DNA from: Alphaproteobacteria bacterium
GTDB taxonomy: Bacteria > Pseudomonadota > Alphaproteobacteria > CAAHEQ01 > UBA3637
NCBI GenBank assembly: GCA_045632845.1
Contig: JAZQXL010000023.1
Span: 8,485 to 72,484, forward strand
Length of the DNA stretch: 64,000 nucleotides
Direction of reading: 5' to 3'
How positions within the stretch are numbered: the first letter of the stretch is position 1; every line of letters starts with the position of its first letter. Of the stretch, positions 1-64,000 are shown in pieces. Under the pieces are notes generated by a model. It was not told the origin of the DNA. It saw only the letters and a list, made by a program, of their open reading frames with translations, and did no database searches. Position numbers and translations under genes: made by a program.

Positions 1-1
1 T

Positions 2-145
2 TCATTTCATGAAAACATCAGAAATGCTTTTTTAACTTTGGCACAAAATGAGCCAGAAAGATTCATTGTTGTTAATGCAGACCAATCTGTTCAAGCCATT
101 CATGATGAGATTGTTTTAAAATTGAAAGAAAAAATGAATGCTTAG
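2..145 (+). CDS. tmk: thymidylate kinase, C-terminal fragment (gene begins upstream of window)
   Basis: Frame +2 is open from the window edge: SFHENIRNAFLTLAQNEPERFIVVNADQSVQAIHDEIVLKLKEKMNA, stop TAG 143-145. It overlaps the holB ATG at 138 in the common tmk-holB arrangement. The Tmk-like C-terminus was recognised by eye only. Confidence 0.55.
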   Translation, partial: SFHENIRNAFLTLAQNEPERFIVVNADQSVQAIHDEIVLKLKEKMNA

Positions 146-1097
146 TCCTTATGATCAAATATCAAACTCTCTCAAAAATGGGAAAATAACAGGCTCTTGG
201 TTGATTACGGGACCTTTTGGTGTTGGGAAAAAAACATTTGCCAAACGGTTAAGTGCCTTTTTAACAACTGGAAATTGGGATGCAAAAATAGATTTTAATC
301 CAAATGTTAAGTGGATTGAATGCTCTTTGACTGAAGACGCTAAAAAAGAAATTCAAAAAATGATTCTTGCAGGTAAAGAGGTTGAAGAAAATGCCAAAAC
401 GCTCGCGCGGAAAAAAGAAATCACCGTTGATGACATTAGAGAAGGGGTCAAATTCCTTTCTTTAAAATCAAGCTCAAATGAATATCGTATTTTGGTTATT
501 TCGCTGGCGGAAGATATGAATACAAATGCTGCAAATGCGCTTTTAAAAATGCTTGAAGAACCATTTCCACGCAGTATTATTTTATTGTTATCCCAAAACA
601 CAGGGAAATTGTTACCCACTATCGCCTCTAGATGTCGCAAAATTCAAATCCCAAGACTTTCTTTTGATACAGTGGTTGAAGAGTTGAAAAAGCTTTTACC
701 CCAATCACCTCACATTGAGTTGTTGGCTGAATTGTCAGATGGGTCCATTGGTCTTGCGCTTAAAATTCATGAAAATGATGGTCTTAAAATCTATCAAAAA
801 ATGAACGCTTGCTTTGTACCACTTTTAAGAATGGATATAACCGCTTTGAATGATTTTGCTGATATGGTTCATAAAAATGAAGAGGCTTTTTCCTTGTTTC
901 AAATCTTTTTAATGAACTGGTTTGCAAAAACAATCAAAGAAACATTTGAAACAAACCCACTTTTGAGTGAAAACTTATTAAATTTATATGAAACAACAAC
1001 AACTCTTTTTGCAAATGTTTCAAATATTTATTTAGATAGACGACAAGCAATTATTAATACATTTTTATCCATCGGAGAACTTTTAAATGATCGATAG
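138..1097 (+). CDS. holB: DNA polymerase III delta-prime subunit
   Basis: 319-aa ORF with the AAA+ clamp-loader P-loop GPFGVGKKT and an SRC-type motif (TIASRCRKIQI). It follows tmk and overlaps both neighbours. Confidence 0.8.
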   Translation: MLSPYDQISNSLKNGKITGSWLITGPFGVGKKTFAKRLSAFLTTGNWDAKIDFNPNVKWIECSLTEDAKKEIQKMILAGKEVEENAKTLARKKEITVDDIREGVKFLSLKSSSNEYRILVISLAEDMNTNAANALLKMLEEPFPRSIILLLSQNTGKLLPTIASRCRKIQIPRLSFDTVVEELKKLLPQSPHIELLAELSDGSIGLALKIHENDGLKIYQKMNACFVPLLRMDITALNDFADMVHKNEEAFSLFQIFLMNWFAKTIKETFETNPLLSENLLNLYETTTTLFANVSNIYLDRRQAIINTFLSIGELLNDR

Positions 1098-1851
1098 TCA
1101 TTGCCATTTAGGGATTGATGATTTCAATGAGAATATAGAAGGGTACCTGGCCAGAGCAAAAGAGGAGGGGATATCTGATATTTTAACGGTTGCCTGCTCT
1201 TATGACCAAATAGACCAATTAATCCACATGGGAACATATCCTAATGTGCATACTGCTTTTGGCATTCATCCAGAAGGAGCTATTCATTTTGATTATCAAA
1301 AATCATTGGACCTTTATCAAAAACACCCTGAAATAAAAGCCGTTGGAGAAATTGGGCTTGATTATTATTATAATCCAGAAACAAAAAATGAGCAAATTCA
1401 AGCATTTGTTGATCAAATCCAGCTTGCTAATCAAATTCAAAAACCTATTATTATACATGCCCGTGATGCAGATACTGATATAATCGATGTTTTGAAAGAA
1501 AGTTATAAGAATAATCTTTTGAAAAAATCTGGAGTAATGCATTGTTTCTGTGGCTCTGAGGCGCTCGCTGAAGTGGCTTTAGAAGTTGGACTCTATATTT
1601 CTGTTTCAGGTATTATAACGTTTAAAAACGCTGTTGAATTACGCAATACGATTGCCAAGATTCCTTTAAACAGATTAATGATTGAAACAGATGCTCCATA
1701 TTTGGCACCTCATCCATTTAGAGGGAAAAAAAACGAACCATCTTTTGTTAAATATACACTGGAAGCACTTGCAAAATTAAAGCAAGAGAATATTGAAACA
1801 GTTGAAAAACAAACAAGTGAAAACTTTTTTAAAGTGTTTGTGGGAGAGTAG
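1087..1851 (+). CDS. tatD: TatD-family metal-dependent hydrolase/DNase
   Basis: 254 aa. It starts MIDSHCHL (HxH metal site) and carries later IIHARDA and IETDAPYL motifs. 11-nt overlap with holB. Confidence 0.88.
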   Translation: MIDSHCHLGIDDFNENIEGYLARAKEEGISDILTVACSYDQIDQLIHMGTYPNVHTAFGIHPEGAIHFDYQKSLDLYQKHPEIKAVGEIGLDYYYNPETKNEQIQAFVDQIQLANQIQKPIIIHARDADTDIIDVLKESYKNNLLKKSGVMHCFCGSEALAEVALEVGLYISVSGIITFKNAVELRNTIAKIPLNRLMIETDAPYLAPHPFRGKKNEPSFVKYTLEALAKLKQENIETVEKQTSENFFKVFVGE

Positions 1852-1854
1852 GGT

Positions 1855-2625
1855 ATGAAAGTTAGAATTTTAGGGTGTGGCCCTTCCAATGGTGTTCCAT
1901 CATTATCAAGAGGATTTGGTGAATGTGATCCTAATAACCCTAAAAACATTCGTACCAGAACAGCTGCATTGATTACAACAGATGACCATTTAAACATATT
2001 GATTGATACCGATCCAGAAATTAGATTACAACTGTTGAAAGCTGGAAATCCAAAGATAGATGCTATATTTTTCACCCATGTTCATTATGATCACATGGGA
2101 GGTGCCAATGATTTGAGTGCGTATCTATTAGACAAACAAGACAAAATTCCCGTCTTCTTAACAGATGATACAGCTTCTTATTTTAAAGGGCAGCTATCCT
2201 ATTTGTTTTCAAATAATAGTGCGCCATTTGAATTAAATATTATAAAGCCACATGAGCCATTTTTTATTAAAAATACAAGGATTACGCCTATAAAACAATA
2301 TCATGGAAATTTAACATCCATGGGCTTTAGAATTGGTGATTTTGCATATTCAACAGATGTTAAATCTATGGATTTGGAAGGCTTTGAGCTTCTAAAAGGG
2401 ATTAAAACCTGGGTTTTAGGAGTTGTAAGTCCCAAAAGAGACCCTAATAAGCCAATATCGCAAAAACACATCTATTTAGACGAAGCTTTGCGCTGGATTG
2501 ATCAAATTCAGCCTGAAAGGGCTTATATAACTCATATGGGACAAAGAATGGATTATGAAAGACTTTGTCAGACGTTACCAAGCCATATAAGACCAGTATA
2601 TGATGGGTTTGAATTTGAAATTTGA
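1855..2625 (+). CDS. MBL-fold metallo-hydrolase
   Basis: 256 aa with the metallo-beta-lactamase motif HVHYDHMGG (HxHxDH). It starts 3 nt after tatD. Confidence 0.75.
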   Translation: MKVRILGCGPSNGVPSLSRGFGECDPNNPKNIRTRTAALITTDDHLNILIDTDPEIRLQLLKAGNPKIDAIFFTHVHYDHMGGANDLSAYLLDKQDKIPVFLTDDTASYFKGQLSYLFSNNSAPFELNIIKPHEPFFIKNTRITPIKQYHGNLTSMGFRIGDFAYSTDVKSMDLEGFELLKGIKTWVLGVVSPKRDPNKPISQKHIYLDEALRWIDQIQPERAYITHMGQRMDYERLCQTLPSHIRPVYDGFEFEI

Positions 2626-3538
2626 GCAAATCCAAGCTATAAGCCTTGAATATAAAGGATAATTTTATCATTTAAAAAATATCACATCGATTTTCAGCGA
2701 GCAAATTAAAATTGTTCGTGAGAATATACATTATAACGTTTAAAATTGGCCCACATTTTACAACAAACTCATTTAGTTTTACTTTAAATAAATCTTTTAA
2801 ATAAAAAATCATAAGACGTAAGAATAATTTTATTTTTTTAAATTTATTAATATAAAGATTCATAAACTTATAGAAATGCTTGAATTTAAGATATTGAAAT
2901 CCCTCCTCTTATTTTACATCTAAGTATACATAATATAAATTATGCGACAAAGCTATATCAAGAGAAGAGGTTAAAGAATTCTTCTATATCAACAAGTTAT
3001 TGATTAATTTATGTCAGATTATTAGAAATGTTTTTATTTAATGGTTTACCTTTCACTTAGTTGGCAAACATATTAGATCCTTGCTAAGGACAGTTTCCCA
3101 CTTCTGAAAGATTCTTTCTTACAAGATAGAAACTAAGACGTTTTAGGCTTAAAACTTAATTTGAAGGCCTGTTTGAACCATCAATTATCCTTATAATTTT
3201 ACCTGTCTTAAATCAGTTACTAGCAACCTCCTCAGCTTTTGTTGCCCATTTTATTGCCTAAATTTTCTATTTTATGCTTTAAAATTGATTAAAATCCACA
3301 CAAAACCCCCTCAAAACCCTTTATTTACAAGGTCTGCAGGAACTTTTAACGAAAAAATCAAACCGATTTTCAGCCAAATCTTTTTAGATATTTGAATAAA
3401 TACACAAAGATTTTATTTAAAAATCACCTTTAAAAACCTTTAAGAAAAATTCTGAGACATAAAGACATAAAATTATAAACCCCACCACTTTTATTTCAGT
3501 GATAGGGTTCAGTAAATTTCAAATATCTTGAAGATATA

Positions 3539-4105
3539 TTATCTTGTCACTTCTTTATTCTTTGCTAAAGGACTGAATGCACCAGACCTTTCAACTTCTT
3601 TTTTATTAATAATAATTGTAGATAATGCAACACAACTCATAGCAATTTGTTTTGCTGCAGCTAAAACATTTTTTTTCACCTCTGGATTATTAGGATCTAA
3701 TGCTTGCACAACAGATGCAAAAGGAGCGTCTTTGTCAGCTATATCCATCTTTGGCAAGTCAACTTTTGACAAATCATCTTTCTCTTTAACATCCAACATA
3801 GGCACGACCAAACTTGTTAGCATTTCAACAAAAGCTGCTTTTTCCATTTTCGGCATTTTGTCCAATCCGTTTAAAAATGCTTGTGCTTGCTCGTCAGTAA
3901 TGCTTGTTGGGATATTAAAAATATCACTTCCCTTTTCTATACGTGGTAGATTGATTGATTTTAAAGTTTCTTCCCCACGTTTTTTTGCCATATATTCAGC
4001 AAATTTTTGAACTCCGGCTTGAACACGTGGATCAGACGCATCTAAATGCTTTCTTTCCATCATTGGGATATCAATTTCTGTTAAATCATTTGGTTTTTGT
4101 GTCAT
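3539..4105 (-). CDS. hypothetical protein (orphan, charged, no signal peptide)
   Basis: Minus-strand ORF. I prefer the start at MTQKPNDL (ATG 4105-4103), preceded by GGAG (4112-4115 on the plus strand). The track start at 4153 lies inside the predicted -10 box. I recognise no family. Confidence 0.5.
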   Translation of the reverse strand: MTQKPNDLTEIDIPMMERKHLDASDPRVQAGVQKFAEYMAKKRGEETLKSINLPRIEKGSDIFNIPTSITDEQAQAFLNGLDKMPKMEKAAFVEMLTSLVVPMLDVKEKDDLSKVDLPKMDIADKDAPFASVVQALDPNNPEVKKNVLAAAKQIAMSCVALSTIIINKKEVERSGAFSPLAKNKEVTR

Positions 4106-4144
4106 TTTTATCTCCGTAATTAATTGTTTGCCAATCATATTTTT

Positions 4145-4174
4145 ATTATACATCTCTCCTTTTTATTTTGACAA
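4145..4174 (-). promoter_or_regulatory. sigma70-like promoter TTGTCA-18 nt-TATAAT for the orphan gene at 3539-4105
   Basis: The minus strand reads GTTATTGTCAAAATAAAAAGGAGAGATGTATAATAAAAAT. The -35 is at 4174-4169 and the perfect -10 TATAAT is at 4150-4145. Confidence 0.5.
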
Positions 4175-4183
4175 TAACTTTTA

Positions 4184-4192
4184 CCCCCCCCC
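4184..4192 (-). repeat. homopolymeric tract, C9 on the plus strand (G9 on the sense strand of the downstream gene)
   Basis: Counted directly: ttaCCCCCCCCCgaat. It lies 9 nt upstream of the -35 hexamer of the promoter above. Confidence 0.95.
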
Positions 4193-4271
4193 GAATATTT
4201 TTTAATATCTATTTGATTTTAAATACTTATTCTTTACACCCATATCATTTTTTTCAATTTCTTGTATAAAG

Positions 4272-4308
4272 AAAACCACCGGCTAGACCGGTGGATCACT
4301 TTTTTTTG
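4272..4308. terminator. bidirectional rho-independent terminator (serves trxA on the minus strand)
   Basis: Stem CCACCGG (4276-4282) / CCGGTGG (4288-4294) with loop CTAGA. T-run on the plus side (4300-4307) and TTTTCTTT on the minus side. Confidence 0.7.
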
Positions 4309-4321
4309 AATCTCACATTTT

Positions 4322-4636
4322 TTAGAGATAACTTTTAATCCAAGAAACAAGCTCAGACTTTAACATTGCTCCATTTTTACGAGCAACTTCTTTTCCACCT
4401 TTAAACAAAACCAACGTTGGAAGACTTTGAATGTCAAACATATCAGGTGTTTTTGGGGCTTCATCAACATCTAATTTATAGATACCAACTTGACCAGCCA
4501 TTTCATCTGCAATTTCAGACACAATTGGTAACATTTGACGGCATGGTCCGCACCATGTTGCAAAAAAATCAACCAAAACCAATTTTTCTGATTGTAAAAC
4601 AGCAGTTTCAAAATTTGAATCATTTACTATTTCCAT
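4322..4636 (-). CDS. trxA: thioredoxin
   Basis: 104 aa with the WCGPC active site (FFATWCGPCRQ) and typical thioredoxin length. Confidence 0.92.
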   Translation of the reverse strand: MEIVNDSNFETAVLQSEKLVLVDFFATWCGPCRQMLPIVSEIADEMAGQVGIYKLDVDEAPKTPDMFDIQSLPTLVLFKGGKEVARKNGAMLKSELVSWIKSYL

Positions 4637-4712
4637 TTTTTTCTCCTATTCTTCAATTTCAATATATTTAAGTTATACATTATTTATAGCTGTGTCAAGT
4701 GCTTTTGTTAAC

Positions 4713-5546
4713 TTAAGAACGTTCGTTTTGTTCAGAATTTGATTTTAATCTCTTTAAAAATAAAGGACATAATTTTATAAAATTTGAGCGCATCTCAATT
4801 TCTAAATTTTCTTTTTCTTGAACAAATTTTGAAGCATAACGAGCCAAATTGCAGCTTGCAAAATTCTGGCTTAATATAGCTTGAATGCCAACTGATTCAT
4901 TATCTTTTGGTTCAATTTCTTTTATTCTTCTATCAACTAAATTTTTCAACCCTTCAGTATTAAGATTTGATAAACTGATCAAATCATCTCTTTTTTCAAA
5001 TAAAGGACTTAATTTTGCAATAGCCGCTGCTTTTGGTTTGCTTGAAAACATCCTTGCTGCAAAAGTTTCGACATTTTTAATCATATAATCAATAGCTGAT
5101 TGACCAGATTTATTTTTTAATTCAAAATCAACACCTTTTGATTTTAGTGCGGCAACGACCTTTGCATTTAAAGCTCTTGTGCCAAGCAAATAAAAACCTG
5201 CGTGTTCACCTTTTGCATTTGTTTTTGAAAAATCATAACCTGCTTTTGCCATTTCATCAATCAATCTTGGTGACAAACGACCATAAGATGAAAGATAATC
5301 CCCCATGCGGTATTGATCGGGATTTGAACGAGTATCACCCAATGGGGCATTTAAATCACAATGGTGTTTTTTCAATAGCTTGACCATTTCAAAATCAAAA
5401 TTTGATCGACCAAGAAGCAATCTTAAAACCTTAACAACATCTTTTGGTTGAAGTGGGTCAGATGATTTGCCAAACACATGTTTGATTTCTTTAATATTGC
5501 CTGTGCGTAAAACACGTTCTAATTCTTTTGTTTCTTTTGATAACAT
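4713..5546 (-). CDS. hypothetical protein with ankyrin-repeat-like N-terminal half
   Basis: 277 aa. Segments FEMVKLLKKHHCDLNAPLGD and NAKGEHAGFYLLGTRALNAKVVAALKSKGVDFELKNKSGQSAIDYMI fit the ANK helix-turn-helix plus xGADxN pattern. The C-terminal half is unassigned. Confidence 0.45.
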   Translation of the reverse strand: MLSKETKELERVLRTGNIKEIKHVFGKSSDPLQPKDVVKVLRLLLGRSNFDFEMVKLLKKHHCDLNAPLGDTRSNPDQYRMGDYLSSYGRLSPRLIDEMAKAGYDFSKTNAKGEHAGFYLLGTRALNAKVVAALKSKGVDFELKNKSGQSAIDYMIKNVETFAARMFSSKPKAAAIAKLSPLFEKRDDLISLSNLNTEGLKNLVDRRIKEIEPKDNESVGIQAILSQNFASCNLARYASKFVQEKENLEIEMRSNFIKLCPLFLKRLKSNSEQNERS

Positions 5547-5627
5547 TTTATTCCTCCTTAAAAATGTACAAAGTACTTTTCAATATAGCAAATGCTATCA
5601 GAAAACTCAACAGATTTTATCAAAAAG

Positions 5628-6662
5628 TTAATCTAAAGTATCTAATGGCCAACGAGGACGTGCTTTAAAATCAAATCCATCAAATTTGCCTTTTAAAAAG
5701 CGTTCCATTCCTGCCCAAGCAATCATCACACCATTATCTGTACACAATCCAATCGGTGGGGCTGAAAAAACAAGACCATTTTTGTCTGCCAATGATTGGA
5801 GCATATTTCGAACAGACATATTGGCAGCCACACCACCAGCAACAACCATGTCCTTTGCATCTGGGTAATTCTCTTTAAATATAGCAATGGCATTTTTTAA
5901 GCGATCTTCCATCTGCAAAACAACCGCTTTTTGAAAAGAGGCACAAATGTCTTTTTGATCTTGTTCAGTAATTTCTGGCAACTTTTCAATTGCAACACGA
6001 ACAGCCGTCTTTAACCCTGAAAACGAAAAGTCACACCCTTCCCTTCCTTTCATCGGAACAGGGAATTTAAAACGTTTAGCATCCCCTTCTTTAGCTGCTT
6101 TTTCAACATTTGGCCCTCCGGGGTACCCAACACCCAACATTTTGGCAACTTTGTCAAAAGCTTCCCCAGCTGAATCATCAATTGTTCCACCAAGTTTTTT
6201 ATATTTACCAACATCCTCAACAATCAAAACTTGACAATGTCCACCAGATGTTAACAAAAGAAGATAAGGAAATTCAACAGGATGGGATAATCTTGCGGTT
6301 AAAGAGTGCCCTTCTAAATGGTTAACCGCAATGAATGGTAAATTATGGGCCAAAGCAATGGTTTTAGCCGTCATAACACCAACCAATACACCACCAATTA
6401 ATCCAGGGCCTCCTGCAACAGCAATGGCTGATAAATCTTCAAACTTCTTGTTTGCTTTTGCCATCAACTCATTGATGAGAAGATCACATTTTTCAAGATG
6501 GGCTCGGGCGGCAATTTCAGGTACAACACCCCCAAACTTGCGATGCTCATCATATTGCGACCAAACAATTGAAGCTAAAATTTCTTTTTTATCATTCACC
6601 AATGCACAGGCCGTTTCATCACAGCTGCTTTCAATTCCTAAAATGATTTTTTCGCTCATCAT
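5628..6662 (-). CDS. tsaD: tRNA N6-adenosine threonylcarbamoyltransferase
   Basis: 344 aa. ILGIESSCDETA N-terminus, NHLEGH metal motif and the Gcp/Kae1 family layout. Confidence 0.92.
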   Translation of the reverse strand: MMSEKIILGIESSCDETACALVNDKKEILASIVWSQYDEHRKFGGVVPEIAARAHLEKCDLLINELMAKANKKFEDLSAIAVAGGPGLIGGVLVGVMTAKTIALAHNLPFIAVNHLEGHSLTARLSHPVEFPYLLLLTSGGHCQVLIVEDVGKYKKLGGTIDDSAGEAFDKVAKMLGVGYPGGPNVEKAAKEGDAKRFKFPVPMKGREGCDFSFSGLKTAVRVAIEKLPEITEQDQKDICASFQKAVVLQMEDRLKNAIAIFKENYPDAKDMVVAGGVAANMSVRNMLQSLADKNGLVFSAPPIGLCTDNGVMIAWAGMERFLKGKFDGFDFKARPRWPLDTLD

Positions 6663-7063
6663 TTTTTCCTTTTACTTTTTTTTAAATTAATACGAACCGT
6701 TCCACCAGCATTTATCCATTCATACGAAGCTATTTTTTCTTTAAACACAGGCGTATCTAACCAAAAGGGTATCTCTTTTTTAATTTTTCCTTCATCAAAC
6801 AGTCCCTTCCCTGTTATGATTGAAATTGTTTTTGTCCCCAAAAGAAAGTGTAAAGTTACAAATTTAAGTACACATTCATAAGCTTCTTGCAAAACCAAAC
6901 CATGCAAATCAACAATGTTTTGAATGATTCTTTCAGGCCGAGGCTTAATTTTAAGTGGACGCGTTGGGAGCGCCTCTACCCTCAAATCTTCTTTTTTTGA
7001 AAGCGGCGTTACTGATTTAATCAATTCATCCCAAGCGGCCAAATCTTCTTTTGTTATACTCAT
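6659..7063 (-). CDS. Smr-domain protein
   Basis: 134 aa. The C-terminal Smr domain begins DLHGLVLQEAYE and contains IITGKG. 4-nt overlap with tsaD. Confidence 0.75.
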   Translation of the reverse strand: MSITKEDLAAWDELIKSVTPLSKKEDLRVEALPTRPLKIKPRPERIIQNIVDLHGLVLQEAYECVLKFVTLHFLLGTKTISIITGKGLFDEGKIKKEIPFWLDTPVFKEKIASYEWINAGGTVRINLKKSKRKK

Positions 7064-7064
7064 C

Positions 7065-8093
7065 TTATTCTTTCGGCAACAATAGATAATATGATCCTTC
7101 GCTTTTCATACGACCAGCTTTTGAAAAAGCAAGTTCCCCATGTCCCCAAAAGAAATCAGCCCTAATAGCTCCTTGAATGGCACTTCCAATATCTTGGGCA
7201 ACAACAAGACGCTGCAGTTGCATCCCATCTGGATCTTTTGTGTTTAACCACATTGGCGTGTGCATAGGGATAAAATTCTTATCAACAGCAACAGAACGCA
7301 TCGGTGTTAACACAACACCCCCTGCTCCATATGGGGAATCCCCTTTATTTTCTTTAAAAAAGATATAACGAGGGTTTTGAGCCATAATTTTTCTTGCTTT
7401 TTTAGGGTTATCTTGCAACCACTTTTTCATAGCCGGCATTGAATAAAGAGTTGGCGCACCATTTTTCTTAAGAAGTTGTCCTAATCCTTTAAATTCTCTG
7501 GAATTACTGCCTGCAAAACCAAGTTTAATTTCACCGGTTGGAGTAATCAAGCGACCAGAACCTTGTACATGCAAAATGAACAACTCAACGGGATCATTTG
7601 CCCATGCAATAATGGGGGCATCAATACCATCTTCTTCAATATCCTCCCGTTCTGGATATTTTTTACCTTTTTTATATCCATCAGGTAAACCATAAATGGG
7701 AACTTGTGTTTTGCTTACTTGGTATCTCGTCCCTGTTAATTCAGCCTCATAATAGCCAGTCATTGTTCCTGTTTTGGACCCATATGTAATCACTTGATAA
7801 GGTCTGAGTGTTTGTTCAATATATGACTTAATTTGATAAGAGGAAGCCCCATTATATCTTGCTAAATCACGACAAAAGCGTTTAAACATTGGGGCTGGTG
7901 TTTTGCATGAATTCATCAAACTTGGCATTGCCATTGTTAAATCATCATTATGCCAACCTGGTAAATCATCAAATTCAAGTTGTTTGAGCTTAAAAGACCT
8001 ACCTTGAGACAAGGAATGTGTTGATGTACACCCCGTAATAACCAATGATAGTGCAAAAACAAGAGGACCAAATGCAAAAATGTTTTTAGCCAT
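7065..8093 (-). CDS. mltA: membrane-bound lytic murein transglycosylase A (lipoprotein)
   Basis: MltA-like body with a 3D-domain C-terminus (DIGSAIQGAIRADFFWG). Preferred start is MAKNIFAFGPLVFALSLVITGC (lipobox ITGC), preceded by GGAG. That ATG overlaps the Tim44-like stop (ATGGCTAA). Confidence 0.8.
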   Translation of the reverse strand: MAKNIFAFGPLVFALSLVITGCTSTHSLSQGRSFKLKQLEFDDLPGWHNDDLTMAMPSLMNSCKTPAPMFKRFCRDLARYNGASSYQIKSYIEQTLRPYQVITYGSKTGTMTGYYEAELTGTRYQVSKTQVPIYGLPDGYKKGKKYPEREDIEEDGIDAPIIAWANDPVELFILHVQGSGRLITPTGEIKLGFAGSNSREFKGLGQLLKKNGAPTLYSMPAMKKWLQDNPKKARKIMAQNPRYIFFKENKGDSPYGAGGVVLTPMRSVAVDKNFIPMHTPMWLNTKDPDGMQLQRLVVAQDIGSAIQGAIRADFFWGHGELAFSKAGRMKSEGSYYLLLPKE

Positions 8094-8682
8094 AGATTTC
8101 TCCACTCTTTGTGGCACTCACAACCCACTTTGTGCGGCCTTTTTTTCTAAATGTCCATGTGTCTGTTACAGTTGCAACACTCATTTCGTCACCTTCAATA
8201 ACATTTCCTTCAGCATCTTTTAACAAATTGATTTGTTCTGTTACAAATTGAACTGTTACCTCTTCTTTTTGAGTGGATGAATTCAAAATTTTAACAGAAT
8301 CAAAACAGATGAGTGAAAAATCAACAGAATGATTATTTGCTTTTCTTTTATTAATTTCAGCCTCAAATGCTGAATAAATATCTGGCATTAAAAGATTTTT
8401 AATTCTAGAAATATCCCCTTTTGTAAAAGCATCAACAATCATTTGAAATGACATTTTTGCATTTGCGATGAAATTTTCTTCACTAAACTCTTTTTTTAAT
8501 TTTTGTGAATTGTCAATCAAACGCATTTCAATAACTTCGCCTGTTTGTTCAGAAACAAAACGAATTTTATGTGAAGGCATTGTTGGTTTCTTTCTTTTTA
8601 CAGGAGTTTTATCAGAAGATCTAAAAAGCATAAACGCAAGAACAACCACAATTCCAGTTAAAATAATATTTTCAAAAGACAT
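8086..8682 (-). CDS. Tim44-like domain protein, N-terminal membrane anchor
   Basis: 198 aa. One N-terminal TM helix followed by a Tim44-like C-terminal domain. The Tim44-like/mltA/smr order is typical of alphaproteobacteria. Confidence 0.65.
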   Translation of the reverse strand: MSFENIILTGIVVVLAFMLFRSSDKTPVKRKKPTMPSHKIRFVSEQTGEVIEMRLIDNSQKLKKEFSEENFIANAKMSFQMIVDAFTKGDISRIKNLLMPDIYSAFEAEINKRKANNHSVDFSLICFDSVKILNSSTQKEEVTVQFVTEQINLLKDAEGNVIEGDEMSVATVTDTWTFRKKGRTKWVVSATKSGEIYG

Positions 8683-8777
8683 TTCACATTTTCCTTTACA
8701 TCTATAAAAAACGATTGTATAAACGATTAGTGTAATATAACTCTAATTATAGTTTTTTTTCAAGAGGATTTTTTAAA

Positions 8778-9251
8778 ATGACAGAAAATGCAACTCAAAA
8801 TGTGCCAAATATTCAAATAAATGCTCAATATATCAAAGATTTATCATTTGAAGCACCATTATTGCCTCAGATTTTAACAGAAATCACAGCAGCTCCTGCT
8901 ATTTCTGTTAATGTTGACATTCAAGTTAACAAAACAAATCAAGAAAATGTCTTTACAGTTGAATTGGTTGCAAAAGCAGCCGCCCAAACAAGCGATACAC
9001 AAAAAGCGTTGTTCATTTGTGAATTGACATATGGCGCAATGGTAACTCTCAATGTACCAAAAGAACACACAGAACCTGTTTTGTTGGTAGAAGTTCCTCA
9101 CTTGTTGTTCCCATATGCTCGTGCAATTATTGCTAATACAACAAGAGAAGCTGGCTTACCACCTCTTCAAATCAATCCAATTGATTTTGCTGGCCTTTAT
9201 CAAGCCAAAATTCAACAACTTCACGCACAACAAGCTGAAGGCAACAAATAA
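8778..9251 (+). CDS. secB: protein-export chaperone SecB
   Basis: 157 aa. SecB-like core (YIKDLSFEAP ... LLFPYARAIIANTTREAGLPPLQINPIDF) and an acidic/Gln-rich tail. Confidence 0.88.
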   Translation: MTENATQNVPNIQINAQYIKDLSFEAPLLPQILTEITAAPAISVNVDIQVNKTNQENVFTVELVAKAAAQTSDTQKALFICELTYGAMVTLNVPKEHTEPVLLVEVPHLLFPYARAIIANTTREAGLPPLQINPIDFAGLYQAKIQQLHAQQAEGNK

Positions 9252-9272
9252 ATTATTTTTTTCAATGAAAAA

Positions 9273-9303
9273 GACAAAAAAGGTTGCTTTTTTGTCTTTT
9301 TTT
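9273..9303 (+). terminator. rho-independent terminator after secB
   Basis: Perfect 10-bp stem GACAAAAAAG (9273-9282) / CTTTTTTGTC (9287-9296), loop GTTG, followed by T7. Confidence 0.7.
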
Positions 9304-9337
9304 ATTTTATGATGAGTCAATATAATAAGGGAAGAAA

Positions 9338-9757
9338 ATGACAGTAAATTTTATATCGCATAGTGAAGCTGAAACACTTGAAATAGCTGCTAATTTTGCA
9401 AAAAATATATCTGCTGGGTCCGTTGTTGCACTTTATGGCACATTGGGTGCAGGGAAAAGTGCGTTTTGCCGTGGGTTTATTCAATCACTTTGCAAAACGG
9501 TTGAAGATGTACCAAGTCCAACGTTTACACTTTTGCAAACATATGAAGCCCCCTTATTTGAAATATACCATTTTGATATGTATCGCTTAAAAACACCAGA
9601 AGAAGCCTATGAACTAGGGATTGAAGATGCATTTTTAGATGGTGTTTCATTAATCGAATGGCCTGAAAAAATTGGTTCATTATTGCCAAAAAATGCCATT
9701 CGGATCACTTTTCAAATCCAAGAGGATCAATCTCGACTAATAACTATTGAGGAGTAA
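9338..9757 (+). CDS. tsaE: tRNA threonylcarbamoyladenosine biosynthesis ATPase TsaE
   Basis: 139 aa. Walker A GTLGAGKS, SPTFTL motif and HFDMYRL motif. Confidence 0.88.
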   Translation: MTVNFISHSEAETLEIAANFAKNISAGSVVALYGTLGAGKSAFCRGFIQSLCKTVEDVPSPTFTLLQTYEAPLFEIYHFDMYRLKTPEEAYELGIEDAFLDGVSLIEWPEKIGSLLPKNAIRITFQIQEDQSRLITIEE

Positions 9758-9761
9758 AGAA

Positions 9762-10772
9762 ATGTCTATTCAAGGAACAACAGCACTTGACACTTTTTTG
9801 GAAGAAACTGGTTGGCACACTGCAAAAAAATGCCTTTTAGCACATGATGCTTCTTTTCGCTGGTATGACAGGCTTGAAAAAGAAACAGGCGAAACAATGG
9901 TTTTGATGAATGCCCCTATACCGATGGAAAACCCAGCTCAATTTGTTTTTGTTGATGAACTCCTTGAAAACATTGGACTAAAAGTTCCTCATATTTTTCA
10001 TCGAGATCTAAAAAATGGATTTTTGTTGCTTGAAGATTTCGGTGACAATACATTCACACGTCTTATCAAAAATGGACATGATGAAATGGCCCTTTATGAA
10101 AAAGCAACAAAAGCACTTATCCATTTGCAAAAAAATATTCAAACCAATTGCGGATTAAAAGAATATGATTGGAATTTAATGTTTTTTGAAGCATCCCTTC
10201 TTCCTCTTTGGTATATCAAATATGTTGTAAAAAAAGAATTAACTGAAGAAGATATGCTTGAGTTTGAAAATATTTGGAAAACGATCTATCAAAAAATTGC
10301 GCAAGTTCCTCAAACACTTGTTTTATTAGATTATCATGTTGATAATTTAATGATTACAAAAACAGGTGACTGTGGTTTACTTGACTTTCAAGATGCAAGG
10401 TTCGGCCCAGTTACTTATGATTTAGCCTCTTTGCTTGAAGATGCAAGACGTCCTGTTCCAGAACACATTCAACAAGCAATGCTTGATCTTTACTTTAAGG
10501 AATTACCAGAATTTAACACCCCTGAATTTAAAGAGGCATATCCTCTTATGGCTGTGCAACGTCATACAAAAGTCATTGGGATTTTTGTACGTTTGTTTGC
10601 AAGAGATAAAAAAGACAGATACTTAAAACACATTCCATTTGTTTGGTCATTGCTTGAAAAACATTTGGATAACCTATTGTTAAAAGAGTATAAATCTTGG
10701 TTAGATAAGCACGTTCCAAGTGAAATCAGAAAAATTGTTCCTTTTGAAGGAGAAACAGTTCATGTCAATTAA
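9762..10772 (+). CDS. amgK: aminoglycoside-phosphotransferase-fold kinase, AmgK-like (MurNAc/GlcNAc anomeric kinase)
   Basis: APH-fold motifs LLDYHVDNLM and LLDFQDA. Preferred ATG is 9762, preceded by GAGGAG. It sits in the conserved tsaE-amgK-murU-addBA block. Confidence 0.6.
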   Translation: MSIQGTTALDTFLEETGWHTAKKCLLAHDASFRWYDRLEKETGETMVLMNAPIPMENPAQFVFVDELLENIGLKVPHIFHRDLKNGFLLLEDFGDNTFTRLIKNGHDEMALYEKATKALIHLQKNIQTNCGLKEYDWNLMFFEASLLPLWYIKYVVKKELTEEDMLEFENIWKTIYQKIAQVPQTLVLLDYHVDNLMITKTGDCGLLDFQDARFGPVTYDLASLLEDARRPVPEHIQQAMLDLYFKELPEFNTPEFKEAYPLMAVQRHTKVIGIFVRLFARDKKDRYLKHIPFVWSLLEKHLDNLLLKEYKSWLDKHVPSEIRKIVPFEGETVHVN

Positions 10773-11490
10773 AACAGCGATGGTTTTGGCAGCTGGTCGA
10801 GGTACCAGAATGCGTCATTTAACTGACAATCAACCAAAACCTTTGGTTAAAATTGATGGCATATCTCTTCTTAGTCATATTATTCAAAAAATTAAAAAAC
10901 ATGGGTTAGAAAACATCGTTATCAACACTTGTTATAAAAGTGAGATGATTAAAGAAGAAGTTTCGAATGAAAAGAATATTCTCATTTCTTTTTCTGATGA
11001 AGAGACGGCACTTGAAACTGGCGGTGGGGTAAAAAAAGCTCTTTCAAAACTGAATGAATTGGGTGGAGAAAATGGTTTTTTTGTTCTAAATGCTGATCCA
11101 TTATGGACAGAGCCAACAATGCCCATATTAGAACAACTAGAACAAACTTGGAATCCTGAAAAAATGGATATCTTACTAGCTGTTGTTCCCATTCAACAAG
11201 CTTATGGAGACGTTCCAGATGGAAATTATTTTATTGAAAACGGCCATTTAAGACGAAAAAGACCTAATGAAAAAAATATCCCCTACTTATTTATGGGGAT
11301 ACAAATCATCCACCCAAGAGTTTTTGCCCAATCTTTGCCAGAAGCTTTTAGTTTAAGAGATTTATATGATCAATCACAAGAAAATGGCCGTTTAGGACAC
11401 ATTATTTTTGACGGAAAATGGTTCCATGTTGGAACACCTGAAGCAGTTGATGAAACTGAAAAACTCTTCACAATGGGAAAAAACAAATGA
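10762..11490 (+). CDS. murU: sugar-1-phosphate nucleotidyltransferase, MurU-like
   Basis: Preferred start MSIKTAMVLAAGRGTRM (nucleotidyltransferase G-rich loop), preceded by GAAGGAGA. It overlaps the end of amgK. Confidence 0.62.
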   Translation: MSIKTAMVLAAGRGTRMRHLTDNQPKPLVKIDGISLLSHIIQKIKKHGLENIVINTCYKSEMIKEEVSNEKNILISFSDEETALETGGGVKKALSKLNELGGENGFFVLNADPLWTEPTMPILEQLEQTWNPEKMDILLAVVPIQQAYGDVPDGNYFIENGHLRRKRPNEKNIPYLFMGIQIIHPRVFAQSLPEAFSLRDLYDQSQENGRLGHIIFDGKWFHVGTPEAVDETEKLFTMGKNK

Positions 11491-14303
11491 TTTTTACACT
11501 CAATTTAACAGACAACTTCGCTGAAAAGATTGTTGAATATATCCTTTCTGAGAATATGTCCCCTTTACAAATGGCTCAGATGCAGATTATTTTGCCAACC
11601 AAACGTGCTGTTAAGACTGTTAAAGAATGCTTTTTAAAAAGAAGTGAACAAACCCCTCTTTTATTGCCAAAACTAACTGCTCTATACGAAATTGACACAT
11701 TAGAAGAGGATATTCCTCCTGCTATGAGTAATATTGAACGTTTGATTTTATTAACTAAAATCTGCCAAAAAAAACCAAACGTTGAAACGCTTGATCAAGC
11801 ATTAACCATTGCCATTAGTTTAAGTTCCTTATTGGATGAATTTTATCAATTTGAATCTTCATTTGACGATTTAGAAAATCTTGTCCCTGATTTGGAACTT
11901 GCTGAACATTGGAACGAAACCATTCAATTTTTAGATGTTATTCGTAAAATTTGGCCTGCTCTATTAGCTGAAAAAGGACTGATTGACGAACAAGATCGAA
12001 AAATTCGCTTGATTAATGCTTTTACTCAAAAAATTAAATCAAATCCACCTAAAAATAAAGTTATTATCGCAGGATTTGATGGTGCTTTACCTGCTGTTTC
12101 AAGATTGATAAAAGAAATTAACAACTTACCAAATTCGCTTATTTTGCTCCAAGGATTAAACACCTGGTTAACAGATGATGATTTATCATATATTGATGAT
12201 AATCACTATCAATATGCATTTAAACGGCTTTTAAAAGCGTTAGATATGTTTCCCCCTCAAATCCAAAATTTATCAGATAATTTACACCCTCGAGAAGAAT
12301 TAATCATTGAATCTTTAAGACCAGCTGAACAAGCTGAGGAATGGCGCTGTTTAAACCTTTCAGAAGATGTTTTAAAAAATGTTAAAAGAATTGATTGTGA
12401 AAGCATTAATGAAGAGGCTTTGACAATTGCACTTATTTTAAGAGAAACGCTTGAAACACCAGAAAAAACAGCAGCCCTTGTCACAAATGATCGTATGCTT
12501 GCAAGACGTGTAATTTTAGAAATGAAGCGCTGGGGCGTAGAACTTGACGATTCAGCTGGAACACCTTTGCACCATACGCCTGTTGGTGTTTATTTATCAT
12601 TAATTGCATTGCTTGGAAAAGAATATCCCAATAATCAATCCAATTTGCTTTCTTTATTAAAGCACCCTTTAAGTGCAGATAATATGATGCCAACAGATTT
12701 AAGAAAATTGGTTAAAACGAAAGAAAAAGAGGCAAGAGAAAAGCAAAATCCTTTAGATATTGATTTAAACACAAACTTAGAAAGCTTTTTATCTTTTTTC
12801 AAAAACAACACACCTGTTCCTTTTATTGATATATTAAATGAACATTTAAAAGTAGCAGAAGAGCTTGCAACAAGCCCTGATCGATCGGGCGAAGAGCGTT
12901 TGTGGGGAAATGAGTCCGGACAGGAAGCTTTTAAGTTGTTTGTTAAAATCAAAGAACACGCCCAGAAATTGGGTGAAATTCAACCAAATGACTATTTTAA
13001 TATGGTTATGCTTTTTTTATCAGGGTTGAGTGTCCGTTCAAGATATGGCATGCATAACAGGCTTGATATTTTAGGTCCAATTGAAGCTAGGTTAACACAC
13101 CCAGATGTATGCATTATCGCTGGACTAAACGAAGGTTCCTTCCCTATGCTTTCAGACACTGGTCCTTGGTTATCACGTCAGATGAGAAAAGCATTAAAAC
13201 TCCCAGCTGTTGAAAGCAAAATTGCAACACAAAGTATGGATTTTGCTCATTGCTTTTCAAGTCCAGAAGTTTATCTCACAAGATCAGTTAAATCAGAAGG
13301 ATCCCAAACCATTCCTTCACGTTTTCTTTCAAGAATTGATGCTGTTTTAAATGCAAGTAACATCAAATGGGAAATCCTTCAACCACACTATGCAAGGCTA
13401 TTGGATAAAACAGATACACAAGAGCAAATTACACGCCCTGCTCCAACTCCACCTATTGATGTTCGCCCAACTGAACTTTCAGTGACAAACGTGGAATTGT
13501 TGATGAAAAACCCTTATGCTGTTTATGCTAAATATATTTTAAAACTTTTCCCACTCAAAGATATTGGGGATGTACAAGAAAATATTATTTATGGTCTTGC
13601 ACTTCACAACACATTGGAGCATTTTTTAAGCACAACACCCTTTCACAAAGATCCAGCTGTTTTGAAGGAAAAAATCATTCAAACACTCAAGGAATACCAT
13701 TTCCCAGAACCTACACTTGCTTTTTATGATGAAAAAATTGCCAAGATTTCAAATTTTATCATTGATATTCAAAGCATTCGCGAACAATTAACTGAAGAAA
13801 TATTCCTTGAGAAAAAAGGAACACTTCAAATCGAATTGGATGACAAATCTATTTTCACCTTGACTGGCAAAGCTGACAGAATTGACAAATTAAAAACAAA
13901 TACCCTTGAAATCATTGATTATAAAACAGGAACACCTCCTGCTAATAGTGATATTGTAGCGGGACTTTCTCCTCAAATGACCTTAGAAGCTGTTATTTTA
14001 AGAGAAAATGGGTTTGAAGAAATAAAACCAAAAAATGATATTCAAATTTCATATTGGAAATTAAATGGAAAAAATAGTGGTGGAGAAATTATACATATTC
14101 CATCAAAAACATCCAAAAAAGATGTTTCTGAATTAATTGAAGAAGCCTATCAAGGTGTTAAAGCCATTTTAAATAAATTTAGAGATGATAAAACACCATA
14201 CACTGCCTCACCACGCCCTGATAAAATTAAATATAACGACTATGCACTCTTAAGCCGTGAAAAAGAATGGTTAACAGCTGACGATTTAGATGATGAGGAC
14301 TAA
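11487..14303 (+). CDS. addB: double-strand break repair protein AddB (alphaproteobacterial type)
   Basis: 938 aa. C-terminal PD-(D/E)xK nuclease motif GKADRIDKL...IIDYKTG. It is directly upstream of and overlapping addA. Confidence 0.8.
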   Translation: MIFTLNLTDNFAEKIVEYILSENMSPLQMAQMQIILPTKRAVKTVKECFLKRSEQTPLLLPKLTALYEIDTLEEDIPPAMSNIERLILLTKICQKKPNVETLDQALTIAISLSSLLDEFYQFESSFDDLENLVPDLELAEHWNETIQFLDVIRKIWPALLAEKGLIDEQDRKIRLINAFTQKIKSNPPKNKVIIAGFDGALPAVSRLIKEINNLPNSLILLQGLNTWLTDDDLSYIDDNHYQYAFKRLLKALDMFPPQIQNLSDNLHPREELIIESLRPAEQAEEWRCLNLSEDVLKNVKRIDCESINEEALTIALILRETLETPEKTAALVTNDRMLARRVILEMKRWGVELDDSAGTPLHHTPVGVYLSLIALLGKEYPNNQSNLLSLLKHPLSADNMMPTDLRKLVKTKEKEAREKQNPLDIDLNTNLESFLSFFKNNTPVPFIDILNEHLKVAEELATSPDRSGEERLWGNESGQEAFKLFVKIKEHAQKLGEIQPNDYFNMVMLFLSGLSVRSRYGMHNRLDILGPIEARLTHPDVCIIAGLNEGSFPMLSDTGPWLSRQMRKALKLPAVESKIATQSMDFAHCFSSPEVYLTRSVKSEGSQTIPSRFLSRIDAVLNASNIKWEILQPHYARLLDKTDTQEQITRPAPTPPIDVRPTELSVTNVELLMKNPYAVYAKYILKLFPLKDIGDVQENIIYGLALHNTLEHFLSTTPFHKDPAVLKEKIIQTLKEYHFPEPTLAFYDEKIAKISNFIIDIQSIREQLTEEIFLEKKGTLQIELDDKSIFTLTGKADRIDKLKTNTLEIIDYKTGTPPANSDIVAGLSPQMTLEAVILRENGFEEIKPKNDIQISYWKLNGKNSGGEIIHIPSKTSKKDVSELIEEAYQGVKAILNKFRDDKTPYTASPRPDKIKYNDYALLSREKEWLTADDLDDED

Positions 14304-14304
14304 T

Positions 14305-17300
14305 ATGACATTGCTTGCTGAAATTACACAAAAACAACAAACTGCTGCTCATCCCCTTAATTCCGTTTGGGTTTCTGCTTCTGCAGGTTCTGGCAAAACA
14401 AAAGTTCTGACCGATCGTGTTCTTAATTTATTATTAACTGGAACACCTCCTGAAAAATTGCTTTGTCTGACTTTTACAAAAGCGGCTGCTGCCGAAATGT
14501 CAAACCGCATCACTTCAACCTTGAAACTGTGGGCCATTCAAAGTGACGAAGAGCTTACCTCTCTTTTAAAAGAATTAAGAGGATTCTATCCTTCAAACGA
14601 AATGCTTAAAATTGCAAGATCTTTGTTTGTTAAGGTACTTGAAACACCAGGCGGACTAAAAATTATGACTATTCATAGTTTTTGCCAATCTATTTTAAAA
14701 AGATTTCCAATTGAAGCTCGTATTTCACCTCAATTTGAAGTTATTGATGAGGTAAAATCACATGCATTGATGCAACAGGCAATTAATGAAACATTCTTAG
14801 ACGCTCGTTCAAAACAACAAACAGCTATTTTAAGCGATTATCTATATGAAAAATCAATCAAAAGCATTTTTGATATGATATTACAAAACCAATCAACATT
14901 AGAAGAAAGATTGGCCACTTACAAAGATATAAACCTTCTTAAAAACAATTTAAAAAAATACTTTAAAATTCAAAATTACAATTCAAAAATTGAAATTATC
15001 TCAGAACATTTTAATCCTGAAGAATTTAACAAATTAAGAGCTCTTTATTTAACGCAAAAAGATACTGTCAAAAAAACACAAGAAAAAGAGCCAAAAGCCT
15101 TTCTGATGTTTGATACCGTTAATAATCTTAAATCATTTCAATTGGTTGAAGTAACTGTTGCATTAACAAATCTGATACAATACATCTTAAAAAAATATAA
15201 GACTCTTAAAAAAGAAGAATCATTTTTAGATTATAGCGATCTGATCTCAATTACAAAAAATTTGCTTAAAAAATCAGGGATGTCTGACTGGGTTTTGTTC
15301 AAATTAGATGGAGGTATTGACCATATTTTAATTGATGAAGCACAAGATACCAACCCAGAACAATGGGAAATTATCAGATTAATCGCTGAAGAGTTCTTTT
15401 CTGGTCTTGGACGTGAAACAGAGCATGTGAGAACCATTTTTGCTGTTGGTGATAAAAAACAATCTATTTATAGCTTCCAAGGAGCTGACCCAGATGAATT
15501 TGAAAGAATGCATACTTTTTTTAAAAACCGAGTTCTTTCTTCTGAAAAAAAATTTGAAACTGTTCCTTTGAATATGTCTTTTAGATCAACTGATGCTGTT
15601 TTAAAACTTGTTAATATGTTGCTTAGTAACCCCAAAGCAAGATCAGGTCTTCTTAATCAAGGAGAAGAAGCTATTCACATTCCTTTTCGAGCAAATGATG
15701 CAGGCTTGGTTGAAATTTGGCCATTAGAACAACCTTTAGAAAAAGAAGACACTCCTAGTTGGAGTTTTCCTGAACCAAACAAAACCCCTTCTGCTGTAAC
15801 AATGCTTGCTGAAAAAATCGCAACAAAAATCAAACAAATGGTTGGGAACGAATTATTAGAATCAAAAGGTCGCCCCATTGAGCCAGGTGATATTATGATT
15901 TTGGTTCGAAAACGCAACAAAATTGTAGCAGAAATTGTGCGTGCCCTTAAAGAAAAAAATGTTCCTGTTGCTGGGGTTGATAGAATTGTTTTAACTGAAC
16001 ACATTGCCGTTCAAGACTTAATCAGTGTTGCAAGGTTTGTTCTTTTGCCTGAAGATGATTTAAACCTCGCCTGTCTTTTAAAATGTCCTTTATTTAAAAT
16101 ATCTGAAGAAGAGCTTTTTGAATTGGCCCATAACAGAGGTAATCATTCTCTTTTCACAATGGTTCAAAAACAATGCCCAGATATTGCAAAAAAATTAAAC
16201 CAAATTTTAAACCAAGCAGATAAAATGCCTGTTTTTGAGTTCTTTTCATATCTGCTTGGCCCACTAAACGGCAGAAAAGATTTTATCTCTAGATTGGGAG
16301 AAGAAGCCAATGAAGCTCTTGATGAATTCTTATCCCTCACATTGAATTTTGAAACAACAGAAATTCCATCCTTACAGAACTTTTTAAAATGGATTAACAA
16401 TAGAAAAGTCGAAATCAAACGTGACTTAGACCAATCAGGTATCAATGCTGTTCGAATTATGACTGTTCACGCATCAAAGGGCCTTCAAGGAAACATTGTC
16501 TTTTTGCCAGATACACGAAGTGTCCCTAAGGCAAAAGATACTTTCTTATGGACAAAAGATAATCTTCCAATCTGGGTTGCAAGCTCTCAACTTAAAACGC
16601 AACAAATTGATGATTTGTATGAGGACTTGGATAATTTGCAATTTCAAGAATACAATCGTTTGCTCTATGTTGCATTAACCCGAGCAAAAGACCGTTTATA
16701 TATCACAGGTTGGGATAACAGAAAAACCAAAAACCCCAACAAAGCTAATTGGTATGATTTAATTTTAGACTCACTACCAACTGAAATAAAAGCTGATGCC
16801 GATGGAATCATTCGCATCACCTCCCCTCAATTAAAAGAAGTTAAAAAAGAAAGTGTTCAAGTTGAGGAAGAAAAAAACATTGTCTTGCCTGATTTTGTTT
16901 TTAAAAATGCAATTTCTGAAGGGCCACTTTCCAAACCGCTCATGCCATCTAAACTAGATGAGGAAGAAACAGAATCACACTCTGCCCTTGGTCAAGATAG
17001 AGCCTATGCATTAAAAAGAGGGACTTTTATCCATCAGTTATTACAATATTTACCTGATGTGCCAGAAAACAAAAGAAAAGAAATTGCCCTAAAACTCAAA
17101 CCACAAGACATTGACATTCCTGAAAATTTATTTGATATCTTTGAAAAAGAAGAGTTTAAACACCTATTTTCACAAAATTCTCAAGCAGAAGTTCCAATTG
17201 TTGGCGTTTTAAACGGCCAGGTTATATCAGGACAAATTGACCGTCTTTCTATTTGTGAAAACGATATTTATCTTATTGATTTTAAATCAAATAAATATGT

Positions 17301-17457
17301 CCCCAAAACACATTTAGATGTTCCAGTAACTTATCAAAAACAAATGAAAACATATAAAGACTTGCTGAAAAAAATTTTTCCTGATAAGGTAATCCATACA
17401 TATTTATTATGGACCGAAAACTTAACACTTATGGAGCTTTTTAAAAATGAAGATTAA
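14305..17457 (+). CDS. addA: double-strand break repair helicase-nuclease AddA (UvrD-like)
   Basis: Walker A ASAGSGKT, UvrD motifs (ILIDEAQDTNP, VGDKKQSIYSFQGA, TVHASKGLQG, YVALTRAK) and C-terminal nuclease motif GQIDRL...LIDFKSN. Preferred ATG is 14305, preceded by GAGGA. Confidence 0.88.
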   Translation: MTLLAEITQKQQTAAHPLNSVWVSASAGSGKTKVLTDRVLNLLLTGTPPEKLLCLTFTKAAAAEMSNRITSTLKLWAIQSDEELTSLLKELRGFYPSNEMLKIARSLFVKVLETPGGLKIMTIHSFCQSILKRFPIEARISPQFEVIDEVKSHALMQQAINETFLDARSKQQTAILSDYLYEKSIKSIFDMILQNQSTLEERLATYKDINLLKNNLKKYFKIQNYNSKIEIISEHFNPEEFNKLRALYLTQKDTVKKTQEKEPKAFLMFDTVNNLKSFQLVEVTVALTNLIQYILKKYKTLKKEESFLDYSDLISITKNLLKKSGMSDWVLFKLDGGIDHILIDEAQDTNPEQWEIIRLIAEEFFSGLGRETEHVRTIFAVGDKKQSIYSFQGADPDEFERMHTFFKNRVLSSEKKFETVPLNMSFRSTDAVLKLVNMLLSNPKARSGLLNQGEEAIHIPFRANDAGLVEIWPLEQPLEKEDTPSWSFPEPNKTPSAVTMLAEKIATKIKQMVGNELLESKGRPIEPGDIMILVRKRNKIVAEIVRALKEKNVPVAGVDRIVLTEHIAVQDLISVARFVLLPEDDLNLACLLKCPLFKISEEELFELAHNRGNHSLFTMVQKQCPDIAKKLNQILNQADKMPVFEFFSYLLGPLNGRKDFISRLGEEANEALDEFLSLTLNFETTEIPSLQNFLKWINNRKVEIKRDLDQSGINAVRIMTVHASKGLQGNIVFLPDTRSVPKAKDTFLWTKDNLPIWVASSQLKTQQIDDLYEDLDNLQFQEYNRLLYVALTRAKDRLYITGWDNRKTKNPNKANWYDLILDSLPTEIKADADGIIRITSPQLKEVKKESVQVEEEKNIVLPDFVFKNAISEGPLSKPLMPSKLDEEETESHSALGQDRAYALKRGTFIHQLLQYLPDVPENKRKEIALKLKPQDIDIPENLFDIFEKEEFKHLFSQNSQAEVPIVGVLNGQVISGQIDRLSICENDIYLIDFKSNKYVPKTHLDVPVTYQKQMKTYKDLLKKIFPDKVIHTYLLWTENLTLMELFKNED

Positions 17458-18193
17458 ATCAAAAACACTTTCATTGCTTGCGACAACTTTTTTATTAACA
17501 GCTTGTTCCAGCCTTCCAAGCACACCTGAAGGGTTCACAAAAACAACTATCGAAGCTGAACAATTGAACTTTGTCGTATGGGAAAAAGACTCCATAAAAC
17601 CAAAAGAAACACTTCGTTTTTATATTGAAGGAAATGGCACCCCAAACCCTCAAAAAGCAATTGCTCTTTCACTTGCAAAAGAAGATGATTTTGATAATAT
17701 TGTTGTGTTAACCCGTCCATGTCAATATATTGATAATCCAATTTGCCAAAACAAAAGCATTTGGGAAGAAGAAAGATATCATCCTGAAATCCTCAAAGAA
17801 ATGCAAGAACTTACAAAATATTTCATCAAAAAACACCAAGCAAAAGACATTGAGTTAGTTGCTTATGATGATGCAGCACCCATTGCGTTTAACATTGCTC
17901 AACGTATCGGTGGTACCAAAAAAATTATAACCATTGCTGGAGTTTTGGATGTTAATTCTTATGCAAAACAAAATAAACTTCCTAAATTTAAAAATGTTAG
18001 TGAAGTTCAAAATAACCATCATTTTATGGCTGCAATTCCTCAAATCCATTATGTCGGTTCAAAAGATGAAGTTGTTACCAGAACAATGACTGAACAAACC
18101 ATTGCAAAATTAAATAAACCACAAAATATAACCGTTAAAGTGGTTCATGGGTTTGACCATGACGATTGGGACAATATTAAACTGAATTATTAA
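17447..18193 (+). CDS. lipoprotein with alpha/beta-hydrolase-like topology (possibly VirJ/AcvB-like, nucleophile elbow degenerate)
   Basis: 248 aa. Signal peptide plus lipobox LLTAC. Strand/elbow pattern RFYIEGNG ... ELVAYDDAAP ... IHYVGSKDEVV ... VVHGFDHDDW. AYDDA sits where GxSxG is expected. 11-nt overlap with addA. Confidence 0.35.
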   Translation: MKIKSKTLSLLATTFLLTACSSLPSTPEGFTKTTIEAEQLNFVVWEKDSIKPKETLRFYIEGNGTPNPQKAIALSLAKEDDFDNIVVLTRPCQYIDNPICQNKSIWEEERYHPEILKEMQELTKYFIKKHQAKDIELVAYDDAAPIAFNIAQRIGGTKKIITIAGVLDVNSYAKQNKLPKFKNVSEVQNNHHFMAAIPQIHYVGSKDEVVTRTMTEQTIAKLNKPQNITVKVVHGFDHDDWDNIKLNY

Positions 18194-18200
18194 ATCAGGC

Positions 18201-20414
18201 TTAATCTGAAATGATTGGTTTAAATTGGATTTGGCCAATCATTGCCATATCATCAGACTTTCTAACAATACTATCAGGCATTTTAGGGGCTGGTTTCATA
18301 CTTGTTAAGGCCTTATATTCAGGATGCTTGAAACAAAGGGGGCTTTCTGCACGGATTGGTCGTGCTAAGTGGCCTGAATAGAGAACCAGTTGCTTATTTG
18401 GCGCCATAGATAAAATGCCAGAACCCCCTATAACACCATCCGCCTTCTTTTTAATTGAATGGCCGATTTCATGATATAAATTGAAACCTATCTTTGATTT
18501 TGCAGTAGGAATTAACGAACCAGACCAATCAAAATAGCTCCTCTTTGACTTGTATGAATGAATAACCTTTGTTAATGTTTCAATTCCTTTTAAAAGTGGT
18601 CCACGAGTTGTTGGATTGTTGTGCCGTTTGATAATCTTAACAGCCACAGAACTCATAATCACATCTGCTGTTTCTTGATCATACTTAACCGTAATTTGAT
18701 GCCAATCTTGCACACAGACTAAAAACTTATTTTGCTTTGCACGCCCAAAAACAATTCCATCCGTAATACTAGAAAGAGATGGCATATGGTGGAATTCATC
18801 TAAAATAAAGCTTGCAGGACATGGGCCAGCCCCACCCTCATTTGGACCGCATTCCATCAAATATTGAGTTGCCATATTGATAAATAAACTACTTAACAAA
18901 ACACAAGCACTTAAATCAGAAAATGGAACAGACATATAAACAGTAACAGGTTCATATTTGCCAGTAGCTTCATTTTTAATTCCACGCAATTGTTCATATT
19001 TTAAATCATTCATTGATGTATGATGTCTAACAGCCGCATTTTTAAAAATATTTACCCCTGAAAGCGCCATAGACATAACTGACCCACGTTGTTTGTCAGG
19101 TAAAGTTAAAACCTGATTTAATTCTAAAAGAGTTCTACGCCCATAACCATAATAGGCTGTTTCTAAAACAATTTTTTCAAAAATTATCTGCCATGCATCC
19201 GTGTCAAGAACAGACATATCTTGTTGCTTTTGGCGCATTGAAATTTCATGATTAGCTTGAATTTGCGCACTATTAATAATGTCTAGCAACATGGCAAAAC
19301 AAGCATCAAACCCTCTCCATGTGGAAGGGATTAAATCCCATGTTCCTATGGGCAAATAATTTTGAAGTGTTAATGTACGATTTATTGTATTTTCACGAGC
19401 CGCTAAAACCTCAGGGAAATCACGCATGGATTCATAATAAGAAAGCAAAACTTCATAATCTTCATCATCTAATTGATTATTCTTAAGTCTATATAAAAAA
19501 TAATCATTCGCTTTTGCTTGATCAACCTTGCCACACAAATAACCAGTCAACCCAGTCAAACAACCACGACCAGTTTTAACCCAATAAGGGTCTGTCCCAG
19601 TTGGCCCATCAGGAATAAGATAGGACACCAACCCATCAATGTATCCTTCTCTTCCATTTTGAAGAGAAGGCAAATTCCCCTCCCCAATTGGATTCCAGGA
19701 AGGCCAACGAATGTTTTTTTCCAAATCATCCTTACCCATCCAATTGAGCATAAAAACAGGCCCCAAAGTTGCACGATATCCACTGGTTAACTTGGCAATT
19801 TCTCCTTTGGGGTCATGCACAATAACACTTGATTCCTTTTCTTCCAAAATAGCAGGAATAATAACGCCAGTGGTCTTTCCTGATGTTGGGCACCCAATAC
19901 AAAAAACAGATCTTGTATCTGGCAATTTGATTTTTTTGCCACCAAAAAGACCTAACAATAAGTGTTTCCCCGAAAACAGACCAAATTTCTCAATATCATC
20001 TGCTATTGCCTCCCGTCCATCACCAAATGATTGCGGTGCCAAGAAAAACGGGTTTATGTAGCAAATCATAAATTCGTAATATAAGAACACAAATGTTGGT
20101 AATAATAAAATCCGCCAAGTGAAATAACTGCGCCATGTGGTATGTTTAGGTTCACTAAAGGTGTATAAATCAAGCCATTTACTATACCCTCTAAAAGGCT
20201 GGAATAAATCACCCTCAAGCGTTTGGATGACATATACCCACAGCTCTTTCCAAGCCTCAAGCGAAAAACCCTTCCATATCACGGTTGCAAAAGGAACAAA
20301 AAAGAGTAATAAAAACCAAAAAATCATTATCCCAACAAGTGCACGCCAAAACCACCACTTGATGCAGTTCATTGCAAATTTCTTTGGTTTTAAAAAATCA
20401 AGACCGTGTCCCAT
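18201..20414 (-). CDS. virD4: type IV secretion coupling protein, VirD4/TraG family
   Basis: N-terminal TM helices, Walker A GCPTSGKTTGVIIP followed by VHDPKGE, a TDPYW motif, Walker B FILDEFHHMPS and a VQDWHQI motif. Preferred start MGHGLDF (ATG 20414) sits 1 nt after the upstream stop and is preceded by AAGGGG. Confidence 0.82.
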   Translation of the reverse strand: MGHGLDFLKPKKFAMNCIKWWFWRALVGIMIFWFLLLFFVPFATVIWKGFSLEAWKELWVYVIQTLEGDLFQPFRGYSKWLDLYTFSEPKHTTWRSYFTWRILLLPTFVFLYYEFMICYINPFFLAPQSFGDGREAIADDIEKFGLFSGKHLLLGLFGGKKIKLPDTRSVFCIGCPTSGKTTGVIIPAILEEKESSVIVHDPKGEIAKLTSGYRATLGPVFMLNWMGKDDLEKNIRWPSWNPIGEGNLPSLQNGREGYIDGLVSYLIPDGPTGTDPYWVKTGRGCLTGLTGYLCGKVDQAKANDYFLYRLKNNQLDDEDYEVLLSYYESMRDFPEVLAARENTINRTLTLQNYLPIGTWDLIPSTWRGFDACFAMLLDIINSAQIQANHEISMRQKQQDMSVLDTDAWQIIFEKIVLETAYYGYGRRTLLELNQVLTLPDKQRGSVMSMALSGVNIFKNAAVRHHTSMNDLKYEQLRGIKNEATGKYEPVTVYMSVPFSDLSACVLLSSLFINMATQYLMECGPNEGGAGPCPASFILDEFHHMPSLSSITDGIVFGRAKQNKFLVCVQDWHQITVKYDQETADVIMSSVAVKIIKRHNNPTTRGPLLKGIETLTKVIHSYKSKRSYFDWSGSLIPTAKSKIGFNLYHEIGHSIKKKADGVIGGSGILSMAPNKQLVLYSGHLARPIRAESPLCFKHPEYKALTSMKPAPKMPDSIVRKSDDMAMIGQIQFKPIISD

Positions 20415-20415
20415 C

Positions 20416-21519
20416 TTACCCCTTTGTTTTAAATTTAACTTTTTCCATTTTACGTGGTTTGGTTGCAACTCGTTTAACTGAAGACGCCTCCCCTAATGAT
20501 GCTGCTTCATTTGCTGTATGGGATGCATTTTCACTTCCTGAAAATGTGCTTTTTTTAATTAATATAGGTGCGTCATCAATCTCCATTTCACCTTTTGTTT
20601 CAATCTTGGTTTCTTCATCTGAGTGAACATTTCCAACCTCTTTTTCATTCAAAGACTGTGGCCAAGCACGATAACTTTCTGGAATTGCCTCTTTCTTTGA
20701 AGGTTTTTTAATATTTTTAAAAACAAGCTCTTCTTCCCCTTGAGCGGCTTTTTTTGCATAATTTGCTAACTTTTCTTCATATTCTTTTAAAACAGCTTCT
20801 TCCATCTGTTTTTTCTTTTTTTCTTTTGTCTTTCTTAAATCAAAATAATATTTTTGCAATCCACCTAAACTAAGCAGTTGTTTAGGATCAATATATGTGC
20901 CTGCCAAATTAATTCCGTCCAAAGCAAATTGAGACAAATCAATTCCTTTTAAATCAACCTTTGTTAAATCAAGTCTTCTAATATCAACTGAAAGCAAATC
21001 TCCTTTTGTTAAAGACCTCAAATCTATTTTTCCACTTTCAACAAGTTCTAAAAACTTATCAAAATTAGTGATATATTTTTCAGCATCCTCTTCTAAATCA
21101 GCTCCTTCAAAAGTGTTATTCCGCATAAAAACACGCTTAAATGAAACATCTCTAAACTTTGCTTTTGAAAAATCACAATCCTCCATAAAGGAATCATCAA
21201 ATTTAGCTCCTTCAAAATCACAATTTTTTGCCTTTGTTTGATAAAAACATGATTTTGAGAAATTACACCCTTTAAAATTAGCCCCCGAAAGATCAGCTCC
21301 CTTTAAATTGATCCCAGTATAATCCTTGTTAGAGACATCTTTACCTGCTTTGATGTTTTCAACCAAAGTAACTGCACGCAAATCCGTCAAATAGCTATCT
21401 CGCTCAGATGGCAAGATAAACTCTCTTTTATCAATTCCAAGTGTAAATAAAACAATATCTGTTTCACTAACCTTTACATCTTGAAACTTTCGTTCAGGTC
21501 TTTTCATTTCCATTGTCAT
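20416..21519 (-). CDS. pentapeptide-repeat protein with Lys-rich linker and basic C-terminal tail
   Basis: 367 aa. Runs such as NLKGADLSGANFKGCNFSKSCFYQTKAKNCDFEGAKFDDSFMEDCDFSKAKFRDVSFKRV are classic A(D/N)LxX repeats. The C-terminus is ...VKRVATKPRKMEKVKFKTKG. Confidence 0.82.
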   Translation of the reverse strand: MTMEMKRPERKFQDVKVSETDIVLFTLGIDKREFILPSERDSYLTDLRAVTLVENIKAGKDVSNKDYTGINLKGADLSGANFKGCNFSKSCFYQTKAKNCDFEGAKFDDSFMEDCDFSKAKFRDVSFKRVFMRNNTFEGADLEEDAEKYITNFDKFLELVESGKIDLRSLTKGDLLSVDIRRLDLTKVDLKGIDLSQFALDGINLAGTYIDPKQLLSLGGLQKYYFDLRKTKEKKKKQMEEAVLKEYEEKLANYAKKAAQGEEELVFKNIKKPSKKEAIPESYRAWPQSLNEKEVGNVHSDEETKIETKGEMEIDDAPILIKKSTFSGSENASHTANEAASLGEASSVKRVATKPRKMEKVKFKTKG

Positions 21520-21619
21520 AAACTTATTATAACATAGAAAATTAAAAATGAAATAAAAAAAAAGATGACTTTTTAAAAATCTTGTATTATAAGTGAATGA
21601 TTCAAAGAAAGGAAGTCAA

Positions 21620-22117
21620 ATGATAACATCAAAAAAGCTATCTTTAAGAACTTTTACAATCTTATTTATCACTTCTATTTCAGCACTTCTGATTGATCAG
21701 CTGACAAAGATACTTGCTGTTGCAAATTTACCACTTCATACACCTGTTCCAGTATGTCCTTTTTTCAATTTGTTTTTAACGTATAACAAAGGGGTTAGCT
21801 TTTCTTTATTTTCAAGCGACAACCCTGCAACACCCATTTATTTAAGCCTAATGGGGTTGATTATTTGTTTACTCGTCCTTTATTGGATGATGAAAGAAAA
21901 TGATTTTTTAATCAAAATTGGTCTTGCTTATATTTTAGGTGGCGCCATTGGTAATATTATCGATCGAATTAGACTTGGATATGTCATTGATTTCTTAGAT
22001 GTTTATTATAAAACAAATCACTGGCCTGCATTCAACGGAGCCGATTCGTTCATTTGTCTTGGTGCTTTTATTATTTTTATTAGAATTTTTTTCACAAAGG
22101 AAGGGGATAAAAAATGA
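21620..22117 (+). CDS. lspA: lipoprotein signal peptidase II
   Basis: LspA motifs NKGVSFS and GGAIGNIIDR...VIDF, with four TM segments. Preferred ATG is 21620, preceded by GGAAG. The track start at 21593 is GTG. Confidence 0.88.
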   Translation: MITSKKLSLRTFTILFITSISALLIDQLTKILAVANLPLHTPVPVCPFFNLFLTYNKGVSFSLFSSDNPATPIYLSLMGLIICLLVLYWMMKENDFLIKIGLAYILGGAIGNIIDRIRLGYVIDFLDVYYKTNHWPAFNGADSFICLGAFIIFIRIFFTKEGDKK

Positions 22118-22293
22118 AAAAACTCATTTTAATCTGTTTATGTGCATTTTTGCCTGCTTGTGCTCAAAAAAAGCCACCTCTTGCTCCAACGCAAGTTGTT
22201 AATGGGCAATCTATTGTTATGCCACCAGAGTTTTTTGTGTTACCCAAACCAAACGCCCCACAAACACATATCCCAACAGTTACTGAGGAGTAA
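22114..22293 (+). CDS. small lipoprotein (DUF3035-like), 59 aa, below the ORF-track cutoff
   Basis: My own translation: MKKLILICLCAFLPACAQKKPPLAPTQVVNGQSIVMPPEFFVLPKPNAPQTHIPTVTEE, stop TAA 22291-22293. Lipobox LPAC. ATGA overlap with the lspA stop. A small lipoprotein after lspA is common in alphaproteobacteria. Confidence 0.55.
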   Translation: MKKLILICLCAFLPACAQKKPPLAPTQVVNGQSIVMPPEFFVLPKPNAPQTHIPTVTEE

Positions 22294-22296
22294 TAT

Positions 22297-23895
22297 ATGA
22301 CTATCTATGATAAATTGCTAAATCACACAGAAACAATTAACAAATTGCATTTGCGCTCTTTGTTTAATGAAGATAAAAACAGATTTAACAAATTTCACGT
22401 TCTGTTTAATGATTTTGTCTTAGACTATTCAAAAAACAAAATCACTGAAGAAACAATGCAATTACTTTATGAACTTGCAAATTTTAGCAATTTAAAAGAA
22501 GAAATTGATGCAATGTTTGAAGGTAAAAAAATTAACACAACGGAAAATAGAGCCGTTCTTCACACTGCATTGCGTAATCGATCAAATGCACCCGTTTATT
22601 TAGATGGTAAAGATGTAATGCCAGAAATTAATGAAGTTTTGGAACAAATGCATCTTTTTTCAGACAAAGTTAGAAATGGTTCATGGCTTGGTGCAACAGG
22701 AAAACCAATCACAGACATTGTTAACATTGGAATTGGCGGTTCTGATTTGGGTCCACAAATGGCTCATGACGCACTTTATCATTATAAAACAAAGAATTTA
22801 ACATTTCACTTTGTGTCAAATGTTGATGGAACAGACATTACCGAAACACTTAATAAATGTAATCCTGAAACAACATTATTTATTATTTCTTCAAAAACAT
22901 TCACAACACAAGAAACAATGGCAAATGCCCAAACAGCACGTAATTGGCTTGTAAATCAACTGGGTAATGAAGCAACATCAAAACACTTTGTTGCTGTTTC
23001 AACAAACAAAAAGGCTGTTGAAGAATTTGGCATTAATCCAGAAAATATGTTTGTATTCTGGGATTTTGTTGGTGGCAGATATTCTTTATGGTCAGCCATC
23101 GGTCTTTCACTTATGCTTGCAATTGGATACGAAGGCTTTGTTTCAATGCTTCAAGGTGCACACGAAATGGATATGCATTTTAAAAACACTCCTTTTGAGC
23201 AAAACATGCCTGTTATCTTAGCTTTGATTGGCCTTTGGAACACAACATATCTTAATGCTGAAAGTTATGCCGTTTTACCATACGATCAATATTTGGCCAA
23301 ACTGCCTCTTTATTTGCAACAATTGGATATGGAAAGTAATGGTAAAAGCGTTAAAAAGAATGGTAAAAATGTGGATTATTCAACAGGGCCTATTTTGTTT
23401 GGCGCAGCTGGCACAAATGGTCAACATTCATTCTATCAACTTATCCACCAAGGAACACACGTCATTCCAGCTGATTTTATTGCCCCAATTCATTCTTTGA
23501 ATGAAACTGGTCACCATCACGATATGCTCCTTGCAAATGTTGTTGCTCAATCTGAAGCTTTAATGAAAGGGAAAACACCTGAAGAATTAAGAGAGGAAGG
23601 TGTTTCAGAAGAACTGATTCCATTCAAAACTTTTGAAGGTAATCGTCCAAGCAACACCATTTTGTTTGACAAAATGACACCCAAAGCCTTTGGTTCTTTA
23701 ATTGCTCTTTATGAACATAAAGTTTTTGTACAAGGAATTATCTGGCGCATCAACAGTTTTGACCAATTTGGTGTTGAACTTGGCAAACAGTTAGCTAAAG
23801 CTATTTTACCAGAATTGTTGGATAAAAACACAAAATTATCACATGATTCATCCACAAACTCTTTAATTGAAAAAATAAGGGATTTGCGCTTATAG
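22297..23895 (+). CDS. pgi: glucose-6-phosphate isomerase
   Basis: 532 aa. PGI signatures [22 protein letters not shown] and [10 protein letters not shown]. Confidence 0.95.
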
Positions 23896-24588
23896 ATGGA
23901 TAAACATAGTGAAAAATATGCCTCACCTAGAGAAGTTGAAAAAACAATTCACGCGTTTAAAAAACTTCTTTGGGTGATGCCTAAAGAAGATCGTGAAAAC
24001 ATTGTTTCATTTATTCGAAAAGAAACAAAATGTTGTAGTTGGTGGCCACTGCCCTATGTGTCAAAAAAGTTATTTGCCACATTAACTGGTACACTAAGTT
24101 CAGAAAATCTTAAAAACAAAATTGAGAAAGAGGAAACACTCCCTACCCCTTTTTCAAAAGTTTTAAAAAGTAAAAAAAAGGCTTATAAATTTATGGGATT
24201 AATTCGAAAATCAATGAGTTTTATATCTATTGATTCCCCTGAGAAAAAAGAAAAACTTTTCGATCACATCTTAAATGAACCCACATATTATAAAATAAAA
24301 AATAAAATCAAACTCAAACCTTTGATTGAAAAAATTTCAGACCGCCTGCTTCATTATGGTTTTGCTCTTGTTTCTCCAAATTATAAAAAATATATTGTTT
24401 CTCAAAAACTATTGGATGACATAACCTCATTTAAAAGAACAAAACCGCTTTCTAATAAAGAAATAAACATTCTTTTAGGAAATTTTATTTCTTCACCTAA
24501 AAGAGTTAAACCATTAAAAATAACCACTTCAAAAAACAAATTATTCCATAACATTTCAAAAGATATTCGAGTTCACAATTATGAGTAA
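23896..24588 (+). CDS. hypothetical basic (Lys-rich) protein
   Basis: 230-aa ORF. Its ATG directly abuts the pgi stop (TAG-ATG) and its end overlaps the mutL start by 8 nt. I recognise no motif. Confidence 0.45.
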   Translation: MDKHSEKYASPREVEKTIHAFKKLLWVMPKEDRENIVSFIRKETKCCSWWPLPYVSKKLFATLTGTLSSENLKNKIEKEETLPTPFSKVLKSKKKAYKFMGLIRKSMSFISIDSPEKKEKLFDHILNEPTYYKIKNKIKLKPLIEKISDRLLHYGFALVSPNYKKYIVSQKLLDDITSFKRTKPLSNKEINILLGNFISSPKRVKPLKITTSKNKLFHNISKDIRVHNYE

Positions 24589-26440
24589 TACATCCATTCG
24601 CCTTTTACCCCAAAATTTAATCAACCAAATTGCTGCTGGAGAAGTTGTTGAAAGACCATCAGCCGCCTTAAAAGAGTTGATTGAAAACTCAATTGATGCT
24701 GGAAGCAGTCAAATTGATATTAAAATTCAAGAAGGAGGGAAAACATACTTTGCTGTAACAGATAATGGTAAAGGGATGTCAAAGGAAGAACTTGAACTCG
24801 CCATTGAGCGACATGCAACCAGCAAATTACCAGATGATGATTTATTTCATATCAGCTTTCTGGGATTTAGAGGTGAAGCCCTTCCCTCAATTGCATCTGT
24901 TGCAAAATTAACCATTACGTCTAGGCAAAAAGAAGCAACAGATGGTTGGATGATAAAAGTTGAAGGCGGGGTTAAAGAGGATGTTTCCCCAGCTCCAGCT
25001 CCTTTTGGAACCACTGTTGAAGTTAGAGATTTATTTTTTGCAACACCAGCTCGTTTAAAATTTTTAAAATCAACACAATCTGAAACATTGAGTATCAAAG
25101 AAACCATCAATCGCTTGGCAATGGCTTATCCAAATATTCATTTTTCACTTTCAGATGAAAAAAGACGTATTTTAAATTATCCACCTGTTTCTTCTTTACT
25201 TTCAAGAGTTACTCAAATTATAGGTAAAGCTTTTGATGAAAACGCACTCCCAATTGAAGCAGATTATGAAGGTACAAGATTAACAGGCTTTGTTGGTCTT
25301 CCAACATATACAAGATCAACAAGTCAAGACCAATATCTATTTGTCAATGGCAGATTTGTAAAAGATAAGGTTTTAATTGGAGCTATCAGAGGTGCTTTTC
25401 AAGGGCTTATCAGTCATGACGTCCACCCCGTTTTAGCACTCTTTTTATCCGTTCCACCACATGAAGTAGATGTTAACGTTCACCCTGCTAAAACAGAAGT
25501 TCGTTTCAGCAATGCTGCAAAAATCAGAGGGCTCCTTGTTTCAACCATCAGATCAACCCTTGCTGAACAAGGTCATAGAACAAGTTCAACGATTGGCATT
25601 GGCGCACTTGAAAAAAGCATGACATACATTCCAAACGCTCCCAAAATCACTTCTATAAGCCAATTGCCACCTCTTTCATTTAAAGAGACAGATTTATCTA
25701 GCGATAACGAATTAAAATACACACATTCAATGCCTGAAAGAATATTTTCAGAACCTAAAACTCAGCAAGTAATTCAATTTTGTGAACCTGCATACAGTGT
25801 TAAAACGCATGAAGAAAAAGAAATTCAAACACAAGAAATAAACGTTCAACAAGAGGAGGACTTTCCACCACTTGGGTTTGCAAAAGCGCAACTTCATAAA
25901 ACGTATATTGTCTCTCAAACAAAAGACAGTATTATAATCACAGACCAACACGCCGCACATGAGCGCCTGACATATGAAAAGCTCATTAAAAATCAATCGG
26001 TTCTTCAAGGACAACTCTTGCTTATTCCTGAAATCATTGATTTATCTAGCGATGAGGTTGATATCTTGCTATCCAGACAACAAGAATTGAATGATTTTGG
26101 ATTTGTTATTGAACCTTTTGGTGGAAATAGCGTTGTTGTGAGAGAAATCCCTGCTCTTTTTGCTAAAACAAACATCTCCAAACTTATCCAAGATTTAGCA
26201 GACACCATTCGTGAATTTGATGATACAATTCTTTTGAAAGATAAACTCACAGATATTTGCGCAAGGATGGCCTGTCACGGATCTGTCCGTGCTGGTAGAG
26301 TTTTAACCATTGAAGAAATGAACGCTCTTTTAAGACAGATGGAAGAATGTTCCACATCAGGTCAATGTATTCATGGCAGGCCCACTTATATCGAGCTAAA
26401 ACTTCCTGATGTTGAAAGGCTTTTTGGCAGAAGCAAATAA
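24581..26440 (+). CDS. mutL: DNA mismatch repair protein MutL
   Basis: 619 aa. GHKL ATPase N-terminus (IAAGEVVERPSAALKELIENSIDAG, DNGKGM, LGFRGEAL) and the endonuclease-type C-terminal motifs DQHAAHERL and ACHGSVRAG. Confidence 0.92.
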   Translation: MSNTSIRLLPQNLINQIAAGEVVERPSAALKELIENSIDAGSSQIDIKIQEGGKTYFAVTDNGKGMSKEELELAIERHATSKLPDDDLFHISFLGFRGEALPSIASVAKLTITSRQKEATDGWMIKVEGGVKEDVSPAPAPFGTTVEVRDLFFATPARLKFLKSTQSETLSIKETINRLAMAYPNIHFSLSDEKRRILNYPPVSSLLSRVTQIIGKAFDENALPIEADYEGTRLTGFVGLPTYTRSTSQDQYLFVNGRFVKDKVLIGAIRGAFQGLISHDVHPVLALFLSVPPHEVDVNVHPAKTEVRFSNAAKIRGLLVSTIRSTLAEQGHRTSSTIGIGALEKSMTYIPNAPKITSISQLPPLSFKETDLSSDNELKYTHSMPERIFSEPKTQQVIQFCEPAYSVKTHEEKEIQTQEINVQQEEDFPPLGFAKAQLHKTYIVSQTKDSIIITDQHAAHERLTYEKLIKNQSVLQGQLLLIPEIIDLSSDEVDILLSRQQELNDFGFVIEPFGGNSVVVREIPALFAKTNISKLIQDLADTIREFDDTILLKDKLTDICARMACHGSVRAGRVLTIEEMNALLRQMEECSTSGQCIHGRPTYIELKLPDVERLFGRSK

Positions 26441-26577
26441 GCACTCTTTTACCCAACAAAAAATCAGACATATTTTTTTATTTTTAACACTTAAAAAAAG
26501 ACTTTTCTACTAGACAAGGATTTTTATTTCGTGTATAAGTATTTCATTAAATTTTTTTCAAGACGAAAGGAAAAGAT

Positions 26578-29500
26578 ATGGCTGAAAAGCATGTTAAAAT
26601 GTTAGATGCAAACGAAGCTGCCGCATTAGTAGCACATAAATTAAACGAAGTTTCAATCATTTACCCAATCACACCATCATCCCCAATGGGTGAATGGTCA
26701 GATGCTTGGTCTGCTGCCGGTATTCCAAACATTTGGGGGAAAATCCCAGATGTTCTCGAAATGCAATCCGAAGCTGGTGCCATTGGTGCTGTTCATGGCT
26801 CATTACAAGCTGGTTCTATGACAACAACATATACAGCATCACAAGGCCTGTTATTGATGATTCCAAATATGTATAAAATTGCTGGTGAGCTTACTCCTTT
26901 TGTCATGCATGTTGCAGCCAGAACCATTGCAGGTCATGCTCTTTCCATCTTTGGTGATCATTCAGACGTTATGGCTTGTCGTCAAACAGGTTTTGCAATG
27001 CTTGCTTCAAACAGCGTTCAAGAAGCTCAAGACTTTGCTGCAATTGCTCAAATGTCAACTTTTCTTTCCCGCATTCCATTCATTCATTTCTTTGATGGGT
27101 TTAGAACATCACATGAAATTAACAAAATCACCATGCTTTCAGATGATGATTTAAAAACTTTGATGCAAGATATTCCAACAGATTTTACAGCTAAAAATGC
27201 TTTAAAACCTGAAAATCCAAAAATCCGCGGTACAGCTCAAAACCCAGACGTATTCTTCCAAATCAAAGAAGCTGCAAACAAATACTATAATGCCTGCCCT
27301 GCTCATGTTGAAAAAGCAATGCAAAAATTTGCTGAAGTGACAGGTCGCCAATATCATTTGGTTGAATATAAAGGGAGCAATACAGCTGAGCATGTCGTTG
27401 TATCAATGGGATCTTCTGTTGAAACACTTGAAGAAACCGCTAATGCATTAAACTCAATGGGACAAAATGTTGGTGTACTTGGCGTTCATTTATATCGCCC
27501 ATTTCCAAAAGAAGCTTTTGTAAATGCCCTTCCCAAAACTGTCAAATATATCACTGTATTAGATAGAACAAAAGAATCAGGTGCAACAGGTGAACCTCTT
27601 TACTTAGATGTTGTTTCAACTCTTGCTGAAGCTGTTTCAAATCAAAGAATTGAACACATGCCAAAAATCTTGGGTGGTAGATATGGTCTTTCTTCCAAAG
27701 AATTCACACCTGCTATGGCAAAAGCTGTTTTTGAAAATAAAGACAAACAACATTTCACAATCGGGATTGAAGATGATGTAACACACTTATCTTTATCATA
27801 TGATCCTGAATTTGACATCGAAGGAAATGATGTTAGCAGATGTGTTTTCATTGGTCTTGGATCAGATGGTACCGTTGGTGCAAACAAAAACTCCATTAAA
27901 ATTATTGCAGATGGTGAAGATTATTTTGGTCAAGCATATTTTGTGTATGACTCAAAAAAATCTGGTGGTATGACAACATCCCACTTGAGATTTTCACCTA
28001 ACCCAATCAAAGCACCATATTTGATTAACCAAGCAAGTTTTGTTGCTTGCCATCATACACCGTTTTTGTTTAAAACAGATGTTCTTTCATTTGCAAGCAA
28101 AAATGCTGTTTTCTTGTTAAACACAAATGAACCTACTGAAAAAGTTTGGGATTCTTTACCAATTGAAGTACAACAAGAAATCGTTGATAAAAACATCAAA
28201 CTTTATGCTATTGACGCTGTTGATGTTGCGCTCAAAACAGGTATGGGCCGCAGAATTAACACAATTATGCAAACATGTTTTTTTGCTATTTCTGGTGTTT
28301 TGCCTCGTGAAGAAGCTATTCAAAAAATCAAAAAAGCTGTTGAAAAAACATATGCAAGAAAAGGACAAGAAGTTGTTGCTGCAAACATCAAAGCCATTGA
28401 TGCTTCATTAGAACATCTTCATGAAATTAAAATCGGGGCAGTTAACTCAATCCACAAAAGACAACCAGGAATTCCTGCATCAGCTCCTGAAGTTTTACAA
28501 CAAGTTACAGGCAAAATCATTGAAGGAAAAGGTGATCAATTACCTGTCAGCGCATTTGAATGGACAGCTGATGGCACTTGGCCAACTGATACTGCTAAAT
28601 ACGAAAAAAGACGTATTGCAACACAAATTCCTGAATGGGATCCAAGCATTTGTATTCAATGTGGCAAATGTGTCAGTGTTTGTCCACACGCAGCTATCAG
28701 AGCAAAGGCTATCAAACCAGAATTATTAGAAAATGCACCAAAAACATTCAAAACAACCGATTACAAAGGAAAAGAATTTTTAGGCGAAAAATTTGCGCTG
28801 CAAATCGCACCTGAAGATTGTACAGGTTGTTCTATTTGTACAAGTGCATGCCCTGTTCGCGATAAATTGGATCCAAACAAAAAACCACTCACAATGGTTC
28901 CAATCGAAAAGAATTTAGAAGAAGAAATCAAAAACTTTGAATTCTTTATGTCATTACCAGATTCTGATCGCACAAAACTTAATCCAAAACAGATCAAATC
29001 ATTGGCGATGATGCGTCCTCTTTTTGAGTTCTCAGGGGCTTGTGCTGGGTGTGGTGAAACACCTTATGTTAAAATGATGACCCAATTGTTTGGTGACAGA
29101 TTGGTTGTTGCAAACGCAACAGGTTGTTCATCTATTTATAGTGGCAACTTACCAACAACACCGTATGCCAAAAACAGTGAAGGACATGGTCCTGCTTGGG
29201 CAAACTCATTGTTTGAAGACAATGCTGAATTTGGTTTGGGTATGCGTACAAGTATTGATTCAAAAACAGTCTTTGCACAACAAATTCTCTCTCAAATGGG
29301 AGCAGAAATTGGCGAAACACTGGTTGACTCAATCTTATCAGCTTCGCAAACAACTGAAACTGAAATTCAAGAACAACGTCAACGTGTTCAAGACTTAAAA
29401 ACAAAATTATTAGCCCTTAAAACACCAAAAGCAATGTTGCTTTATGATAATGCGGACTATTTGATCAAAAAATCAGTTTGGATTTTAGGTGGTGACGGCT

Positions 29501-30114
29501 GGGCTTATGACATTGGATATGGTGGCTTAGACCATGTGCTTTATTCTGGGAAAAACGTTAACATCATGGTTATGGATACCAACGTTTATTCTAACACAGG
29601 TGGTCAACGTTCAAAAGCAACACCAATTGGAGCTTCTGCAAAATTTGCAATTGCGGGTTCTCAATTACCTAAAAAAGATTTGGGTATGATTGCAATTTCA
29701 TCTGGTGGTGTTTATGTCGCAAGCATTGCTCTTGGGGCAAAAGATATGCACGCACTTCAAGCCTTGAACGAGGCTGAAAGTTTTGATGGTCCATCCTTAA
29801 TCATTGCCTATAGCCACTGTATCTCACATGGTTATGATATTGGGAAAGAAGGATTGGAACATCAAAAACTGGCAGTTGAAACAGGATTATGGCCACTCTT
29901 TAGATTTGACCCAAGAAGAGTAGACCAAGGCTTAAATCCATTCCAACTTGACAGCAAACCAACAAAATCTATTGCTGAATTTATGGAGTTAGAAACAAGA
30001 TTTAAGGTTGTTAAACAATCAAATCCTGAACACTACAATGAACTTGTTCAAAAATCACAAGAACAAATTGAAAAGCGGTTCAAACTTTATGAACGCTTAG
30101 CACAAGGCGAATAA
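26578..30114 (+). CDS. nifJ: pyruvate:ferredoxin (flavodoxin) oxidoreductase, single-polypeptide type
   Basis: 1178 aa. Two ferredoxin-type clusters CIQCGKCVSVCP and CTGCSICTSACP. TPP-binding region GGDGWAYDIGYGGLDHV ... DTNVYSNTGGQ. Typical PFOR length. Confidence 0.92.
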   Translation: MAEKHVKMLDANEAAALVAHKLNEVSIIYPITPSSPMGEWSDAWSAAGIPNIWGKIPDVLEMQSEAGAIGAVHGSLQAGSMTTTYTASQGLLLMIPNMYKIAGELTPFVMHVAARTIAGHALSIFGDHSDVMACRQTGFAMLASNSVQEAQDFAAIAQMSTFLSRIPFIHFFDGFRTSHEINKITMLSDDDLKTLMQDIPTDFTAKNALKPENPKIRGTAQNPDVFFQIKEAANKYYNACPAHVEKAMQKFAEVTGRQYHLVEYKGSNTAEHVVVSMGSSVETLEETANALNSMGQNVGVLGVHLYRPFPKEAFVNALPKTVKYITVLDRTKESGATGEPLYLDVVSTLAEAVSNQRIEHMPKILGGRYGLSSKEFTPAMAKAVFENKDKQHFTIGIEDDVTHLSLSYDPEFDIEGNDVSRCVFIGLGSDGTVGANKNSIKIIADGEDYFGQAYFVYDSKKSGGMTTSHLRFSPNPIKAPYLINQASFVACHHTPFLFKTDVLSFASKNAVFLLNTNEPTEKVWDSLPIEVQQEIVDKNIKLYAIDAVDVALKTGMGRRINTIMQTCFFAISGVLPREEAIQKIKKAVEKTYARKGQEVVAANIKAIDASLEHLHEIKIGAVNSIHKRQPGIPASAPEVLQQVTGKIIEGKGDQLPVSAFEWTADGTWPTDTAKYEKRRIATQIPEWDPSICIQCGKCVSVCPHAAIRAKAIKPELLENAPKTFKTTDYKGKEFLGEKFALQIAPEDCTGCSICTSACPVRDKLDPNKKPLTMVPIEKNLEEEIKNFEFFMSLPDSDRTKLNPKQIKSLAMMRPLFEFSGACAGCGETPYVKMMTQLFGDRLVVANATGCSSIYSGNLPTTPYAKNSEGHGPAWANSLFEDNAEFGLGMRTSIDSKTVFAQQILSQMGAEIGETLVDSILSASQTTETEIQEQRQRVQDLKTKLLALKTPKAMLLYDNADYLIKKSVWILGGDGWAYDIGYGGLDHVLYSGKNVNIMVMDTNVYSNTGGQRSKATPIGASAKFAIAGSQLPKKDLGMIAISSGGVYVASIALGAKDMHALQALNEAESFDGPSLIIAYSHCISHGYDIGKEGLEHQKLAVETGLWPLFRFDPRRVDQGLNPFQLDSKPTKSIAEFMELETRFKVVKQSNPEHYNELVQKSQEQIEKRFKLYERLAQGE

Positions 30115-30138
30115 TTTTAAATTTTTAAAGAGGAAAAA

Positions 30139-32643
30139 ATGGCAGAATATAATCATCTTGCAATTGAAAAAAAATGGCAAAAATATTGGGACGAAAATAA
30201 AACGTTCAAAGCTGAAATTAATAAAAGCAAACCAAAATATTATGTATTAGACATGTTCCCCTACCCTTCAGGTGCAGGGCTTCATGTCGGGCATGCTGAA
30301 AACTACACAATTTCTGATATTGTAGCTCGTTTCAAACGGATGCAAGGATACAATGTCCTTCACCCAATGGGATGGGATGCTTTTGGTTTGCCAGCTGAAC
30401 GTTACGCTGAACGCTCTGGCATGCACCCAGCAGATGTTGTTAAAATGAATGCAGATAAGTTCCGTGATCAATTAAAAGCTATTGGTTTTTCATATGACTG
30501 GGATCGTGAAATTAACACAACAGATCCAAGCTATTACAAATGGACACAATGGATTTTCAAAATCCTCTTTGATAAAGGTTTAGCTTATGAAGTGATCACT
30601 CCTGTTAACTGGTGTCCAAAACTTGGAACAGTTCTTGCCAATGAAGAAGTTAAAGATGGTAAATATGTCGAAACAGGCGACGAAGTTATCAGAAAACCAA
30701 TGCGTCAATGGATGCTCAAAATCACAGAATATGCTGAAAAACTTCTTGAAGGACTTGATAAAGTTGATTGGCCTGAAAGCATCAAAACAATGCAACGCGA
30801 ATGGATTGGAAAATCCACTGGGGCTGATGTTCAATTTAAGGTTGATGGAAAAAATATTGAATTTACAGTATATACAACACGTCCTGACACCCTTTTTGGT
30901 GCCACATACTGCGTTCTTGCACCTGAACATTCACTTGTTAAAGAAATTATGACTGAAGCACAATCTGAAGCTGTTTTAGCTTATATTGATCAAGCTTCTA
31001 AAAAATCAACACAAGACAGACTTGCCGAAGCAAAAGAAAAGACAGGTGTATTCACTGGTGCTTATGCGATTAATCCTGTTAATGGAGATAAAATTCCTGT
31101 CTATATTTCAGACTATGTCTTGGGCGATTATGGATATGGCGCAATTATGGCTGTTCCAGCACATGACCAACGTGACTATGATTTTGCAAAAGCATTTAAC
31201 ATTGAAATCAAAGAAGTCATTCAAGGTGGCGATATTTCAAAAGAAGCTTATGAAGGTGATGGACCACTTGTTAACTCTAGCTTCTTAAATGGTTTACACG
31301 TTAAAGAATCTAAAGCCAAAATGATTGAATGGCTGGAAGAAAGAAATCTCGGAAAAGGAACTGTCAACTACAAACTTCGCGATTGGCTCTTTGCCCGTCA
31401 ACGTTATTGGGGTGAACCATTCCCAATCATCCATTTAGAAGATGGATCAATCAAATCATTGCCAGCAAAAGATTTGCCTGTTTTACTCCCTCCTTTGGCA
31501 GAATTTAAACCAACTGAAGATGGGGAGCCTCCTCTTGCTCGCGTACAAGATTGGGTCAACACAACTGATCCAGAAACTGGTGCACCTGCAAAACGTGAAA
31601 CAAACACAATGCCTCAATGGGCAGGCTCTTCTTGGTATTTCTTACGTTATTGTGATCCACATAACAGTGAAGAAGCTTGGAGCAAAGAAGCTGATTCATA
31701 CTGGATGCCTGTTGATGTTTATGTTGGTGGCGTTGAACATGCTGTTTTACACTTACTCTATGCCCGTTTCTGGCAAAAAGTTTTGTTTGATGCAGGGTTA
31801 GTTTCTTGTGATGAACCATTTAAAAAACTTGTTAACCAAGGGATGGTTCTTGCCTATTCCTACCGCGATGACAATGGTAAATACTATTATCCAAAAGAAG
31901 TGGAAAGAAAAGGCAACGAATGGTTTGTTAAAGAAACAGGCATCAAGGTTAACACTCAAGTTGAAAAGATGAGTAAATCTCGCTACAATGTTGTCAATCC
32001 TGATGATGTGATTAACGATTTTGGGGCTGACTCTATGCGTCTATATGAAATGTTCATGGGACCAATCGAAGCTGAAAAACCCTGGGCAGATGATGGCATC
32101 AATGGGGTTAACCGTTTCATCAAACGATTCTGGAACTTGTTTGAAATGGATGGGAAAATTCAAGAAACAGGTTCTCTCGAACTCACAAAATTGATGCATA
32201 AAACAATCAAAGGGGTTACAGATGATATGGAAAAAATGCTTTACAACACCTCAATTGCAAAATTGATGGAGTTTATCAACGCTGTTTACAAATCAACTGA
32301 ACCGGTTTCAAAAGCTGATATGGAAAAATTTGTCCTTCTTTTAGCTCCTCTTGCACCTCACGTTTCAGAAGAATTGTGGGAAAAATTAGGACACACCCAA
32401 ACACTTGCTTATGAAGCTTGGCCAACATTTGATGAAGCAATGACAAAATCAGATACAATGGATATTGTTGTTCAAGTAATGGGCAAAAAACGCTCTATTA
32501 TTACAGTCCCTGTATCCACTTCAAAAGAAGAAATTCTCGCTCTTGCAAAAGCAACCGAAGGCGCCAAAAATTTCATGGAAGGAAAAGAGATTTTAAAAGA
32601 AATCTACGTTCCAAATAAATTGGTTAATTTCGTTGTAAAATAA
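30139..32643 (+). CDS. leuS: leucine--tRNA ligase
   Basis: 834 aa. HIGH motif (HVGHAENY), KMSKS motif (EKMSKSRYN) and the bacterial LeuRS layout. Confidence 0.96.
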
Positions 32644-32650
32644 AACTTTT

Positions 32651-32677
32651 CCCCCGTTGAAAAACGGGGGATTTTTA
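32651..32677 (+). terminator. rho-independent terminator after leuS
   Basis: Stem CCCCCGTT / AACGGGGG with loop GAAA, followed by ATTTTTA. Confidence 0.8.
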
Positions 32678-32734
32678 TATCTTAAATTTTTTAAAACAAA
32701 CTTAATAATCAAAAACTATATGTCATTTATTACA

Positions 32735-32762
32735 TTAAAAAAGGGCATCAAACAGATGCCCT
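32735..32762 (-). terminator. rho-independent terminator after secF
   Basis: Stem GGGCATC (32743-32749) / GATGCCC (32755-32761). On the minus strand it is followed by TTTTTTAATG. Confidence 0.7.
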
Positions 32763-32785
32763 TTTGATAACTTTAAGAATAAAAC

Positions 32786-33706
32786 TTATTCTTTTGGTTT
32801 AAACCCTGCAACAGAGTCATCTCCCAATGTCTTGATATCAAAATATCTAAGCAATGGAACAGCCACAAAAATTGAGGCAAAAGTACCAAGGATAATACCA
32901 AGGAATAAAGAAAGAGAAAATCCTCTTAATGTTGTACCACCCATTACAAGTAATACCAAAATCATAACAAGTGTTGAAACACCTGTTAAAATTGTACGAG
33001 AGAGTGTTTCATTAATCCCTTGGTTTAAAATCTCATCTGTTGGTTTGGCTCTGTGTTTCTTTAAATTTTCACGCACACGGTCATATGTAACAATTGTATC
33101 GTTACAAGCATACCCAGCTAAAGATAAGATACCTGCAACAACAACCATATCAAATTCCCAATTAAATGCTGAAAACAAGCCAACAACAACGATTAATGTG
33201 AATGCCAAAGAAGTCAAACACCCAATTGCAAATGGCCACTCAAAACGGAACCAAATGTAAATTGCAATTGCAATCAAAGCAAGAACTGAGGCCAACAAAC
33301 TATTTTGTTTTAATTCTTCACCAATTGTTGGTCCAATCACTTCAACACGCTCATAAACATAACCAGGGCCCAAAATTGATTTGATTTTTTCAACAACTTG
33401 TGTACCTGTTTCTCCTTTTTCAGGTTGTGCTTGGATTAAAAGCAATTGTCCGTCTAATCCTGCAGATTGAATGGATAAATCTTTCAATCCTTCTAAACTT
33501 TGACGAACTTTTGCAATATCAACTGCTTTTTCAGAAGATACTTCAACCAAAATACCCCCTTGAAAGTCAATCCCATAATTAAGACCTTTCATACAAAATG
33601 AAGCGATACTTGCAACAACCAATGCCAATGAAATTGTAAAACCAATTTTACGAATTTTCATAAAATTAAAATTATAATCTCTTTTTCTAAATAATTTTTT
33701 TAACAT
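32786..33706 (-). CDS. secF: protein translocase subunit SecF
   Basis: 306 aa. SecF topology and motifs (GIDFQGG, CNDTIVTYDRVREN). It lies directly downstream of secD. Confidence 0.9.
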   Translation of the reverse strand: MLKKLFRKRDYNFNFMKIRKIGFTISLALVVASIASFCMKGLNYGIDFQGGILVEVSSEKAVDIAKVRQSLEGLKDLSIQSAGLDGQLLLIQAQPEKGETGTQVVEKIKSILGPGYVYERVEVIGPTIGEELKQNSLLASVLALIAIAIYIWFRFEWPFAIGCLTSLAFTLIVVVGLFSAFNWEFDMVVVAGILSLAGYACNDTIVTYDRVRENLKKHRAKPTDEILNQGINETLSRTILTGVSTLVMILVLLVMGGTTLRGFSLSLFLGIILGTFASIFVAVPLLRYFDIKTLGDDSVAGFKPKE

Positions 33707-33717
33707 ATTATATCCTT

Positions 33718-35286
33718 TTACATATCAATTGTTTTTGGTTTTTTGACATTATACCAAATCATAAAAATAACTTTATTTACAACAATCGCTGCATACATTG
33801 TTGTTGCCAAACCTAAGCCCAATGTGATACCAAAACCACGAACTGAACCAGACCCAAGCATAAAGAGGAATAATGCGGCAAACAAAGTTGTTAATTGACC
33901 ATCAAAAATAGCTGAAAATGAACCTTCAAACCCACGTTTAATAATTTCTTGAGGATTTTTTAAACCACGGTGAATTTCTTCTTTCATACGCTCCATAATC
34001 AAAATATTAGCATCAACAGCCATTGCCAATGTCAAAGCAATACCAGCAACACCAGGTAATGTTAATGTCGCATTTAACAAGCTCAACAATGCTAATAATA
34101 AAATACCATTTACTAATAACGTGATATCCGCAATGATACCATATGAACCATAAACAATTAACATAAATACAAAAATAAAGGCAAGACCAATCAAACAAGC
34201 ACCTGTTCCAGCTTTAATTGAATCTTCACCAAGGCCTGGCCCAACAACTCTTTCTTCAACAACGACTAAAGGTGCTGGCAAAGCCCCTGCTCTAAGCATC
34301 AAAGCCAAATCATTGGCTGATTGCATGGAGAAATTTCCTGTGATAATCCCTTGACCGCCTGTGATTGGTGAATTGATGGTTGGGGCACTCAATACTTTTC
34401 CATCCAACACAATAGCTAACCTTCTCCCAACATTTTCACGTGTTACATTTGCAAACTCTTTAGCGCCAGCTGCTTTAAAACTAAATGAAACTGCTGGAGC
34501 ACCATTTTCATCATAGCTGCCTTTTGCACCATCTAATTGTGCACCACTTACAACCACTCGACGTTTTAAAACAATGTAACCTGTTTCATCTCCTGTAACA
34601 AGCATAGAATCTGGAGAAAGTTTTCCCATTTGAGCTGCTTGAGGGGTTGTTTCTTCATCAACCAAATGAAATGTCATTTTAGCTGTTTTACCAAGCAATG
34701 CTTTAATTTCAGATGGATCTTGAACCCCAGGTAATTGAATTACAATACGATCAACACCTTGTTGTTGAATTTGAGGTTCTTTTGTACCAAGTTCATCAAT
34801 ACGGCGACGCACAATTTCAACAGATTGTTCAACAGCTTTGCGTTTCATTTCTTCTAAAGCTTTTTCAGTATAGACAACTTTTAAAACCTGTTCATCACTT
34901 TCAACAGAAAGTAAATTTGGTTCAATTTTTCTGATCACTTCTTTTGCTGTATTTAAATCAGCTGCATTTAAAATACGTACAGACATTTGATTGTCAGCAA
35001 TAGCTAAACCTGCAAAACGGATCTTTGAACGACGCAATTCTGAACGAGTTAAATCAGACAATGTTGTTAATCTTTCTTTTAACAAATCATTGGTATCAAC
35101 TTCCATCAACAAATATGAGCCACCTTGTAAATCAAGACCCAATGTGATTGGTTTAAACCACTCTTGCACATTTTTTGGCAATTTTGACAATGTTGCTTGA
35201 GGTAAAAAATTAGGCACTGAGAACAACACACCCAATACAACTGTTGCAACAACAATCCATATTTTTAATTTAGAATATCCAAACAT
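33718..35286 (-). CDS. secD: protein translocase subunit SecD
   Basis: 522 aa. Motifs LGLDLQGG and AVDANILIMERMKEE, with a large periplasmic loop. yajC-secD-secF order. Confidence 0.92.
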   Translation of the reverse strand: MFGYSKLKIWIVVATVVLGVLFSVPNFLPQATLSKLPKNVQEWFKPITLGLDLQGGSYLLMEVDTNDLLKERLTTLSDLTRSELRRSKIRFAGLAIADNQMSVRILNAADLNTAKEVIRKIEPNLLSVESDEQVLKVVYTEKALEEMKRKAVEQSVEIVRRRIDELGTKEPQIQQQGVDRIVIQLPGVQDPSEIKALLGKTAKMTFHLVDEETTPQAAQMGKLSPDSMLVTGDETGYIVLKRRVVVSGAQLDGAKGSYDENGAPAVSFSFKAAGAKEFANVTRENVGRRLAIVLDGKVLSAPTINSPITGGQGIITGNFSMQSANDLALMLRAGALPAPLVVVEERVVGPGLGEDSIKAGTGACLIGLAFIFVFMLIVYGSYGIIADITLLVNGILLLALLSLLNATLTLPGVAGIALTLAMAVDANILIMERMKEEIHRGLKNPQEIIKRGFEGSFSAIFDGQLTTLFAALFLFMLGSGSVRGFGITLGLGLATTMYAAIVVNKVIFMIWYNVKKPKTIDM

Positions 35287-35301
35287 TTTTTGTCCTTTAT
35301 C

Positions 35302-35631
35302 TTATTCTTTTGAACTTAAAACCTGAGAAACATACGCTTTAATAGCTGTAATTTCTACACCATTAGCAATCTCAATTTTAATTTTATCATCCATTACTGC
35401 AGTAACTTTACCCAACACACCTGCAACAATAACTTCAGAACCTTTTTCAATACTATTCAATGCTTTTTCGTGTTCTTTGAATTTTTTTTGCTGAGGGCGA
35501 ATAAGTAAAAAATAAAGAACAAAGAAAATAAGCGCAAATTGAAACAAAACTTGCATCCATTCTGGACCAGCAGCTGTTCCTGATTGTGCAACTGTTTCAG
35601 CTGTTTGAGCAAATGCATTTGAAATAAACAT
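35302..35631 (-). CDS. yajC: preprotein translocase subunit YajC
   Basis: 109 aa. Single TM followed by a RPQQKKFKEH-type motif and a VIVAGVLGKV segment. It lies upstream of secD. Confidence 0.85.
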   Translation of the reverse strand: MFISNAFAQTAETVAQSGTAAGPEWMQVLFQFALIFFVLYFLLIRPQQKKFKEHEKALNSIEKGSEVIVAGVLGKVTAVMDDKIKIEIANGVEITAIKAYVSQVLSSKE

Positions 35632-35718
35632 ATATCATCTCCTTTAATTAAAAAAAATATATGCTTTACTATATAGATTTATTCGAAAAAATCAATACAT
35701 TTTTATCGTTTTTTTTAT

Positions 35719-35747
35719 TTGACAAACAAAAAACTATTCTCTAGATT
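35719..35747 (+). promoter_or_regulatory. candidate sigma70 promoter TTGACA-17 nt-TAGATT upstream of dut
   Basis: TTGACA at 35719-35724 and TAGATT at 35742-35747, 35 nt upstream of the dut ATG. Confidence 0.35.
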
Positions 35748-35781
35748 AATTCACCAGTGTAACATAAAAAAAGGATAAAAA

Positions 35782-36252
35782 ATGTTTAAAATTAAAATAG
35801 AATATTTGCCTTCATACAAAAAAGAATGGGAACCATTAAATTATAAACATCCAGGAGATGCTGGCTTTGATTTAAGGGCTGCTATTGATGAACCAATCAC
35901 CTTACAACCAAATGAATTTAAGCTTATTTCAACAGGTATCAAGATGGAAATGATTCCAGATCCCACCCTTCCATTTAACTTTGAAATGCAAATTAGACCA
36001 AGATCTGGTTTAGCAGCAAAATTTGGGATTGGCATTATCAATTCCCCAGGCACAGTTGATTTTTTCTATCGTGGAGAAATTAAAACGCCTCTTATCAATT
36101 TAAGTAATCAACCTTTTACAATTAACCCAGGGGAACGCATTGCCCAAGCTGTTATTTGCCCTGTTATCCAAGCTGTTATTGAAGAAACAGAAAAAGTTTT
36201 AGAAAACACAGATAGAGGGGCTGGTGGATTTGGTTCAACAGGCACAAAATAA
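35782..36252 (+). CDS. dut: dUTP diphosphatase
   Basis: 156 aa. dUTPase motifs AGFDLRA, RPRSGLA, GTVDFFYRGE and C-terminal RGAGGFGSTG. Confidence 0.92.
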   Translation: MFKIKIEYLPSYKKEWEPLNYKHPGDAGFDLRAAIDEPITLQPNEFKLISTGIKMEMIPDPTLPFNFEMQIRPRSGLAAKFGIGIINSPGTVDFFYRGEIKTPLINLSNQPFTINPGERIAQAVICPVIQAVIEETEKVLENTDRGAGGFGSTGTK

Positions 36253-36271
36253 ATTTAAAAATTATCATTAT

Positions 36272-36311
36272 AAAAAATCCCGAAATTCATAATCTGAGTT
36301 TCGGGATTTTT
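36272..36311. terminator. bidirectional terminator between dut and the SulP gene
   Basis: Arms AAAATCCCGAAA (36274-36285) / TTTCGGGATTTT (36299-36310). A-run and T-run flank it on both sides. Confidence 0.7.
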
Positions 36312-36339
36312 AACAACACAAAATAACATCAAACTGTTA

Positions 36340-38046
36340 TTATGACTTCATTTGACGGATACAGCGTCTTGCAATTTTAAGTGCATTTTGAAAATCACTT
36401 GCCACGGAAAGTGTTTTCCAATTAACACGTTCTTGCAATAACACATGGTGCAAAATACGTCTTGGTTGTTTTTTAATATTACAGATAATAACTTTTGTGT
36501 TTTGTTTTTTAAGTTTTTTAATAAATTCAACAATCAAATTAGCACCACTTGCATCAATCAATGGAACTTGTCCCATACGCAAAATCAAAACACGTGGTGG
36601 TGTTTTAAATTGATTGAGAAATGAGGCAACTTCATCAACCCCACCAAAGAACAAAGGTCCAGAAACACGCAAAGCAACAACCCCCTTCTCTGCCAAGGTT
36701 TCATTGATGTTTTCACCACCGAATTTTTCTCTAGAAAGTTTATCTTCATTTTCAATTGCAATTTGATGGCTCATACGATGCATAAAAATAATGCTTGCCA
36801 TAACAAAACCAACTGAAATAGCAGTATTTAAATCAACAAATACAGTTAAAAGTAATGTTACAATTAAGGTGTTTCGATCCCCTTTTGGAGCTGTTAAGAG
36901 TTTTTTGATTTTATCAAGACTTAACATATTCCAACCAATCAAAATCATAACCACGGATAAACATGCCAATGGAATAAATCCTGCAACACCTGCCAAAACA
37001 AGCATAAAAAGAAGAATAAACACAGCATGTAACATCCCCGCCACAGGAGAATAGGCATTTGCTTTATAGTTTGTTGCCGTTCTTGCAATAGCACCTGTTG
37101 CTGGCAACCCAGAGAAAAAAGCTGCAGCAATATTTGCTGTTCCTTGTGCAACAAGCTCAACATTTGGGTTATGGTTATCACCACTCATACCATCAACAAC
37201 TTTGGCACTTAACAAAGATTCAATCCCTGCTAAAAAGGCAATTGTAAAGGCACTAGGCAACAATCCTAAAATCATGTTTATTTGAAAATCTGGCACACTT
37301 GGCATTGGCAAAAAGTGAGGAACGGATCCAAATCTAGAACCAATTGTGTCAACACCCAAACCAAAAAGAACAACAACAAGAGTTGATAAAATAACACTTA
37401 ATAAATAAAAAGGAGAGCGTGGATACTTCTTCTTCAACACAACAATTGTTGCAAATGCCACAGCACTAATAATAAGCGTACTTAAATTGAGGGTGTGAAT
37501 GTTTGAAAAATAAGATTGCCATTTTTCTAAAAATGCAGCTGGCACATTTTCAATTCTCAACCCTAATAAATCCTTAATTTGAGTTGAAATCAAAATAACA
37601 CCAATCCCAGCTGTAAAACCAGTAACAACAGGATATGGAATATATTTAATATATGTTCCCAATCTTAAAAGACCTGCAACAATCAAAATAAGGCCTGCTA
37701 AAACCATTGTGAGTAAAAGGCCAGCATATCCGTGCTGAGAAAGAACCCCTAAAATAATAATGATAAAAGCCCCTGTTGGCCCCCCAATTTGATAGCGTGA
37801 TCCACCCAAAAATGAAACAAAAAAACCAGCAACGACAGCTGTATAAAGTCCTTTTTCTGGGGCAACCCCTGAAGCAATTGCAAAAGCCATTGCCAATGGA
37901 ATAGAAACAACTGCAACCGTTAATGCAGCAATGCAATCTCGTTTAAAATCACTAACTGTATAACGCTTTTTCAACACCTCAAAAATTTTAGGTGTAAAAT
38001 GTCTTTTAATCGACTTTTTAATCTTTTTGATTCCTTTTTCAAACAT
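36340..38046 (-). CDS. SulP-family sulfate/anion transporter with C-terminal STAS domain
   Basis: 568 aa. Polytopic membrane protein with SulP-like segments (AFAIASGVAPEKGLYTAVVAGF, QIGGPTGAF) and a STAS tail (ALRVSGPLFFGG ... PLIDASGANLIVEFIKKL). Confidence 0.85.
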   Translation of the reverse strand: MFEKGIKKIKKSIKRHFTPKIFEVLKKRYTVSDFKRDCIAALTVAVVSIPLAMAFAIASGVAPEKGLYTAVVAGFFVSFLGGSRYQIGGPTGAFIIIILGVLSQHGYAGLLLTMVLAGLILIVAGLLRLGTYIKYIPYPVVTGFTAGIGVILISTQIKDLLGLRIENVPAAFLEKWQSYFSNIHTLNLSTLIISAVAFATIVVLKKKYPRSPFYLLSVILSTLVVVLFGLGVDTIGSRFGSVPHFLPMPSVPDFQINMILGLLPSAFTIAFLAGIESLLSAKVVDGMSGDNHNPNVELVAQGTANIAAAFFSGLPATGAIARTATNYKANAYSPVAGMLHAVFILLFMLVLAGVAGFIPLACLSVVMILIGWNMLSLDKIKKLLTAPKGDRNTLIVTLLLTVFVDLNTAISVGFVMASIIFMHRMSHQIAIENEDKLSREKFGGENINETLAEKGVVALRVSGPLFFGGVDEVASFLNQFKTPPRVLILRMGQVPLIDASGANLIVEFIKKLKKQNTKVIICNIKKQPRRILHHVLLQERVNWKTLSVASDFQNALKIARRCIRQMKS

Positions 38047-38230
38047 ATTAACTCCACACGATCAAAAAATATACAACACCACACACATTTTACAAATGCG
38101 TGCACTTCAAAACATAAATTTATTGAATGAAAACAAAAATATACCCAAAAATTCAACATGTCAACATAAAAAAATATCTTGAATAAAAAAATAAAAAAAG
38201 ATATCTTTTAATCCAAAGAAAGAGAAAAAT

Positions 38231-38797
38231 ATGCCTCAAATTATCGAATGTGAAGAAAAGTTTTTTTGCAATCATACCCCTACTCTTTTTCATTTTATTG
38301 AAAAAGAACTCGGATTTCATTTTCAAAAAAAAGTTTTTGAAACAGATACTTATTTTAAAGATAAAAACAACAAATATATTCAAGCGGATACCTGCTTGCG
38401 TCTTAGAGAGTCAAATTCACAACTTTTAGAGCTCACATCTAAAAAGATGCTTCACAAAAATGACCGTATCAAAATTGAAAAAACATACACTTTTTCACCC
38501 CTAAAAAAAGAAAGAATCCTCTCCCTTTTAAAACGAATCGGAATAAGTCCCTATTGTACTGTTTTTAAAGAACGATTTATCTATACATTAGAAAAAGAAA
38601 ACTTATTATATAGCGTTATGATTGATATTGTTAACGAAAAAACATCTTTTTTAGAATTAGAAATTGTTGCAAATTCTAACAATATTAATCTTGAACAAAA
38701 ATTAAATGCCTTTGTAGCATTGTTTCAAAAGTTTAACTTAAAAAAAACATCTCAAAATTATAGAGATTTCACAATTGAAACTCAATTAAAAAAATAA
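38231..38797 (+). CDS. CYTH-domain protein (class IV adenylate cyclase / triphosphatase fold)
   Basis: 188 aa. N-terminal IECEEKF (ExExK), CLRLRE, LTSKK and FLELEIV motifs typical of CYTH. Confidence 0.6.
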   Translation: MPQIIECEEKFFCNHTPTLFHFIEKELGFHFQKKVFETDTYFKDKNNKYIQADTCLRLRESNSQLLELTSKKMLHKNDRIKIEKTYTFSPLKKERILSLLKRIGISPYCTVFKERFIYTLEKENLLYSVMIDIVNEKTSFLELEIVANSNNINLEQKLNAFVALFQKFNLKKTSQNYRDFTIETQLKK

Positions 38798-38814
38798 AAC
38801 CATAAAAAAAGCTA

Positions 38815-38843
38815 TTGACATTTATTTTGAATAAAGATATATT
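38815..38843 (+). promoter_or_regulatory. sigma70 promoter TTGACA-17 nt-TATATT of the perR-rbr operon
   Basis: Consensus -35 at 38815-38820, 17-nt spacer, -10 TATATT at 38838-38843. Confidence 0.6.
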
Positions 38844-38870
38844 CCTTATTAGGAATTATTACTAATAAGG
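38844..38870 (+). promoter_or_regulatory. palindromic operator candidate (Fur/PerR-box-like)
   Basis: Perfect 9-bp inverted repeat CCTTATTAG (38844-38852) / CTAATAAGG (38862-38870) around an AT-rich 9-nt core. It starts right after the -10 box, and its right arm contains the RBS of the Fur-family gene. Confidence 0.55.
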
Positions 38871-38875
38871 TTAAA

Positions 38876-39256
38876 ATGGAAAGAAATACAAAACAAAAAC
38901 AAATTGTTATGAATGCATTAGAGAGCCTTTGCCATCCAACAGCACAGGAAATCTACGACTTTGCAAAAAAATACCAACCAAATATTAGTATGGGAACTGT
39001 TTATCGAATTTTGGGTATTTTTGAAGAACAAAATAAAGTTCTACACATTAAAATTCCTAATAAAGCTGATTGCTATGACTATAATTCTCATCAGCATTAT
39101 CATTTAACTTGCAAAAATTGTAAAAAAGTATATGATGTTCCTATGCCATATTTATCTGAACTTAACAAAAAAACAGATGAATACTTAATAGAAGATCATA
39201 TTATTTTATTTAACGGCATATGTGCCAATTGTCTAAAAAACAAGGAAGGAAAGTAA
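38876..39256 (+). CDS. Fur-family transcriptional repressor, PerR-like
   Basis: 126 aa. Winged-helix segment [18 protein letters not shown], and two CxxC pairs (CKNC, CANC). It lies directly upstream of rubrerythrin. Confidence 0.8.
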
Positions 39257-39258
39257 AC

Positions 39259-39804
39259 ATGACAGAAAATTTAAAAGGTACAAAAACAGAAGCAAACTTA
39301 TGGGCAGCATTTGCTGGTGAATCACAAGCTCGCAATAAATACACATATTATGCTTCAAAAGCAAAAAAAGAAGGGTATGTCCAAATTGCAAAAATCTTTG
39401 AAGAAACAGCAGATAATGAAAAAGAACACGCTAAAATCTGGTTCAAACTTCTTCACGATGGCGATATTCCTTCAACAGGAGCAAATTTAGAAGATGCTGC
39501 AGCTGGTGAAAACTACGAATGGACAGATATGTACGCTGGTTTTGCAAAAACAGCTAGAGAAGAAGGATTTACAAAAATTGCTGCTCTTTTTGATATGGTT
39601 GGAAAAATTGAAAAAGAACACGAAGAAAGATATCGTAAACTCTTGTCAAATGTTGAAAATGGTTTAGTTTTCTCACGTGATGGTGATATGATTTGGCAAT
39701 GTTCTAACTGTGGCCATATTGTCATTGGCAAAAAAGCTCCAGAAATGTGCCCAGTATGCTCTCATCCAAAAGCATATTTCCAAATCAAAGCTGAAAATTA
39801 TTAA
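39259..39804 (+). CDS. rbr: rubrerythrin
   Basis: 181 aa from [14 protein letters not shown] (RBS AAGGAAGGA). Di-iron ExxH motifs ([18 protein letters not shown]) and a C-terminal rubredoxin-like CSNCGH...CPVCSHP. Confidence 0.92.
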
Positions 39805-39820
39805 TTTTGAAACTCCTTAC

Positions 39821-39857
39821 AAAAAGGGCACCCGTAAATTACGGGTGCTCTTTTTAT
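39821..39857. terminator. bidirectional terminator after rbr and the convergent small gene
   Basis: Stem GGGCACCCGT (39826-39835) / ACGGGTGCTC (39841-39850) with loop AAATT. A5 upstream and T5 downstream. Confidence 0.75.
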
Positions 39858-40135
39858 TTTCTCAATTTAATAGCTCCACGAACATCATCCCCTGCTCGTC
39901 TAATATCGTTTTGAATAGTGCCTGAAACCGCATCTAAAAGTGTTGTATTCTCTTTTTGAGCTGTTTTTATGGCATTTTCTTCAGCCAACTGATCATCATT
40001 TAACTCATATACAAGTTGATCCCCAGCTCGTTGTAAATCATTTTTTAAAAAAGACTTTTCCCGCTCATTTTCATAATAAATGGATACAACATACAATACC
40101 CCCAACAAGCCTAATAAATAAAGAAATATTTTCAT
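39854..40135 (-). CDS. small membrane-anchored hypothetical protein
   Basis: 93 aa. N-terminal TM (IFLYLLGLLGVLYVVSIYY) followed by a charged helical region with the repeated RAGDxL/V motif. AAGGA lies 9 nt upstream. Confidence 0.4.
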   Translation of the reverse strand: MKIFLYLLGLLGVLYVVSIYYENEREKSFLKNDLQRAGDQLVYELNDDQLAEENAIKTAQKENTTLLDAVSGTIQNDIRRAGDDVRGAIKLRK

Positions 40136-40223
40136 TCAGTTTATCCTTTTTGTTGATTTGCTTTTCTTTTCAAATAATACCCCTCAAAAAAAATTCAACA
40201 ACCTATATACTTAATAATTTTAC

Positions 40224-40253
40224 TTGATTTTATTTCTTATTTTTACCTATAAT
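40224..40253 (+). promoter_or_regulatory. candidate promoter TTGATT-18 nt-TATAAT upstream of the Mic60-like gene
   Basis: TTGATT at 40224-40229 and TATAAT at 40248-40253, 32 nt before the ATG at 40285. Confidence 0.35.
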
Positions 40254-40284
40254 ATCTTTATGTATATAAAAAGAGGAGAAAAAA

Positions 40285-41235
40285 ATGAACGCACGCAAAA
40301 AAGAAACTGAAGAGATAACTCAAATCACTGAAAGTTTATCGAGCCCTACCGCTACAAAAGCTCGTTCAAAACGTCTTTCAAGAATTGTTAAACCTATATT
40401 AATTACGAGTCTTGCTGCACTTTGTTTAACTGGTGGCATTGTTTTACATAAAATACATACTATTGAAAAACAACGGACAGGGCAAAAAATAGTCAAAACT
40501 TTCAAACAAGAAAAACCTTTTCAACTAGGTATTTCAAAAACGCACCATCAATCAACACCTATCAAAATTTTCAATGAAATACCCAAAATTGAAAGTGTTG
40601 AACAAACAAAAGCTCTTAAACCAGCTGAAAAAGAATCTCTCAATATTAATGAAATTGTAGCAACAGAACACCTTCCTTTAAAAAACACCCCTCTTTTACA
40701 AGAACCTCTCAAAGAAGCTCAGGAAATTGGTTTTTCACTTGCTGACGCTCTTTTGTTTAAAGAACATTTTCTTACAGAAGAAAGCTGTTTTGAAGATTAT
40801 CAAAAATTATTGAGTACCACTCATAAAACAGCTCTGACAGATGATGTATTAAACAATTTATCTCCTTATTGCTTAAGCAACCAAAGCGCTATCAAAAATG
40901 TAAGAGATGCATTTTTAAAGAATAAGAAAAAAGCCCTTATCGTTTATTACAAAGAAAACAACCCTAGTTGGATTGCTTATTTAAAAGCGATACCAGCATC
41001 TCTGGTTGAAATTAGGAAAATCAATCCAACTGAAAATACACCCAAAGATTTAATTTATAAAGCTCAAAATGAAATTGACAGCCAAAACATTTCAAAAGCG
41101 ATTGATTTAATTACAAAATTACCACTCACAATGCAACAAAAAATGACTGATTTTTATAGAGAAGCGGCTATTTACAATCGTGCTAAAAACAGTATCGATC
41201 AGCTCATTTTATCATTTGAAGTTAAAGGAGAATAA
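40285..41235 (+). CDS. membrane-anchored protein, alphaproteobacterial Mic60/mitofilin-like (by position and architecture)
   Basis: 316 aa. Charged N-terminus, one TM (ILITSLAALCLTGGIVL), long helical region, and a C-terminal segment AIDLITKLPLTMQQKMTDFYREAAIYNRAKNSIDQL. It lies immediately upstream of the HemY-like gene, as reported for alpha-Mic60. Confidence 0.45.
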   Translation: MNARKKETEEITQITESLSSPTATKARSKRLSRIVKPILITSLAALCLTGGIVLHKIHTIEKQRTGQKIVKTFKQEKPFQLGISKTHHQSTPIKIFNEIPKIESVEQTKALKPAEKESLNINEIVATEHLPLKNTPLLQEPLKEAQEIGFSLADALLFKEHFLTEESCFEDYQKLLSTTHKTALTDDVLNNLSPYCLSNQSAIKNVRDAFLKNKKKALIVYYKENNPSWIAYLKAIPASLVEIRKINPTENTPKDLIYKAQNEIDSQNISKAIDLITKLPLTMQQKMTDFYREAAIYNRAKNSIDQLILSFEVKGE

Positions 41236-41237
41236 CT

Positions 41238-42422
41238 ATGTTAAAACTTATTCTTTTCATGATTGCCATGTTTGCAACAGGCTTTTTAATTGTGCAAGAA
41301 AACTGGGATATTACCATCTTAGCTTTTGGATATGAAATAACCCTCTCAACGGTCTTGCTCATTGTTTTAATTGCCATTGGCGTTTATTTACTCAGGCTCA
41401 TCAAAAAACCATTCTTATATTTGTTTGGCATCAAAAATAGAAGAGCTACTTCTCACTTGGTAAAAAAAGAGGCTTATTTAACATTTGTTTTAGAAACCAT
41501 TTTGGATCAAAATAATGCATCCATTGCTCGTATTCAAAAACAAAAAACCGCTTTATTTCCCAAAAAAGATATCAAACAATTATTATTAAATGCACTTTTT
41601 AATCCTTCAAAAAGTGTTTTTGAAGAACTTTCAAAACACAAAGAAACAGAACTTGCAGGCATCAGAGGTCTTTATTTTGAAGCAAAAAAAACAGGCAATT
41701 TAAAGGAAGCAGAAATCATCCTTTCAAAAGCAGAAAGAAATCATCCAAACGTTTTTTGGGTTATTCGTGAAAGTTATGACATTGCCATTTTGCAAAATGA
41801 TGCAGATAAAGCCCTCTTTTTGATTGATGAACTTTTAAGATTAAAACAAATTTCAAAAGAAGATTACACCCATCAAAAAGCTGCATTGTTCTTTTTAAAA
41901 GGAAAAATTAAAGAAGCTTATCAATTGAACAAAACATGTCCTGCTTTTGCTGTTGCCTATGCAAAAGAAAATAAAGACAACGCTCAAAGCATCCTTTTAA
42001 CTTCTTGGAACAAAGAGCCTTCATGGGATGTGTACGAAGCTTATATGGATTTGTTTAAAAACCAACCAAGCGACAAGCAACTTAAAGTGGTCAACAAATT
42101 GATTTCTAAAAATAAAGAATTTAGAATTTCTCTTTTAGCTCTTGCTGATACCGCAATTAAAAATGAAAAATGGCGTATGGCAAAAGAAACTTTAACAGCT
42201 TATTTGCAATCCTATCCGCTCACAAAAAAAGTTGCACACATGATGGCTCAAGTTTCAAGACTTGGCTGGCACCATGAACAAGAAGCAAAGGAATGGGAAC
42301 AAAAAGCTGTTGAAACAGATGATAAATTTGGATGGACATGTATTGAGTGTTCACAAAACACTGCTGATTGGCATCCAATCTGCCCTCATTGTAATAAAGT
42401 TGGAAAAATAATTTATCGTTAA
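41238..42422 (+). CDS. HemY-like TPR membrane protein with C-terminal zinc ribbon
   Basis: 394 aa. Two N-terminal TM helices, a TPR-like helical body, and C-terminal GWTCIECSQNTADWHPICPHCNK (CxxC...CxxC). Confidence 0.62.
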   Translation: MLKLILFMIAMFATGFLIVQENWDITILAFGYEITLSTVLLIVLIAIGVYLLRLIKKPFLYLFGIKNRRATSHLVKKEAYLTFVLETILDQNNASIARIQKQKTALFPKKDIKQLLLNALFNPSKSVFEELSKHKETELAGIRGLYFEAKKTGNLKEAEIILSKAERNHPNVFWVIRESYDIAILQNDADKALFLIDELLRLKQISKEDYTHQKAALFFLKGKIKEAYQLNKTCPAFAVAYAKENKDNAQSILLTSWNKEPSWDVYEAYMDLFKNQPSDKQLKVVNKLISKNKEFRISLLALADTAIKNEKWRMAKETLTAYLQSYPLTKKVAHMMAQVSRLGWHHEQEAKEWEQKAVETDDKFGWTCIECSQNTADWHPICPHCNKVGKIIYR

Positions 42423-42437
42423 AAATCCTCATTGGTA

Positions 42438-42467
42438 AAAAAAGCGCCTTTTTAGGTGCTTTTTTTA
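42438..42467 (+). terminator. rho-independent terminator after the HemY-like gene
   Basis: Stem AGCGCCT / AGGTGCT (one G-U pair) with loop TTTT, followed by T7. Confidence 0.55.
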
Positions 42468-42493
42468 TTGTTTAAAAAACAACCATATAAAGG

Positions 42494-42528
42494 CAAAAGA
42501 AAATCACCAATAAATTTGGTGATTTTCT
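42494..42528 (-). terminator. rho-independent terminator after accC
   Basis: 12-bp arms AGAAAATCACCA (42498-42509) / TGGTGATTTTCT (42517-42528). On the minus strand the hairpin runs into TTTTCTTTTGCC. Confidence 0.6.
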
Positions 42529-42582
42529 CTTAATGCAATTGATTAATAATTAATTATATCAGATTGAATCTTTTAAATTTTA

Positions 42583-43944
42583 TTACTCAATTGGCTCATC
42601 TTTTTTTTGTGATTTAATAAACTCTTCCAACCAATGGATATTATACTCACCATCAATAAATTCAGGACGAACAATAATCCGTTGATGCAAAGGAATAGTT
42701 GTTGAAATTCCATCAATCACAAACTCTTCAAGAGCACGTCTCAAACGCATCAATGTACCATTACGAGTACGTCCATGAACAATCAATTTAGCAACCATAC
42801 TATCATAACAAGCAGGTACTTTATAGCCTGTGTACATACCCGAATCAACACGAACTGAAAGACCTCCTGGAGTGTGCCACAAACCGATTGTTCCTGGTGA
42901 AGGGATAAATGAAACAGGATCTTCTGCATTGATACGACATTCAATTGCACAACCTGAGAATTTAATATCCTCTTGCGTATACCCAAGTGCTGCACCGCTT
43001 GAAACGCGTAATTGGTCACGAACAATATCAACACCTGTAACCATTTCTGTAATTGGGTGTTCCACTTGAACACGTGTGTTCATTTCAAGGAAATAAAACT
43101 CACCATTTTCATACAAGAATTCAATTGTACCAACGTTTGTGTAACCCAATTTTTTCATTGCATTAACAGCAATTTCACCAATTTTTTTGCGTTCTGCAGC
43201 ATTTAATGCCGGTGAAGGTGTTTCTTCCAACACTTTTTGGTGATTACGTTGCAATGAACAATCTCGTTCCCCTAAATGGACAACATTGCCAAAATTATCT
43301 GCAATAATTTGAATTTCAATATGTCGTGGTGTTTGCAAATATTTTTCAATATAAACAACATCACTTGCAAAAGAATTTCTAGCTTCATTTTTAGCCAATG
43401 TAAAAGCTTCAACCATTTCAGTAGCGTTATGGGCAACTTTCATCCCTTTTCCACCGCCACCAGCAGCAGCTTTAACAATCACAGGATAACCAATTTTTTC
43501 ACCCCAAGCCAAAGCTTCTTCAGTTGTTTTAACATCACCATCAGAGCCAGGAACAACAGGAAGACCAGATTCAATTGCTGCTTTTTTTGCAGTAACCTTA
43601 TCACCCATCAAACGGATCATTTTTGGACTTGGTCCAATAAATGTCATCCCATGAGCTTCAATCATTTCAGCAAAATCTGCATTTTCTGACAAAAAACCAT
43701 ATCCTGGGTGAATAGCATCAGCACCAGTCATCATAGCAGCAGATATAATGGCTGCTTTATTTAAATAGGAATCTTTTGCAGCTGCTGGACCAATACAAAC
43801 AGCTTCATCAGCAAGTTTAACATGCATTGCATCTGCATCAGCTGTTGAATGAACGGCAACCGTCTTAATGCCCATCTCACGACAAGCTCTATGAATACGT
43901 AGTGCAATTTCACCACGGTTTGCTATTAAAACTTTTTCAAACAT
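42583..43944 (-). CDS. accC: acetyl-CoA carboxylase biotin carboxylase subunit
   Basis: 453 aa. MFEKVLIANRGEIALRI start, ATP-grasp motifs (GYPVIVKAAAGGGGKGM, EMNTRVQVEHPITE). Confidence 0.96.
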   Translation of the reverse strand: MFEKVLIANRGEIALRIHRACREMGIKTVAVHSTADADAMHVKLADEAVCIGPAAAKDSYLNKAAIISAAMMTGADAIHPGYGFLSENADFAEMIEAHGMTFIGPSPKMIRLMGDKVTAKKAAIESGLPVVPGSDGDVKTTEEALAWGEKIGYPVIVKAAAGGGGKGMKVAHNATEMVEAFTLAKNEARNSFASDVVYIEKYLQTPRHIEIQIIADNFGNVVHLGERDCSLQRNHQKVLEETPSPALNAAERKKIGEIAVNAMKKLGYTNVGTIEFLYENGEFYFLEMNTRVQVEHPITEMVTGVDIVRDQLRVSSGAALGYTQEDIKFSGCAIECRINAEDPVSFIPSPGTIGLWHTPGGLSVRVDSGMYTGYKVPACYDSMVAKLIVHGRTRNGTLMRLRRALEEFVIDGISTTIPLHQRIIVRPEFIDGEYNIHWLEEFIKSQKKDEPIE

Positions 43945-43946
43945 TC

Positions 43947-44399
43947 TTATTCCATACTAAATAAAGGTTGGTTGTATTCTACTGGAGAGCCATTTTCAAC
44001 TAAAACAGCTTTAATCGTACCTGCTTTTGTTGCTTTGATTGGATTGAATGTTTTCATTGCTTCAACCAAACAAATTGTTTGTCCAACAGAAACTTTGTCT
44101 CCTGGTTTTACAAAAGCTGGAGATTGTGGATCTTTAGACAAATAAACAATACCAACCATTGGTGATAAAATATCATTTGAAGCAACTGCCACTGGTTTAT
44201 TTTCATGCACAGCAGGAACAGAAACTGTTGGAACAACAGGAACTTGTGCTGGTGCAACCGTGCAAATATCTGTAGAGCTTGCTTTTGGTCCCACAATTCT
44301 GATATGAACCCCATTGGATTCATAATCAATTTCTGACAAATTGTTTTCGTGTAATAAATTTGCCAACTCTTTAATTGCTTCTTTTTGTTCTTTTTCCAT
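43947..44399 (-). CDS. accB: acetyl-CoA carboxylase biotin carboxyl carrier protein
   Basis: 150 aa. Biotinylation motif LVEAMKTFN and a Pro/Ala/Val linker. accB-accC operon. Confidence 0.92.
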   Translation of the reverse strand: MEKEQKEAIKELANLLHENNLSEIDYESNGVHIRIVGPKASSTDICTVAPAQVPVVPTVSVPAVHENKPVAVASNDILSPMVGIVYLSKDPQSPAFVKPGDKVSVGQTICLVEAMKTFNPIKATKAGTIKAVLVENGSPVEYNQPLFSME

Positions 44400-44552
44400 A
44401 TTTTCACCTCATTTTTTAATAAACATGAAACTCTTTTATAATATTTTACTTAAAAATGCAAGCAAGAAAAAAAGAAACTTTTGTGACGAAAAAAATTTTT
44501 TTAATATCATTTTTTTGTAGATTTAAAAAAAAAGACTTGTTATGATAGAATT

Positions 44553-46715
44553 ATGTTTTGGGACAAAGGGAAAAAATATTACGAAATTCTTTTAAATGTT
44601 GAAGATGACGCTCGTCAAATTCGCACATTTAATAATACACTCATCGCCACTAATTTAAAAGGCAAAGAACTTTTTGGCGAAATGGAAAACCCCTTTTCTT
44701 TCTTAAAAGATGCTGAAAATCCACAAAGCGTTCAAAAATTAATAGATGCTTATTGTACACAAACCCCTATTGAAATGGAATTTAAAACGCCTCAATCAAT
44801 TTACAGCGTTTCTTTAAAAAGAATAAAAAAAGCCATTTTAATCACAGCCAAGGATAAAACACCTGATTATGCTTTGCATTTAAGCATTACAAAACAGTTG
44901 GAATTTATGTCTGATGTGTTAAGCACTTTTACAGATCCAATTTATCTAACAGACAAGATTGGAACACTTATTTATGTAAACAAAGCATTTTGTTTACTCG
45001 CAAACACATCTTTTGACGATGTACTTGGAAAAAATATAAATACTTTTATTCTAGATGGATCCCCTGATTTTATGGGTCATTGGCATGGATTATTATCTTT
45101 TAAAACAAAAGATGGATACAAACTGCTTTGCGCACATCAACGCCCTTTTGAAGCACACAATTCCCTTTATTTTTCGGGCATTTTAAAAGAAAAAGAAACC
45201 ATCTCAAGTGAAAAAAGCTTATATCTTTTCAATGAATCCCCTCTTCCACTTGCTATTGTGTCTGGAGTAGATTACCAAATCATCCAAACAAACAAAGCCT
45301 TTATTTCAACATTCAAACAAAATGACGATGCTCCCCAAAAAACAAATATCCTTGATTTATTTTCTGAAAATACACGCGATGTTTTTGCTTCAAAACTAGA
45401 TAAACTAACTTCAGGCCTATCCAAAACAGAACGGATTGAAGCTATCAGCACACCTGAATTTGGCTCCAAAACCTTTGGCATTTTTATAAGTTTCACAAGT
45501 GTTGAAAAAGACACTCTTATTATCTATTTAATTGACGCATCAGAACGCAAAAATTTGGAAATGCAATTTGCCCATGCTCAAAAAATGCAAGCTGTTGGAC
45601 AACTTGCTGGCGGCATCGCACACGACTTTAACAATTTGTTAACAGCAATTATTGGCTTTTGCGATTTATTGCTCCAACGCCACAATCCTAATGATCCTTC
45701 CTTTTTGGATATCATGCAAATTAAAGGAAATGCCAATAAAGCATCTGGACTTGTGGGACAGCTCCTTACTTTTTCAAGAAAACAACCAAGTAAAATTCAA
45801 CTTTTGAATTTTCATGATGCATTTATTGACATATCAACCCTTTTACAAAGAAGTATTTCACCTTTTATAACACTTAAAACAGAAATGAAACGCACCCTTG
45901 GATTAGTAAAAATGGATCCAAACCAGTTAACGCAAATTTTCTTAAATTTAGCGGTCAATGCCAAAGATGCGATGAAAACAGGCGGAACGCTCAAAATATC
46001 TGCAACAAAAGAAAAACTCAAAAAAGCTAAACCTTGTGGCAGTGATATGATCCAATCTGGTGATTATATTAAAATAATTGTTTCAGATAACGGAAACGGC
46101 ATATCACAAGAACACCTACCTCACATCTTTGAACCTTTTTTCACAACAAAAGAAGGGGTCACCGGTTCTGGAACAGGTCTTGGGCTTTCTACGGTTTATG
46201 GGATTATCCGAGCAACTGGAGGCTACATTTCTGTTGATAGTGAAAAAGGGATTGGGACAACATTTATCATTTATTTACCACGAATTGACCAACCCAGTGA
46301 AACATCTGTTGAGCATAAAACTATTCGCCCTGTCTTTACCCCTTCTCCATTACCCTCTAACATTTTGCTCGTTGATGATGAAGATGGCGTTAGACTGGTC
46401 GTGGCTCGTTTGCTTAAAGCAAAAGGTTTTTTGGTAACCGAATGTGCAAACGCAGAGCAAGCTCTTGAAGAACTCGCAAAAAAAGAAGATTATACACTTC
46501 TTATCACTGATATGATTATGCCTGGCATGGATGGGGAAACACTCATTAAAAAAGCAAGAGAAGCTTATCCAAGATTAAAAGCTCTTCTTATGAGTGGATA
46601 TTCTGAAGATATGGCAAGACACAGTTCTTTAGAAAGTAAAGACCTTTCATTTATCGCAAAACCTTTTGAATTAAATCAATTAATCGAAAAAGTGTATGTA
46701 ATACTTGAACAATAA
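44553..46715 (+). CDS. cckA: hybrid sensor histidine kinase/response regulator, CckA-like, without predicted TM segments
   Basis: 720 aa. PAS-like repeats, H-box QLAGGIAHDFNNLLTAIIGFCDLLL followed by DPSFLDIMQIKGNANKASGLVGQLLTFSRKQ (CckA-like by memory), HATPase N/G boxes (NLAVNAKDAM, DNGNGI, GTGLGLS) and a C-terminal receiver (ILLVDDEDG...ITDMIMPGMDG). The family call is firm. The cckA orthology is tentative. Confidence 0.6.
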   Translation: MFWDKGKKYYEILLNVEDDARQIRTFNNTLIATNLKGKELFGEMENPFSFLKDAENPQSVQKLIDAYCTQTPIEMEFKTPQSIYSVSLKRIKKAILITAKDKTPDYALHLSITKQLEFMSDVLSTFTDPIYLTDKIGTLIYVNKAFCLLANTSFDDVLGKNINTFILDGSPDFMGHWHGLLSFKTKDGYKLLCAHQRPFEAHNSLYFSGILKEKETISSEKSLYLFNESPLPLAIVSGVDYQIIQTNKAFISTFKQNDDAPQKTNILDLFSENTRDVFASKLDKLTSGLSKTERIEAISTPEFGSKTFGIFISFTSVEKDTLIIYLIDASERKNLEMQFAHAQKMQAVGQLAGGIAHDFNNLLTAIIGFCDLLLQRHNPNDPSFLDIMQIKGNANKASGLVGQLLTFSRKQPSKIQLLNFHDAFIDISTLLQRSISPFITLKTEMKRTLGLVKMDPNQLTQIFLNLAVNAKDAMKTGGTLKISATKEKLKKAKPCGSDMIQSGDYIKIIVSDNGNGISQEHLPHIFEPFFTTKEGVTGSGTGLGLSTVYGIIRATGGYISVDSEKGIGTTFIIYLPRIDQPSETSVEHKTIRPVFTPSPLPSNILLVDDEDGVRLVVARLLKAKGFLVTECANAEQALEELAKKEDYTLLITDMIMPGMDGETLIKKAREAYPRLKALLMSGYSEDMARHSSLESKDLSFIAKPFELNQLIEKVYVILEQ

Positions 46716-46729
46716 ATTAAGGAAATAAT

Positions 46730-47104
46730 ATGAATAAAATAGCAATATCTTTTAATGATCTTTATATTTTTATGCTTATTGGTGGAACTCTTGCTCTTGT
46801 CTATTTATTTTTGTTATGGCACACTGTTTCAACACTTGCTCGTGCAAAAAGAAAAAATTTAGTTCTGTTTATTTCAGCTGCATTAAGAATTTTTTTGATT
46901 ATATTTGTTGCACTGGTCTTTGCGGGTCAAAATTTATCACATTTTTTACTCATTATGTGCGGATTTTTGCTAACAAGAATAATTTTATTAAAAATACTTA
47001 AACCTGCATTGAAGAAAAAAATCACATCTTCTGAAATTTTGTATGCTGATAACAAAAAAACAACTCAAATTCAACTTAAGCAACAAAAGAAAAGAAGAAG
47101 GTAA
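46730..47104 (+). CDS. small membrane protein, AtpR-like (N-ATPase subunit family) with Lys-rich tail
   Basis: 124 aa. Pattern IGGTLALVYLFLLWHTV ... ISAALRIFLIIFVALVF ... LIMCGFLLTRIILL resembles the AtpR consensus (GGLWWTV ... R in TM2 ... GFLLAR). RBS AAGGAA. It starts 14 nt after the kinase gene. No ATPase genes are nearby. Confidence 0.4.
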   Translation: MNKIAISFNDLYIFMLIGGTLALVYLFLLWHTVSTLARAKRKNLVLFISAALRIFLIIFVALVFAGQNLSHFLLIMCGFLLTRIILLKILKPALKKKITSSEILYADNKKTTQIQLKQQKKRRR

Positions 47105-47111
47105 TCTTCTT

Positions 47112-48182
47112 TTATGATTTAAGTTTGTGCAATATTTCAACAGCATCATAGTCATCTAAAAAAAGAGTGGCTTGTTTTTTTAGTTCCTCATATTCTAATG
47201 ACAAAATATTCACATCCTGAGGCACTCTTCTTTTTTGATTTAAGACCCTTTTTAATGAATAAAAACGCTCCAAAGATCTATCTGTTAAGGGCATAGCACT
47301 CTTTAAAACTTCTTCCAACCCACTTAATTCACCCATACAATAACAAATTGCATCACAACCAGCACCTAAAGACATTTTAACTTTTTGAGATAACGTACCT
47401 TTTAAGGCATGCATATCAATTGCATCAGAGATCAAAAAACCATTAAATCCCATTCTTTGACGAATAATTTTTGATATAACCTTTTTAGACTGGGTAACTG
47501 GCAAATCATCAACCTCTTTTAACACAATATGTGCCGTCATCATCATCGGCGTGCTTGATGCTAAATATTCAAATGGATAAAAATCTTTTTTTAACTCATC
47601 TAAAGAAAAATCTAATACTGGTAACTCAAGATGAGGATCAACATTTACCCGACCATGTCCAGGCGCATGTTTCACACAAGAAATAATGTTATTTTTCAAA
47701 TAAGTATCAACCATTATCCCAGCCAATTTGGCAACACACTTTTCATCAGATGAAAAACACCTTGATTTTAAAACCAAACCTGTCTGATCAAAAAGAACGT
47801 CGCTACAAGGTGCGTAATTTAAATTAACACCAACTTCTTTCAACTCTTGAGCAATCAAAAGAGATTGTAAATAAGCTGCACGTTCCTGCATTTTTTCATT
47901 TTCAAAAGAACCAATACTTCTTTGAGGCAAATATTCTTTAAAAAAAGGAGGTTTAAAGCGTGCAACACGGCCCCCTTCTTGATCCACTGCAATCAAAACA
48001 TCATCTCGATCAATTGTTTCTTTAATTTGTGCTACCAATGTTTTGACTTGCTCTTTTGTTTCAATGTTTCGTGCAAATAAAGTAACACCCATTGGATTGT
48101 ATTGATTAAGGAGTTTTTTTTCACCATCCGTTAAAGATGTTGATTGAACAGAAACCATTGCACTTAAAATTGGTTTTTGCAC
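47112..48182 (-). CDS. nagZ: beta-N-acetylhexosaminidase (GH3)
   Basis: 356 aa. GH3 motifs AVDQEGGRVARF, KHAPGHG and LISDAIDMHAL. Confidence 0.85.
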   Translation of the reverse strand: MQKPILSAMVSVQSTSLTDGEKKLLNQYNPMGVTLFARNIETKEQVKTLVAQIKETIDRDDVLIAVDQEGGRVARFKPPFFKEYLPQRSIGSFENEKMQERAAYLQSLLIAQELKEVGVNLNYAPCSDVLFDQTGLVLKSRCFSSDEKCVAKLAGIMVDTYLKNNIISCVKHAPGHGRVNVDPHLELPVLDFSLDELKKDFYPFEYLASSTPMMMTAHIVLKEVDDLPVTQSKKVISKIIRQRMGFNGFLISDAIDMHALKGTLSQKVKMSLGAGCDAICYCMGELSGLEEVLKSAMPLTDRSLERFYSLKRVLNQKRRVPQDVNILSLEYEELKKQATLFLDDYDAVEILHKLKS

Positions 48183-48190
48183 GCTTTACC

Positions 48191-49279
48191 TCATCTTTTT
48201 TGCAATATACACATAAAAAACCCATCCGTTCCAGTTCTGTATGGTGAATATCTAAATGATTTCACCACATGAAATGATGGATGTTCTTGAACAAAATGTT
48301 CCACTTGATTTTCATTTTCATCATATGTTAAAGAACAAGTTATATACACAAGAAAATGTCCGTTTTTAACATATTCTTGCGCAACAGATAAAATTTCCGC
48401 CTGTTTTAAGGTAATATTATGAAGTTGTTTTTCTGTTAAAGTCCAACGCAAATCCGGACTTCTGCGCCAAGTACCAGTTCCAGAACAAGGAGCATCTACA
48501 ACAACATAATCAAATTTTTTGTATGCCTCTGGCAATTTAAAAACAGGTTTGATGATGCTTACATTGGCACGCCAAGCTCTTTTTGAAAGTTCACTTAACC
48601 GTTTATAAGAGGCGTCATACGCTTGAATAAACCCTCTGTTTTGCATCATTTGGGCAAAAATTAGGCTTTTCCCCCCTGCTCCTGCACAAAAGTCAAAAAC
48701 ATCATCATTTGGTTTAATCCCCGTTTCAAGCGAAAGTAACTGAGCCCCTTCATCTTGAACCTCAATTAATCCTTTTTTAAATGCTTTTGAATCTTTTAAA
48801 TTTGTATATTCATTTAAAACAATACCAAGGGGTGAGCGCTCACATAAACTCACGTTTAGCCCTTCTTCTTGTAATTGTTTGAAAATTTTGTCACGATTTC
48901 CATTGGCTCTTAATACAATGGGCGCTGTTGAAAGCATTGCTTCCAACTCTTTTTCAGGCTCTGGTATGTGTGATAAAAACCACTCTTGAACTTCCAAACG
49001 TACACCCAAAGGCATATCTTTAGAATCAGGAATACCTTTTTCTTTTAGCATTTGCAGTTTAAATAACCAATCACTATTAGGATAGAGGTACCCTAAACGA
49101 GCTTTTACACGAATTGCACTCCAAATCAAATCCAGCAATAATTTTCTATCTTGCGCCTCAATATATTTGTGTGTTTTTGTATAATTATTCACAATCTCAT
49201 TTGCAGCACTTGCTGAGGTATCAATTTTTTCAAGCAATTCAGCAGCTATTTTATAAATTTCTTCTTCCTTCATTAACAT
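48191..49279 (-). CDS. RsmB/NOL1/NOP2/Sun-family RNA cytosine-C5 methyltransferase
   Basis: 362 aa. SAM motif DFCAGAGGKS and catalytic motifs VVDAPCSGTGTWRR and YITCSL. Confidence 0.8.
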   Translation of the reverse strand: MLMKEEEIYKIAAELLEKIDTSASAANEIVNNYTKTHKYIEAQDRKLLLDLIWSAIRVKARLGYLYPNSDWLFKLQMLKEKGIPDSKDMPLGVRLEVQEWFLSHIPEPEKELEAMLSTAPIVLRANGNRDKIFKQLQEEGLNVSLCERSPLGIVLNEYTNLKDSKAFKKGLIEVQDEGAQLLSLETGIKPNDDVFDFCAGAGGKSLIFAQMMQNRGFIQAYDASYKRLSELSKRAWRANVSIIKPVFKLPEAYKKFDYVVVDAPCSGTGTWRRSPDLRWTLTEKQLHNITLKQAEILSVAQEYVKNGHFLVYITCSLTYDENENQVEHFVQEHPSFHVVKSFRYSPYRTGTDGFFMCILQKR

Positions 49280-49350
49280 ACCCTTTAAAATATAATAGAA
49301 TTATTTTAAAATGAATAAGAAAAAATGTAAAGAAAAAAACACAAACACAA

Positions 49351-49376
49351 AAAAGCCTTCACAAAGAAGGCTTTTT
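49351..49376 (-). terminator. rho-independent terminator after the MFS transporter gene (bidirectional shape)
   Basis: AAAAGCCTTC-ACAAA-GAAGGCTTTTT. The minus strand reads the hairpin followed by TTTTTTG. Confidence 0.65.
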
Positions 49377-49391
49377 CAAGATTATACAAAG

Positions 49392-50612
49392 TTATACATC
49401 TTTACTTTTTAATATCTTCATCAATGGATATAAAGAAATTAAGAAAATCGATAAGTACACAAAAAATGAATTTTGAAGAGAAATATCATCTAACAAAAAC
49501 TTAAACAAGATCAATAAAATACCTGCAATGGATCTTGAAATCATATTATTCACTGAGGCAACCGTTGATCTTTCTTCTGATCCAACATAGGTGTGTAATC
49601 TTGAAATATTTGCCATTGTGAAAGACAGTTGAAAACCAATCACAATACAAATAAATGTTAACAAAACAAAACCCAAAACTGGGGATTGAAAGCGAACAAC
49701 AGCTGCACAGAATAAGAATGAAATCACAAACAAAATAAATGTTACTTTACCCAATGTTTTGAGTGGTAAAAATTCAATCGTTTTTGGCAATAAAATACCT
49801 GCTAATGCCCTGCATCCATGATTAATAGCATAAATAACACCAAACAAAACAACTGGAATTCCCGCCGTTTTCATCAAAGGTTGAAAACTCCAAACAAAAA
49901 CCATCGTTGTCCCAGCCAACATCCCTGAATAGAACATAAAGTACTTAATTTTTTCATTTTTCAAAGCATTCTTTGAAATTGTAAAAAGTTCTTTATATTT
50001 AGCTTTAAGACCTTTAATACGTTTGCGTGCAGAAGGAACCTTTGGTAACAAAAAGAGCAACCCAATAGCTGAAATATTCAAAATAATTTCAATTGTAATT
50101 AGAACTGGAAAGCCATATTTTTTATACAAAATGGGGCCTACAAAGGAAGCGATTGCTGTTCCAATTGACATACAAAAATTCATTTTACCATATCGTTGTA
50201 ACATGCGATTTGTTTTATTTTGACTTTTCAAATAATCATAAATATATCCATCTGCAACACCAGCATAAGATGCTTTTGAGAGTGAATATAAAACTTCCCC
50301 TGCCAAAATAATCCAATAAGCATTTGCTTTAAATGGTTCAAAACCTGCAACTAAAACAGACCATAAAATCAACCGCAATAAAAACATTGAAAACGAGAAA
50401 ATAAGCATATTGCGACGTGGGAAAATATCGCCTAAATAACCCGAAGGAATTTCAAACAAAAGTGCTGTGATTGAAAAAATCCCTTGAAATAAGAAAAAAT
50501 CACCCGCAGACAAACCATTTTCTTGATAGAAAAATAACAAAACTGGCAACATCAAAATTTGCGTTTGCAAAAACGTTGAAAAATTAAATACCCGCAACGG
50601 ATTGGAAAACAT
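49392..50612 (-). CDS. MFS transporter
   Basis: 406 aa, about 12 hydrophobic segments, with an MFS-like loop motif GYLGDIFPRRNM after TM2. Confidence 0.75.
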   Translation of the reverse strand: MFSNPLRVFNFSTFLQTQILMLPVLLFFYQENGLSAGDFFLFQGIFSITALLFEIPSGYLGDIFPRRNMLIFSFSMFLLRLILWSVLVAGFEPFKANAYWIILAGEVLYSLSKASYAGVADGYIYDYLKSQNKTNRMLQRYGKMNFCMSIGTAIASFVGPILYKKYGFPVLITIEIILNISAIGLLFLLPKVPSARKRIKGLKAKYKELFTISKNALKNEKIKYFMFYSGMLAGTTMVFVWSFQPLMKTAGIPVVLFGVIYAINHGCRALAGILLPKTIEFLPLKTLGKVTFILFVISFLFCAAVVRFQSPVLGFVLLTFICIVIGFQLSFTMANISRLHTYVGSEERSTVASVNNMISRSIAGILLILFKFLLDDISLQNSFFVYLSIFLISLYPLMKILKSKDV

Positions 50613-50714
50613 TAGCTTATCTCCCTAAAATTATTTAGTCCCCATAAAAAAATACATATTTTTTTATACTCACTTAAAAGACATAATAAGAGTAATCATT
50701 TACAAAAGTCAACA

Positions 50715-50748
50715 AAAAAAGCCCCCACAAAGAGGGCTTTTTTTTATA
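50715..50748 (-). terminator. rho-independent terminator after the DUF465-like gene
   Basis: AGCCC-CCACAAAGA-GGGCT flanked by A7 and T8. On the minus strand it is followed by TTTTTTTG. Confidence 0.6.
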
Positions 50749-50756
50749 TCCAATCA

Positions 50757-50927
50757 TTATTTGCTTTCGATTGTTTCAATTTCTTGCTTTACAGCTAATT
50801 TTTGTTTTTTATATTCTTGAATTTTCAAGCTGTCTGGTAAAGGACGAGCTTCTTCTTCAGCTAATTTTGCATCTAATTCTGCATGTTTATCTTTTAAAGC
50901 TTTTAAATGTTTTTCAATTTTATCCAT
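50757..50927 (-). CDS. YdcH/DUF465-like small coiled-coil protein
   Basis: 56 aa from MDKIEKHLKALKDKHAELDAKLAEEEARPLPDSLKIQEYKKQKLAVKQEIETIE. AAGGAG lies 6 nt upstream of ATG 50927. The longer track ORF (to 51014) would overlap pfk. Confidence 0.62.
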   Translation of the reverse strand: MDKIEKHLKALKDKHAELDAKLAEEEARPLPDSLKIQEYKKQKLAVKQEIETIESK

Positions 50928-50997
50928 TATAAACTCCTTTGTTACATATATTAGTATAATGCCTTTTAAAAAGAAAAGCAAGTATCGTGAAGAATAT

Positions 50998-52092
50998 TTA
51001 TGCTTCTTCCCCAATATAAACGCCTAATGAACGAGCTGTTTTGACCAATGAACCTTCTGGATCAACAGGTGTATTAGCAATTTTTAACACAGCATTTAAG
51101 TCCATATCTGTCACTTCACCATCTTGATAGGCAACAACACGGTTATTTTCACCTTTTGCAATCAAATCAATGGCACGAACTGCAAATCTAGCTGCCAATA
51201 AACGATCCCCTGGAACAGGAACACCAGCTCTTTGAATGTGACCTAAAACGTTTGCACGAACATTAAAACCATCTGCTTGTAAGTGTTCAACAAAATATTG
51301 TGAAACACCTTGGAATGTTTTTCCATTTGCAGCAAAAATGTGCTTACCTTCTGGCGTTTTAACACCTTCAGCAATCACAACCAAACCAAAACGTTTACCT
51401 GCTTTTTGAATTTCTTTTAATTTATTAACAACACCTTCATATGTGTATTTGACTTCTGGAATCAAAATAACATCAGCAAAACCTGCAACACCAGCTTCTA
51501 AAGCCAAATGTCCAGCACCACGGCCCATAACTTCAGCAATCATAATACGGTTGTGTGAAGTAGCAGTTGTTGTTAAATTATCCAAAGCATTTGTTACAAC
51601 CCCAATAGCTGTTGAAAAACCAATAGCCATGTCTGTACCTGGAGCATCATTGTCAATTGTTTTTGGAATACCAATCATTGAAATACCTGCCATTTTGCAG
51701 TATTTGCTAACAATTGCCATTGAACCATCGCCACCAACGACAACTAAAGCTGAAATACCAAGCTCTTTAACACCCTCTTTGAAACGTTCATTCAACTCAT
51801 CATCTGTCAATTCTTCAGTTGATCCATCAGCTTTCTTTTGAATATGTGGATTACCTGTGTTATTTGTACCAAGCATCGTACCGCCCAAAGCAGCATATGG
51901 GAAATCAAAATCAGCAACTTTTAAATCTCTATAACGCATTGGACGAGAAAACAATCCATCAGTTGCATCAAAAATACCAACAACTTCCCAGCCTTTTTGA
52001 TTAGCCGCAAACACAACGTCACGAATAACACTATTCAAGCCAGAGCAGTCACCACCACTTGTTAAAATACCAATTTTTTTTACGTCTGTCAT
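50998..52092 (-). CDS. pfkA: 6-phosphofructokinase, PfkA family (phosphoryl donor not assignable from sequence)
   Basis: 364 aa. Motifs GILTSGGDCSGLN, VVGGDGS, IPKTIDND and EVMGRGAGHLA. Confidence 0.88.
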   Translation of the reverse strand: MTDVKKIGILTSGGDCSGLNSVIRDVVFAANQKGWEVVGIFDATDGLFSRPMRYRDLKVADFDFPYAALGGTMLGTNNTGNPHIQKKADGSTEELTDDELNERFKEGVKELGISALVVVGGDGSMAIVSKYCKMAGISMIGIPKTIDNDAPGTDMAIGFSTAIGVVTNALDNLTTTATSHNRIMIAEVMGRGAGHLALEAGVAGFADVILIPEVKYTYEGVVNKLKEIQKAGKRFGLVVIAEGVKTPEGKHIFAANGKTFQGVSQYFVEHLQADGFNVRANVLGHIQRAGVPVPGDRLLAARFAVRAIDLIAKGENNRVVAYQDGEVTDMDLNAVLKIANTPVDPEGSLVKTARSLGVYIGEEA

Positions 52093-52113
52093 AAAATACC
52101 TCTCTATAATAAT

Positions 52114-52848
52114 CTATAATGAAAAGTTTTTGCCTAAATATGTTCTACGGACATTTTCATCTGCAATAATTTCTTCAGGCGTTCCTTGTTTCAAAACAAC
52201 CCCATCATGCAAAATATAGGCTCTATCAATGATACTTAATGTTTCCCGTACGTTGTGATCCGTAATCAAAACACCAAGACCTCGGTTTTTGAGCTGGCCA
52301 ACCAACTCTTTAATCTCACCAACCGCAATAGGATCAATCCCCGCCAACGGTTCGTCTAACAAAATATAAGATGGCTTTGAAGCCAAAGCACGTGCAATTT
52401 CTAACCGTCTTCTCTCACCACCAGAAAGCGCTCTTGATGGTGAAAATCTCAAATGTTCAATTGAAAACTCTTTTAAAAGTGAATCAAGTTCTTGTTCCCT
52501 TTTTTCTTCATTTTTTTCAACAACTTCTAACACAGCACGAATGTTATCTTCAACATTCAACCCTCTGAAAATAGAAGCTTCTTGAGGCAAATAACCAATT
52601 CCTAGTCTTGCACGTCTATATACTGGAAATGATGTAATATCAATCCCATTAAGTGTGATTTTTCCAGAATTTGGAGCAATCAAACCAGTCACACAGTAAA
52701 AAGAAGTTGTCTTCCCTGCCCCATTTGGCCCCAAAAGACCAACAGCTTCCCCTTGTTGAACAGACAAGGAAACATCTTTTAAAACAGTCCTTTTTTTATA
52801 ATTTTTGCTCAAATTTGAAATAACAAGTCCGCGTTGCGGTACAATCAT
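52114..52848 (-). CDS. lptB: LPS export ABC transporter ATP-binding protein
   Basis: 244 aa. Walker A GPNGAGKTT, signature LSGGERRR and Walker B ILLDEP. It lies downstream of the LptC/A-like gene with a 4-nt overlap. Confidence 0.9.
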   Translation of the reverse strand: MIVPQRGLVISNLSKNYKKRTVLKDVSLSVQQGEAVGLLGPNGAGKTTSFYCVTGLIAPNSGKITLNGIDITSFPVYRRARLGIGYLPQEASIFRGLNVEDNIRAVLEVVEKNEEKREQELDSLLKEFSIEHLRFSPSRALSGGERRRLEIARALASKPSYILLDEPLAGIDPIAVGEIKELVGQLKNRGLGVLITDHNVRETLSIIDRAYILHDGVVLKQGTPEEIIADENVRRTYLGKNFSL

Positions 52849-54218
52849 TTATCCTCACTTTCATTTTCAAAATCAGCTGGAATTAAACTCCCTGATATGC
52901 GATTTTGTGTTTTTTGCTCATAAGATTTTAATGAACTGATACCCGTCTTTAAATTCATACTTGCCCATTTACCATTTAGCACACTATTTCCCTGATGTAA
53001 AGAAACATTATCATAAAGATCAACCATTTCTGTTTTTGGGTCATAAATACCATAGTCACTGTGAATACGTTGAACACCATTTGATGCTTTTACATTCCCA
53101 ACAGCAATGATTTTTTCAATTTCTTGATCTTTTTTAACTGTTTCCTTATAAAAAACAAACATCTTATCAGCTAAAATAAGTTGTTTATTTTCTTTCACCA
53201 AGGCATCTTTGTTTAAATAAACAAGTTGATTGACTTGTTCCGGCAATTTAACAAACTGATATTTTTTCAAAGGGTTAACCATTTCTAAAATATCAGCTTT
53301 TTCTTTAAACAAGATCATTTCTTCAGCTTGAACTGTTTTATTTTGTTCAAACGCTTGAGCTTTTTTATACGCTCTGACTTTTGTAAGAACCGTTTTATTA
53401 TAAGCATCTTTCTTATGTGTTAAAGTGATTTCTTCAGCACGAATATGATCGCTTTTTTGATAAATGTTAGCATTTTGAACAGCTGTAATTGTGTTCAATG
53501 CTTGATCAACAATAAGACCATTCTCACTTGTAATTAAAATATTATTTTTATTCTTTTTAAAATAGGCATCCTGATCTTTAAAGTCTAACTTTGCAACCGC
53601 TGCAATTGATTTTTCTTTTTCAAACAAAAGTGTTTTTGTTTTCCCTTTAAAATCAATTTTTTCACCTTTATTTGTTACAAAAAAACCTTTTGCTTGCAAC
53701 ATGCCTGCAACACCTTTAATAAAAACATCATTATCACTTGAAATTGTGTTTTTGTCATAATCATAAACAACTTTTGTTGAAATAGCATCATATCCAGTAT
53801 CTGTTGAAGTAGTGATCTCATCTTCAAAATAAAGATATTTTTCATTTTGAAAGGCCAAAGCATATGGACTGATGGATGTCAACTTCATCCCATCAGAGGT
53901 TTGATAAACAGCCTTTGGATTGTTCAATTTTAAAATCTTTTTAGCAGCGTCTATTTCTTGAACTGTTTCAGCCACAACACTTAACGGATTGTTGCGTTTG
54001 TCTTTTGAAAAGAATTGTACTCCTTCCATATCAACACCACCGCCTTGTTTGACATTCAAAGACGGAACTGCTACAGAAAATTTTTCTTTTTCTTCAACAA
54101 AAGCAGGCCAAACAAGCATTGTTGATGCCAATAAAAATGCAAAAATTGGTAAACACCGTTTAAACATAAAAACACGGCGTGAATGAATTTTGATTTTTAA
54201 CAGGCGAAGTGTGAACAT
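52845..54218 (-). CDS. OstA/LptA-family protein, apparent LptC-LptA fusion
   Basis: 457 aa. N-terminal anchor CLPIFAFLLASTMLVWPAFV. The first half is LptC-like (between kdsD and lptB). The second half is LptA-like (ADKMFVFYKE...IIAVGNVKASNGVQRIHSDYGIYDPKTEMVDLYDNVSLHQGNSVLNG). RBS AAAGGAA lies before ATG 54218. Confidence 0.55.
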   Translation of the reverse strand: MFTLRLLKIKIHSRRVFMFKRCLPIFAFLLASTMLVWPAFVEEKEKFSVAVPSLNVKQGGGVDMEGVQFFSKDKRNNPLSVVAETVQEIDAAKKILKLNNPKAVYQTSDGMKLTSISPYALAFQNEKYLYFEDEITTSTDTGYDAISTKVVYDYDKNTISSDNDVFIKGVAGMLQAKGFFVTNKGEKIDFKGKTKTLLFEKEKSIAAVAKLDFKDQDAYFKKNKNNILITSENGLIVDQALNTITAVQNANIYQKSDHIRAEEITLTHKKDAYNKTVLTKVRAYKKAQAFEQNKTVQAEEMILFKEKADILEMVNPLKKYQFVKLPEQVNQLVYLNKDALVKENKQLILADKMFVFYKETVKKDQEIEKIIAVGNVKASNGVQRIHSDYGIYDPKTEMVDLYDNVSLHQGNSVLNGKWASMNLKTGISSLKSYEQKTQNRISGSLIPADFENESEDK

Positions 54219-54230
54219 AAAAATTCCTTT

Positions 54231-55202
54231 CTAAGCAACACCAACTTGTAATAACAAATGCATGGTCAAAAGACCCATCGGTTTCATTTCTCCATCAACA
54301 ACAAAAAGATTTGTAATTTTCTTTTCATTCATCAAACGAAGAACTTCAACACAAAGCATATCACCCACAACAGTCTTTGGATTTTTGGTCATAATATCAA
54401 ATGCTGTTTTGTTGATTAAATCATTTCCCATATGACGACGCAAGTCACCATCCGTAATCATCCCAATCAACTCACCAGCATCATTCAAAACCCCTAAGCA
54501 ACCCCAGCTTTTTGCCGTCATAACAACCAAAGCTTCAGACATTGGCGTTTCAGATGAAACCAAAGGCATTTCATCCCCTTTAACCATAACATCTCGCCCA
54601 CGCAAAAGGACATTACCCAACTTGCCACCTGGGTGCCTATCACGAAATTCTTCAGCTGAAAAACCTTTTTGTTCAATCAACGCAACAGCCAAAGCATCCC
54701 CAACAGCCAACGTTGTTGTTGTTGATGTTGTTGGAGCCAAACCAAGAGGACAAGCTTCTGGTGCCGTCTTTTTATCAGGAATCAAAAGCGTCAAATCAGC
54801 TGCTTTTGCCATAGAACTTTCCATCACACTTGTAATGGCAATCATTGGAATTCCAAAACGTCTTGAATATGAAATAATATCAGCCATTTCTTTGCTTTCA
54901 CCTGAATTTGAAATTGCCAATAATAGGTCATCTTTTGTCATCATCCCCAAATCACCATGACTTGCTTCCCCTGGATGCACAAAAAAAGCAGGTGTCCCTG
55001 TTGATGCCAATGTTGCAGCAATCTTTTGACCAATGTGGCCACTTTTTCCCATACCTGAAACAATGATACGACCTTTAATTTGCATCATTTTTTCAACAGC
55101 TTGCACAAAAGCATCTGAAAAATTTTGTTTTAAAACTTGCAATCCATAAATTTCTTTATCAATAACCGTACAAGCACTTTTAATCAACGCTTCTCTATCC
55201 AT
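54231..55202 (-). CDS. kdsD: arabinose-5-phosphate isomerase (SIS + tandem CBS)
   Basis: SIS motif VSGMGKSGHIGQKIAATLASTGTPAFFVHP, plus GGKLG and two CBS domains. Preferred start MDREALI (ATG 55202), preceded by GGGGGAG. Confidence 0.86.
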   Translation of the reverse strand: MDREALIKSACTVIDKEIYGLQVLKQNFSDAFVQAVEKMMQIKGRIIVSGMGKSGHIGQKIAATLASTGTPAFFVHPGEASHGDLGMMTKDDLLLAISNSGESKEMADIISYSRRFGIPMIAITSVMESSMAKAADLTLLIPDKKTAPEACPLGLAPTTSTTTTLAVGDALAVALIEQKGFSAEEFRDRHPGGKLGNVLLRGRDVMVKGDEMPLVSSETPMSEALVVMTAKSWGCLGVLNDAGELIGMITDGDLRRHMGNDLINKTAFDIMTKNPKTVVGDMLCVEVLRLMNEKKITNLFVVDGEMKPMGLLTMHLLLQVGVA

Positions 55203-55212
55203 TTTCTCCCCC

Positions 55213-55824
55213 TTAATGAGCAAAAATATCTGGTTCAGCAAAGGAACTTAAATCCAACTTAGCCCTTGTTGTCATAAAAGAAAAACAGTCTTGAGCTAAA
55301 TCATATCGCCCTTCTCTTTTAAGCAAAACATCCAATTTTTCTTTCAACTGATGCAAATATAAAACATCACTGGCAGCATATTGTTGTTGCGCTTGAGAAA
55401 GCTCATCAACACCCCAATCAGACGTTTGTTGTTCTTTTTCAAGTGCAACACCTAATAAATCCAAACAAAGAGACTTTAAACTATGAGATGGTGTAGAAGT
55501 TCTTGCTAATTTTGAAGCTATTTTTGTACAATAAATAGGGGCAACTTCAACCCCTAAGTCATTCAAAATCTTTGCAACATCAAATCTTGCAAAGTGAAAA
55601 ATCTTCAAAATCTTTTTATCTGTTAAAACTTTTTTTAAATTAGGGCAATCAACCCCTTTTAAAATCTGCACTAAATAGGCATTTCCCTTCCCATCTGAAA
55701 GCTGAACCAAACAAAGGCGATCTCTCAAAAGATTCAACCCCATTGTTTCAGTATCGATTGCCACTTCTTTTTTAAAAGAGACAAAATCAGGTAAATCACC
55801 TTTAAAAACCAATATTTGCGCCAT
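55213..55824 (-). CDS. RNase D-like 3'-5' exonuclease (DEDDy)
   Basis: About 203 aa. Exo motifs AIDTETMGL, HFARFD and YAASDVLYL. Preferred start MAQILVF, preceded by GAGGTG. Confidence 0.75.
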   Translation of the reverse strand: MAQILVFKGDLPDFVSFKKEVAIDTETMGLNLLRDRLCLVQLSDGKGNAYLVQILKGVDCPNLKKVLTDKKILKIFHFARFDVAKILNDLGVEVAPIYCTKIASKLARTSTPSHSLKSLCLDLLGVALEKEQQTSDWGVDELSQAQQQYAASDVLYLHQLKEKLDVLLKREGRYDLAQDCFSFMTTRAKLDLSSFAEPDIFAH

Positions 55825-55964
55825 AAGACACCTCATAATTATGATAAATATTTATTCTTTATATACTATCAAAAAATGAAAATCAACAAAAATTTTCATT
55901 CATTTTTCACTTGCATTTTTTATATAGATATGTAAGTATAAACCAAAATTTGGGGGAAACAAAT

Positions 55965-56534
55965 ATGATAAAAAGCTATTTTTTTGTTCTTTTTATTTTT
56001 TTTCATGCATTTTTAACAAATGCGCAAACAACTTTTCCCTCTTTTGAAGATAGAGTTCATATTTTAAAAACCCCATTTGAACCGGACTTATGCCTTGATG
56101 GATATGCAGGATCTTGGACAGGGGCTTGCATTTGCACACAAAAGCAAGAAAAGCCGAACAGATACTGCCTTTCTTCTTCCAACAAAATTGAAATTCTGCC
56201 TTATATAAAAGTGAATGATAAAACAATCACCCTTTCGGGCGGAATAACAAACTGGGAAGAAGCAAAACTTTTTTGCACACAAATCGGTGATGGGTTTAAA
56301 TTAGCCTCTCGAGCTGATTTTAATTGCAAACAAACAGGCCTTGGCTGCCTTGACAATGAATTGTTCCTCCCAATTAAAGAAAAATATGGCAACAGAGGCT
56401 TTTTTTGGCTAGAAGAAACTGAAGATCGTAAAAAAGCCTATTACGCTGATTTAAATGATGGAACGATATATAACACTTCAAAATCAAATTCAACAACCAT
56501 GCAAGCATTATGCATTAAAGAGGATAAAAAATGA
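55965..56534 (+). CDS. secreted Cys-rich protein with C-type-lectin-like / DUF1566-like C-terminal half
   Basis: 189 aa from MIKSYFFVLFIFFHAFLTNAQT (signal peptide; RBS GGGGGA). 9 Cys. The segment ITNWEEAKLFCTQIGDGFKLASRADF ... FFWLEE ... ALCIKE resembles the WxEAxxxC...LAS lectin-like pattern. ATGA overlap with the next gene. Confidence 0.4.
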   Translation: MIKSYFFVLFIFFHAFLTNAQTTFPSFEDRVHILKTPFEPDLCLDGYAGSWTGACICTQKQEKPNRYCLSSSNKIEILPYIKVNDKTITLSGGITNWEEAKLFCTQIGDGFKLASRADFNCKQTGLGCLDNELFLPIKEKYGNRGFFWLEETEDRKKAYYADLNDGTIYNTSKSNSTTMQALCIKEDKK

Positions 56535-58069
56535 AATTTAAATTTTCACTTTTATTATGTTTATTAAGCTGTTCAAGTTTTGCTCTTGAAGCAGATCAAA
56601 AAAGAGAAGTTGAAATTAACGCTCAGTATGAAGAAGTTGAATACACGTTTGAAGAACCTTTTGTTCTTCAAGACCCATATAATAGAAACCCTCTTTCAGC
56701 ACTTGTGAAATTTCCAACTGAAAATGAGGCTCAAATTACATTACAAATTTTATCAAAAGAAGGGGTACCTGAACTAACCCACACTTTTGATGAATTTAAA
56801 AAAGAGCATGAAATCCCTGTTTTAGGGCTTTACCCTAATATGGATAACAAAATTCAATTAACTGCCACAGATAAAGAGGGTACCACTCGAATAAACACGC
56901 TTTCAATTACAACAAAAAAAGCAAGCAAAAGAGCTTTATTTACCATTCAAAACAAACAAGACCAAAAAATGAAGTATCATTATTTGCACGGCGGTCTTGT
57001 TTTTGATGAAAATGGCGTTGTTCGTCTTGATTTTAAACCAGAATATGAAATGCTCTATTTTCTCAACAACTCCTTTGTTGCAGAAGATAGAAATAAGGGT
57101 CTTATACAATATAATATAATGGGGAAAAAAGAAAAGGTCTTTACCTACCCTGATGGCTTTACCTCTTTCACCCACGGGCTGACACAAAAACCAAATCAAA
57201 ATTATCTGGTCATTGGATCATTTAACAATCAAAAAGCCACCTTTCAAGATAAAGAAGCTCAAACACAAAGAGAATTTGTAATTGAATTAGATTATGAAAC
57301 AGGCAAAATGGTCAATAAAATTGATTTAGCAACCCTTTTAAACCCTGATCGCTCTGTTATTATTAAATCTAACACCCAAAATTATGGATTAAATAACTGG
57401 TGCCATATCAACTCTGTCGATTATAACAAAGAAGATGAAAGTATTGTCGTTTCTTGCAGACATGTTGGATTGATTAAAATTAATGAAAAAACAAATGAAC
57501 TTGATTTTGTGATTGCCCCCCATAAGGGATTTGAAAAATCAGGCAGAGATGGCAAAGGGCAAGACCTTTCAAGTAAATTACTCACCGCTTTAAATAATAT
57601 GGGAGAAACACTACCCGACACAGTTCAAGAAGGAACACAAAGTTATCCCGACTTTAAATGGCCAACAAAAACGCATGATGCTAAAACACTTGGGAATGGC
57701 ATATATAGTATTTTTGATAACTCTGGGCCTTTGTATGACAAAACAATAGCAACAACCACTCTTTCTAATGCTCAAGTTTTTAAAGTGGATGAAAAGAACA
57801 AAACCATTCAAAGCATCTGGTTTGAACCACTTGATTTTCATTCAGAATCAGGCTCAAGCGTTCTTTACAACCCTAAAGAAAACGAAGTAACCGTTTATTT
57901 AAGCATTGTTAAAGATAATTATCAACAAGGTCTAGCCACAGGCAAACTCATTCGTTATGATTTAACCACACACCAAAAACTTTTTGAAGCCAGCATTTAT
58001 CGTGGTGGGGAAACATATTTTTATGGCCTTATGCCATTTTCATTTTATAACAACAAGGATTTAAAATAA
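56531..58069 (+). CDS. arylsulfotransferase (ASST) family protein, exported
   Basis: 512 aa. Signal peptide MKFKFSLLLCLLSCSSFALEA. ASST-like core NWCHINSVDYNKEDESIVVSCRHVGLIKI and a later WPTKTHDAKTLGNG. From my memory of the E. coli AssT alignment, these cover the His/Arg/His positions described as catalytic. Confidence 0.75.
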   Translation: MKFKFSLLLCLLSCSSFALEADQKREVEINAQYEEVEYTFEEPFVLQDPYNRNPLSALVKFPTENEAQITLQILSKEGVPELTHTFDEFKKEHEIPVLGLYPNMDNKIQLTATDKEGTTRINTLSITTKKASKRALFTIQNKQDQKMKYHYLHGGLVFDENGVVRLDFKPEYEMLYFLNNSFVAEDRNKGLIQYNIMGKKEKVFTYPDGFTSFTHGLTQKPNQNYLVIGSFNNQKATFQDKEAQTQREFVIELDYETGKMVNKIDLATLLNPDRSVIIKSNTQNYGLNNWCHINSVDYNKEDESIVVSCRHVGLIKINEKTNELDFVIAPHKGFEKSGRDGKGQDLSSKLLTALNNMGETLPDTVQEGTQSYPDFKWPTKTHDAKTLGNGIYSIFDNSGPLYDKTIATTTLSNAQVFKVDEKNKTIQSIWFEPLDFHSESGSSVLYNPKENEVTVYLSIVKDNYQQGLATGKLIRYDLTTHQKLFEASIYRGGETYFYGLMPFSFYNNKDLK

Positions 58070-58809
58070 TGGGAGAAATAATTCTTTTTAGTATACTCGG
58101 CTTTTTTGCAAGCATTATTGATGGCTGTATTGGTATGGCCTATGGGACGATTTTAGCCTCCATTTTTGCCTTAAATGGCGTACCACTATTGGTGAGTAGT
58201 GCAAGCATTCACTTTTCTGAAATTTTCACAACCCTTGCCTCAGGCCTTTCGCATCTATCTTTCAAAAATGTTGATTTCAAATTACTAAAAAAAATTGTGT
58301 TGCCTGGTGCACTTGGAGCTGTTATTGGAGCATTAATGCTTTCCTTTGCAAGCGATCAAATATTAAGACCCATTGTTTCTTCCTATTTAATTGCTCTTGG
58401 GATATATATTCTTTTAAAACAACATGTTAAAAAGAAAACAAAGTCATTCAAAAGATTTAGATTTCTTGGCCTGATTGGTGGTTTTTGTGATGCTGCGGCA
58501 GGTGGCGGTTGGGGCCCAATTGTCACAGGAACACTCATTTCAAGAGGACACATTCCACATAAAACCATTGGAACAGTTAATTTGACTGAATTTTTTGTTA
58601 CACTTTCTCAATCAGCCATTTTCTTTTCAGCAATAGGCTTAACCTCTGTTAACATTGTGATTGGTCTTATTTTGGGAAGTGTTATTGCTGCCCCATTTGC
58701 AGCATATATTGTAAAAAAAATCAATCCAATGGTATTGATTAAATTGGTAGGATATATTATCATCATCACCAATATTATTAATTTAATTATGTTTTTTTGC
58801 GGATTATAG
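58069..58809 (+). CDS. TauE/SafE (TSUP) family membrane transporter
   Basis: 246 aa, about 7-8 TM segments. Two-fold internal TSUP pattern (IIDGCIGMAYGTIL ... FCDAAAGGGWGPIV). Its ATG shares one base with the upstream TAA (TAATG). Confidence 0.78.
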   Translation: MGEIILFSILGFFASIIDGCIGMAYGTILASIFALNGVPLLVSSASIHFSEIFTTLASGLSHLSFKNVDFKLLKKIVLPGALGAVIGALMLSFASDQILRPIVSSYLIALGIYILLKQHVKKKTKSFKRFRFLGLIGGFCDAAAGGGWGPIVTGTLISRGHIPHKTIGTVNLTEFFVTLSQSAIFFSAIGLTSVNIVIGLILGSVIAAPFAAYIVKKINPMVLIKLVGYIIIITNIINLIMFFCGL

Positions 58810-59667
58810 ATGAAACATTTAAAAATATTAGAAGCTGAAGCCATCGACTTGATCAGAGATGTTGTTTTTTCAAATGATATTGAAAAACAAATTGTTTTTT
58901 ATTCGATTGGAAAGGATTCTTCTTGCCTGCTCCATTTGTTTAAAAAAGCATTTCATCCCTTTCCTATCCCCGTTAAATTTATGCACATTGATACAGGTTG
59001 GAAATTTAAGGAGATGTATGAGTTTCGCAACAAAATTCAAAAAGATATTGAGCTTATCGTATATAAAAATCCAAAAAATTTGAACCCATTCACTGATGGC
59101 TCCTTATACACTGATGTTATGAAAACAGAAGCCCTCAAACAAGCGCTTAATCTTTATGATATTAAAATTGCATTTGGTGGGTCCAGACGGGATGAAGAAA
59201 AATCCCGCGCAAAGGAGAGAATGGTTTCTGTTAGAAATGAATATCACAAGTGGGATCCAAGAAATCAAAATCCTGAAATTGCCCCACTTTATAACACGTT
59301 TTTTACGCCCAAAACGTCTTTGCGTGTTTTTCCGCTTTCAAACTGGACAGAGCTTGACATTTGGCAATATATCAAGCAAGAAGAAATTGAAATTGTCCCC
59401 TTATATTTTGCCAAGAAAAGAAGAGTTCAAACACTGCCCTCTGGGATGATGATTGCAACAGAAAATGAAACAGGAGAACTTAAAAAAGTAAGATTTAGAA
59501 CTTTAGGTTGCTACCCGCTCACAGGAGCAGTTTTATCTGATGCAACTACCATTGACGATATCATTGAAGAGATTAAAACAGCCCAATATACCGAACGTAT
59601 TACACGAATTATCGATTATGATACCGAAGGCTCAATGGAAAAAAAGAAAAAGGATGGATATTTTTAA
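58810..59667 (+). CDS. cysD: sulfate adenylyltransferase subunit 2
   Basis: 285 aa. LEAEAIDLIRDV, PP-loop FYSIGKDSSCLLHL, HIDTGWKFKEMYEFRN and the C-terminal EGSMEKKKKDGYF typical of CysD. Confidence 0.9.
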   Translation: MKHLKILEAEAIDLIRDVVFSNDIEKQIVFYSIGKDSSCLLHLFKKAFHPFPIPVKFMHIDTGWKFKEMYEFRNKIQKDIELIVYKNPKNLNPFTDGSLYTDVMKTEALKQALNLYDIKIAFGGSRRDEEKSRAKERMVSVRNEYHKWDPRNQNPEIAPLYNTFFTPKTSLRVFPLSNWTELDIWQYIKQEEIEIVPLYFAKKRRVQTLPSGMMIATENETGELKKVRFRTLGCYPLTGAVLSDATTIDDIIEEIKTAQYTERITRIIDYDTEGSMEKKKKDGYF

Positions 59668-61043
59668 TGAAAAGTGTGTTTAAATTTATTTGCTGTGGCA
59701 ACGTAGATGATGGAAAATCCACACTGATTGGTCGCTTGTTGTTAGATACAAATAATGTGAAAAAAGACCAATTAGAAGATGCCCTTAAAGTTTCTAGAAA
59801 AAATGGCTCTGAACAAATCGAGTTAGCAATGTTGTTAGATGGTTTGCTTTCTGAAAGAGAACAACAAATCACTATTGACATTGCTCACAGATTTTTTGAT
59901 TATCAAGACATTCGCTTTCATATTTTAGATTGTCCAGGTCACGAGCAATATACAAAAAATATGGCCATTGCCGCTGCTGAAGCAAACACAGCCATTGTTG
60001 TGATTGATGCCCTCAAAGGAATCAAACCCCAAACTTTAAAACATATTGAAATTTGCAGCCTATTTCAAATCAAAAACATTTTGGTTTGCCTTACAAAAAC
60101 GGATTTATTAAAAAATTCAAAAGGTCAAATTGATCTTAAAAAACTAAAACCCCTTGAAAAAGAGATTCAATCCATTCTTAAAAATTATAACTTTAATTAT
60201 GAAATTATCCCTGTTAGCGCAGTTACAGGTTTTAACACTGATTTTGTCTTAAAGTTTTTGTATAAGAATGCACTTAAACATATTGAAAGTGAAGAAAAAA
60301 ACTCAAAACAAATACTTCACGTTTTGAACTCTAAACTTTTTAAAAATACAAGATATTATTATGCAAAACCAGTGTTTCAAAATAAAGAAATTTTAAACGA
60401 AAAATTCACCGTTTATCCGCAAAATACAACTGTTACAATAACCAAAAACTTTGATAACGGATGTTTTAGCATTTTGGAAAATGTTGATATTTCAAAAGGG
60501 GATTGCCTTTCAAACTCTGAAGTTTTAATCTCCAACAAAATTTCACACAAAAGTATCTTTTTTGATAAAAAAACCCCCTCTATGCTATTTAAACACGGAT
60601 CTTCCATCAGACGGGTTGTTCAACTAACCCCTTCTACGTTAGAATTAGATGGAGAAATCGTTTTTAACAACATTGAAGATATCAAACAAAATGGCTTTGG
60701 CATTTTCATTGACGAAATAACAAAAAAAACACTGGGCTGTGCCGTATTTTCAAACAACCAAAAAGAATGTGCGCCCTCCATGGACATTATCAATTACATC
60801 ATCTATGGGGCAACTCATTTAAAACGCGTTCAAAAAGCATTGGAAATTAAAAGTCAATTTCACCCTGCTCCTTTTATTTTAGATCCTGCGGATCTTAAAT
60901 TCAAAATTTTAACAACTGAAGAATTGATTATGCTTGCTGAATATATCAATTCACAAGGAACTTCAACCATCTGCTTAGCTGAAACTGAACCTAAAAAGCC
61001 TACCTCAAATTGCATACTAATCAATCTTGATCAGGAGAAGTAA
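59667..61043 (+). CDS. cysN: sulfate adenylyltransferase subunit 1 (GTPase) with about 95-aa extra C-terminal tail
   Basis: 458 aa. G1 GNVDDGKSTLIGRLL, LDGLLSEREQQITID, G3 DCPGHEQY and G4 TKTD. EF-Tu-like domains II/III end near residue 365. The tail is discussed in findings. Confidence 0.85.
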   Translation: MKSVFKFICCGNVDDGKSTLIGRLLLDTNNVKKDQLEDALKVSRKNGSEQIELAMLLDGLLSEREQQITIDIAHRFFDYQDIRFHILDCPGHEQYTKNMAIAAAEANTAIVVIDALKGIKPQTLKHIEICSLFQIKNILVCLTKTDLLKNSKGQIDLKKLKPLEKEIQSILKNYNFNYEIIPVSAVTGFNTDFVLKFLYKNALKHIESEEKNSKQILHVLNSKLFKNTRYYYAKPVFQNKEILNEKFTVYPQNTTVTITKNFDNGCFSILENVDISKGDCLSNSEVLISNKISHKSIFFDKKTPSMLFKHGSSIRRVVQLTPSTLELDGEIVFNNIEDIKQNGFGIFIDEITKKTLGCAVFSNNQKECAPSMDIINYIIYGATHLKRVQKALEIKSQFHPAPFILDPADLKFKILTTEELIMLAEYINSQGTSTICLAETEPKKPTSNCILINLDQEK

Positions 61044-61044
61044 T

Positions 61045-61491
61045 ATGAAATTCAAAACGCTCACTCTCATTGCTTTGATGTTTTTGTCACACCCTGCTTT
61101 TGCAGATTGGAAAATTGAAAAAAATGATCTTAAAACATTTGAAAAGTTTGCAAAAACGGATGAGGTTGAATTATACACCGGCGACAGTATTTTGCATGAT
61201 TTTGAAAATCTTCCAACAGAAGGTCACAAATTTGTTTTGGTCAAAATAACAGCAAGTAATCAAGACACAAGCATACCACCTCTCAATTCTTTAGCGTTCA
61301 AACTCAAAATAAATGATAAAACCTATTCAAGAATTGATAATGACAAATTTTTGCTCAATTATAACATCAAACCATTTACAAGATTAAAAATCAAAAAAGG
61401 AACTCATGAAGGGCATTTATTATTTGAAATACCAACAGCTGAACTTTCAAATAACGTGACTCTTTTTTATAACGATAAACCAATTCAATAG
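61045..61491 (+). CDS. secreted DUF4352-like (Ig-like fold) protein
   Basis: 148 aa from MKFKTLTLIALMFLSHPAFA (RBS AGGAGAAG). The pattern GHKFVLVKITASNQD ... AFKLKINDKTY ... HEGHLLFEIP matches the usual DUF4352 layout. Confidence 0.5.
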   Translation: MKFKTLTLIALMFLSHPAFADWKIEKNDLKTFEKFAKTDEVELYTGDSILHDFENLPTEGHKFVLVKITASNQDTSIPPLNSLAFKLKINDKTYSRIDNDKFLLNYNIKPFTRLKIKKGTHEGHLLFEIPTAELSNNVTLFYNDKPIQ

Positions 61492-61500
61492 GATTATTTT

Positions 61501-62923
61501 ATGCTAACTTTAAAAAAATCTTTTTTCATCAGTGGAGCTATTCTTTTAGCACTTGTCACACTAAAACACCAAAAAGACAATATTTTTCAATATGTTAAAC
61601 CCGTAAATGGGGGGGGGTATTGAGCAAGTTCTTTTTAACAATGAAGAACTTATTCCGCCTTTTTCGCCAGACACAAACACTTACCATGTCATCTCTGCAA
61701 GCACATTAAAACCAAATATCCTTCAAATTGGAGATATCAAAAAAGAAATTAAAATTGAAAATTTTGAAACAAACCCATCCATTCCATTAGATGTAAATGG
61801 GCAAAAAATCAACATTCATTTATATCCCAAAGAATATCCCAAATATTCAATGAAACAGTTTTCTCAACCAACAACAAACAACGCTATTACGATCACAAAC
61901 TTTACCCCTAATTGTGGAAATTCTTCTTTTAATTTTATCTTTTCAGAAACGGGCAAACTCCTTTTTTATCGACGGACCCGACTGGAACTTTGTACTTCAG
62001 ATTTCAAACAAACAACGCTTCCAAATGGGGAGAAAGTATATTCTTATATGCAACAAGAAAAACCTGTTCCTCCCTTTCATTACTTGAGTGGTTCACTGGT
62101 TGTAATGAATAGTCAATTTGAAGTAATTGATAAATTAACCATTCAAGAAACAGACAAGCACCCTGCTCTTATGGTTGAAAATCATGATTCATTGATTTTA
62201 GATAAAAATCACTTTATCCTTTCTGCCTATCATGAAACTGAAATTTTAAATCCAGTAACAGAGCAACCTGTTTTCGTGGCAGAATCTGTTATTCAAGAAA
62301 TCAAAGATGGAAAAGTTGTTTTTGATTGGGTTAGCTCAGATTATCCTGAATTATACACACATTTTAAATATCCAGATAAAAACTTAGATAAAAACTTTCA
62401 TGATTATATGCATTTTAACTCAATTATCATTGATCCAAAAGATAATAATTTCATTGTTTCCTTTGCCTCACAATCATCAATTGTTAAACTCAACCGACAA
62501 ACGGGTGAAATTATGTGGACATTAGGCGGATTAGGAGATGATTTCAAATTAGATAAAAAATATCACTTTTTTGGACAACACAGTCTTTCATTTGATGATA
62601 AAGGTAACATCATACTTTTCGACAACCAATCAGCAGATTTTAAAAATCGTATTAGTAAAGAACCTGAACTCAAATACAGTCGAATTTTAAAATTTAAACT
62701 CGATGAAAAAAACAAACAAATCTTATATGCAGAAGAAATTCCTCTTAATTTTCAAACAGAATCAATGGGCTCTGTTTATCAAACAGATGATGACACTTAT
62801 ATTATCTCAAAGGGAAATAAAAACGCTGTTGAAAAAATAAAGGTTAAAGGAAACAAAGTTCAAAAAATATGGGAATTACGCCTCCTTAAACCAACCTATC
62901 GAGCATATGAAATTAAACCATAG
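61501..62923 (+). pseudogene. second ASST-family gene, interrupted by a frameshift in a G9 tract (phase-variable, pseudogene or assembly error)
   Basis: Frame 1: ATG 61501 encodes MLTLKKSFFISGAILLALVTLKHQKDNIFQYVKPVNGGGY, stop TGA 61621-61623. Frame 2: 61607-62923 encodes a 438-aa ASST-like body (HDYMHFNSIIIDPKDNNFIVS...GEIMWTLGG...FFGQHSLSFDDKGNIILFDN). Removing one G joins them as ...KPVNGGGIEQVLF... Confidence 0.7.
61609..61617 (+). repeat. homopolymeric G9 tract at the 5' end of the second ASST gene
   Basis: Counted directly: aaatGGGGGGGGGtattgag. Confidence 0.95.
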
Positions 62924-62928
62924 GATTT

Positions 62929-63414
62929 TTACAAAGAAATCTCATATTCTTGAACAAAAGCGTCAATCCATTCTAAATATTGGCGATTTCCTGTCAATTT
63001 AAACCCATACTTTTGATAAAATTGATTTGAAATTGGGTAATTTTCCAACGTAAAGAGGTTTATTTTCTTAACACCTTGAGATTTCAAAAATTCCATTACA
63101 TAAAAAAGCAAAGCTTTGCCAAAACCATTTCGTTGACAATCTGGCAAAACATAAAAAACCTTTATTTCCGCGCAATTACCGTCAAACTCATTCAACCCAA
63201 TAAAGCCTTTAACCAGTCCCTCTTCTTCTGCCACAAAAACAAGCCCTTTTTCAACAGGGACTTTCATTTTTGCAATCCTTTTTTCCGAAACTTCATAAGC
63301 GCCACTATCTAAAATAACATCTTTTATATACCCACGATATGAAACTTTCCACGTTTGAACATGTACTTGAACAATTTGTTCAACATCATTTAAAGTAGCT
63401 TTTCTGATTTTCAT
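62929..63414 (-). CDS. GNAT-family N-acetyltransferase
   Basis: 161 aa. Acetyl-CoA motif VLPDCQRNGFGKALL and C-terminal NQFYQKYGF. Confidence 0.85.
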   Translation of the reverse strand: MKIRKATLNDVEQIVQVHVQTWKVSYRGYIKDVILDSGAYEVSEKRIAKMKVPVEKGLVFVAEEEGLVKGFIGLNEFDGNCAEIKVFYVLPDCQRNGFGKALLFYVMEFLKSQGVKKINLFTLENYPISNQFYQKYGFKLTGNRQYLEWIDAFVQEYEISL

Positions 63415-63419
63415 TGCAA

Positions 63420-63641
63420 TTATCTTTCATTTAAAACAGATTTTTTTTGTTCAACTAATTGATGAAGCACTTTATTTTGATTTGAAAGAATGCGTTTTGT
63501 TTCACATTGCTGATAAAGTGGGGCTTCCCCCGTATCAGGATATACAACAAAAGATGTGTCCACATATTGCGGCACAGTTACACAATATAAAGCCGTATCC
63601 GGCACTAAATGAGATGGAACCCCTAAGTTTTGAAAATTCAT
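63420..63641 (-). CDS. hypothetical small protein
   Basis: 73 aa from MNFQNLGVPSHL, with AGGAGG 6 nt upstream of ATG 63641. It ends 5 nt before the GNAT start. No recognised motif. Confidence 0.4.
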   Translation of the reverse strand: MNFQNLGVPSHLVPDTALYCVTVPQYVDTSFVVYPDTGEAPLYQQCETKRILSNQNKVLHQLVEQKKSVLNER

Positions 63642-63749
63642 TTTATCCTCCTTTTTTTCATCATAAATAAGTTTTTTTTGTTTTTCAAGATAATTTATCA
63701 ATTCTTTTTTAATTTATAACTTAAAATAAAATTTATTTATTGAAAAAAC

Positions 63750-63778
63750 TTTACAAAAACTTAAAATTATGATATACT
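63750..63778 (+). promoter_or_regulatory. candidate promoter TTTACA-17 nt-TATACT
   Basis: TTTACA at 63750-63755 and TATACT at 63773-63778, 33 nt upstream of the ATG at 63811. Confidence 0.4.
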
Positions 63779-63810
63779 CTCCTCTACCAGATATCTAAAA
63801 AGGAGTTTTT

Positions 63811-64000
63811 ATGTCAGAAGTAGAAGTCAGCGGCATTGAAGTTTATCGTTCATTTAAAGAAGTCATCAAAATTGACACCAGCTATTGCTTTGGTGTTTTA
63901 GATGGCAAAAATTTTGCAATTGCACGCACAACAAGAGGCAACAATGTGGTCTTTATTCGTTGGTGCAAAGGTAAAATGCCCTATTCCAGCAACAAAAATA
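63811..64000 (+). CDS. hypothetical protein, N-terminal fragment (runs off window)
   Basis: My own translation: MSEVEVSGIEVYRSFKEVIKIDTSYCFGVLDGKNFAIARTTRGNNVVFIRWCKGKMPYSSNKN..., no stop before the window end. RBS AAAGGAG lies 6 nt upstream. It is absent from the ORF track because it has no stop. Confidence 0.4.
   Translation, partial: MSEVEVSGIEVYRSFKEVIKIDTSYCFGVLDGKNFAIARTTRGNNVVFIRWCKGKMPYSSNKN

Follow-up and report, generated by a model that had tools for sequence, protein, structure and literature searches.

In the window (the whole 64,000-nucleotide stretch of DNA analysed here), the genes of two exported aryl-sulfotransferase-family proteins, ASST1 and ASST2, stand in one seven-gene block with a transporter gene and the genes of CysD and CysN. 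A functional tie between the ASST genes and CysDN is the most strongly supported part of the preliminary description of this DNA, and no published description of the linkage was found in our literature search. As a tentative best explanation, we suggest that the operon may serve sulfate acquisition and activation, in which sulfate esters would be harvested, sulfate taken up and APS formed.

The ORF and junction check confirmed seven plus-strand genes (g1 to g7) with successive gaps of -4, -1, 0, -1, +1 and +9 nt, exactly as first described, together with the coordinates of g1 to g6. Stop and start codons overlap throughout the block, and the g1 stop and g2 start share an ATGA; the block is probably a tight operon with translational coupling. 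Upstream lies a divergent intergenic region (55837-55964, between 55836 and 55965), the presumed promoter site, which measures 128 nt rather than the roughly 140 nt estimated before. This region matched no Rfam family, and promoter-like sites in it were not commoner than in shuffled sequence. The block stops 5 nt short of a GNAT gene that runs convergently (62929-63414), and a SulP permease gene is present at 36340-38046, both as previously noticed. Searching the 64-kb window by tblastn revealed no cysC, cysH, cysI or cysJ, in agreement with the preliminary description; its premise that cysDN normally travels with cysC, cysH and cysIJ is not a rule. Apart from CysDN, all cluster products are membrane or exported proteins.

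The families proposed for g2 to g7 were borne out by Pfam and NCBIfam searches, and the ASST-like ORFs do match ASST families. ASST1, encoded by g2 (56531-58069, plus strand), begins with an N-terminal signal peptide and matches Arylsulfotran_N (PF17425) and Arylsulfotrans (PF05935) (E = 2e-50). Its residues H215, H292, R310 and H382 align with His252, His356, Arg374 and His436 of E. coli ASST (3elq); among 37 homologues, the three catalytic histidines are invariant and R310 is nearly so. Compared with the assT-dsbL-dsbI locus of E. coli CFT073, ASST1 shows the same two Pfam domains, a signal peptide and equivalents of the catalytic residues, although its match to the 3elq chain is confined to three stretches (93 bits). 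Where that locus has dsbL and dsbI, the present one has a lectin-like secreted protein, an oxyanion transporter and CysDN. Neighbours of these kinds have not been reported for characterised ASST loci.

ASST1 is constantly accompanied upstream by g1 (55965-56534, plus strand), a secreted Cys-rich protein with an EGF-like motif that had been called lectin-like. No Pfam or NCBIfam family matched it, even when the threshold was relaxed to E <= 1, but the Foldseek matches of its AlphaFold model (pLDDT 85) were snaclecs and Legionella Lcl-C, which are C-type-lectin-like domains. Judged from this predicted structure, the name is correct at the level of fold. Only 18 homologues of g1 were found, all within its own lineage, and their cysteines are invariant. 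At two loci (L007 and L014) a CHR transporter half bears the g1 domain as a C-terminal fusion; thus the periplasmic partner of ASST1 is physically tied to the transporter.

CysD, the small subunit of ATP sulfurylase, is encoded by g4 (58810-59667, plus strand), which scores 357-367 bits on the NCBIfam CysD models (357 on NF003587). It shares 54% identity with E. coli CysD and retains the SIGKDS PP-loop; no gene of the cluster is better conserved, with 73-100% identity among relatives that have the same CysDN type. The following gene, g5 (59667-61043, plus strand), had been assigned as CysN. Its CysN-like GTPase domain is genuine: CysN models cover residues 2-190 only, the top PDB match is CysN (1zun_B), motifs G1 and G3 are preserved, and G4 reads TKTD, a variant found throughout the clade. 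The assignment was nevertheless corrected, since by sequence comparison the nearest relatives of g5 are bifunctional CysNC proteins and only a truncated, degenerate APS-kinase domain is left at its C-terminus. When g5 was aligned with CysNC relatives of 531-538 aa (41-52% identical, all with Pfam APS_kinase), the remnant mapped to about residues 372-458 (60780-61040, plus strand), with GATHLKRVQ where the Walker A motif GLSGAGKTT stands in CysNC, and the domain stopped after about 85 residues.

The same decay was observed beyond this genome, as the sampled ASST-linked CysN proteins (414-463 aa) each carry a kinase stub and the canonical CysN of L013 has a kinase-like domain likewise devoid of a P-loop. 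The nearest relatives of g5, the cysD-(DUF2061)-cysNC pairs of other bacteria (L090-L092, 40-47% identical), share with it the clade-specific TKTD/TKCD G4 motif and the lack of any Pfam match detected for EF-Tu domains II/III. Unlike in g5, their APS_kinase is intact, its Walker A motif reading GLSG[AS]GKTT, and their neighbourhoods contain no ASST, TSUP or CHR gene. A kinase stub lacking the P-loop implies that the operon makes APS, not PAPS. Direct APS reduction is the usual assimilatory route in Alphaproteobacteria, and APS as the end-product would fit it.

Between ASST1 and CysD, g3 (58069-58809, plus strand) encodes a TSUP (TauE/SafE, DUF81) membrane transporter (PF01925, E = 3e-35). Characterised members of the TSUP and CHR families transport sulfate-like oxyanions, and by analogy g3 is most likely a sulfate importer. 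In Corynebacterium glutamicum the DUF81/TSUP protein CysZ is needed for growth on sulfate or sulfite, hence its inferred role as an importer, and its gene adjoins cysDN as in the present operon (PMC1266029). The C. glutamicum cluster fpr2-cysIXHDNYZ differs in having cysH and cysI but no exported enzymes (PMC1266029), whereas the block described here has two ASST pairs but no reductive genes. Among relatives, the transporter slot is filled by TSUP, by a pair of short CHR proteins, by both or by neither (L011), and the position of TSUP also shifts. CHR genes directly adjoin cysD in L093-L095; in L095 the two overlap by 4 nt without an intervening ASST. The transporter and the sulfurylase therefore form a unit, in which the transporter can be translationally coupled to cysD. 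A transporter that is replaceable and sometimes overlaps cysD fits generic sulfate uptake.

The partner of ASST2 is g6 (61045-61491, plus strand), a secreted DUF4352 (Ig-like) protein with a signal peptide (PF11611, 27.4 bits at a cut-off of 25.9); DUF4352 genes likewise adjoin ASST paralogues in L014, L020, L024 and L025. The last gene, g7, had been taken as a single ORF (61501-62923), and a frameshift had thereby been missed: a G9 homopolymer (61609-61617, plus strand) splits the frame. The 5' piece (61501-61623, plus strand) is a 40-codon frame running from the ATG at 61501 to the TGA at 61621-61623. It carries the ASST2 signal anchor, and intact orthologues in L001 and L004 have colinear N-termini. 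The 3' body (61607-62923, plus strand), in the +1 frame relative to the anchor, holds the catalytic domain. Matches of g7 to Arylsulfotran_2 (PF14269, E = 1e-24) and Arylsulfotrans (8e-23) were obtained, and the top PDB match of the body is the sulfotransferase 9kf4. Profile alignment with ASST1 indicated that ASST2 retains the three catalytic histidines, with Ala-Ser standing in place of the Arg-His dyad in 6/6 orthologues. With one G removed, g7 encodes a 473-aa protein colinear with the intact orthologues of 471-475 aa.

The G9 tract could act as a slipped-strand phase switch or reflect an assembly error. We give somewhat less than an even chance to the frameshift being an artefact of sequencing or assembly, or a mutation that has become fixed and inactivates the gene, rather than a reversible switch. 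Homopolymers are prone to errors, the strain is known from a single sequence, and relatives have at this site GATGGAGGT or AGAGGGGAT, one base shorter, with the gene intact and no tract. The same comparison also speaks against a simple error, because relatives have no tract of which it could be a miscount, and several A-to-G changes plus an extra base are needed to produce it. Moreover, the 64-kb window contains no G/C runs of 7 or 8 but exactly two of 9, whereas 0.28 runs of at least 8 are expected. The second run sits in a promoter region, and in L027 the promoter region of an ASST paralogue contains a G10 tract, 63-72 nt before the gene; both argue for a switch.

The neighbourhood survey placed g1-ASST1 beside CysD-CysN in 9 of the 10 species-representative loci of the ASST1 clade (L009-L017 and L026, with CysDN missing from L015) and in all further assemblies examined (L001-L008, L094). 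By comparison, CysDN was beside 0/70 other ASST loci (0/9 paralogous alphaproteobacterial loci and 0/61 from other phyla). The linkage holds across species with ASST1 identities of 46-83% and unrelated flanking genes, and recurs in about 15 distinct genomic contexts, so the arrangement is not due to chance. L013 and L014 contain a different, canonical E. coli-like CysDN (CysD 63% identical to that of E. coli) in convergent orientation. Recruitment of a second CysDN type in two species suggests that the linkage itself is under selection and does not stem from common ancestry alone.

It is improbable, in our judgement, that the linkage is regulatory or ecological only, with the ASST pairs and the transporter-CysDN genes doing separate jobs and merely being co-expressed. 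The ASSTs would then exchange or detoxify phenolic sulfates in the periplasm, while sulfate is activated for an unlinked cytoplasmic use; one sulfur- or phenol-responsive promoter is an example of such shared control. The module is indeed a mosaic, as ASST2 and DUF4352 are optional, ASST1 is missing in L093 and in the L095 fragment, and L015 has no CysDN; the 61 ASST loci of other phyla function without CysDN, and no intermediate joining the two halves can be named. However, co-regulation alone hardly explains two CysDN types recruited beside ASST1, stop/start overlaps throughout or a linkage that persists down to 46% ASST1 identity amid unrelated flanks.

Dedicated ATP sulfurylases beside sulfotransferases, apart from assimilatory genes, are also found in rhizobial NodPQ-NodH, Xanthomonas RaxPQ-RaxST and Bacteroides cysDNC-SULT. 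Those systems combine an active APS kinase with cytoplasmic PAPS-dependent sulfotransferases, whereas here a dead kinase stub accompanies exported transferases of a PAPS-independent family. In caprazamycin/liposidomycin biosynthesis, the ASST-type Cpz4 is fed by a PAPS-sulfated polyketide carrier, with a type III PKS and a PAPS-dependent sulfotransferase; to our knowledge, it is the only established ASST-type enzyme supplied, indirectly, from activated sulfate. That sulfation is cytoplasmic, while the present ASSTs are exported and accompanied by no type III PKS, PAPS-dependent sulfotransferase or kinase. The part of Cpz4 in caprazamycin sulfation has been described (PMC13426309).

In the ester-harvesting explanation, sulfuryl groups would flow inward. 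The exported ASSTs, each with its small secreted partner (g1 for ASST1, DUF4352 for ASST2), would be attachments to a transporter-CysDN core. They would strip sulfuryl from exogenous sulfate esters (host or dietary aryl sulfates, possibly sulfated glycans) via a sulfo-histidine intermediate, and the sulfate would finally be freed at the transporter, onto which g1 might dock the enzyme or its substrate. The oxyanion transporter, TSUP here and a short CHR pair in relatives, would bring the sulfate in, and CysD and CysN would convert it to APS, the PAPS step being missing with the kinase domain defunct. APS would be consumed by enzymes encoded elsewhere, most simply APS reductase. As a precedent, an AST-type enzyme originally termed 'aryl sulfatase' acts as a typical sulfatase without an acceptor (PMC13426309). 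We count in favour the conserved linkage, the two CysDN types, the transporter-cysD unit, the kinase decay and the g1-CHR fusion. A family search of the cluster products found no enzyme able to transfer sulfuryl from APS to a carrier or to export such a carrier, and this lack of machinery for inward-to-outward transfer is counted likewise.

Several points count against ester harvesting. Characterised ASSTs transfer sulfuryl groups and do not hydrolyse. The sulfo-histidine form of the Bacteroides vulgatus ASST lasted 2 h without an acceptor (PMC12809581). Net sulfate release would thus depend on some new property or on an acceptor that is labile. No APS reductase or sulfite reductase turned up in the 64-kb window, nor at any of the cluster loci. 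Because the gut is rich in reduced sulfur, elaborate sulfate assimilation is not obviously needed; the CHR proteins that have been characterised export, as do TauE/SafE themselves; and poly-G at ASST genes (g7 and the L027 paralogue) would be more usual for functions at the surface or in host interaction than for nutrient scavenging.

Some of these points would suit the opposite direction of flow, which we consider unlikely: cytoplasmic APS, or an APS-sulfated carrier, would reach the periplasm, where ASST1 and ASST2 would sulfate envelope, host or dietary acceptors selected by the lectin-like and Ig-like proteins. The conserved ASST-CysDN linkage requires some reason, and kinase loss is sensible if APS itself is the donor. 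Reduced sulfur is plentiful in the gut, the loci of the nearest CysNC relatives have no assimilatory genes nearby, Cpz4 sets a two-step precedent by relaying sulfate, and two ASST genes have poly-G tracts, phase variation being typical of surface-modifying enzymes. On the other hand, an operon without an APS kinase gives no PAPS, which tested ASSTs do not use as a donor anyway, and we know of no demonstration that APS serves as one. Nor does the cluster encode a cytoplasmic sulfotransferase, a carrier-making enzyme or a transporter of the families known for nucleotides or aryl sulfates; its transporter is interchangeable or absent and is coupled to cysD, not to the ASST genes. The original proposal of a self-contained extracytoplasmic sulfation module, with TSUP exporting a sulfo-donor, is not supported, in view of the kinase stub, the lack of an APS-to-carrier enzyme and the replaceable transporter.

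Two recent papers describe what ASSTs do physiologically, and which donors they use, as unknown (PMC12809581, PMC13426309). Outward sulfation, if true, would give PAPS-independent ASSTs their first route of physiological donor supply. This conserved operon of uncultured gut Alphaproteobacteria offers a new genomic clue to the natural role of these poorly understood enzymes.

The region from 55965 to 62923 of the window is filled by seven plus-strand reading frames, g1 to g7, separated by gaps of -4, -1, 0, -1, +1 and +9 nt, identical to those of the preliminary description, with junctions of the types ATGA, TAATG, TAG-ATG, TAATG and TAAT-ATG. In order, they encode a secreted C-type-lectin-like protein (g1, 55965-56534), the first arylsulfate sulfotransferase, ASST1 (g2, 56531-58069; Arylsulfotran_N and Arylsulfotrans, E = 2e-50), a TSUP transporter (g3, 58069-58809; TauE, E = 3e-35), CysD (g4, 58810-59667), a CysN-like protein (g5, 59667-61043), a DUF4352 protein (g6, 61045-61491; 27.4 bits against a cut-off of 25.9) and, in two frames, ASST2 (g7, 61501-62923; Arylsulfotran_2, E = 1e-24). 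Pfam and NCBIfam profiles recovered the families expected for the ASSTs, TauE, CysD, the CysN GTPase and DUF4352; no family was matched by g1. Typical signal peptides were found at the N-termini of g1, g2 and g6. On its 5' side the operon is separated from an RNase-D-like gene by a 128-nt divergent gap, and on its 3' side a convergent GNAT gene lies 5 nt away.

An Rfam scan of the whole window returned no RNA family, and hence no riboswitch ahead of g1. Promoter and terminator consensus sites were no more numerous in 55600-63600 than in shuffled sequence, so that their counts are uninformative on internal promoters or terminators. The GC content of the cluster (0.31-0.35) is indistinct from that of the rest of the window (0.30-0.39) in the composition profile, which thus gives no indication of a recent genomic island. 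The SulP permease noticed earlier is genuine by its domains (SulP family with a STAS domain, E = 6e-86); its gene (36340-38046, minus strand) adjoins dut and secDF and is unlinked to the operon. Further upstream of the operon, a minus-strand gene at 52845-54218, between LptB (52114-52848) and KpsF (54231-55241), encodes a 457-aa protein whose relatives give weak LptC and LptD_N/LptA-type matches, which suggests a fused LptC-LptA-like protein. This neighbourhood is kept only in the window's own clade.

The nearest sequences belong to uncultured gut Alphaproteobacteria of low GC content, recovered from metagenomes of the human, rabbit and sheep gut, among others. With one genome scanned per species, ten loci carried an ASST1 orthologue, 46-83% identical; g1 lay immediately upstream of ASST1 in all ten, and CysD-CysN was directly adjacent in nine. 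Further assemblies had the same gene arrangement within quite different flanks. CysDN was found near none of 9 more distant ASST paralogues of the same class, and near none of 61 ASST loci of Lachnospiraceae, Sutterella, Campylobacter, Pseudomonas and others. The neighbourhood survey thus bore out the ASST-CysDN linkage, at 9/10 clade loci against 0/70 other ASST loci. In two species (loci L013 and L014) the neighbouring CysDN is of a different, canonical type in convergent orientation, with a CysD 63% identical to that of E. coli and recognisable CysN C-terminal domains. Recruitment of two CysDN lineages beside ASST1 argues for selection on the linkage. The L014 contig, which carries an alphaproteobacterial-type cluster, was deposited in a MAG labelled 'Lactobacillales', probably through a binning error rather than horizontal transfer.

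The CysD encoded by g4 is a full-length PP-loop subunit with an intact SIGKDS motif and 54% identity end to end with E. coli CysD; it scored 357 bits on NF003587 (cut-off 195) and 367 bits on TIGR02039, just below the cut-off of 397. The CysN-like g5 is less regular. Its GTPase domain is CysN-like (199 bits; best PDB match CysN 1zun_B; G1 and G3 motifs intact), and its unusual G4 motif TKTD is common to kinase-positive relatives. The CysN models match residues 2-190 only, whole-protein scores fall below all CysN cut-offs, Pfam finds no EF-Tu-like domains II/III, and a weak 49-residue match is left to the end of E. coli CysN. Outside the ASST-linked group, the nearest relatives of g5 are CysNC proteins of 531-538 aa (41-52% identity, 90-97% coverage), each carrying a Pfam APS_kinase domain. 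A Pfam search of g5 gave no PF01583 match; its last ~85 residues align with the start of the APS-kinase domain, the rest of which is absent, and GATHLKRVQ stands in place of the Walker A motif GLSGAGKTT of the relatives. By these alignments g5 is not a plain CysN, as it ends in a remnant of the APS-kinase domain of its bifunctional relatives. No exact copy of g5 was on record in the public assemblies searched, a collection that does not include this genome. As its kinase domain is truncated and lacks Walker A, the operon would be able to make APS but not PAPS.

With kinase domains of the relatives as queries, the only matches were faint remnants, located where cysN ends. As a candidate for an active or fused CysC near the clusters, we examined the 588-aa canonical CysN of L013 (4140-5906, minus strand) and rejected it; its C-terminal extension is kinase-like without a P-loop, with IGEKSFLFA at the site of GLSGSGKST in E. 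coli CysC. This extension reads as a second, independent dead kinase domain in an ASST-linked CysN. A tblastn search with E. coli CysH, CysI and CysJ against the window and 30 related loci gave only cross-matches to CysD, and the APS/PAPS reductase or sulfite reductase genes of an assimilatory cluster did not accompany cysDN in any of them.

Kinase status tracks ASST linkage. None of three kinase-positive CysNC loci had an ASST nearby, and among three further kinase-less CysN loci, picked as apparently outside the ASST1 match table, two had an ASST neighbour; the third showed CHR-CysDN only, with the contig ending 350 nt later. In other bacteria, kinase-positive relatives of g5 form compact cysD-DUF2061-cysNC units (L090, 8906-11617; L092, 8924-11563), with a DUF2061 gene of 77-78 aa between cysD and cysNC; NeuB and polysialyltransferase genes are found within 2-4 kb of the L090 unit. 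Directly downstream of cysN, three loci with CHR-type or transporter-less versions of the cluster (L010, ~13.6-14.2 kb; L011; L094, 9356-9934) encode a conserved 192-aa cytoplasmic protein. It was considered as a cytoplasmic transferase candidate and gave no Pfam match; it could be a missing component of the cluster.

The transporter g3 matches PF01925 at 122.6 bits over residues 9-234 of 246. Its slot is occupied by TSUP in the window's clade, and elsewhere by a short CHR (Chromate_transp) pair, by both, or by no adjacent transporter. In L095, one of the further kinase-less loci, no ASST separates the CHR pair from cysD, and the second CHR gene and cysD share 4 nt. That two unrelated families of small-oxyanion carriers, TSUP and CHR, occupy one slot coupled directly to ATP sulfurylase suggests that sulfate is what they carry and that they take it up. 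In C. glutamicum, genetic data on CysZ, a DUF81/TSUP protein encoded next to cysDN, agree with sulfate uptake (PMC1266029). A sulfate-uptake role is likely for both the short CHR pairs and the TSUP proteins. What recurs is thus a unit of transporter-CysD-CysN(kinase-dead). To this core are added one or two pairs of a small secreted protein and an ASST, namely g1 with ASST1 and DUF4352 with ASST2.

Both ASSTs scored above the curated thresholds, g2 with 172 bits on PF05935 and 68 bits on PF17425, and g7 with 88 bits on PF14269 and 82 bits on PF05935. Catalytic residues were compared with E. coli ASST, in which His436 is the histidine that accepts the sulfuryl group. H215, H292, R310 and H382 of g2 are the equivalents of His252, His356, Arg374 and His436; among 37 homologues the three histidines are invariant and R310 is nearly so. 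ASST2 has this set only in part, as the three histidines are kept and the Arg-His dyad is replaced by Ala-Ser in 6/6 orthologues; its closest solved relative is sulfotransferase 9kf4. Judged by eye, export is predicted for g2 from its N-terminal signal peptide and for the g7 orthologues from a signal anchor; in the window the g7 anchor and the enzyme body stand in different frames.

The secreted partner g1 gave no Pfam or NCBIfam match even at E <= 1, and only 18 homologues were found among 5.8 billion proteins. An AlphaFold model built from the homologue alignment (pLDDT 85) matches C-type-lectin-like domains, including the C-terminal domain of Legionella Lcl, and an EGF-like cysteine motif lies N-terminal to the lectin-like domain. 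The earlier 'lectin-like' designation therefore holds for the predicted fold only. Two other assignments of g1, to DUF1566 and to maturases resembling the formylglycine-generating enzyme, were rejected because its sequence supports neither; support extends only to a generic C-type-lectin fold. In two loci (L007, 8847-10004; L014, 6798-8081) a g1-type domain is fused to the C-terminus of the second half of a short-chain CHR (Chromate_transp) transporter, and both fusion genes directly precede ASST1.

Reading g7 as one open reading frame, as had been done at first, proved untenable. The frame starting with the ATG at 61501 encodes the signal anchor and ends at a TGA (61621-61623) right after a G9 run (61609-61617), which shifts the frame; the enzyme body lies in the +1 frame. 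With one G fewer in the tract (G8), a 473-aa protein results, colinear with the orthologues of 471-475 aa that close relatives encode in one piece. In these relatives the site reads GATGGAGGT or AGAGGGGAT, and the tract is missing from the nearest of them (98% ASST1 identity). The window contains no G/C runs of 7 or 8 and two of exactly 9, and shuffled sequence is expected to give 0.28 runs of 8 or more. As at contingency loci, a long homopolymer lies inside the 5' end of the reading frame, and the tract looks like a site of slipped-strand phase variation. The frameshift may instead be a homopolymer assembly error, the strain being represented by a single sequence. In the frameshifted form, the ASST2 body opens with its own ATG at 61607, overlapping the end of the 40-codon leader frame and with no obvious ribosome-binding site; reinitiation there, if it occurs, would yield an anchor-less, cytoplasmic ASST2.

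The second run of nine (4184-4192; C9 on the plus strand, G9 on the minus strand) lies between the terminator of a thioredoxin gene and the ATG at 4153 of a minus-strand gene (3539-4153; 204 aa, no Pfam match), 31-39 nt upstream of the start codon in the promoter region of this unrelated gene, and may be a promoter-level phase switch. In L027, a related alphaproteobacterial MAG, an ASST paralogue (9962-11551) is preceded by a G10 tract (9890-9899) at 63-72 nt from its start codon, which makes it the second ASST gene associated with poly-G in the lineage.

The core idea of the preliminary description, that the ASSTs are functionally wired to sulfate activation, is strongly supported by the conserved CysDN linkage. 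The most economical reading of that wiring, which we hold only tentatively, is inward scavenging of sulfate esters. The exported ASST pairs would strip sulfuryl groups off exogenous sulfate esters, with the lectin-like g1 as a docking element; the sulfate would be delivered to the importer and converted by CysDN to APS for enzymes encoded elsewhere. Several points weigh against it. No reductase genes were found in the window and the 30 related loci, the gut is rich in reduced sulfur, and functions that modify the cell surface are where switches of the poly-G kind are more typically seen. Moreover, characterised ASSTs do not readily hydrolyse their own sulfo-histidine (PMC12809581).

A more striking answer would be outward sulfation with APS as the supply, which we consider improbable. 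APS from the kinase-less CysDN would here be the physiological sulfuryl source for the exported, PAPS-independent ASSTs, via the TSUP/CHR transporter and the lectin-like partner across or at the membrane, and ASST2 would decorate the cell envelope, or molecules from the host or its diet, with sulfate in a phase-variable manner; this full scheme is likewise doubtful. The outward direction first proposed found no support, since a kinase, a cytoplasmic enzyme for sulfuryl transfer and a plausible donor exporter are all missing from the operon, and its transporter is generic and replaceable. The Cpz-type two-step sulfation differs in having a PAPS-dependent sulfotransferase as well as a type III PKS that makes the carrier, domains absent from the seven products and their conserved neighbours. 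Co-expression without a metabolic relay, with which the mosaic gene content agrees and against which the conserved CysDN linkage speaks, also seems unlikely. A reversed CysDN reaction, by which sulfate esters would yield ATP, was rejected on two grounds, the export of the ASSTs and the coupling of the reaction to GTP hydrolysis by CysN.

A full-text literature search found no paper linking ASST with cysDN; the operon architecture is real, conserved and built from known families, and apparently undescribed. ASSTs are widely used biocatalysts and have been implicated in the handling of drugs and polyphenols by the gut microbiota. Their physiological donors, acceptors and roles are stated to be unknown in papers of 2025-2026 (PMC12809581, PMC13426309). 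The conserved operon, in which a single ASST clade is joined with a sulfate transporter and an ATP sulfurylase that has specifically lost its APS-kinase domain, is the first genomic handle we found on this question. It leaves two sharply testable alternatives, in which the ASSTs are either the front end of sulfate-ester scavenging or the back end of PAPS-free sulfation. Also defined are a lineage-specific lectin-like partner, sometimes fused to a CHR transporter, and, in an uncultured gut alphaproteobacterium, an ASST gene that may be phase-switched by a poly-G tract. If the outward reading were true, it would constitute a PAPS-free biological sulfation pathway and would answer which donors ASSTs use in vivo.

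Follow-up and report, generated by a model that had tools for sequence, protein, structure and literature searches.

A poly-G tract in a sulfation operon of an uncultured gut alphaproteobacterium is a probable slipped-strand switch of an aryl-sulfate sulfotransferase-family gene

Background

Slipped-strand mispairing in poly-G or poly-C tracts at the 5' ends of genes is the classic on/off switch of Neisseria, Haemophilus, Campylobacter and Helicobacter, and for a few mucosal pathogens such simple-sequence contingency loci are standard textbook material. Tracts may also lie in promoters, as in porA of Neisseria meningitidis, where the repeat occupies the spacer between the -35 and -10 hexamers. 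Phase variation in gut commensals is mostly known from DNA inversion. For Campylobacter, G9 is the most common length among phase-variable tracts, the cut-off applied is at least 7 nt, and homologues that differ in tract length count as an indication of phase variation (PMC6321876).

Here we describe a comparable tract in a 64,000-nt stretch of DNA (the window) that comes from a ruminant-gut alphaproteobacterial MAG. A preliminary description, made by reading the sequence, had proposed that a run of nine G's separating the signal anchor from the body of the second aryl-sulfate sulfotransferase (ASST) gene of an operon, ASST2, acts as a slipped-strand switch. The run is longer than the PhasomeIt cut-off for G/C tracts (at least 7), and G9 is also the commonest Campylobacter length (PMC6321876). 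A full-text literature search returned no description of phase variation in an ASST and none of contingency loci in this lineage.

Results

The reading frames around the tract were reproduced as the preliminary description gave them (Table 1). A 40-codon ORF with a hydrophobic N-terminus (61501-61623; translation MLTLKKSFFISGAILLALVTLKHQKDNIFQYVKPVNGGGY) runs through the tract into a TGA, while the 438-aa ASST-like body, which Pfam ASST models match, is open in the next frame. Residues 7-21 of ASST2 have a mean Kyte-Doolittle hydrophobicity of 2.33 and are preceded by the KK motif. In silico editing of the tract also bore out the earlier statement that loss of one G or gain of two would fuse anchor and body in frame, the product being 473 aa with G8 and 474 aa with G11 (...KPVNGGGIEQVLFNN...). 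With G6, G9 or G12 a stop follows after 39-41 codons, and with G7 or G10 after 68-69 codons. A single-unit change would switch a defined gene between a full-length product (G8, G11) and peptides of 40 aa (G9) or 69 aa (G10).

The preliminary description had further allowed for a leaderless cytoplasmic form, started at ATG 61607, as a third state of the switch. Such a form is unlikely: this ATG exists only by chance, where an AAT happens to precede a G, inspection of the sequence upstream of it found no Shine-Dalgarno or motif comparable to the AGGA of the true start, and the out-of-frame allele of a relative (L035, described below) has no such ATG.

Table 1. Coordinates in the window of the ASST2 switch region, its operon and the second poly-G tract
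Feature	Position	Strand	Basis
Promoter-like TTGTCA-18-TATAAT (11/12 matches) for downstream 204-aa ORF	4145..4174	-	sequence
Second G9 tract, intergenic, 9 nt 5' of -35 hexamer	4184..4192	-	sequence; length differs between strains
ASST1, first ASST gene of the operon, intact (Ig-like N-terminal domain + ASST domain)	56531..58069	+	domain matches
TauE/SafE-family anion exporter gene	58069..58809	+	domain match
cysD (sulfate adenylyltransferase small subunit)	58810..59667	+	domain match
cysN-like GTPase subunit	59667..61043	+	only residues 2-190 match CysN models (G domain)
DUF4352 protein with signal peptide, directly 5' of ASST2	61045..61491	+	domain match
Shine-Dalgarno-like AGGA, 7 nt 5' of true start ATG 61501	61490..61493	+	read from sequence
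ASST2 N-terminal 36 codons: KK motif, 15-residue hydrophobic segment (signal anchor/signal peptide), start of variable linker	61501..61608	+	sequence; near-identical to N-terminus of intact 471-aa orthologue P0002
ASST2 catalytic body, 438-codon open frame (Arylsulfotran_2 / Arylsulfotrans)	61607..62923	+	Pfam
G9 homopolymeric tract GGGGGGGGG, proposed slipped-strand switch (G8/G11 ON, G9 OFF)	61609..61617	+	run scan, in silico edits, orthologue tracts
TGA closing 40-codon N-terminal ORF in G9 (OFF) state	61621..61623	+	sequence

The window has a G+C content of 34%, and the earlier remark that a G9 is conspicuous in DNA this AT-rich, with only one other 9-nt G:C run present, holds up quantitatively: GGGGGGGGG occurs twice on the two strands together against an expectation of 0.04, and none of 100 dinucleotide-preserving shuffles contained two or more G9 runs. 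The lengths of G/C runs are distributed bimodally, with three runs of 6 nt, none of 7 or 8, and two of 9. Of the glycine codons only 19.5% are GGG, and where Gly-Gly-Gly occurs elsewhere in long ORFs (five cases) it is written in mixed codons that form no homopolymer. The G9 tract of ASST2 is more than chance.

We also changed each of the 126 homopolymer runs of the window (A/T of at least 7, G/C of at least 6) by one base and scored the resulting ORF fusions. A genuine split gene was joined at the ASST2 tract only (1 of 126); the higher-scoring fusions proved to be ordinary gene boundaries, such as cysD/cysN. At the other 125 runs, A9 and T8 among them, no gene breakage was found, so the window assembly is not generally unreliable at homopolymers. 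A noisy long-read assembly was rejected on the same ground.

Both Pfam ASST models place ASST2 in the family, the 438-aa body exceeding their gathering scores: PF14269 (E = 1.6e-24, 87.3 bits, cut-off 27) and PF05935 (E = 1.2e-22, 81 bits, cut-off 24.2). From residue 1 onward, and over its whole length, the repaired protein can be aligned with intact orthologues (471-480 aa) encoded in the syntenic operon. Its H304 and H360, invariant in 16 orthologues, align with His356 and His436 of Escherichia coli AssT, which we take to be the catalytic histidines of that enzyme. Repair of one base gives a full-length ORF, with no other stops, both in the window (473 aa) and in L035 (477 aa), and the Ka/Ks ratio of ASST2 is 0.22 in comparison with L001 and 0.19 with L005. 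ASST2 is under purifying selection, and is intact apart from the tract. The preliminary description had named a uniform G9 in all populations, together with further disabling mutations in relatives, as the mark of a plain pseudogene; the two fully readable OFF alleles (window, L035) have no lesion besides the tract.

Identity between ASST2 of the window (61501-62923) and L001:8001-9416 is mosaic, reaching 90-98% in parts of the first 240 codons, falling to 83% in one 40-codon interval of that stretch and lying at 61-78% beyond it; the whole 10.5-kb region is 81% identical between the two. This pattern suggests recombination or diversifying change in the C-terminal part. Two homologues carry additional domains: P0030 is fused to an autotransporter beta-domain, a fusion that implies surface display and fits an extracytoplasmic or surface location, and P0017 has a family-2 glycosyltransferase domain downstream in the same ORF.

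To place orthologous junctions in or out of frame we used the distance from the ATG to the conserved VLFNN motif, which is 126 or 129 nt in ON alleles. By this measure AGAGGGGA (L001-L004, L007) and CCCGGGGAG (L008) are in frame at 126 nt, and GGAGAGAGG (L005) and GAGGAAGG (L036) are in frame at 129 nt. Also in frame are a G9 in L006 (129 nt) and a G8 in L048 (PGGGGPRV). Out of frame are the G9 of the window (127 nt) and a G7 in L035 (NCBI MAG GCA_054288145.1; 128 nt), where signal anchor and body lie in different frames and the gene caller retained only a 401-aa remnant. Logan contigs supplied a CCCCAGA-G8-TATCCCCCAT allele (runs X2, X24 and X26) that is one base short and out of frame by -1, and a GGGAGA-G6 allele (X2) that is out of frame by +1, the same status as the window; a Logan contig of X11 ends in at least eight G's, then TGCCCCCCGT. 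Comparison of tract length in relatives, the check put forward in the preliminary description, has thus given, at the junction in question, in-frame tracts of G9 and G8 and out-of-frame tracts of G7 and G8.

The same ASST2 linker therefore exists in interrupted (locked ON), pure ON and pure OFF versions, in two clades about 29% diverged in DNA. Tract length varies among these orthologues with both ON and OFF states represented, on flanks other than the window's own haplotype; among the contigs examined, no allele combined the window's exact flanks with another tract length, and in run X18 a contig that shares the downstream flank of the window stops at the tract. Relative to L001, the window tract corresponds to three A-to-G changes, which give G8, plus one additional G.

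These allele counts must be read with their sources in mind. Logan contigs from 28 runs were examined, most of them short and of low depth and many broken at tracts, and they yielded a few alleles but showed no heterogeneity at read level; several OFF alleles rest on contigs of low depth (2-6x), at which the length of a homopolymer may be miscounted. The in-frame alleles were retrieved by protein search, which favours intact genes, so the ratio of ON to OFF alleles is not meaningful. Scans of JGI metagenome contigs with DNA patterns for the window-clade and sister-clade junctions gave no matches. Contigs from the independent runs X5, X18 and X11 end exactly at the two poly-G tracts (window 4182, 61616 and 61628); shallow coverage, or an assembly graph with tracts of several lengths, could account for these ends.

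ASST2 closes a tightly packed same-strand cluster (ASST1, TauE, CysD, CysN-like, DUF4352, ASST2), and the gene that follows it, a GNAT acetyltransferase (62929-63414), is convergent. Because ASST2 is last in the operon and its neighbour is convergent, an OFF frameshift would have no downstream polar target and the switch would touch this enzyme alone. Contigs with 88%, 81%, 80% and about 71% identity to the window carry the operon in collinear form. The nearest relatives come from roe deer colon and other gut samples and are MAGs that bear the label Alphaproteobacteria. Sequencing runs with words in common with the window are metagenomes of gut and bovine gut, and a search for RNA runs turned up none. 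Exact-protein look-up of the 438-aa ASST2 product and of its DUF4352 neighbour gave no record, and a protein search with the 40-aa N-terminal ORF, aimed at OFF-state mini-ORFs, recovered the window's own ORF alone.

Within the cluster, profile models detected no APS-kinase domain in the CysN-like protein, the C-terminal half of which has no model match. The presence of an ATP sulfurylase beside two ASST-family enzymes, which are thought to be PAPS-independent, is an unexplained pairing.

Tracts of G or C recur elsewhere in the ASST2 family and in the operon. In the MAG "Azospirillum sp. 51_20" (L024) a G12 at L024:9971-9982 lies about 136 codons into the ASST2 homologue and puts it out of frame, and with G10 or G13 an open frame of 485 or 486 codons would return. 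In a clade whose protein is 52% identical to that of the window, a C10 in the signal-peptide region is out of frame (L049:1483-1492 and L050:17-26). Sister alleles of these two that are ON differ by one proline (MTTTPH vs MTTTPPH), with TTPH also present, and the same C10 allele was recovered twice, in assemblies from ENA and from Logan. The sister clade's cysN-like gene has an in-frame C9 at L006:6860-6868 and L035:4635-4643, and in L036 a C8 at 4863-4870, where the gene is called as two pieces; at the equivalent cysN-like position the window has no tract. A G11 at L011:8074-8084, about 170 nt 5' of the ASST homologue of MAG UBA7488, adjoins a run of N and was set aside as unreliable, since it may be a scaffold or masking artefact.

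The second G9 of the window had been described as lying, like the first, at the 5' end of an accessory gene. Closer reading corrects this: the tract is intergenic and in a promoter region, past the thioredoxin terminator and 31 nt 5' of ATG 4153, and the likely start of the 204-aa ORF is the ATG at 4105, which is preceded by a Shine-Dalgarno sequence. Nine contigs (L039-L047) encode a thioredoxin identical to that of the window. The tract is G8 in L040, L041 and L046 and G9 in L043, as in the window, and L044 ends inside it with a run of at least nine G's. Two contigs (L039, L045) are without the tract-bearing segment of about 85 nt and have TTGAAA-17-TATAAT instead; L042 and L047 end before the position and are uninformative. 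A second hairpin segment present in L039 and L045 is missing from the window. Since strains with an identical thioredoxin carry either G8 or G9, poly-G length is unstable on a short evolutionary scale in this species.

Discussion

We conclude that ASST2 is probably a slipped-strand phase-variable locus, and that the window carries its OFF allele. On this reading the G9 would be a hypermutable simple-sequence tract in a variable, glycine-coding linker between export signal and catalytic domain, and slipped-strand mispairing during replication would add or remove G's. G8 or G11 would yield the full exported enzyme of 473 or 474 aa (ON), G9 a 40-residue signal-anchor peptide and no enzyme (OFF), and G10 a 69-residue peptide (also OFF). 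The core of the preliminary proposal, a poly-G switch at the junction of anchor and body, is well supported by the tracts of orthologues, the single lesion and the purifying selection, and its leaderless form falls away. We infer that the tract changes length often and reversibly inside a single population and that the switching is adaptive, a likely reason being that the exported enzyme or its sulfated target would be exposed to phages or host immunity.

An out-of-frame ASST2 in the window, and likewise in several relatives, could also denote a plain pseudogene, in which a one-base insertion at a hot spot has permanently removed the enzyme and the OFF alleles of relatives are independent losses of a dispensable gene. 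We regard this as unlikely. Both fully read OFF alleles have the tract as their sole lesion, and Ka/Ks is about 0.2; the losses would need to strike homopolymer tracts each time, and building those tracts beforehand took several A-to-G changes (AGAGGGGA to G8) that run counter to codon preference in the rest of the window; and pure tracts also occur in frame (L006, L048). Somewhat less probable still is a miscount in assembly or sequencing, by which the true majority would be G8 and the gene intact in the strain, though its tract might still be hypermutable. The window is indeed a metagenome-assembled contig, and poly-G is error-prone and a place where de Bruijn contigs often break, but the remaining 125 homopolymer runs of the window, including A9 and T8, disrupt no gene, and out-of-frame tracts recur in independent assemblies (C10 in ENA and Logan, AGA+G8 in three runs).

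Low-level slippage on long homopolymers is known in bacteria, and G9 might be stable in the DNA with the full-length enzyme made by programmed recoding, either through transcriptional slippage or through a +1 ribosomal frameshift on GGG codons. Any codon inside a G run re-pairs perfectly after a +1 slip, and GGG is not the preferred glycine codon, both of which would suit such a mechanism. The orthologues argue the other way: close ones are without a tract and simply in frame, and the OFF alleles would need opposite shifts (-1 nt in the window, +1 nt in L035 and the X24 type). The slip site itself also has neither a stop nor a rare codon right beside it. Conserved programmed frameshifting can be rejected, because neither the slippery site nor the direction of shift is conserved among orthologues, and we consider recoding of any kind very improbable. 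The phase-variable reading accordingly has the largest share of our confidence.

A broader proposal is more tentative, and we hold it as a possibility somewhat short of even: that simple-sequence phase variation in a family of uncultured Alphaproteobacteria of the gut has the sulfation operon as its core target, with G/C tracts arising repeatedly and independently at four places. These may be the signal-peptide region of ASST2 (C6, C9, C10), its signal-to-domain linker (G7, G8, G9), an interdomain site of the same gene (G12) and the cysN-like gene of the sister clade (C8, C9). If this were true, commensals would stochastically switch a sulfated surface structure or a secreted sulfated metabolite, much as pathogens do with modifications of LOS or capsule, and contingency-locus biology would extend to commensal Alphaproteobacteria.

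The ASST2 tract suggests that an uncultured alphaproteobacterial lineage from the gut of ruminants and humans uses poly-G/C switching, the proposed target being a predicted exported sulfotransferase inside a dedicated sulfate-activation operon. If this is confirmed, genes of this lineage that look in MAGs like "pseudogenes" frameshifted at G/C runs would be recognised as regulated, not as errors or decay, and the ASST2 product would become a candidate trait, exposed or open to selection, on which phages or the host exert pressure. Natural alleles would then let one trace how a hypermutable tract is born (AGAGGGGA to G8 or G9) and how it is locked (GAGGAAGG).

Comparison with known systems

The periplasmic AssT of E. 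coli CFT073 (PDB 3ELQ) resembles ASST2 in belonging to the Pfam ASST family and in having an N-terminal export signal, which in ASST2 is predicted. The two are distant, however (profile E = 6e-07 over about 55 residues): Arg374 of AssT has no aligned counterpart in ASST2, which lies on the Arylsulfotran_2 branch and has as its nearest solved relative not AssT but the sulfotransferase 9KF4 (E = 3e-25).

The second tract of the window is, like that of N. meningitidis porA, a promoter-region poly-G, and it is G8 or G9 between close strains. It differs from porA in its placement, which we put 5' of the -35 hexamer, at about -45 to -53. Being upstream of the -35, a change in its length would not alter hexamer spacing.

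The closest parallels to ASST2 itself are the contingency loci of Campylobacter jejuni, Neisseria meningitidis, Haemophilus influenzae and Helicobacter pylori. Both they and ASST2 have a G/C homopolymer of 7-12 nt near the 5' end, in an accessory gene of an AT-rich genome whose product is exported or surface-related (predicted for ASST2) and is truncated by a one-base change, and in both the tract lengths vary between homologues, with ON and OFF states. ASST2 departs from them in its host, an uncultured commensal gut alphaproteobacterium where the known hosts are epsilon-, beta- and gammaproteobacterial pathogens, and in its switched target, which here would be an aryl-sulfate sulfotransferase-family enzyme.
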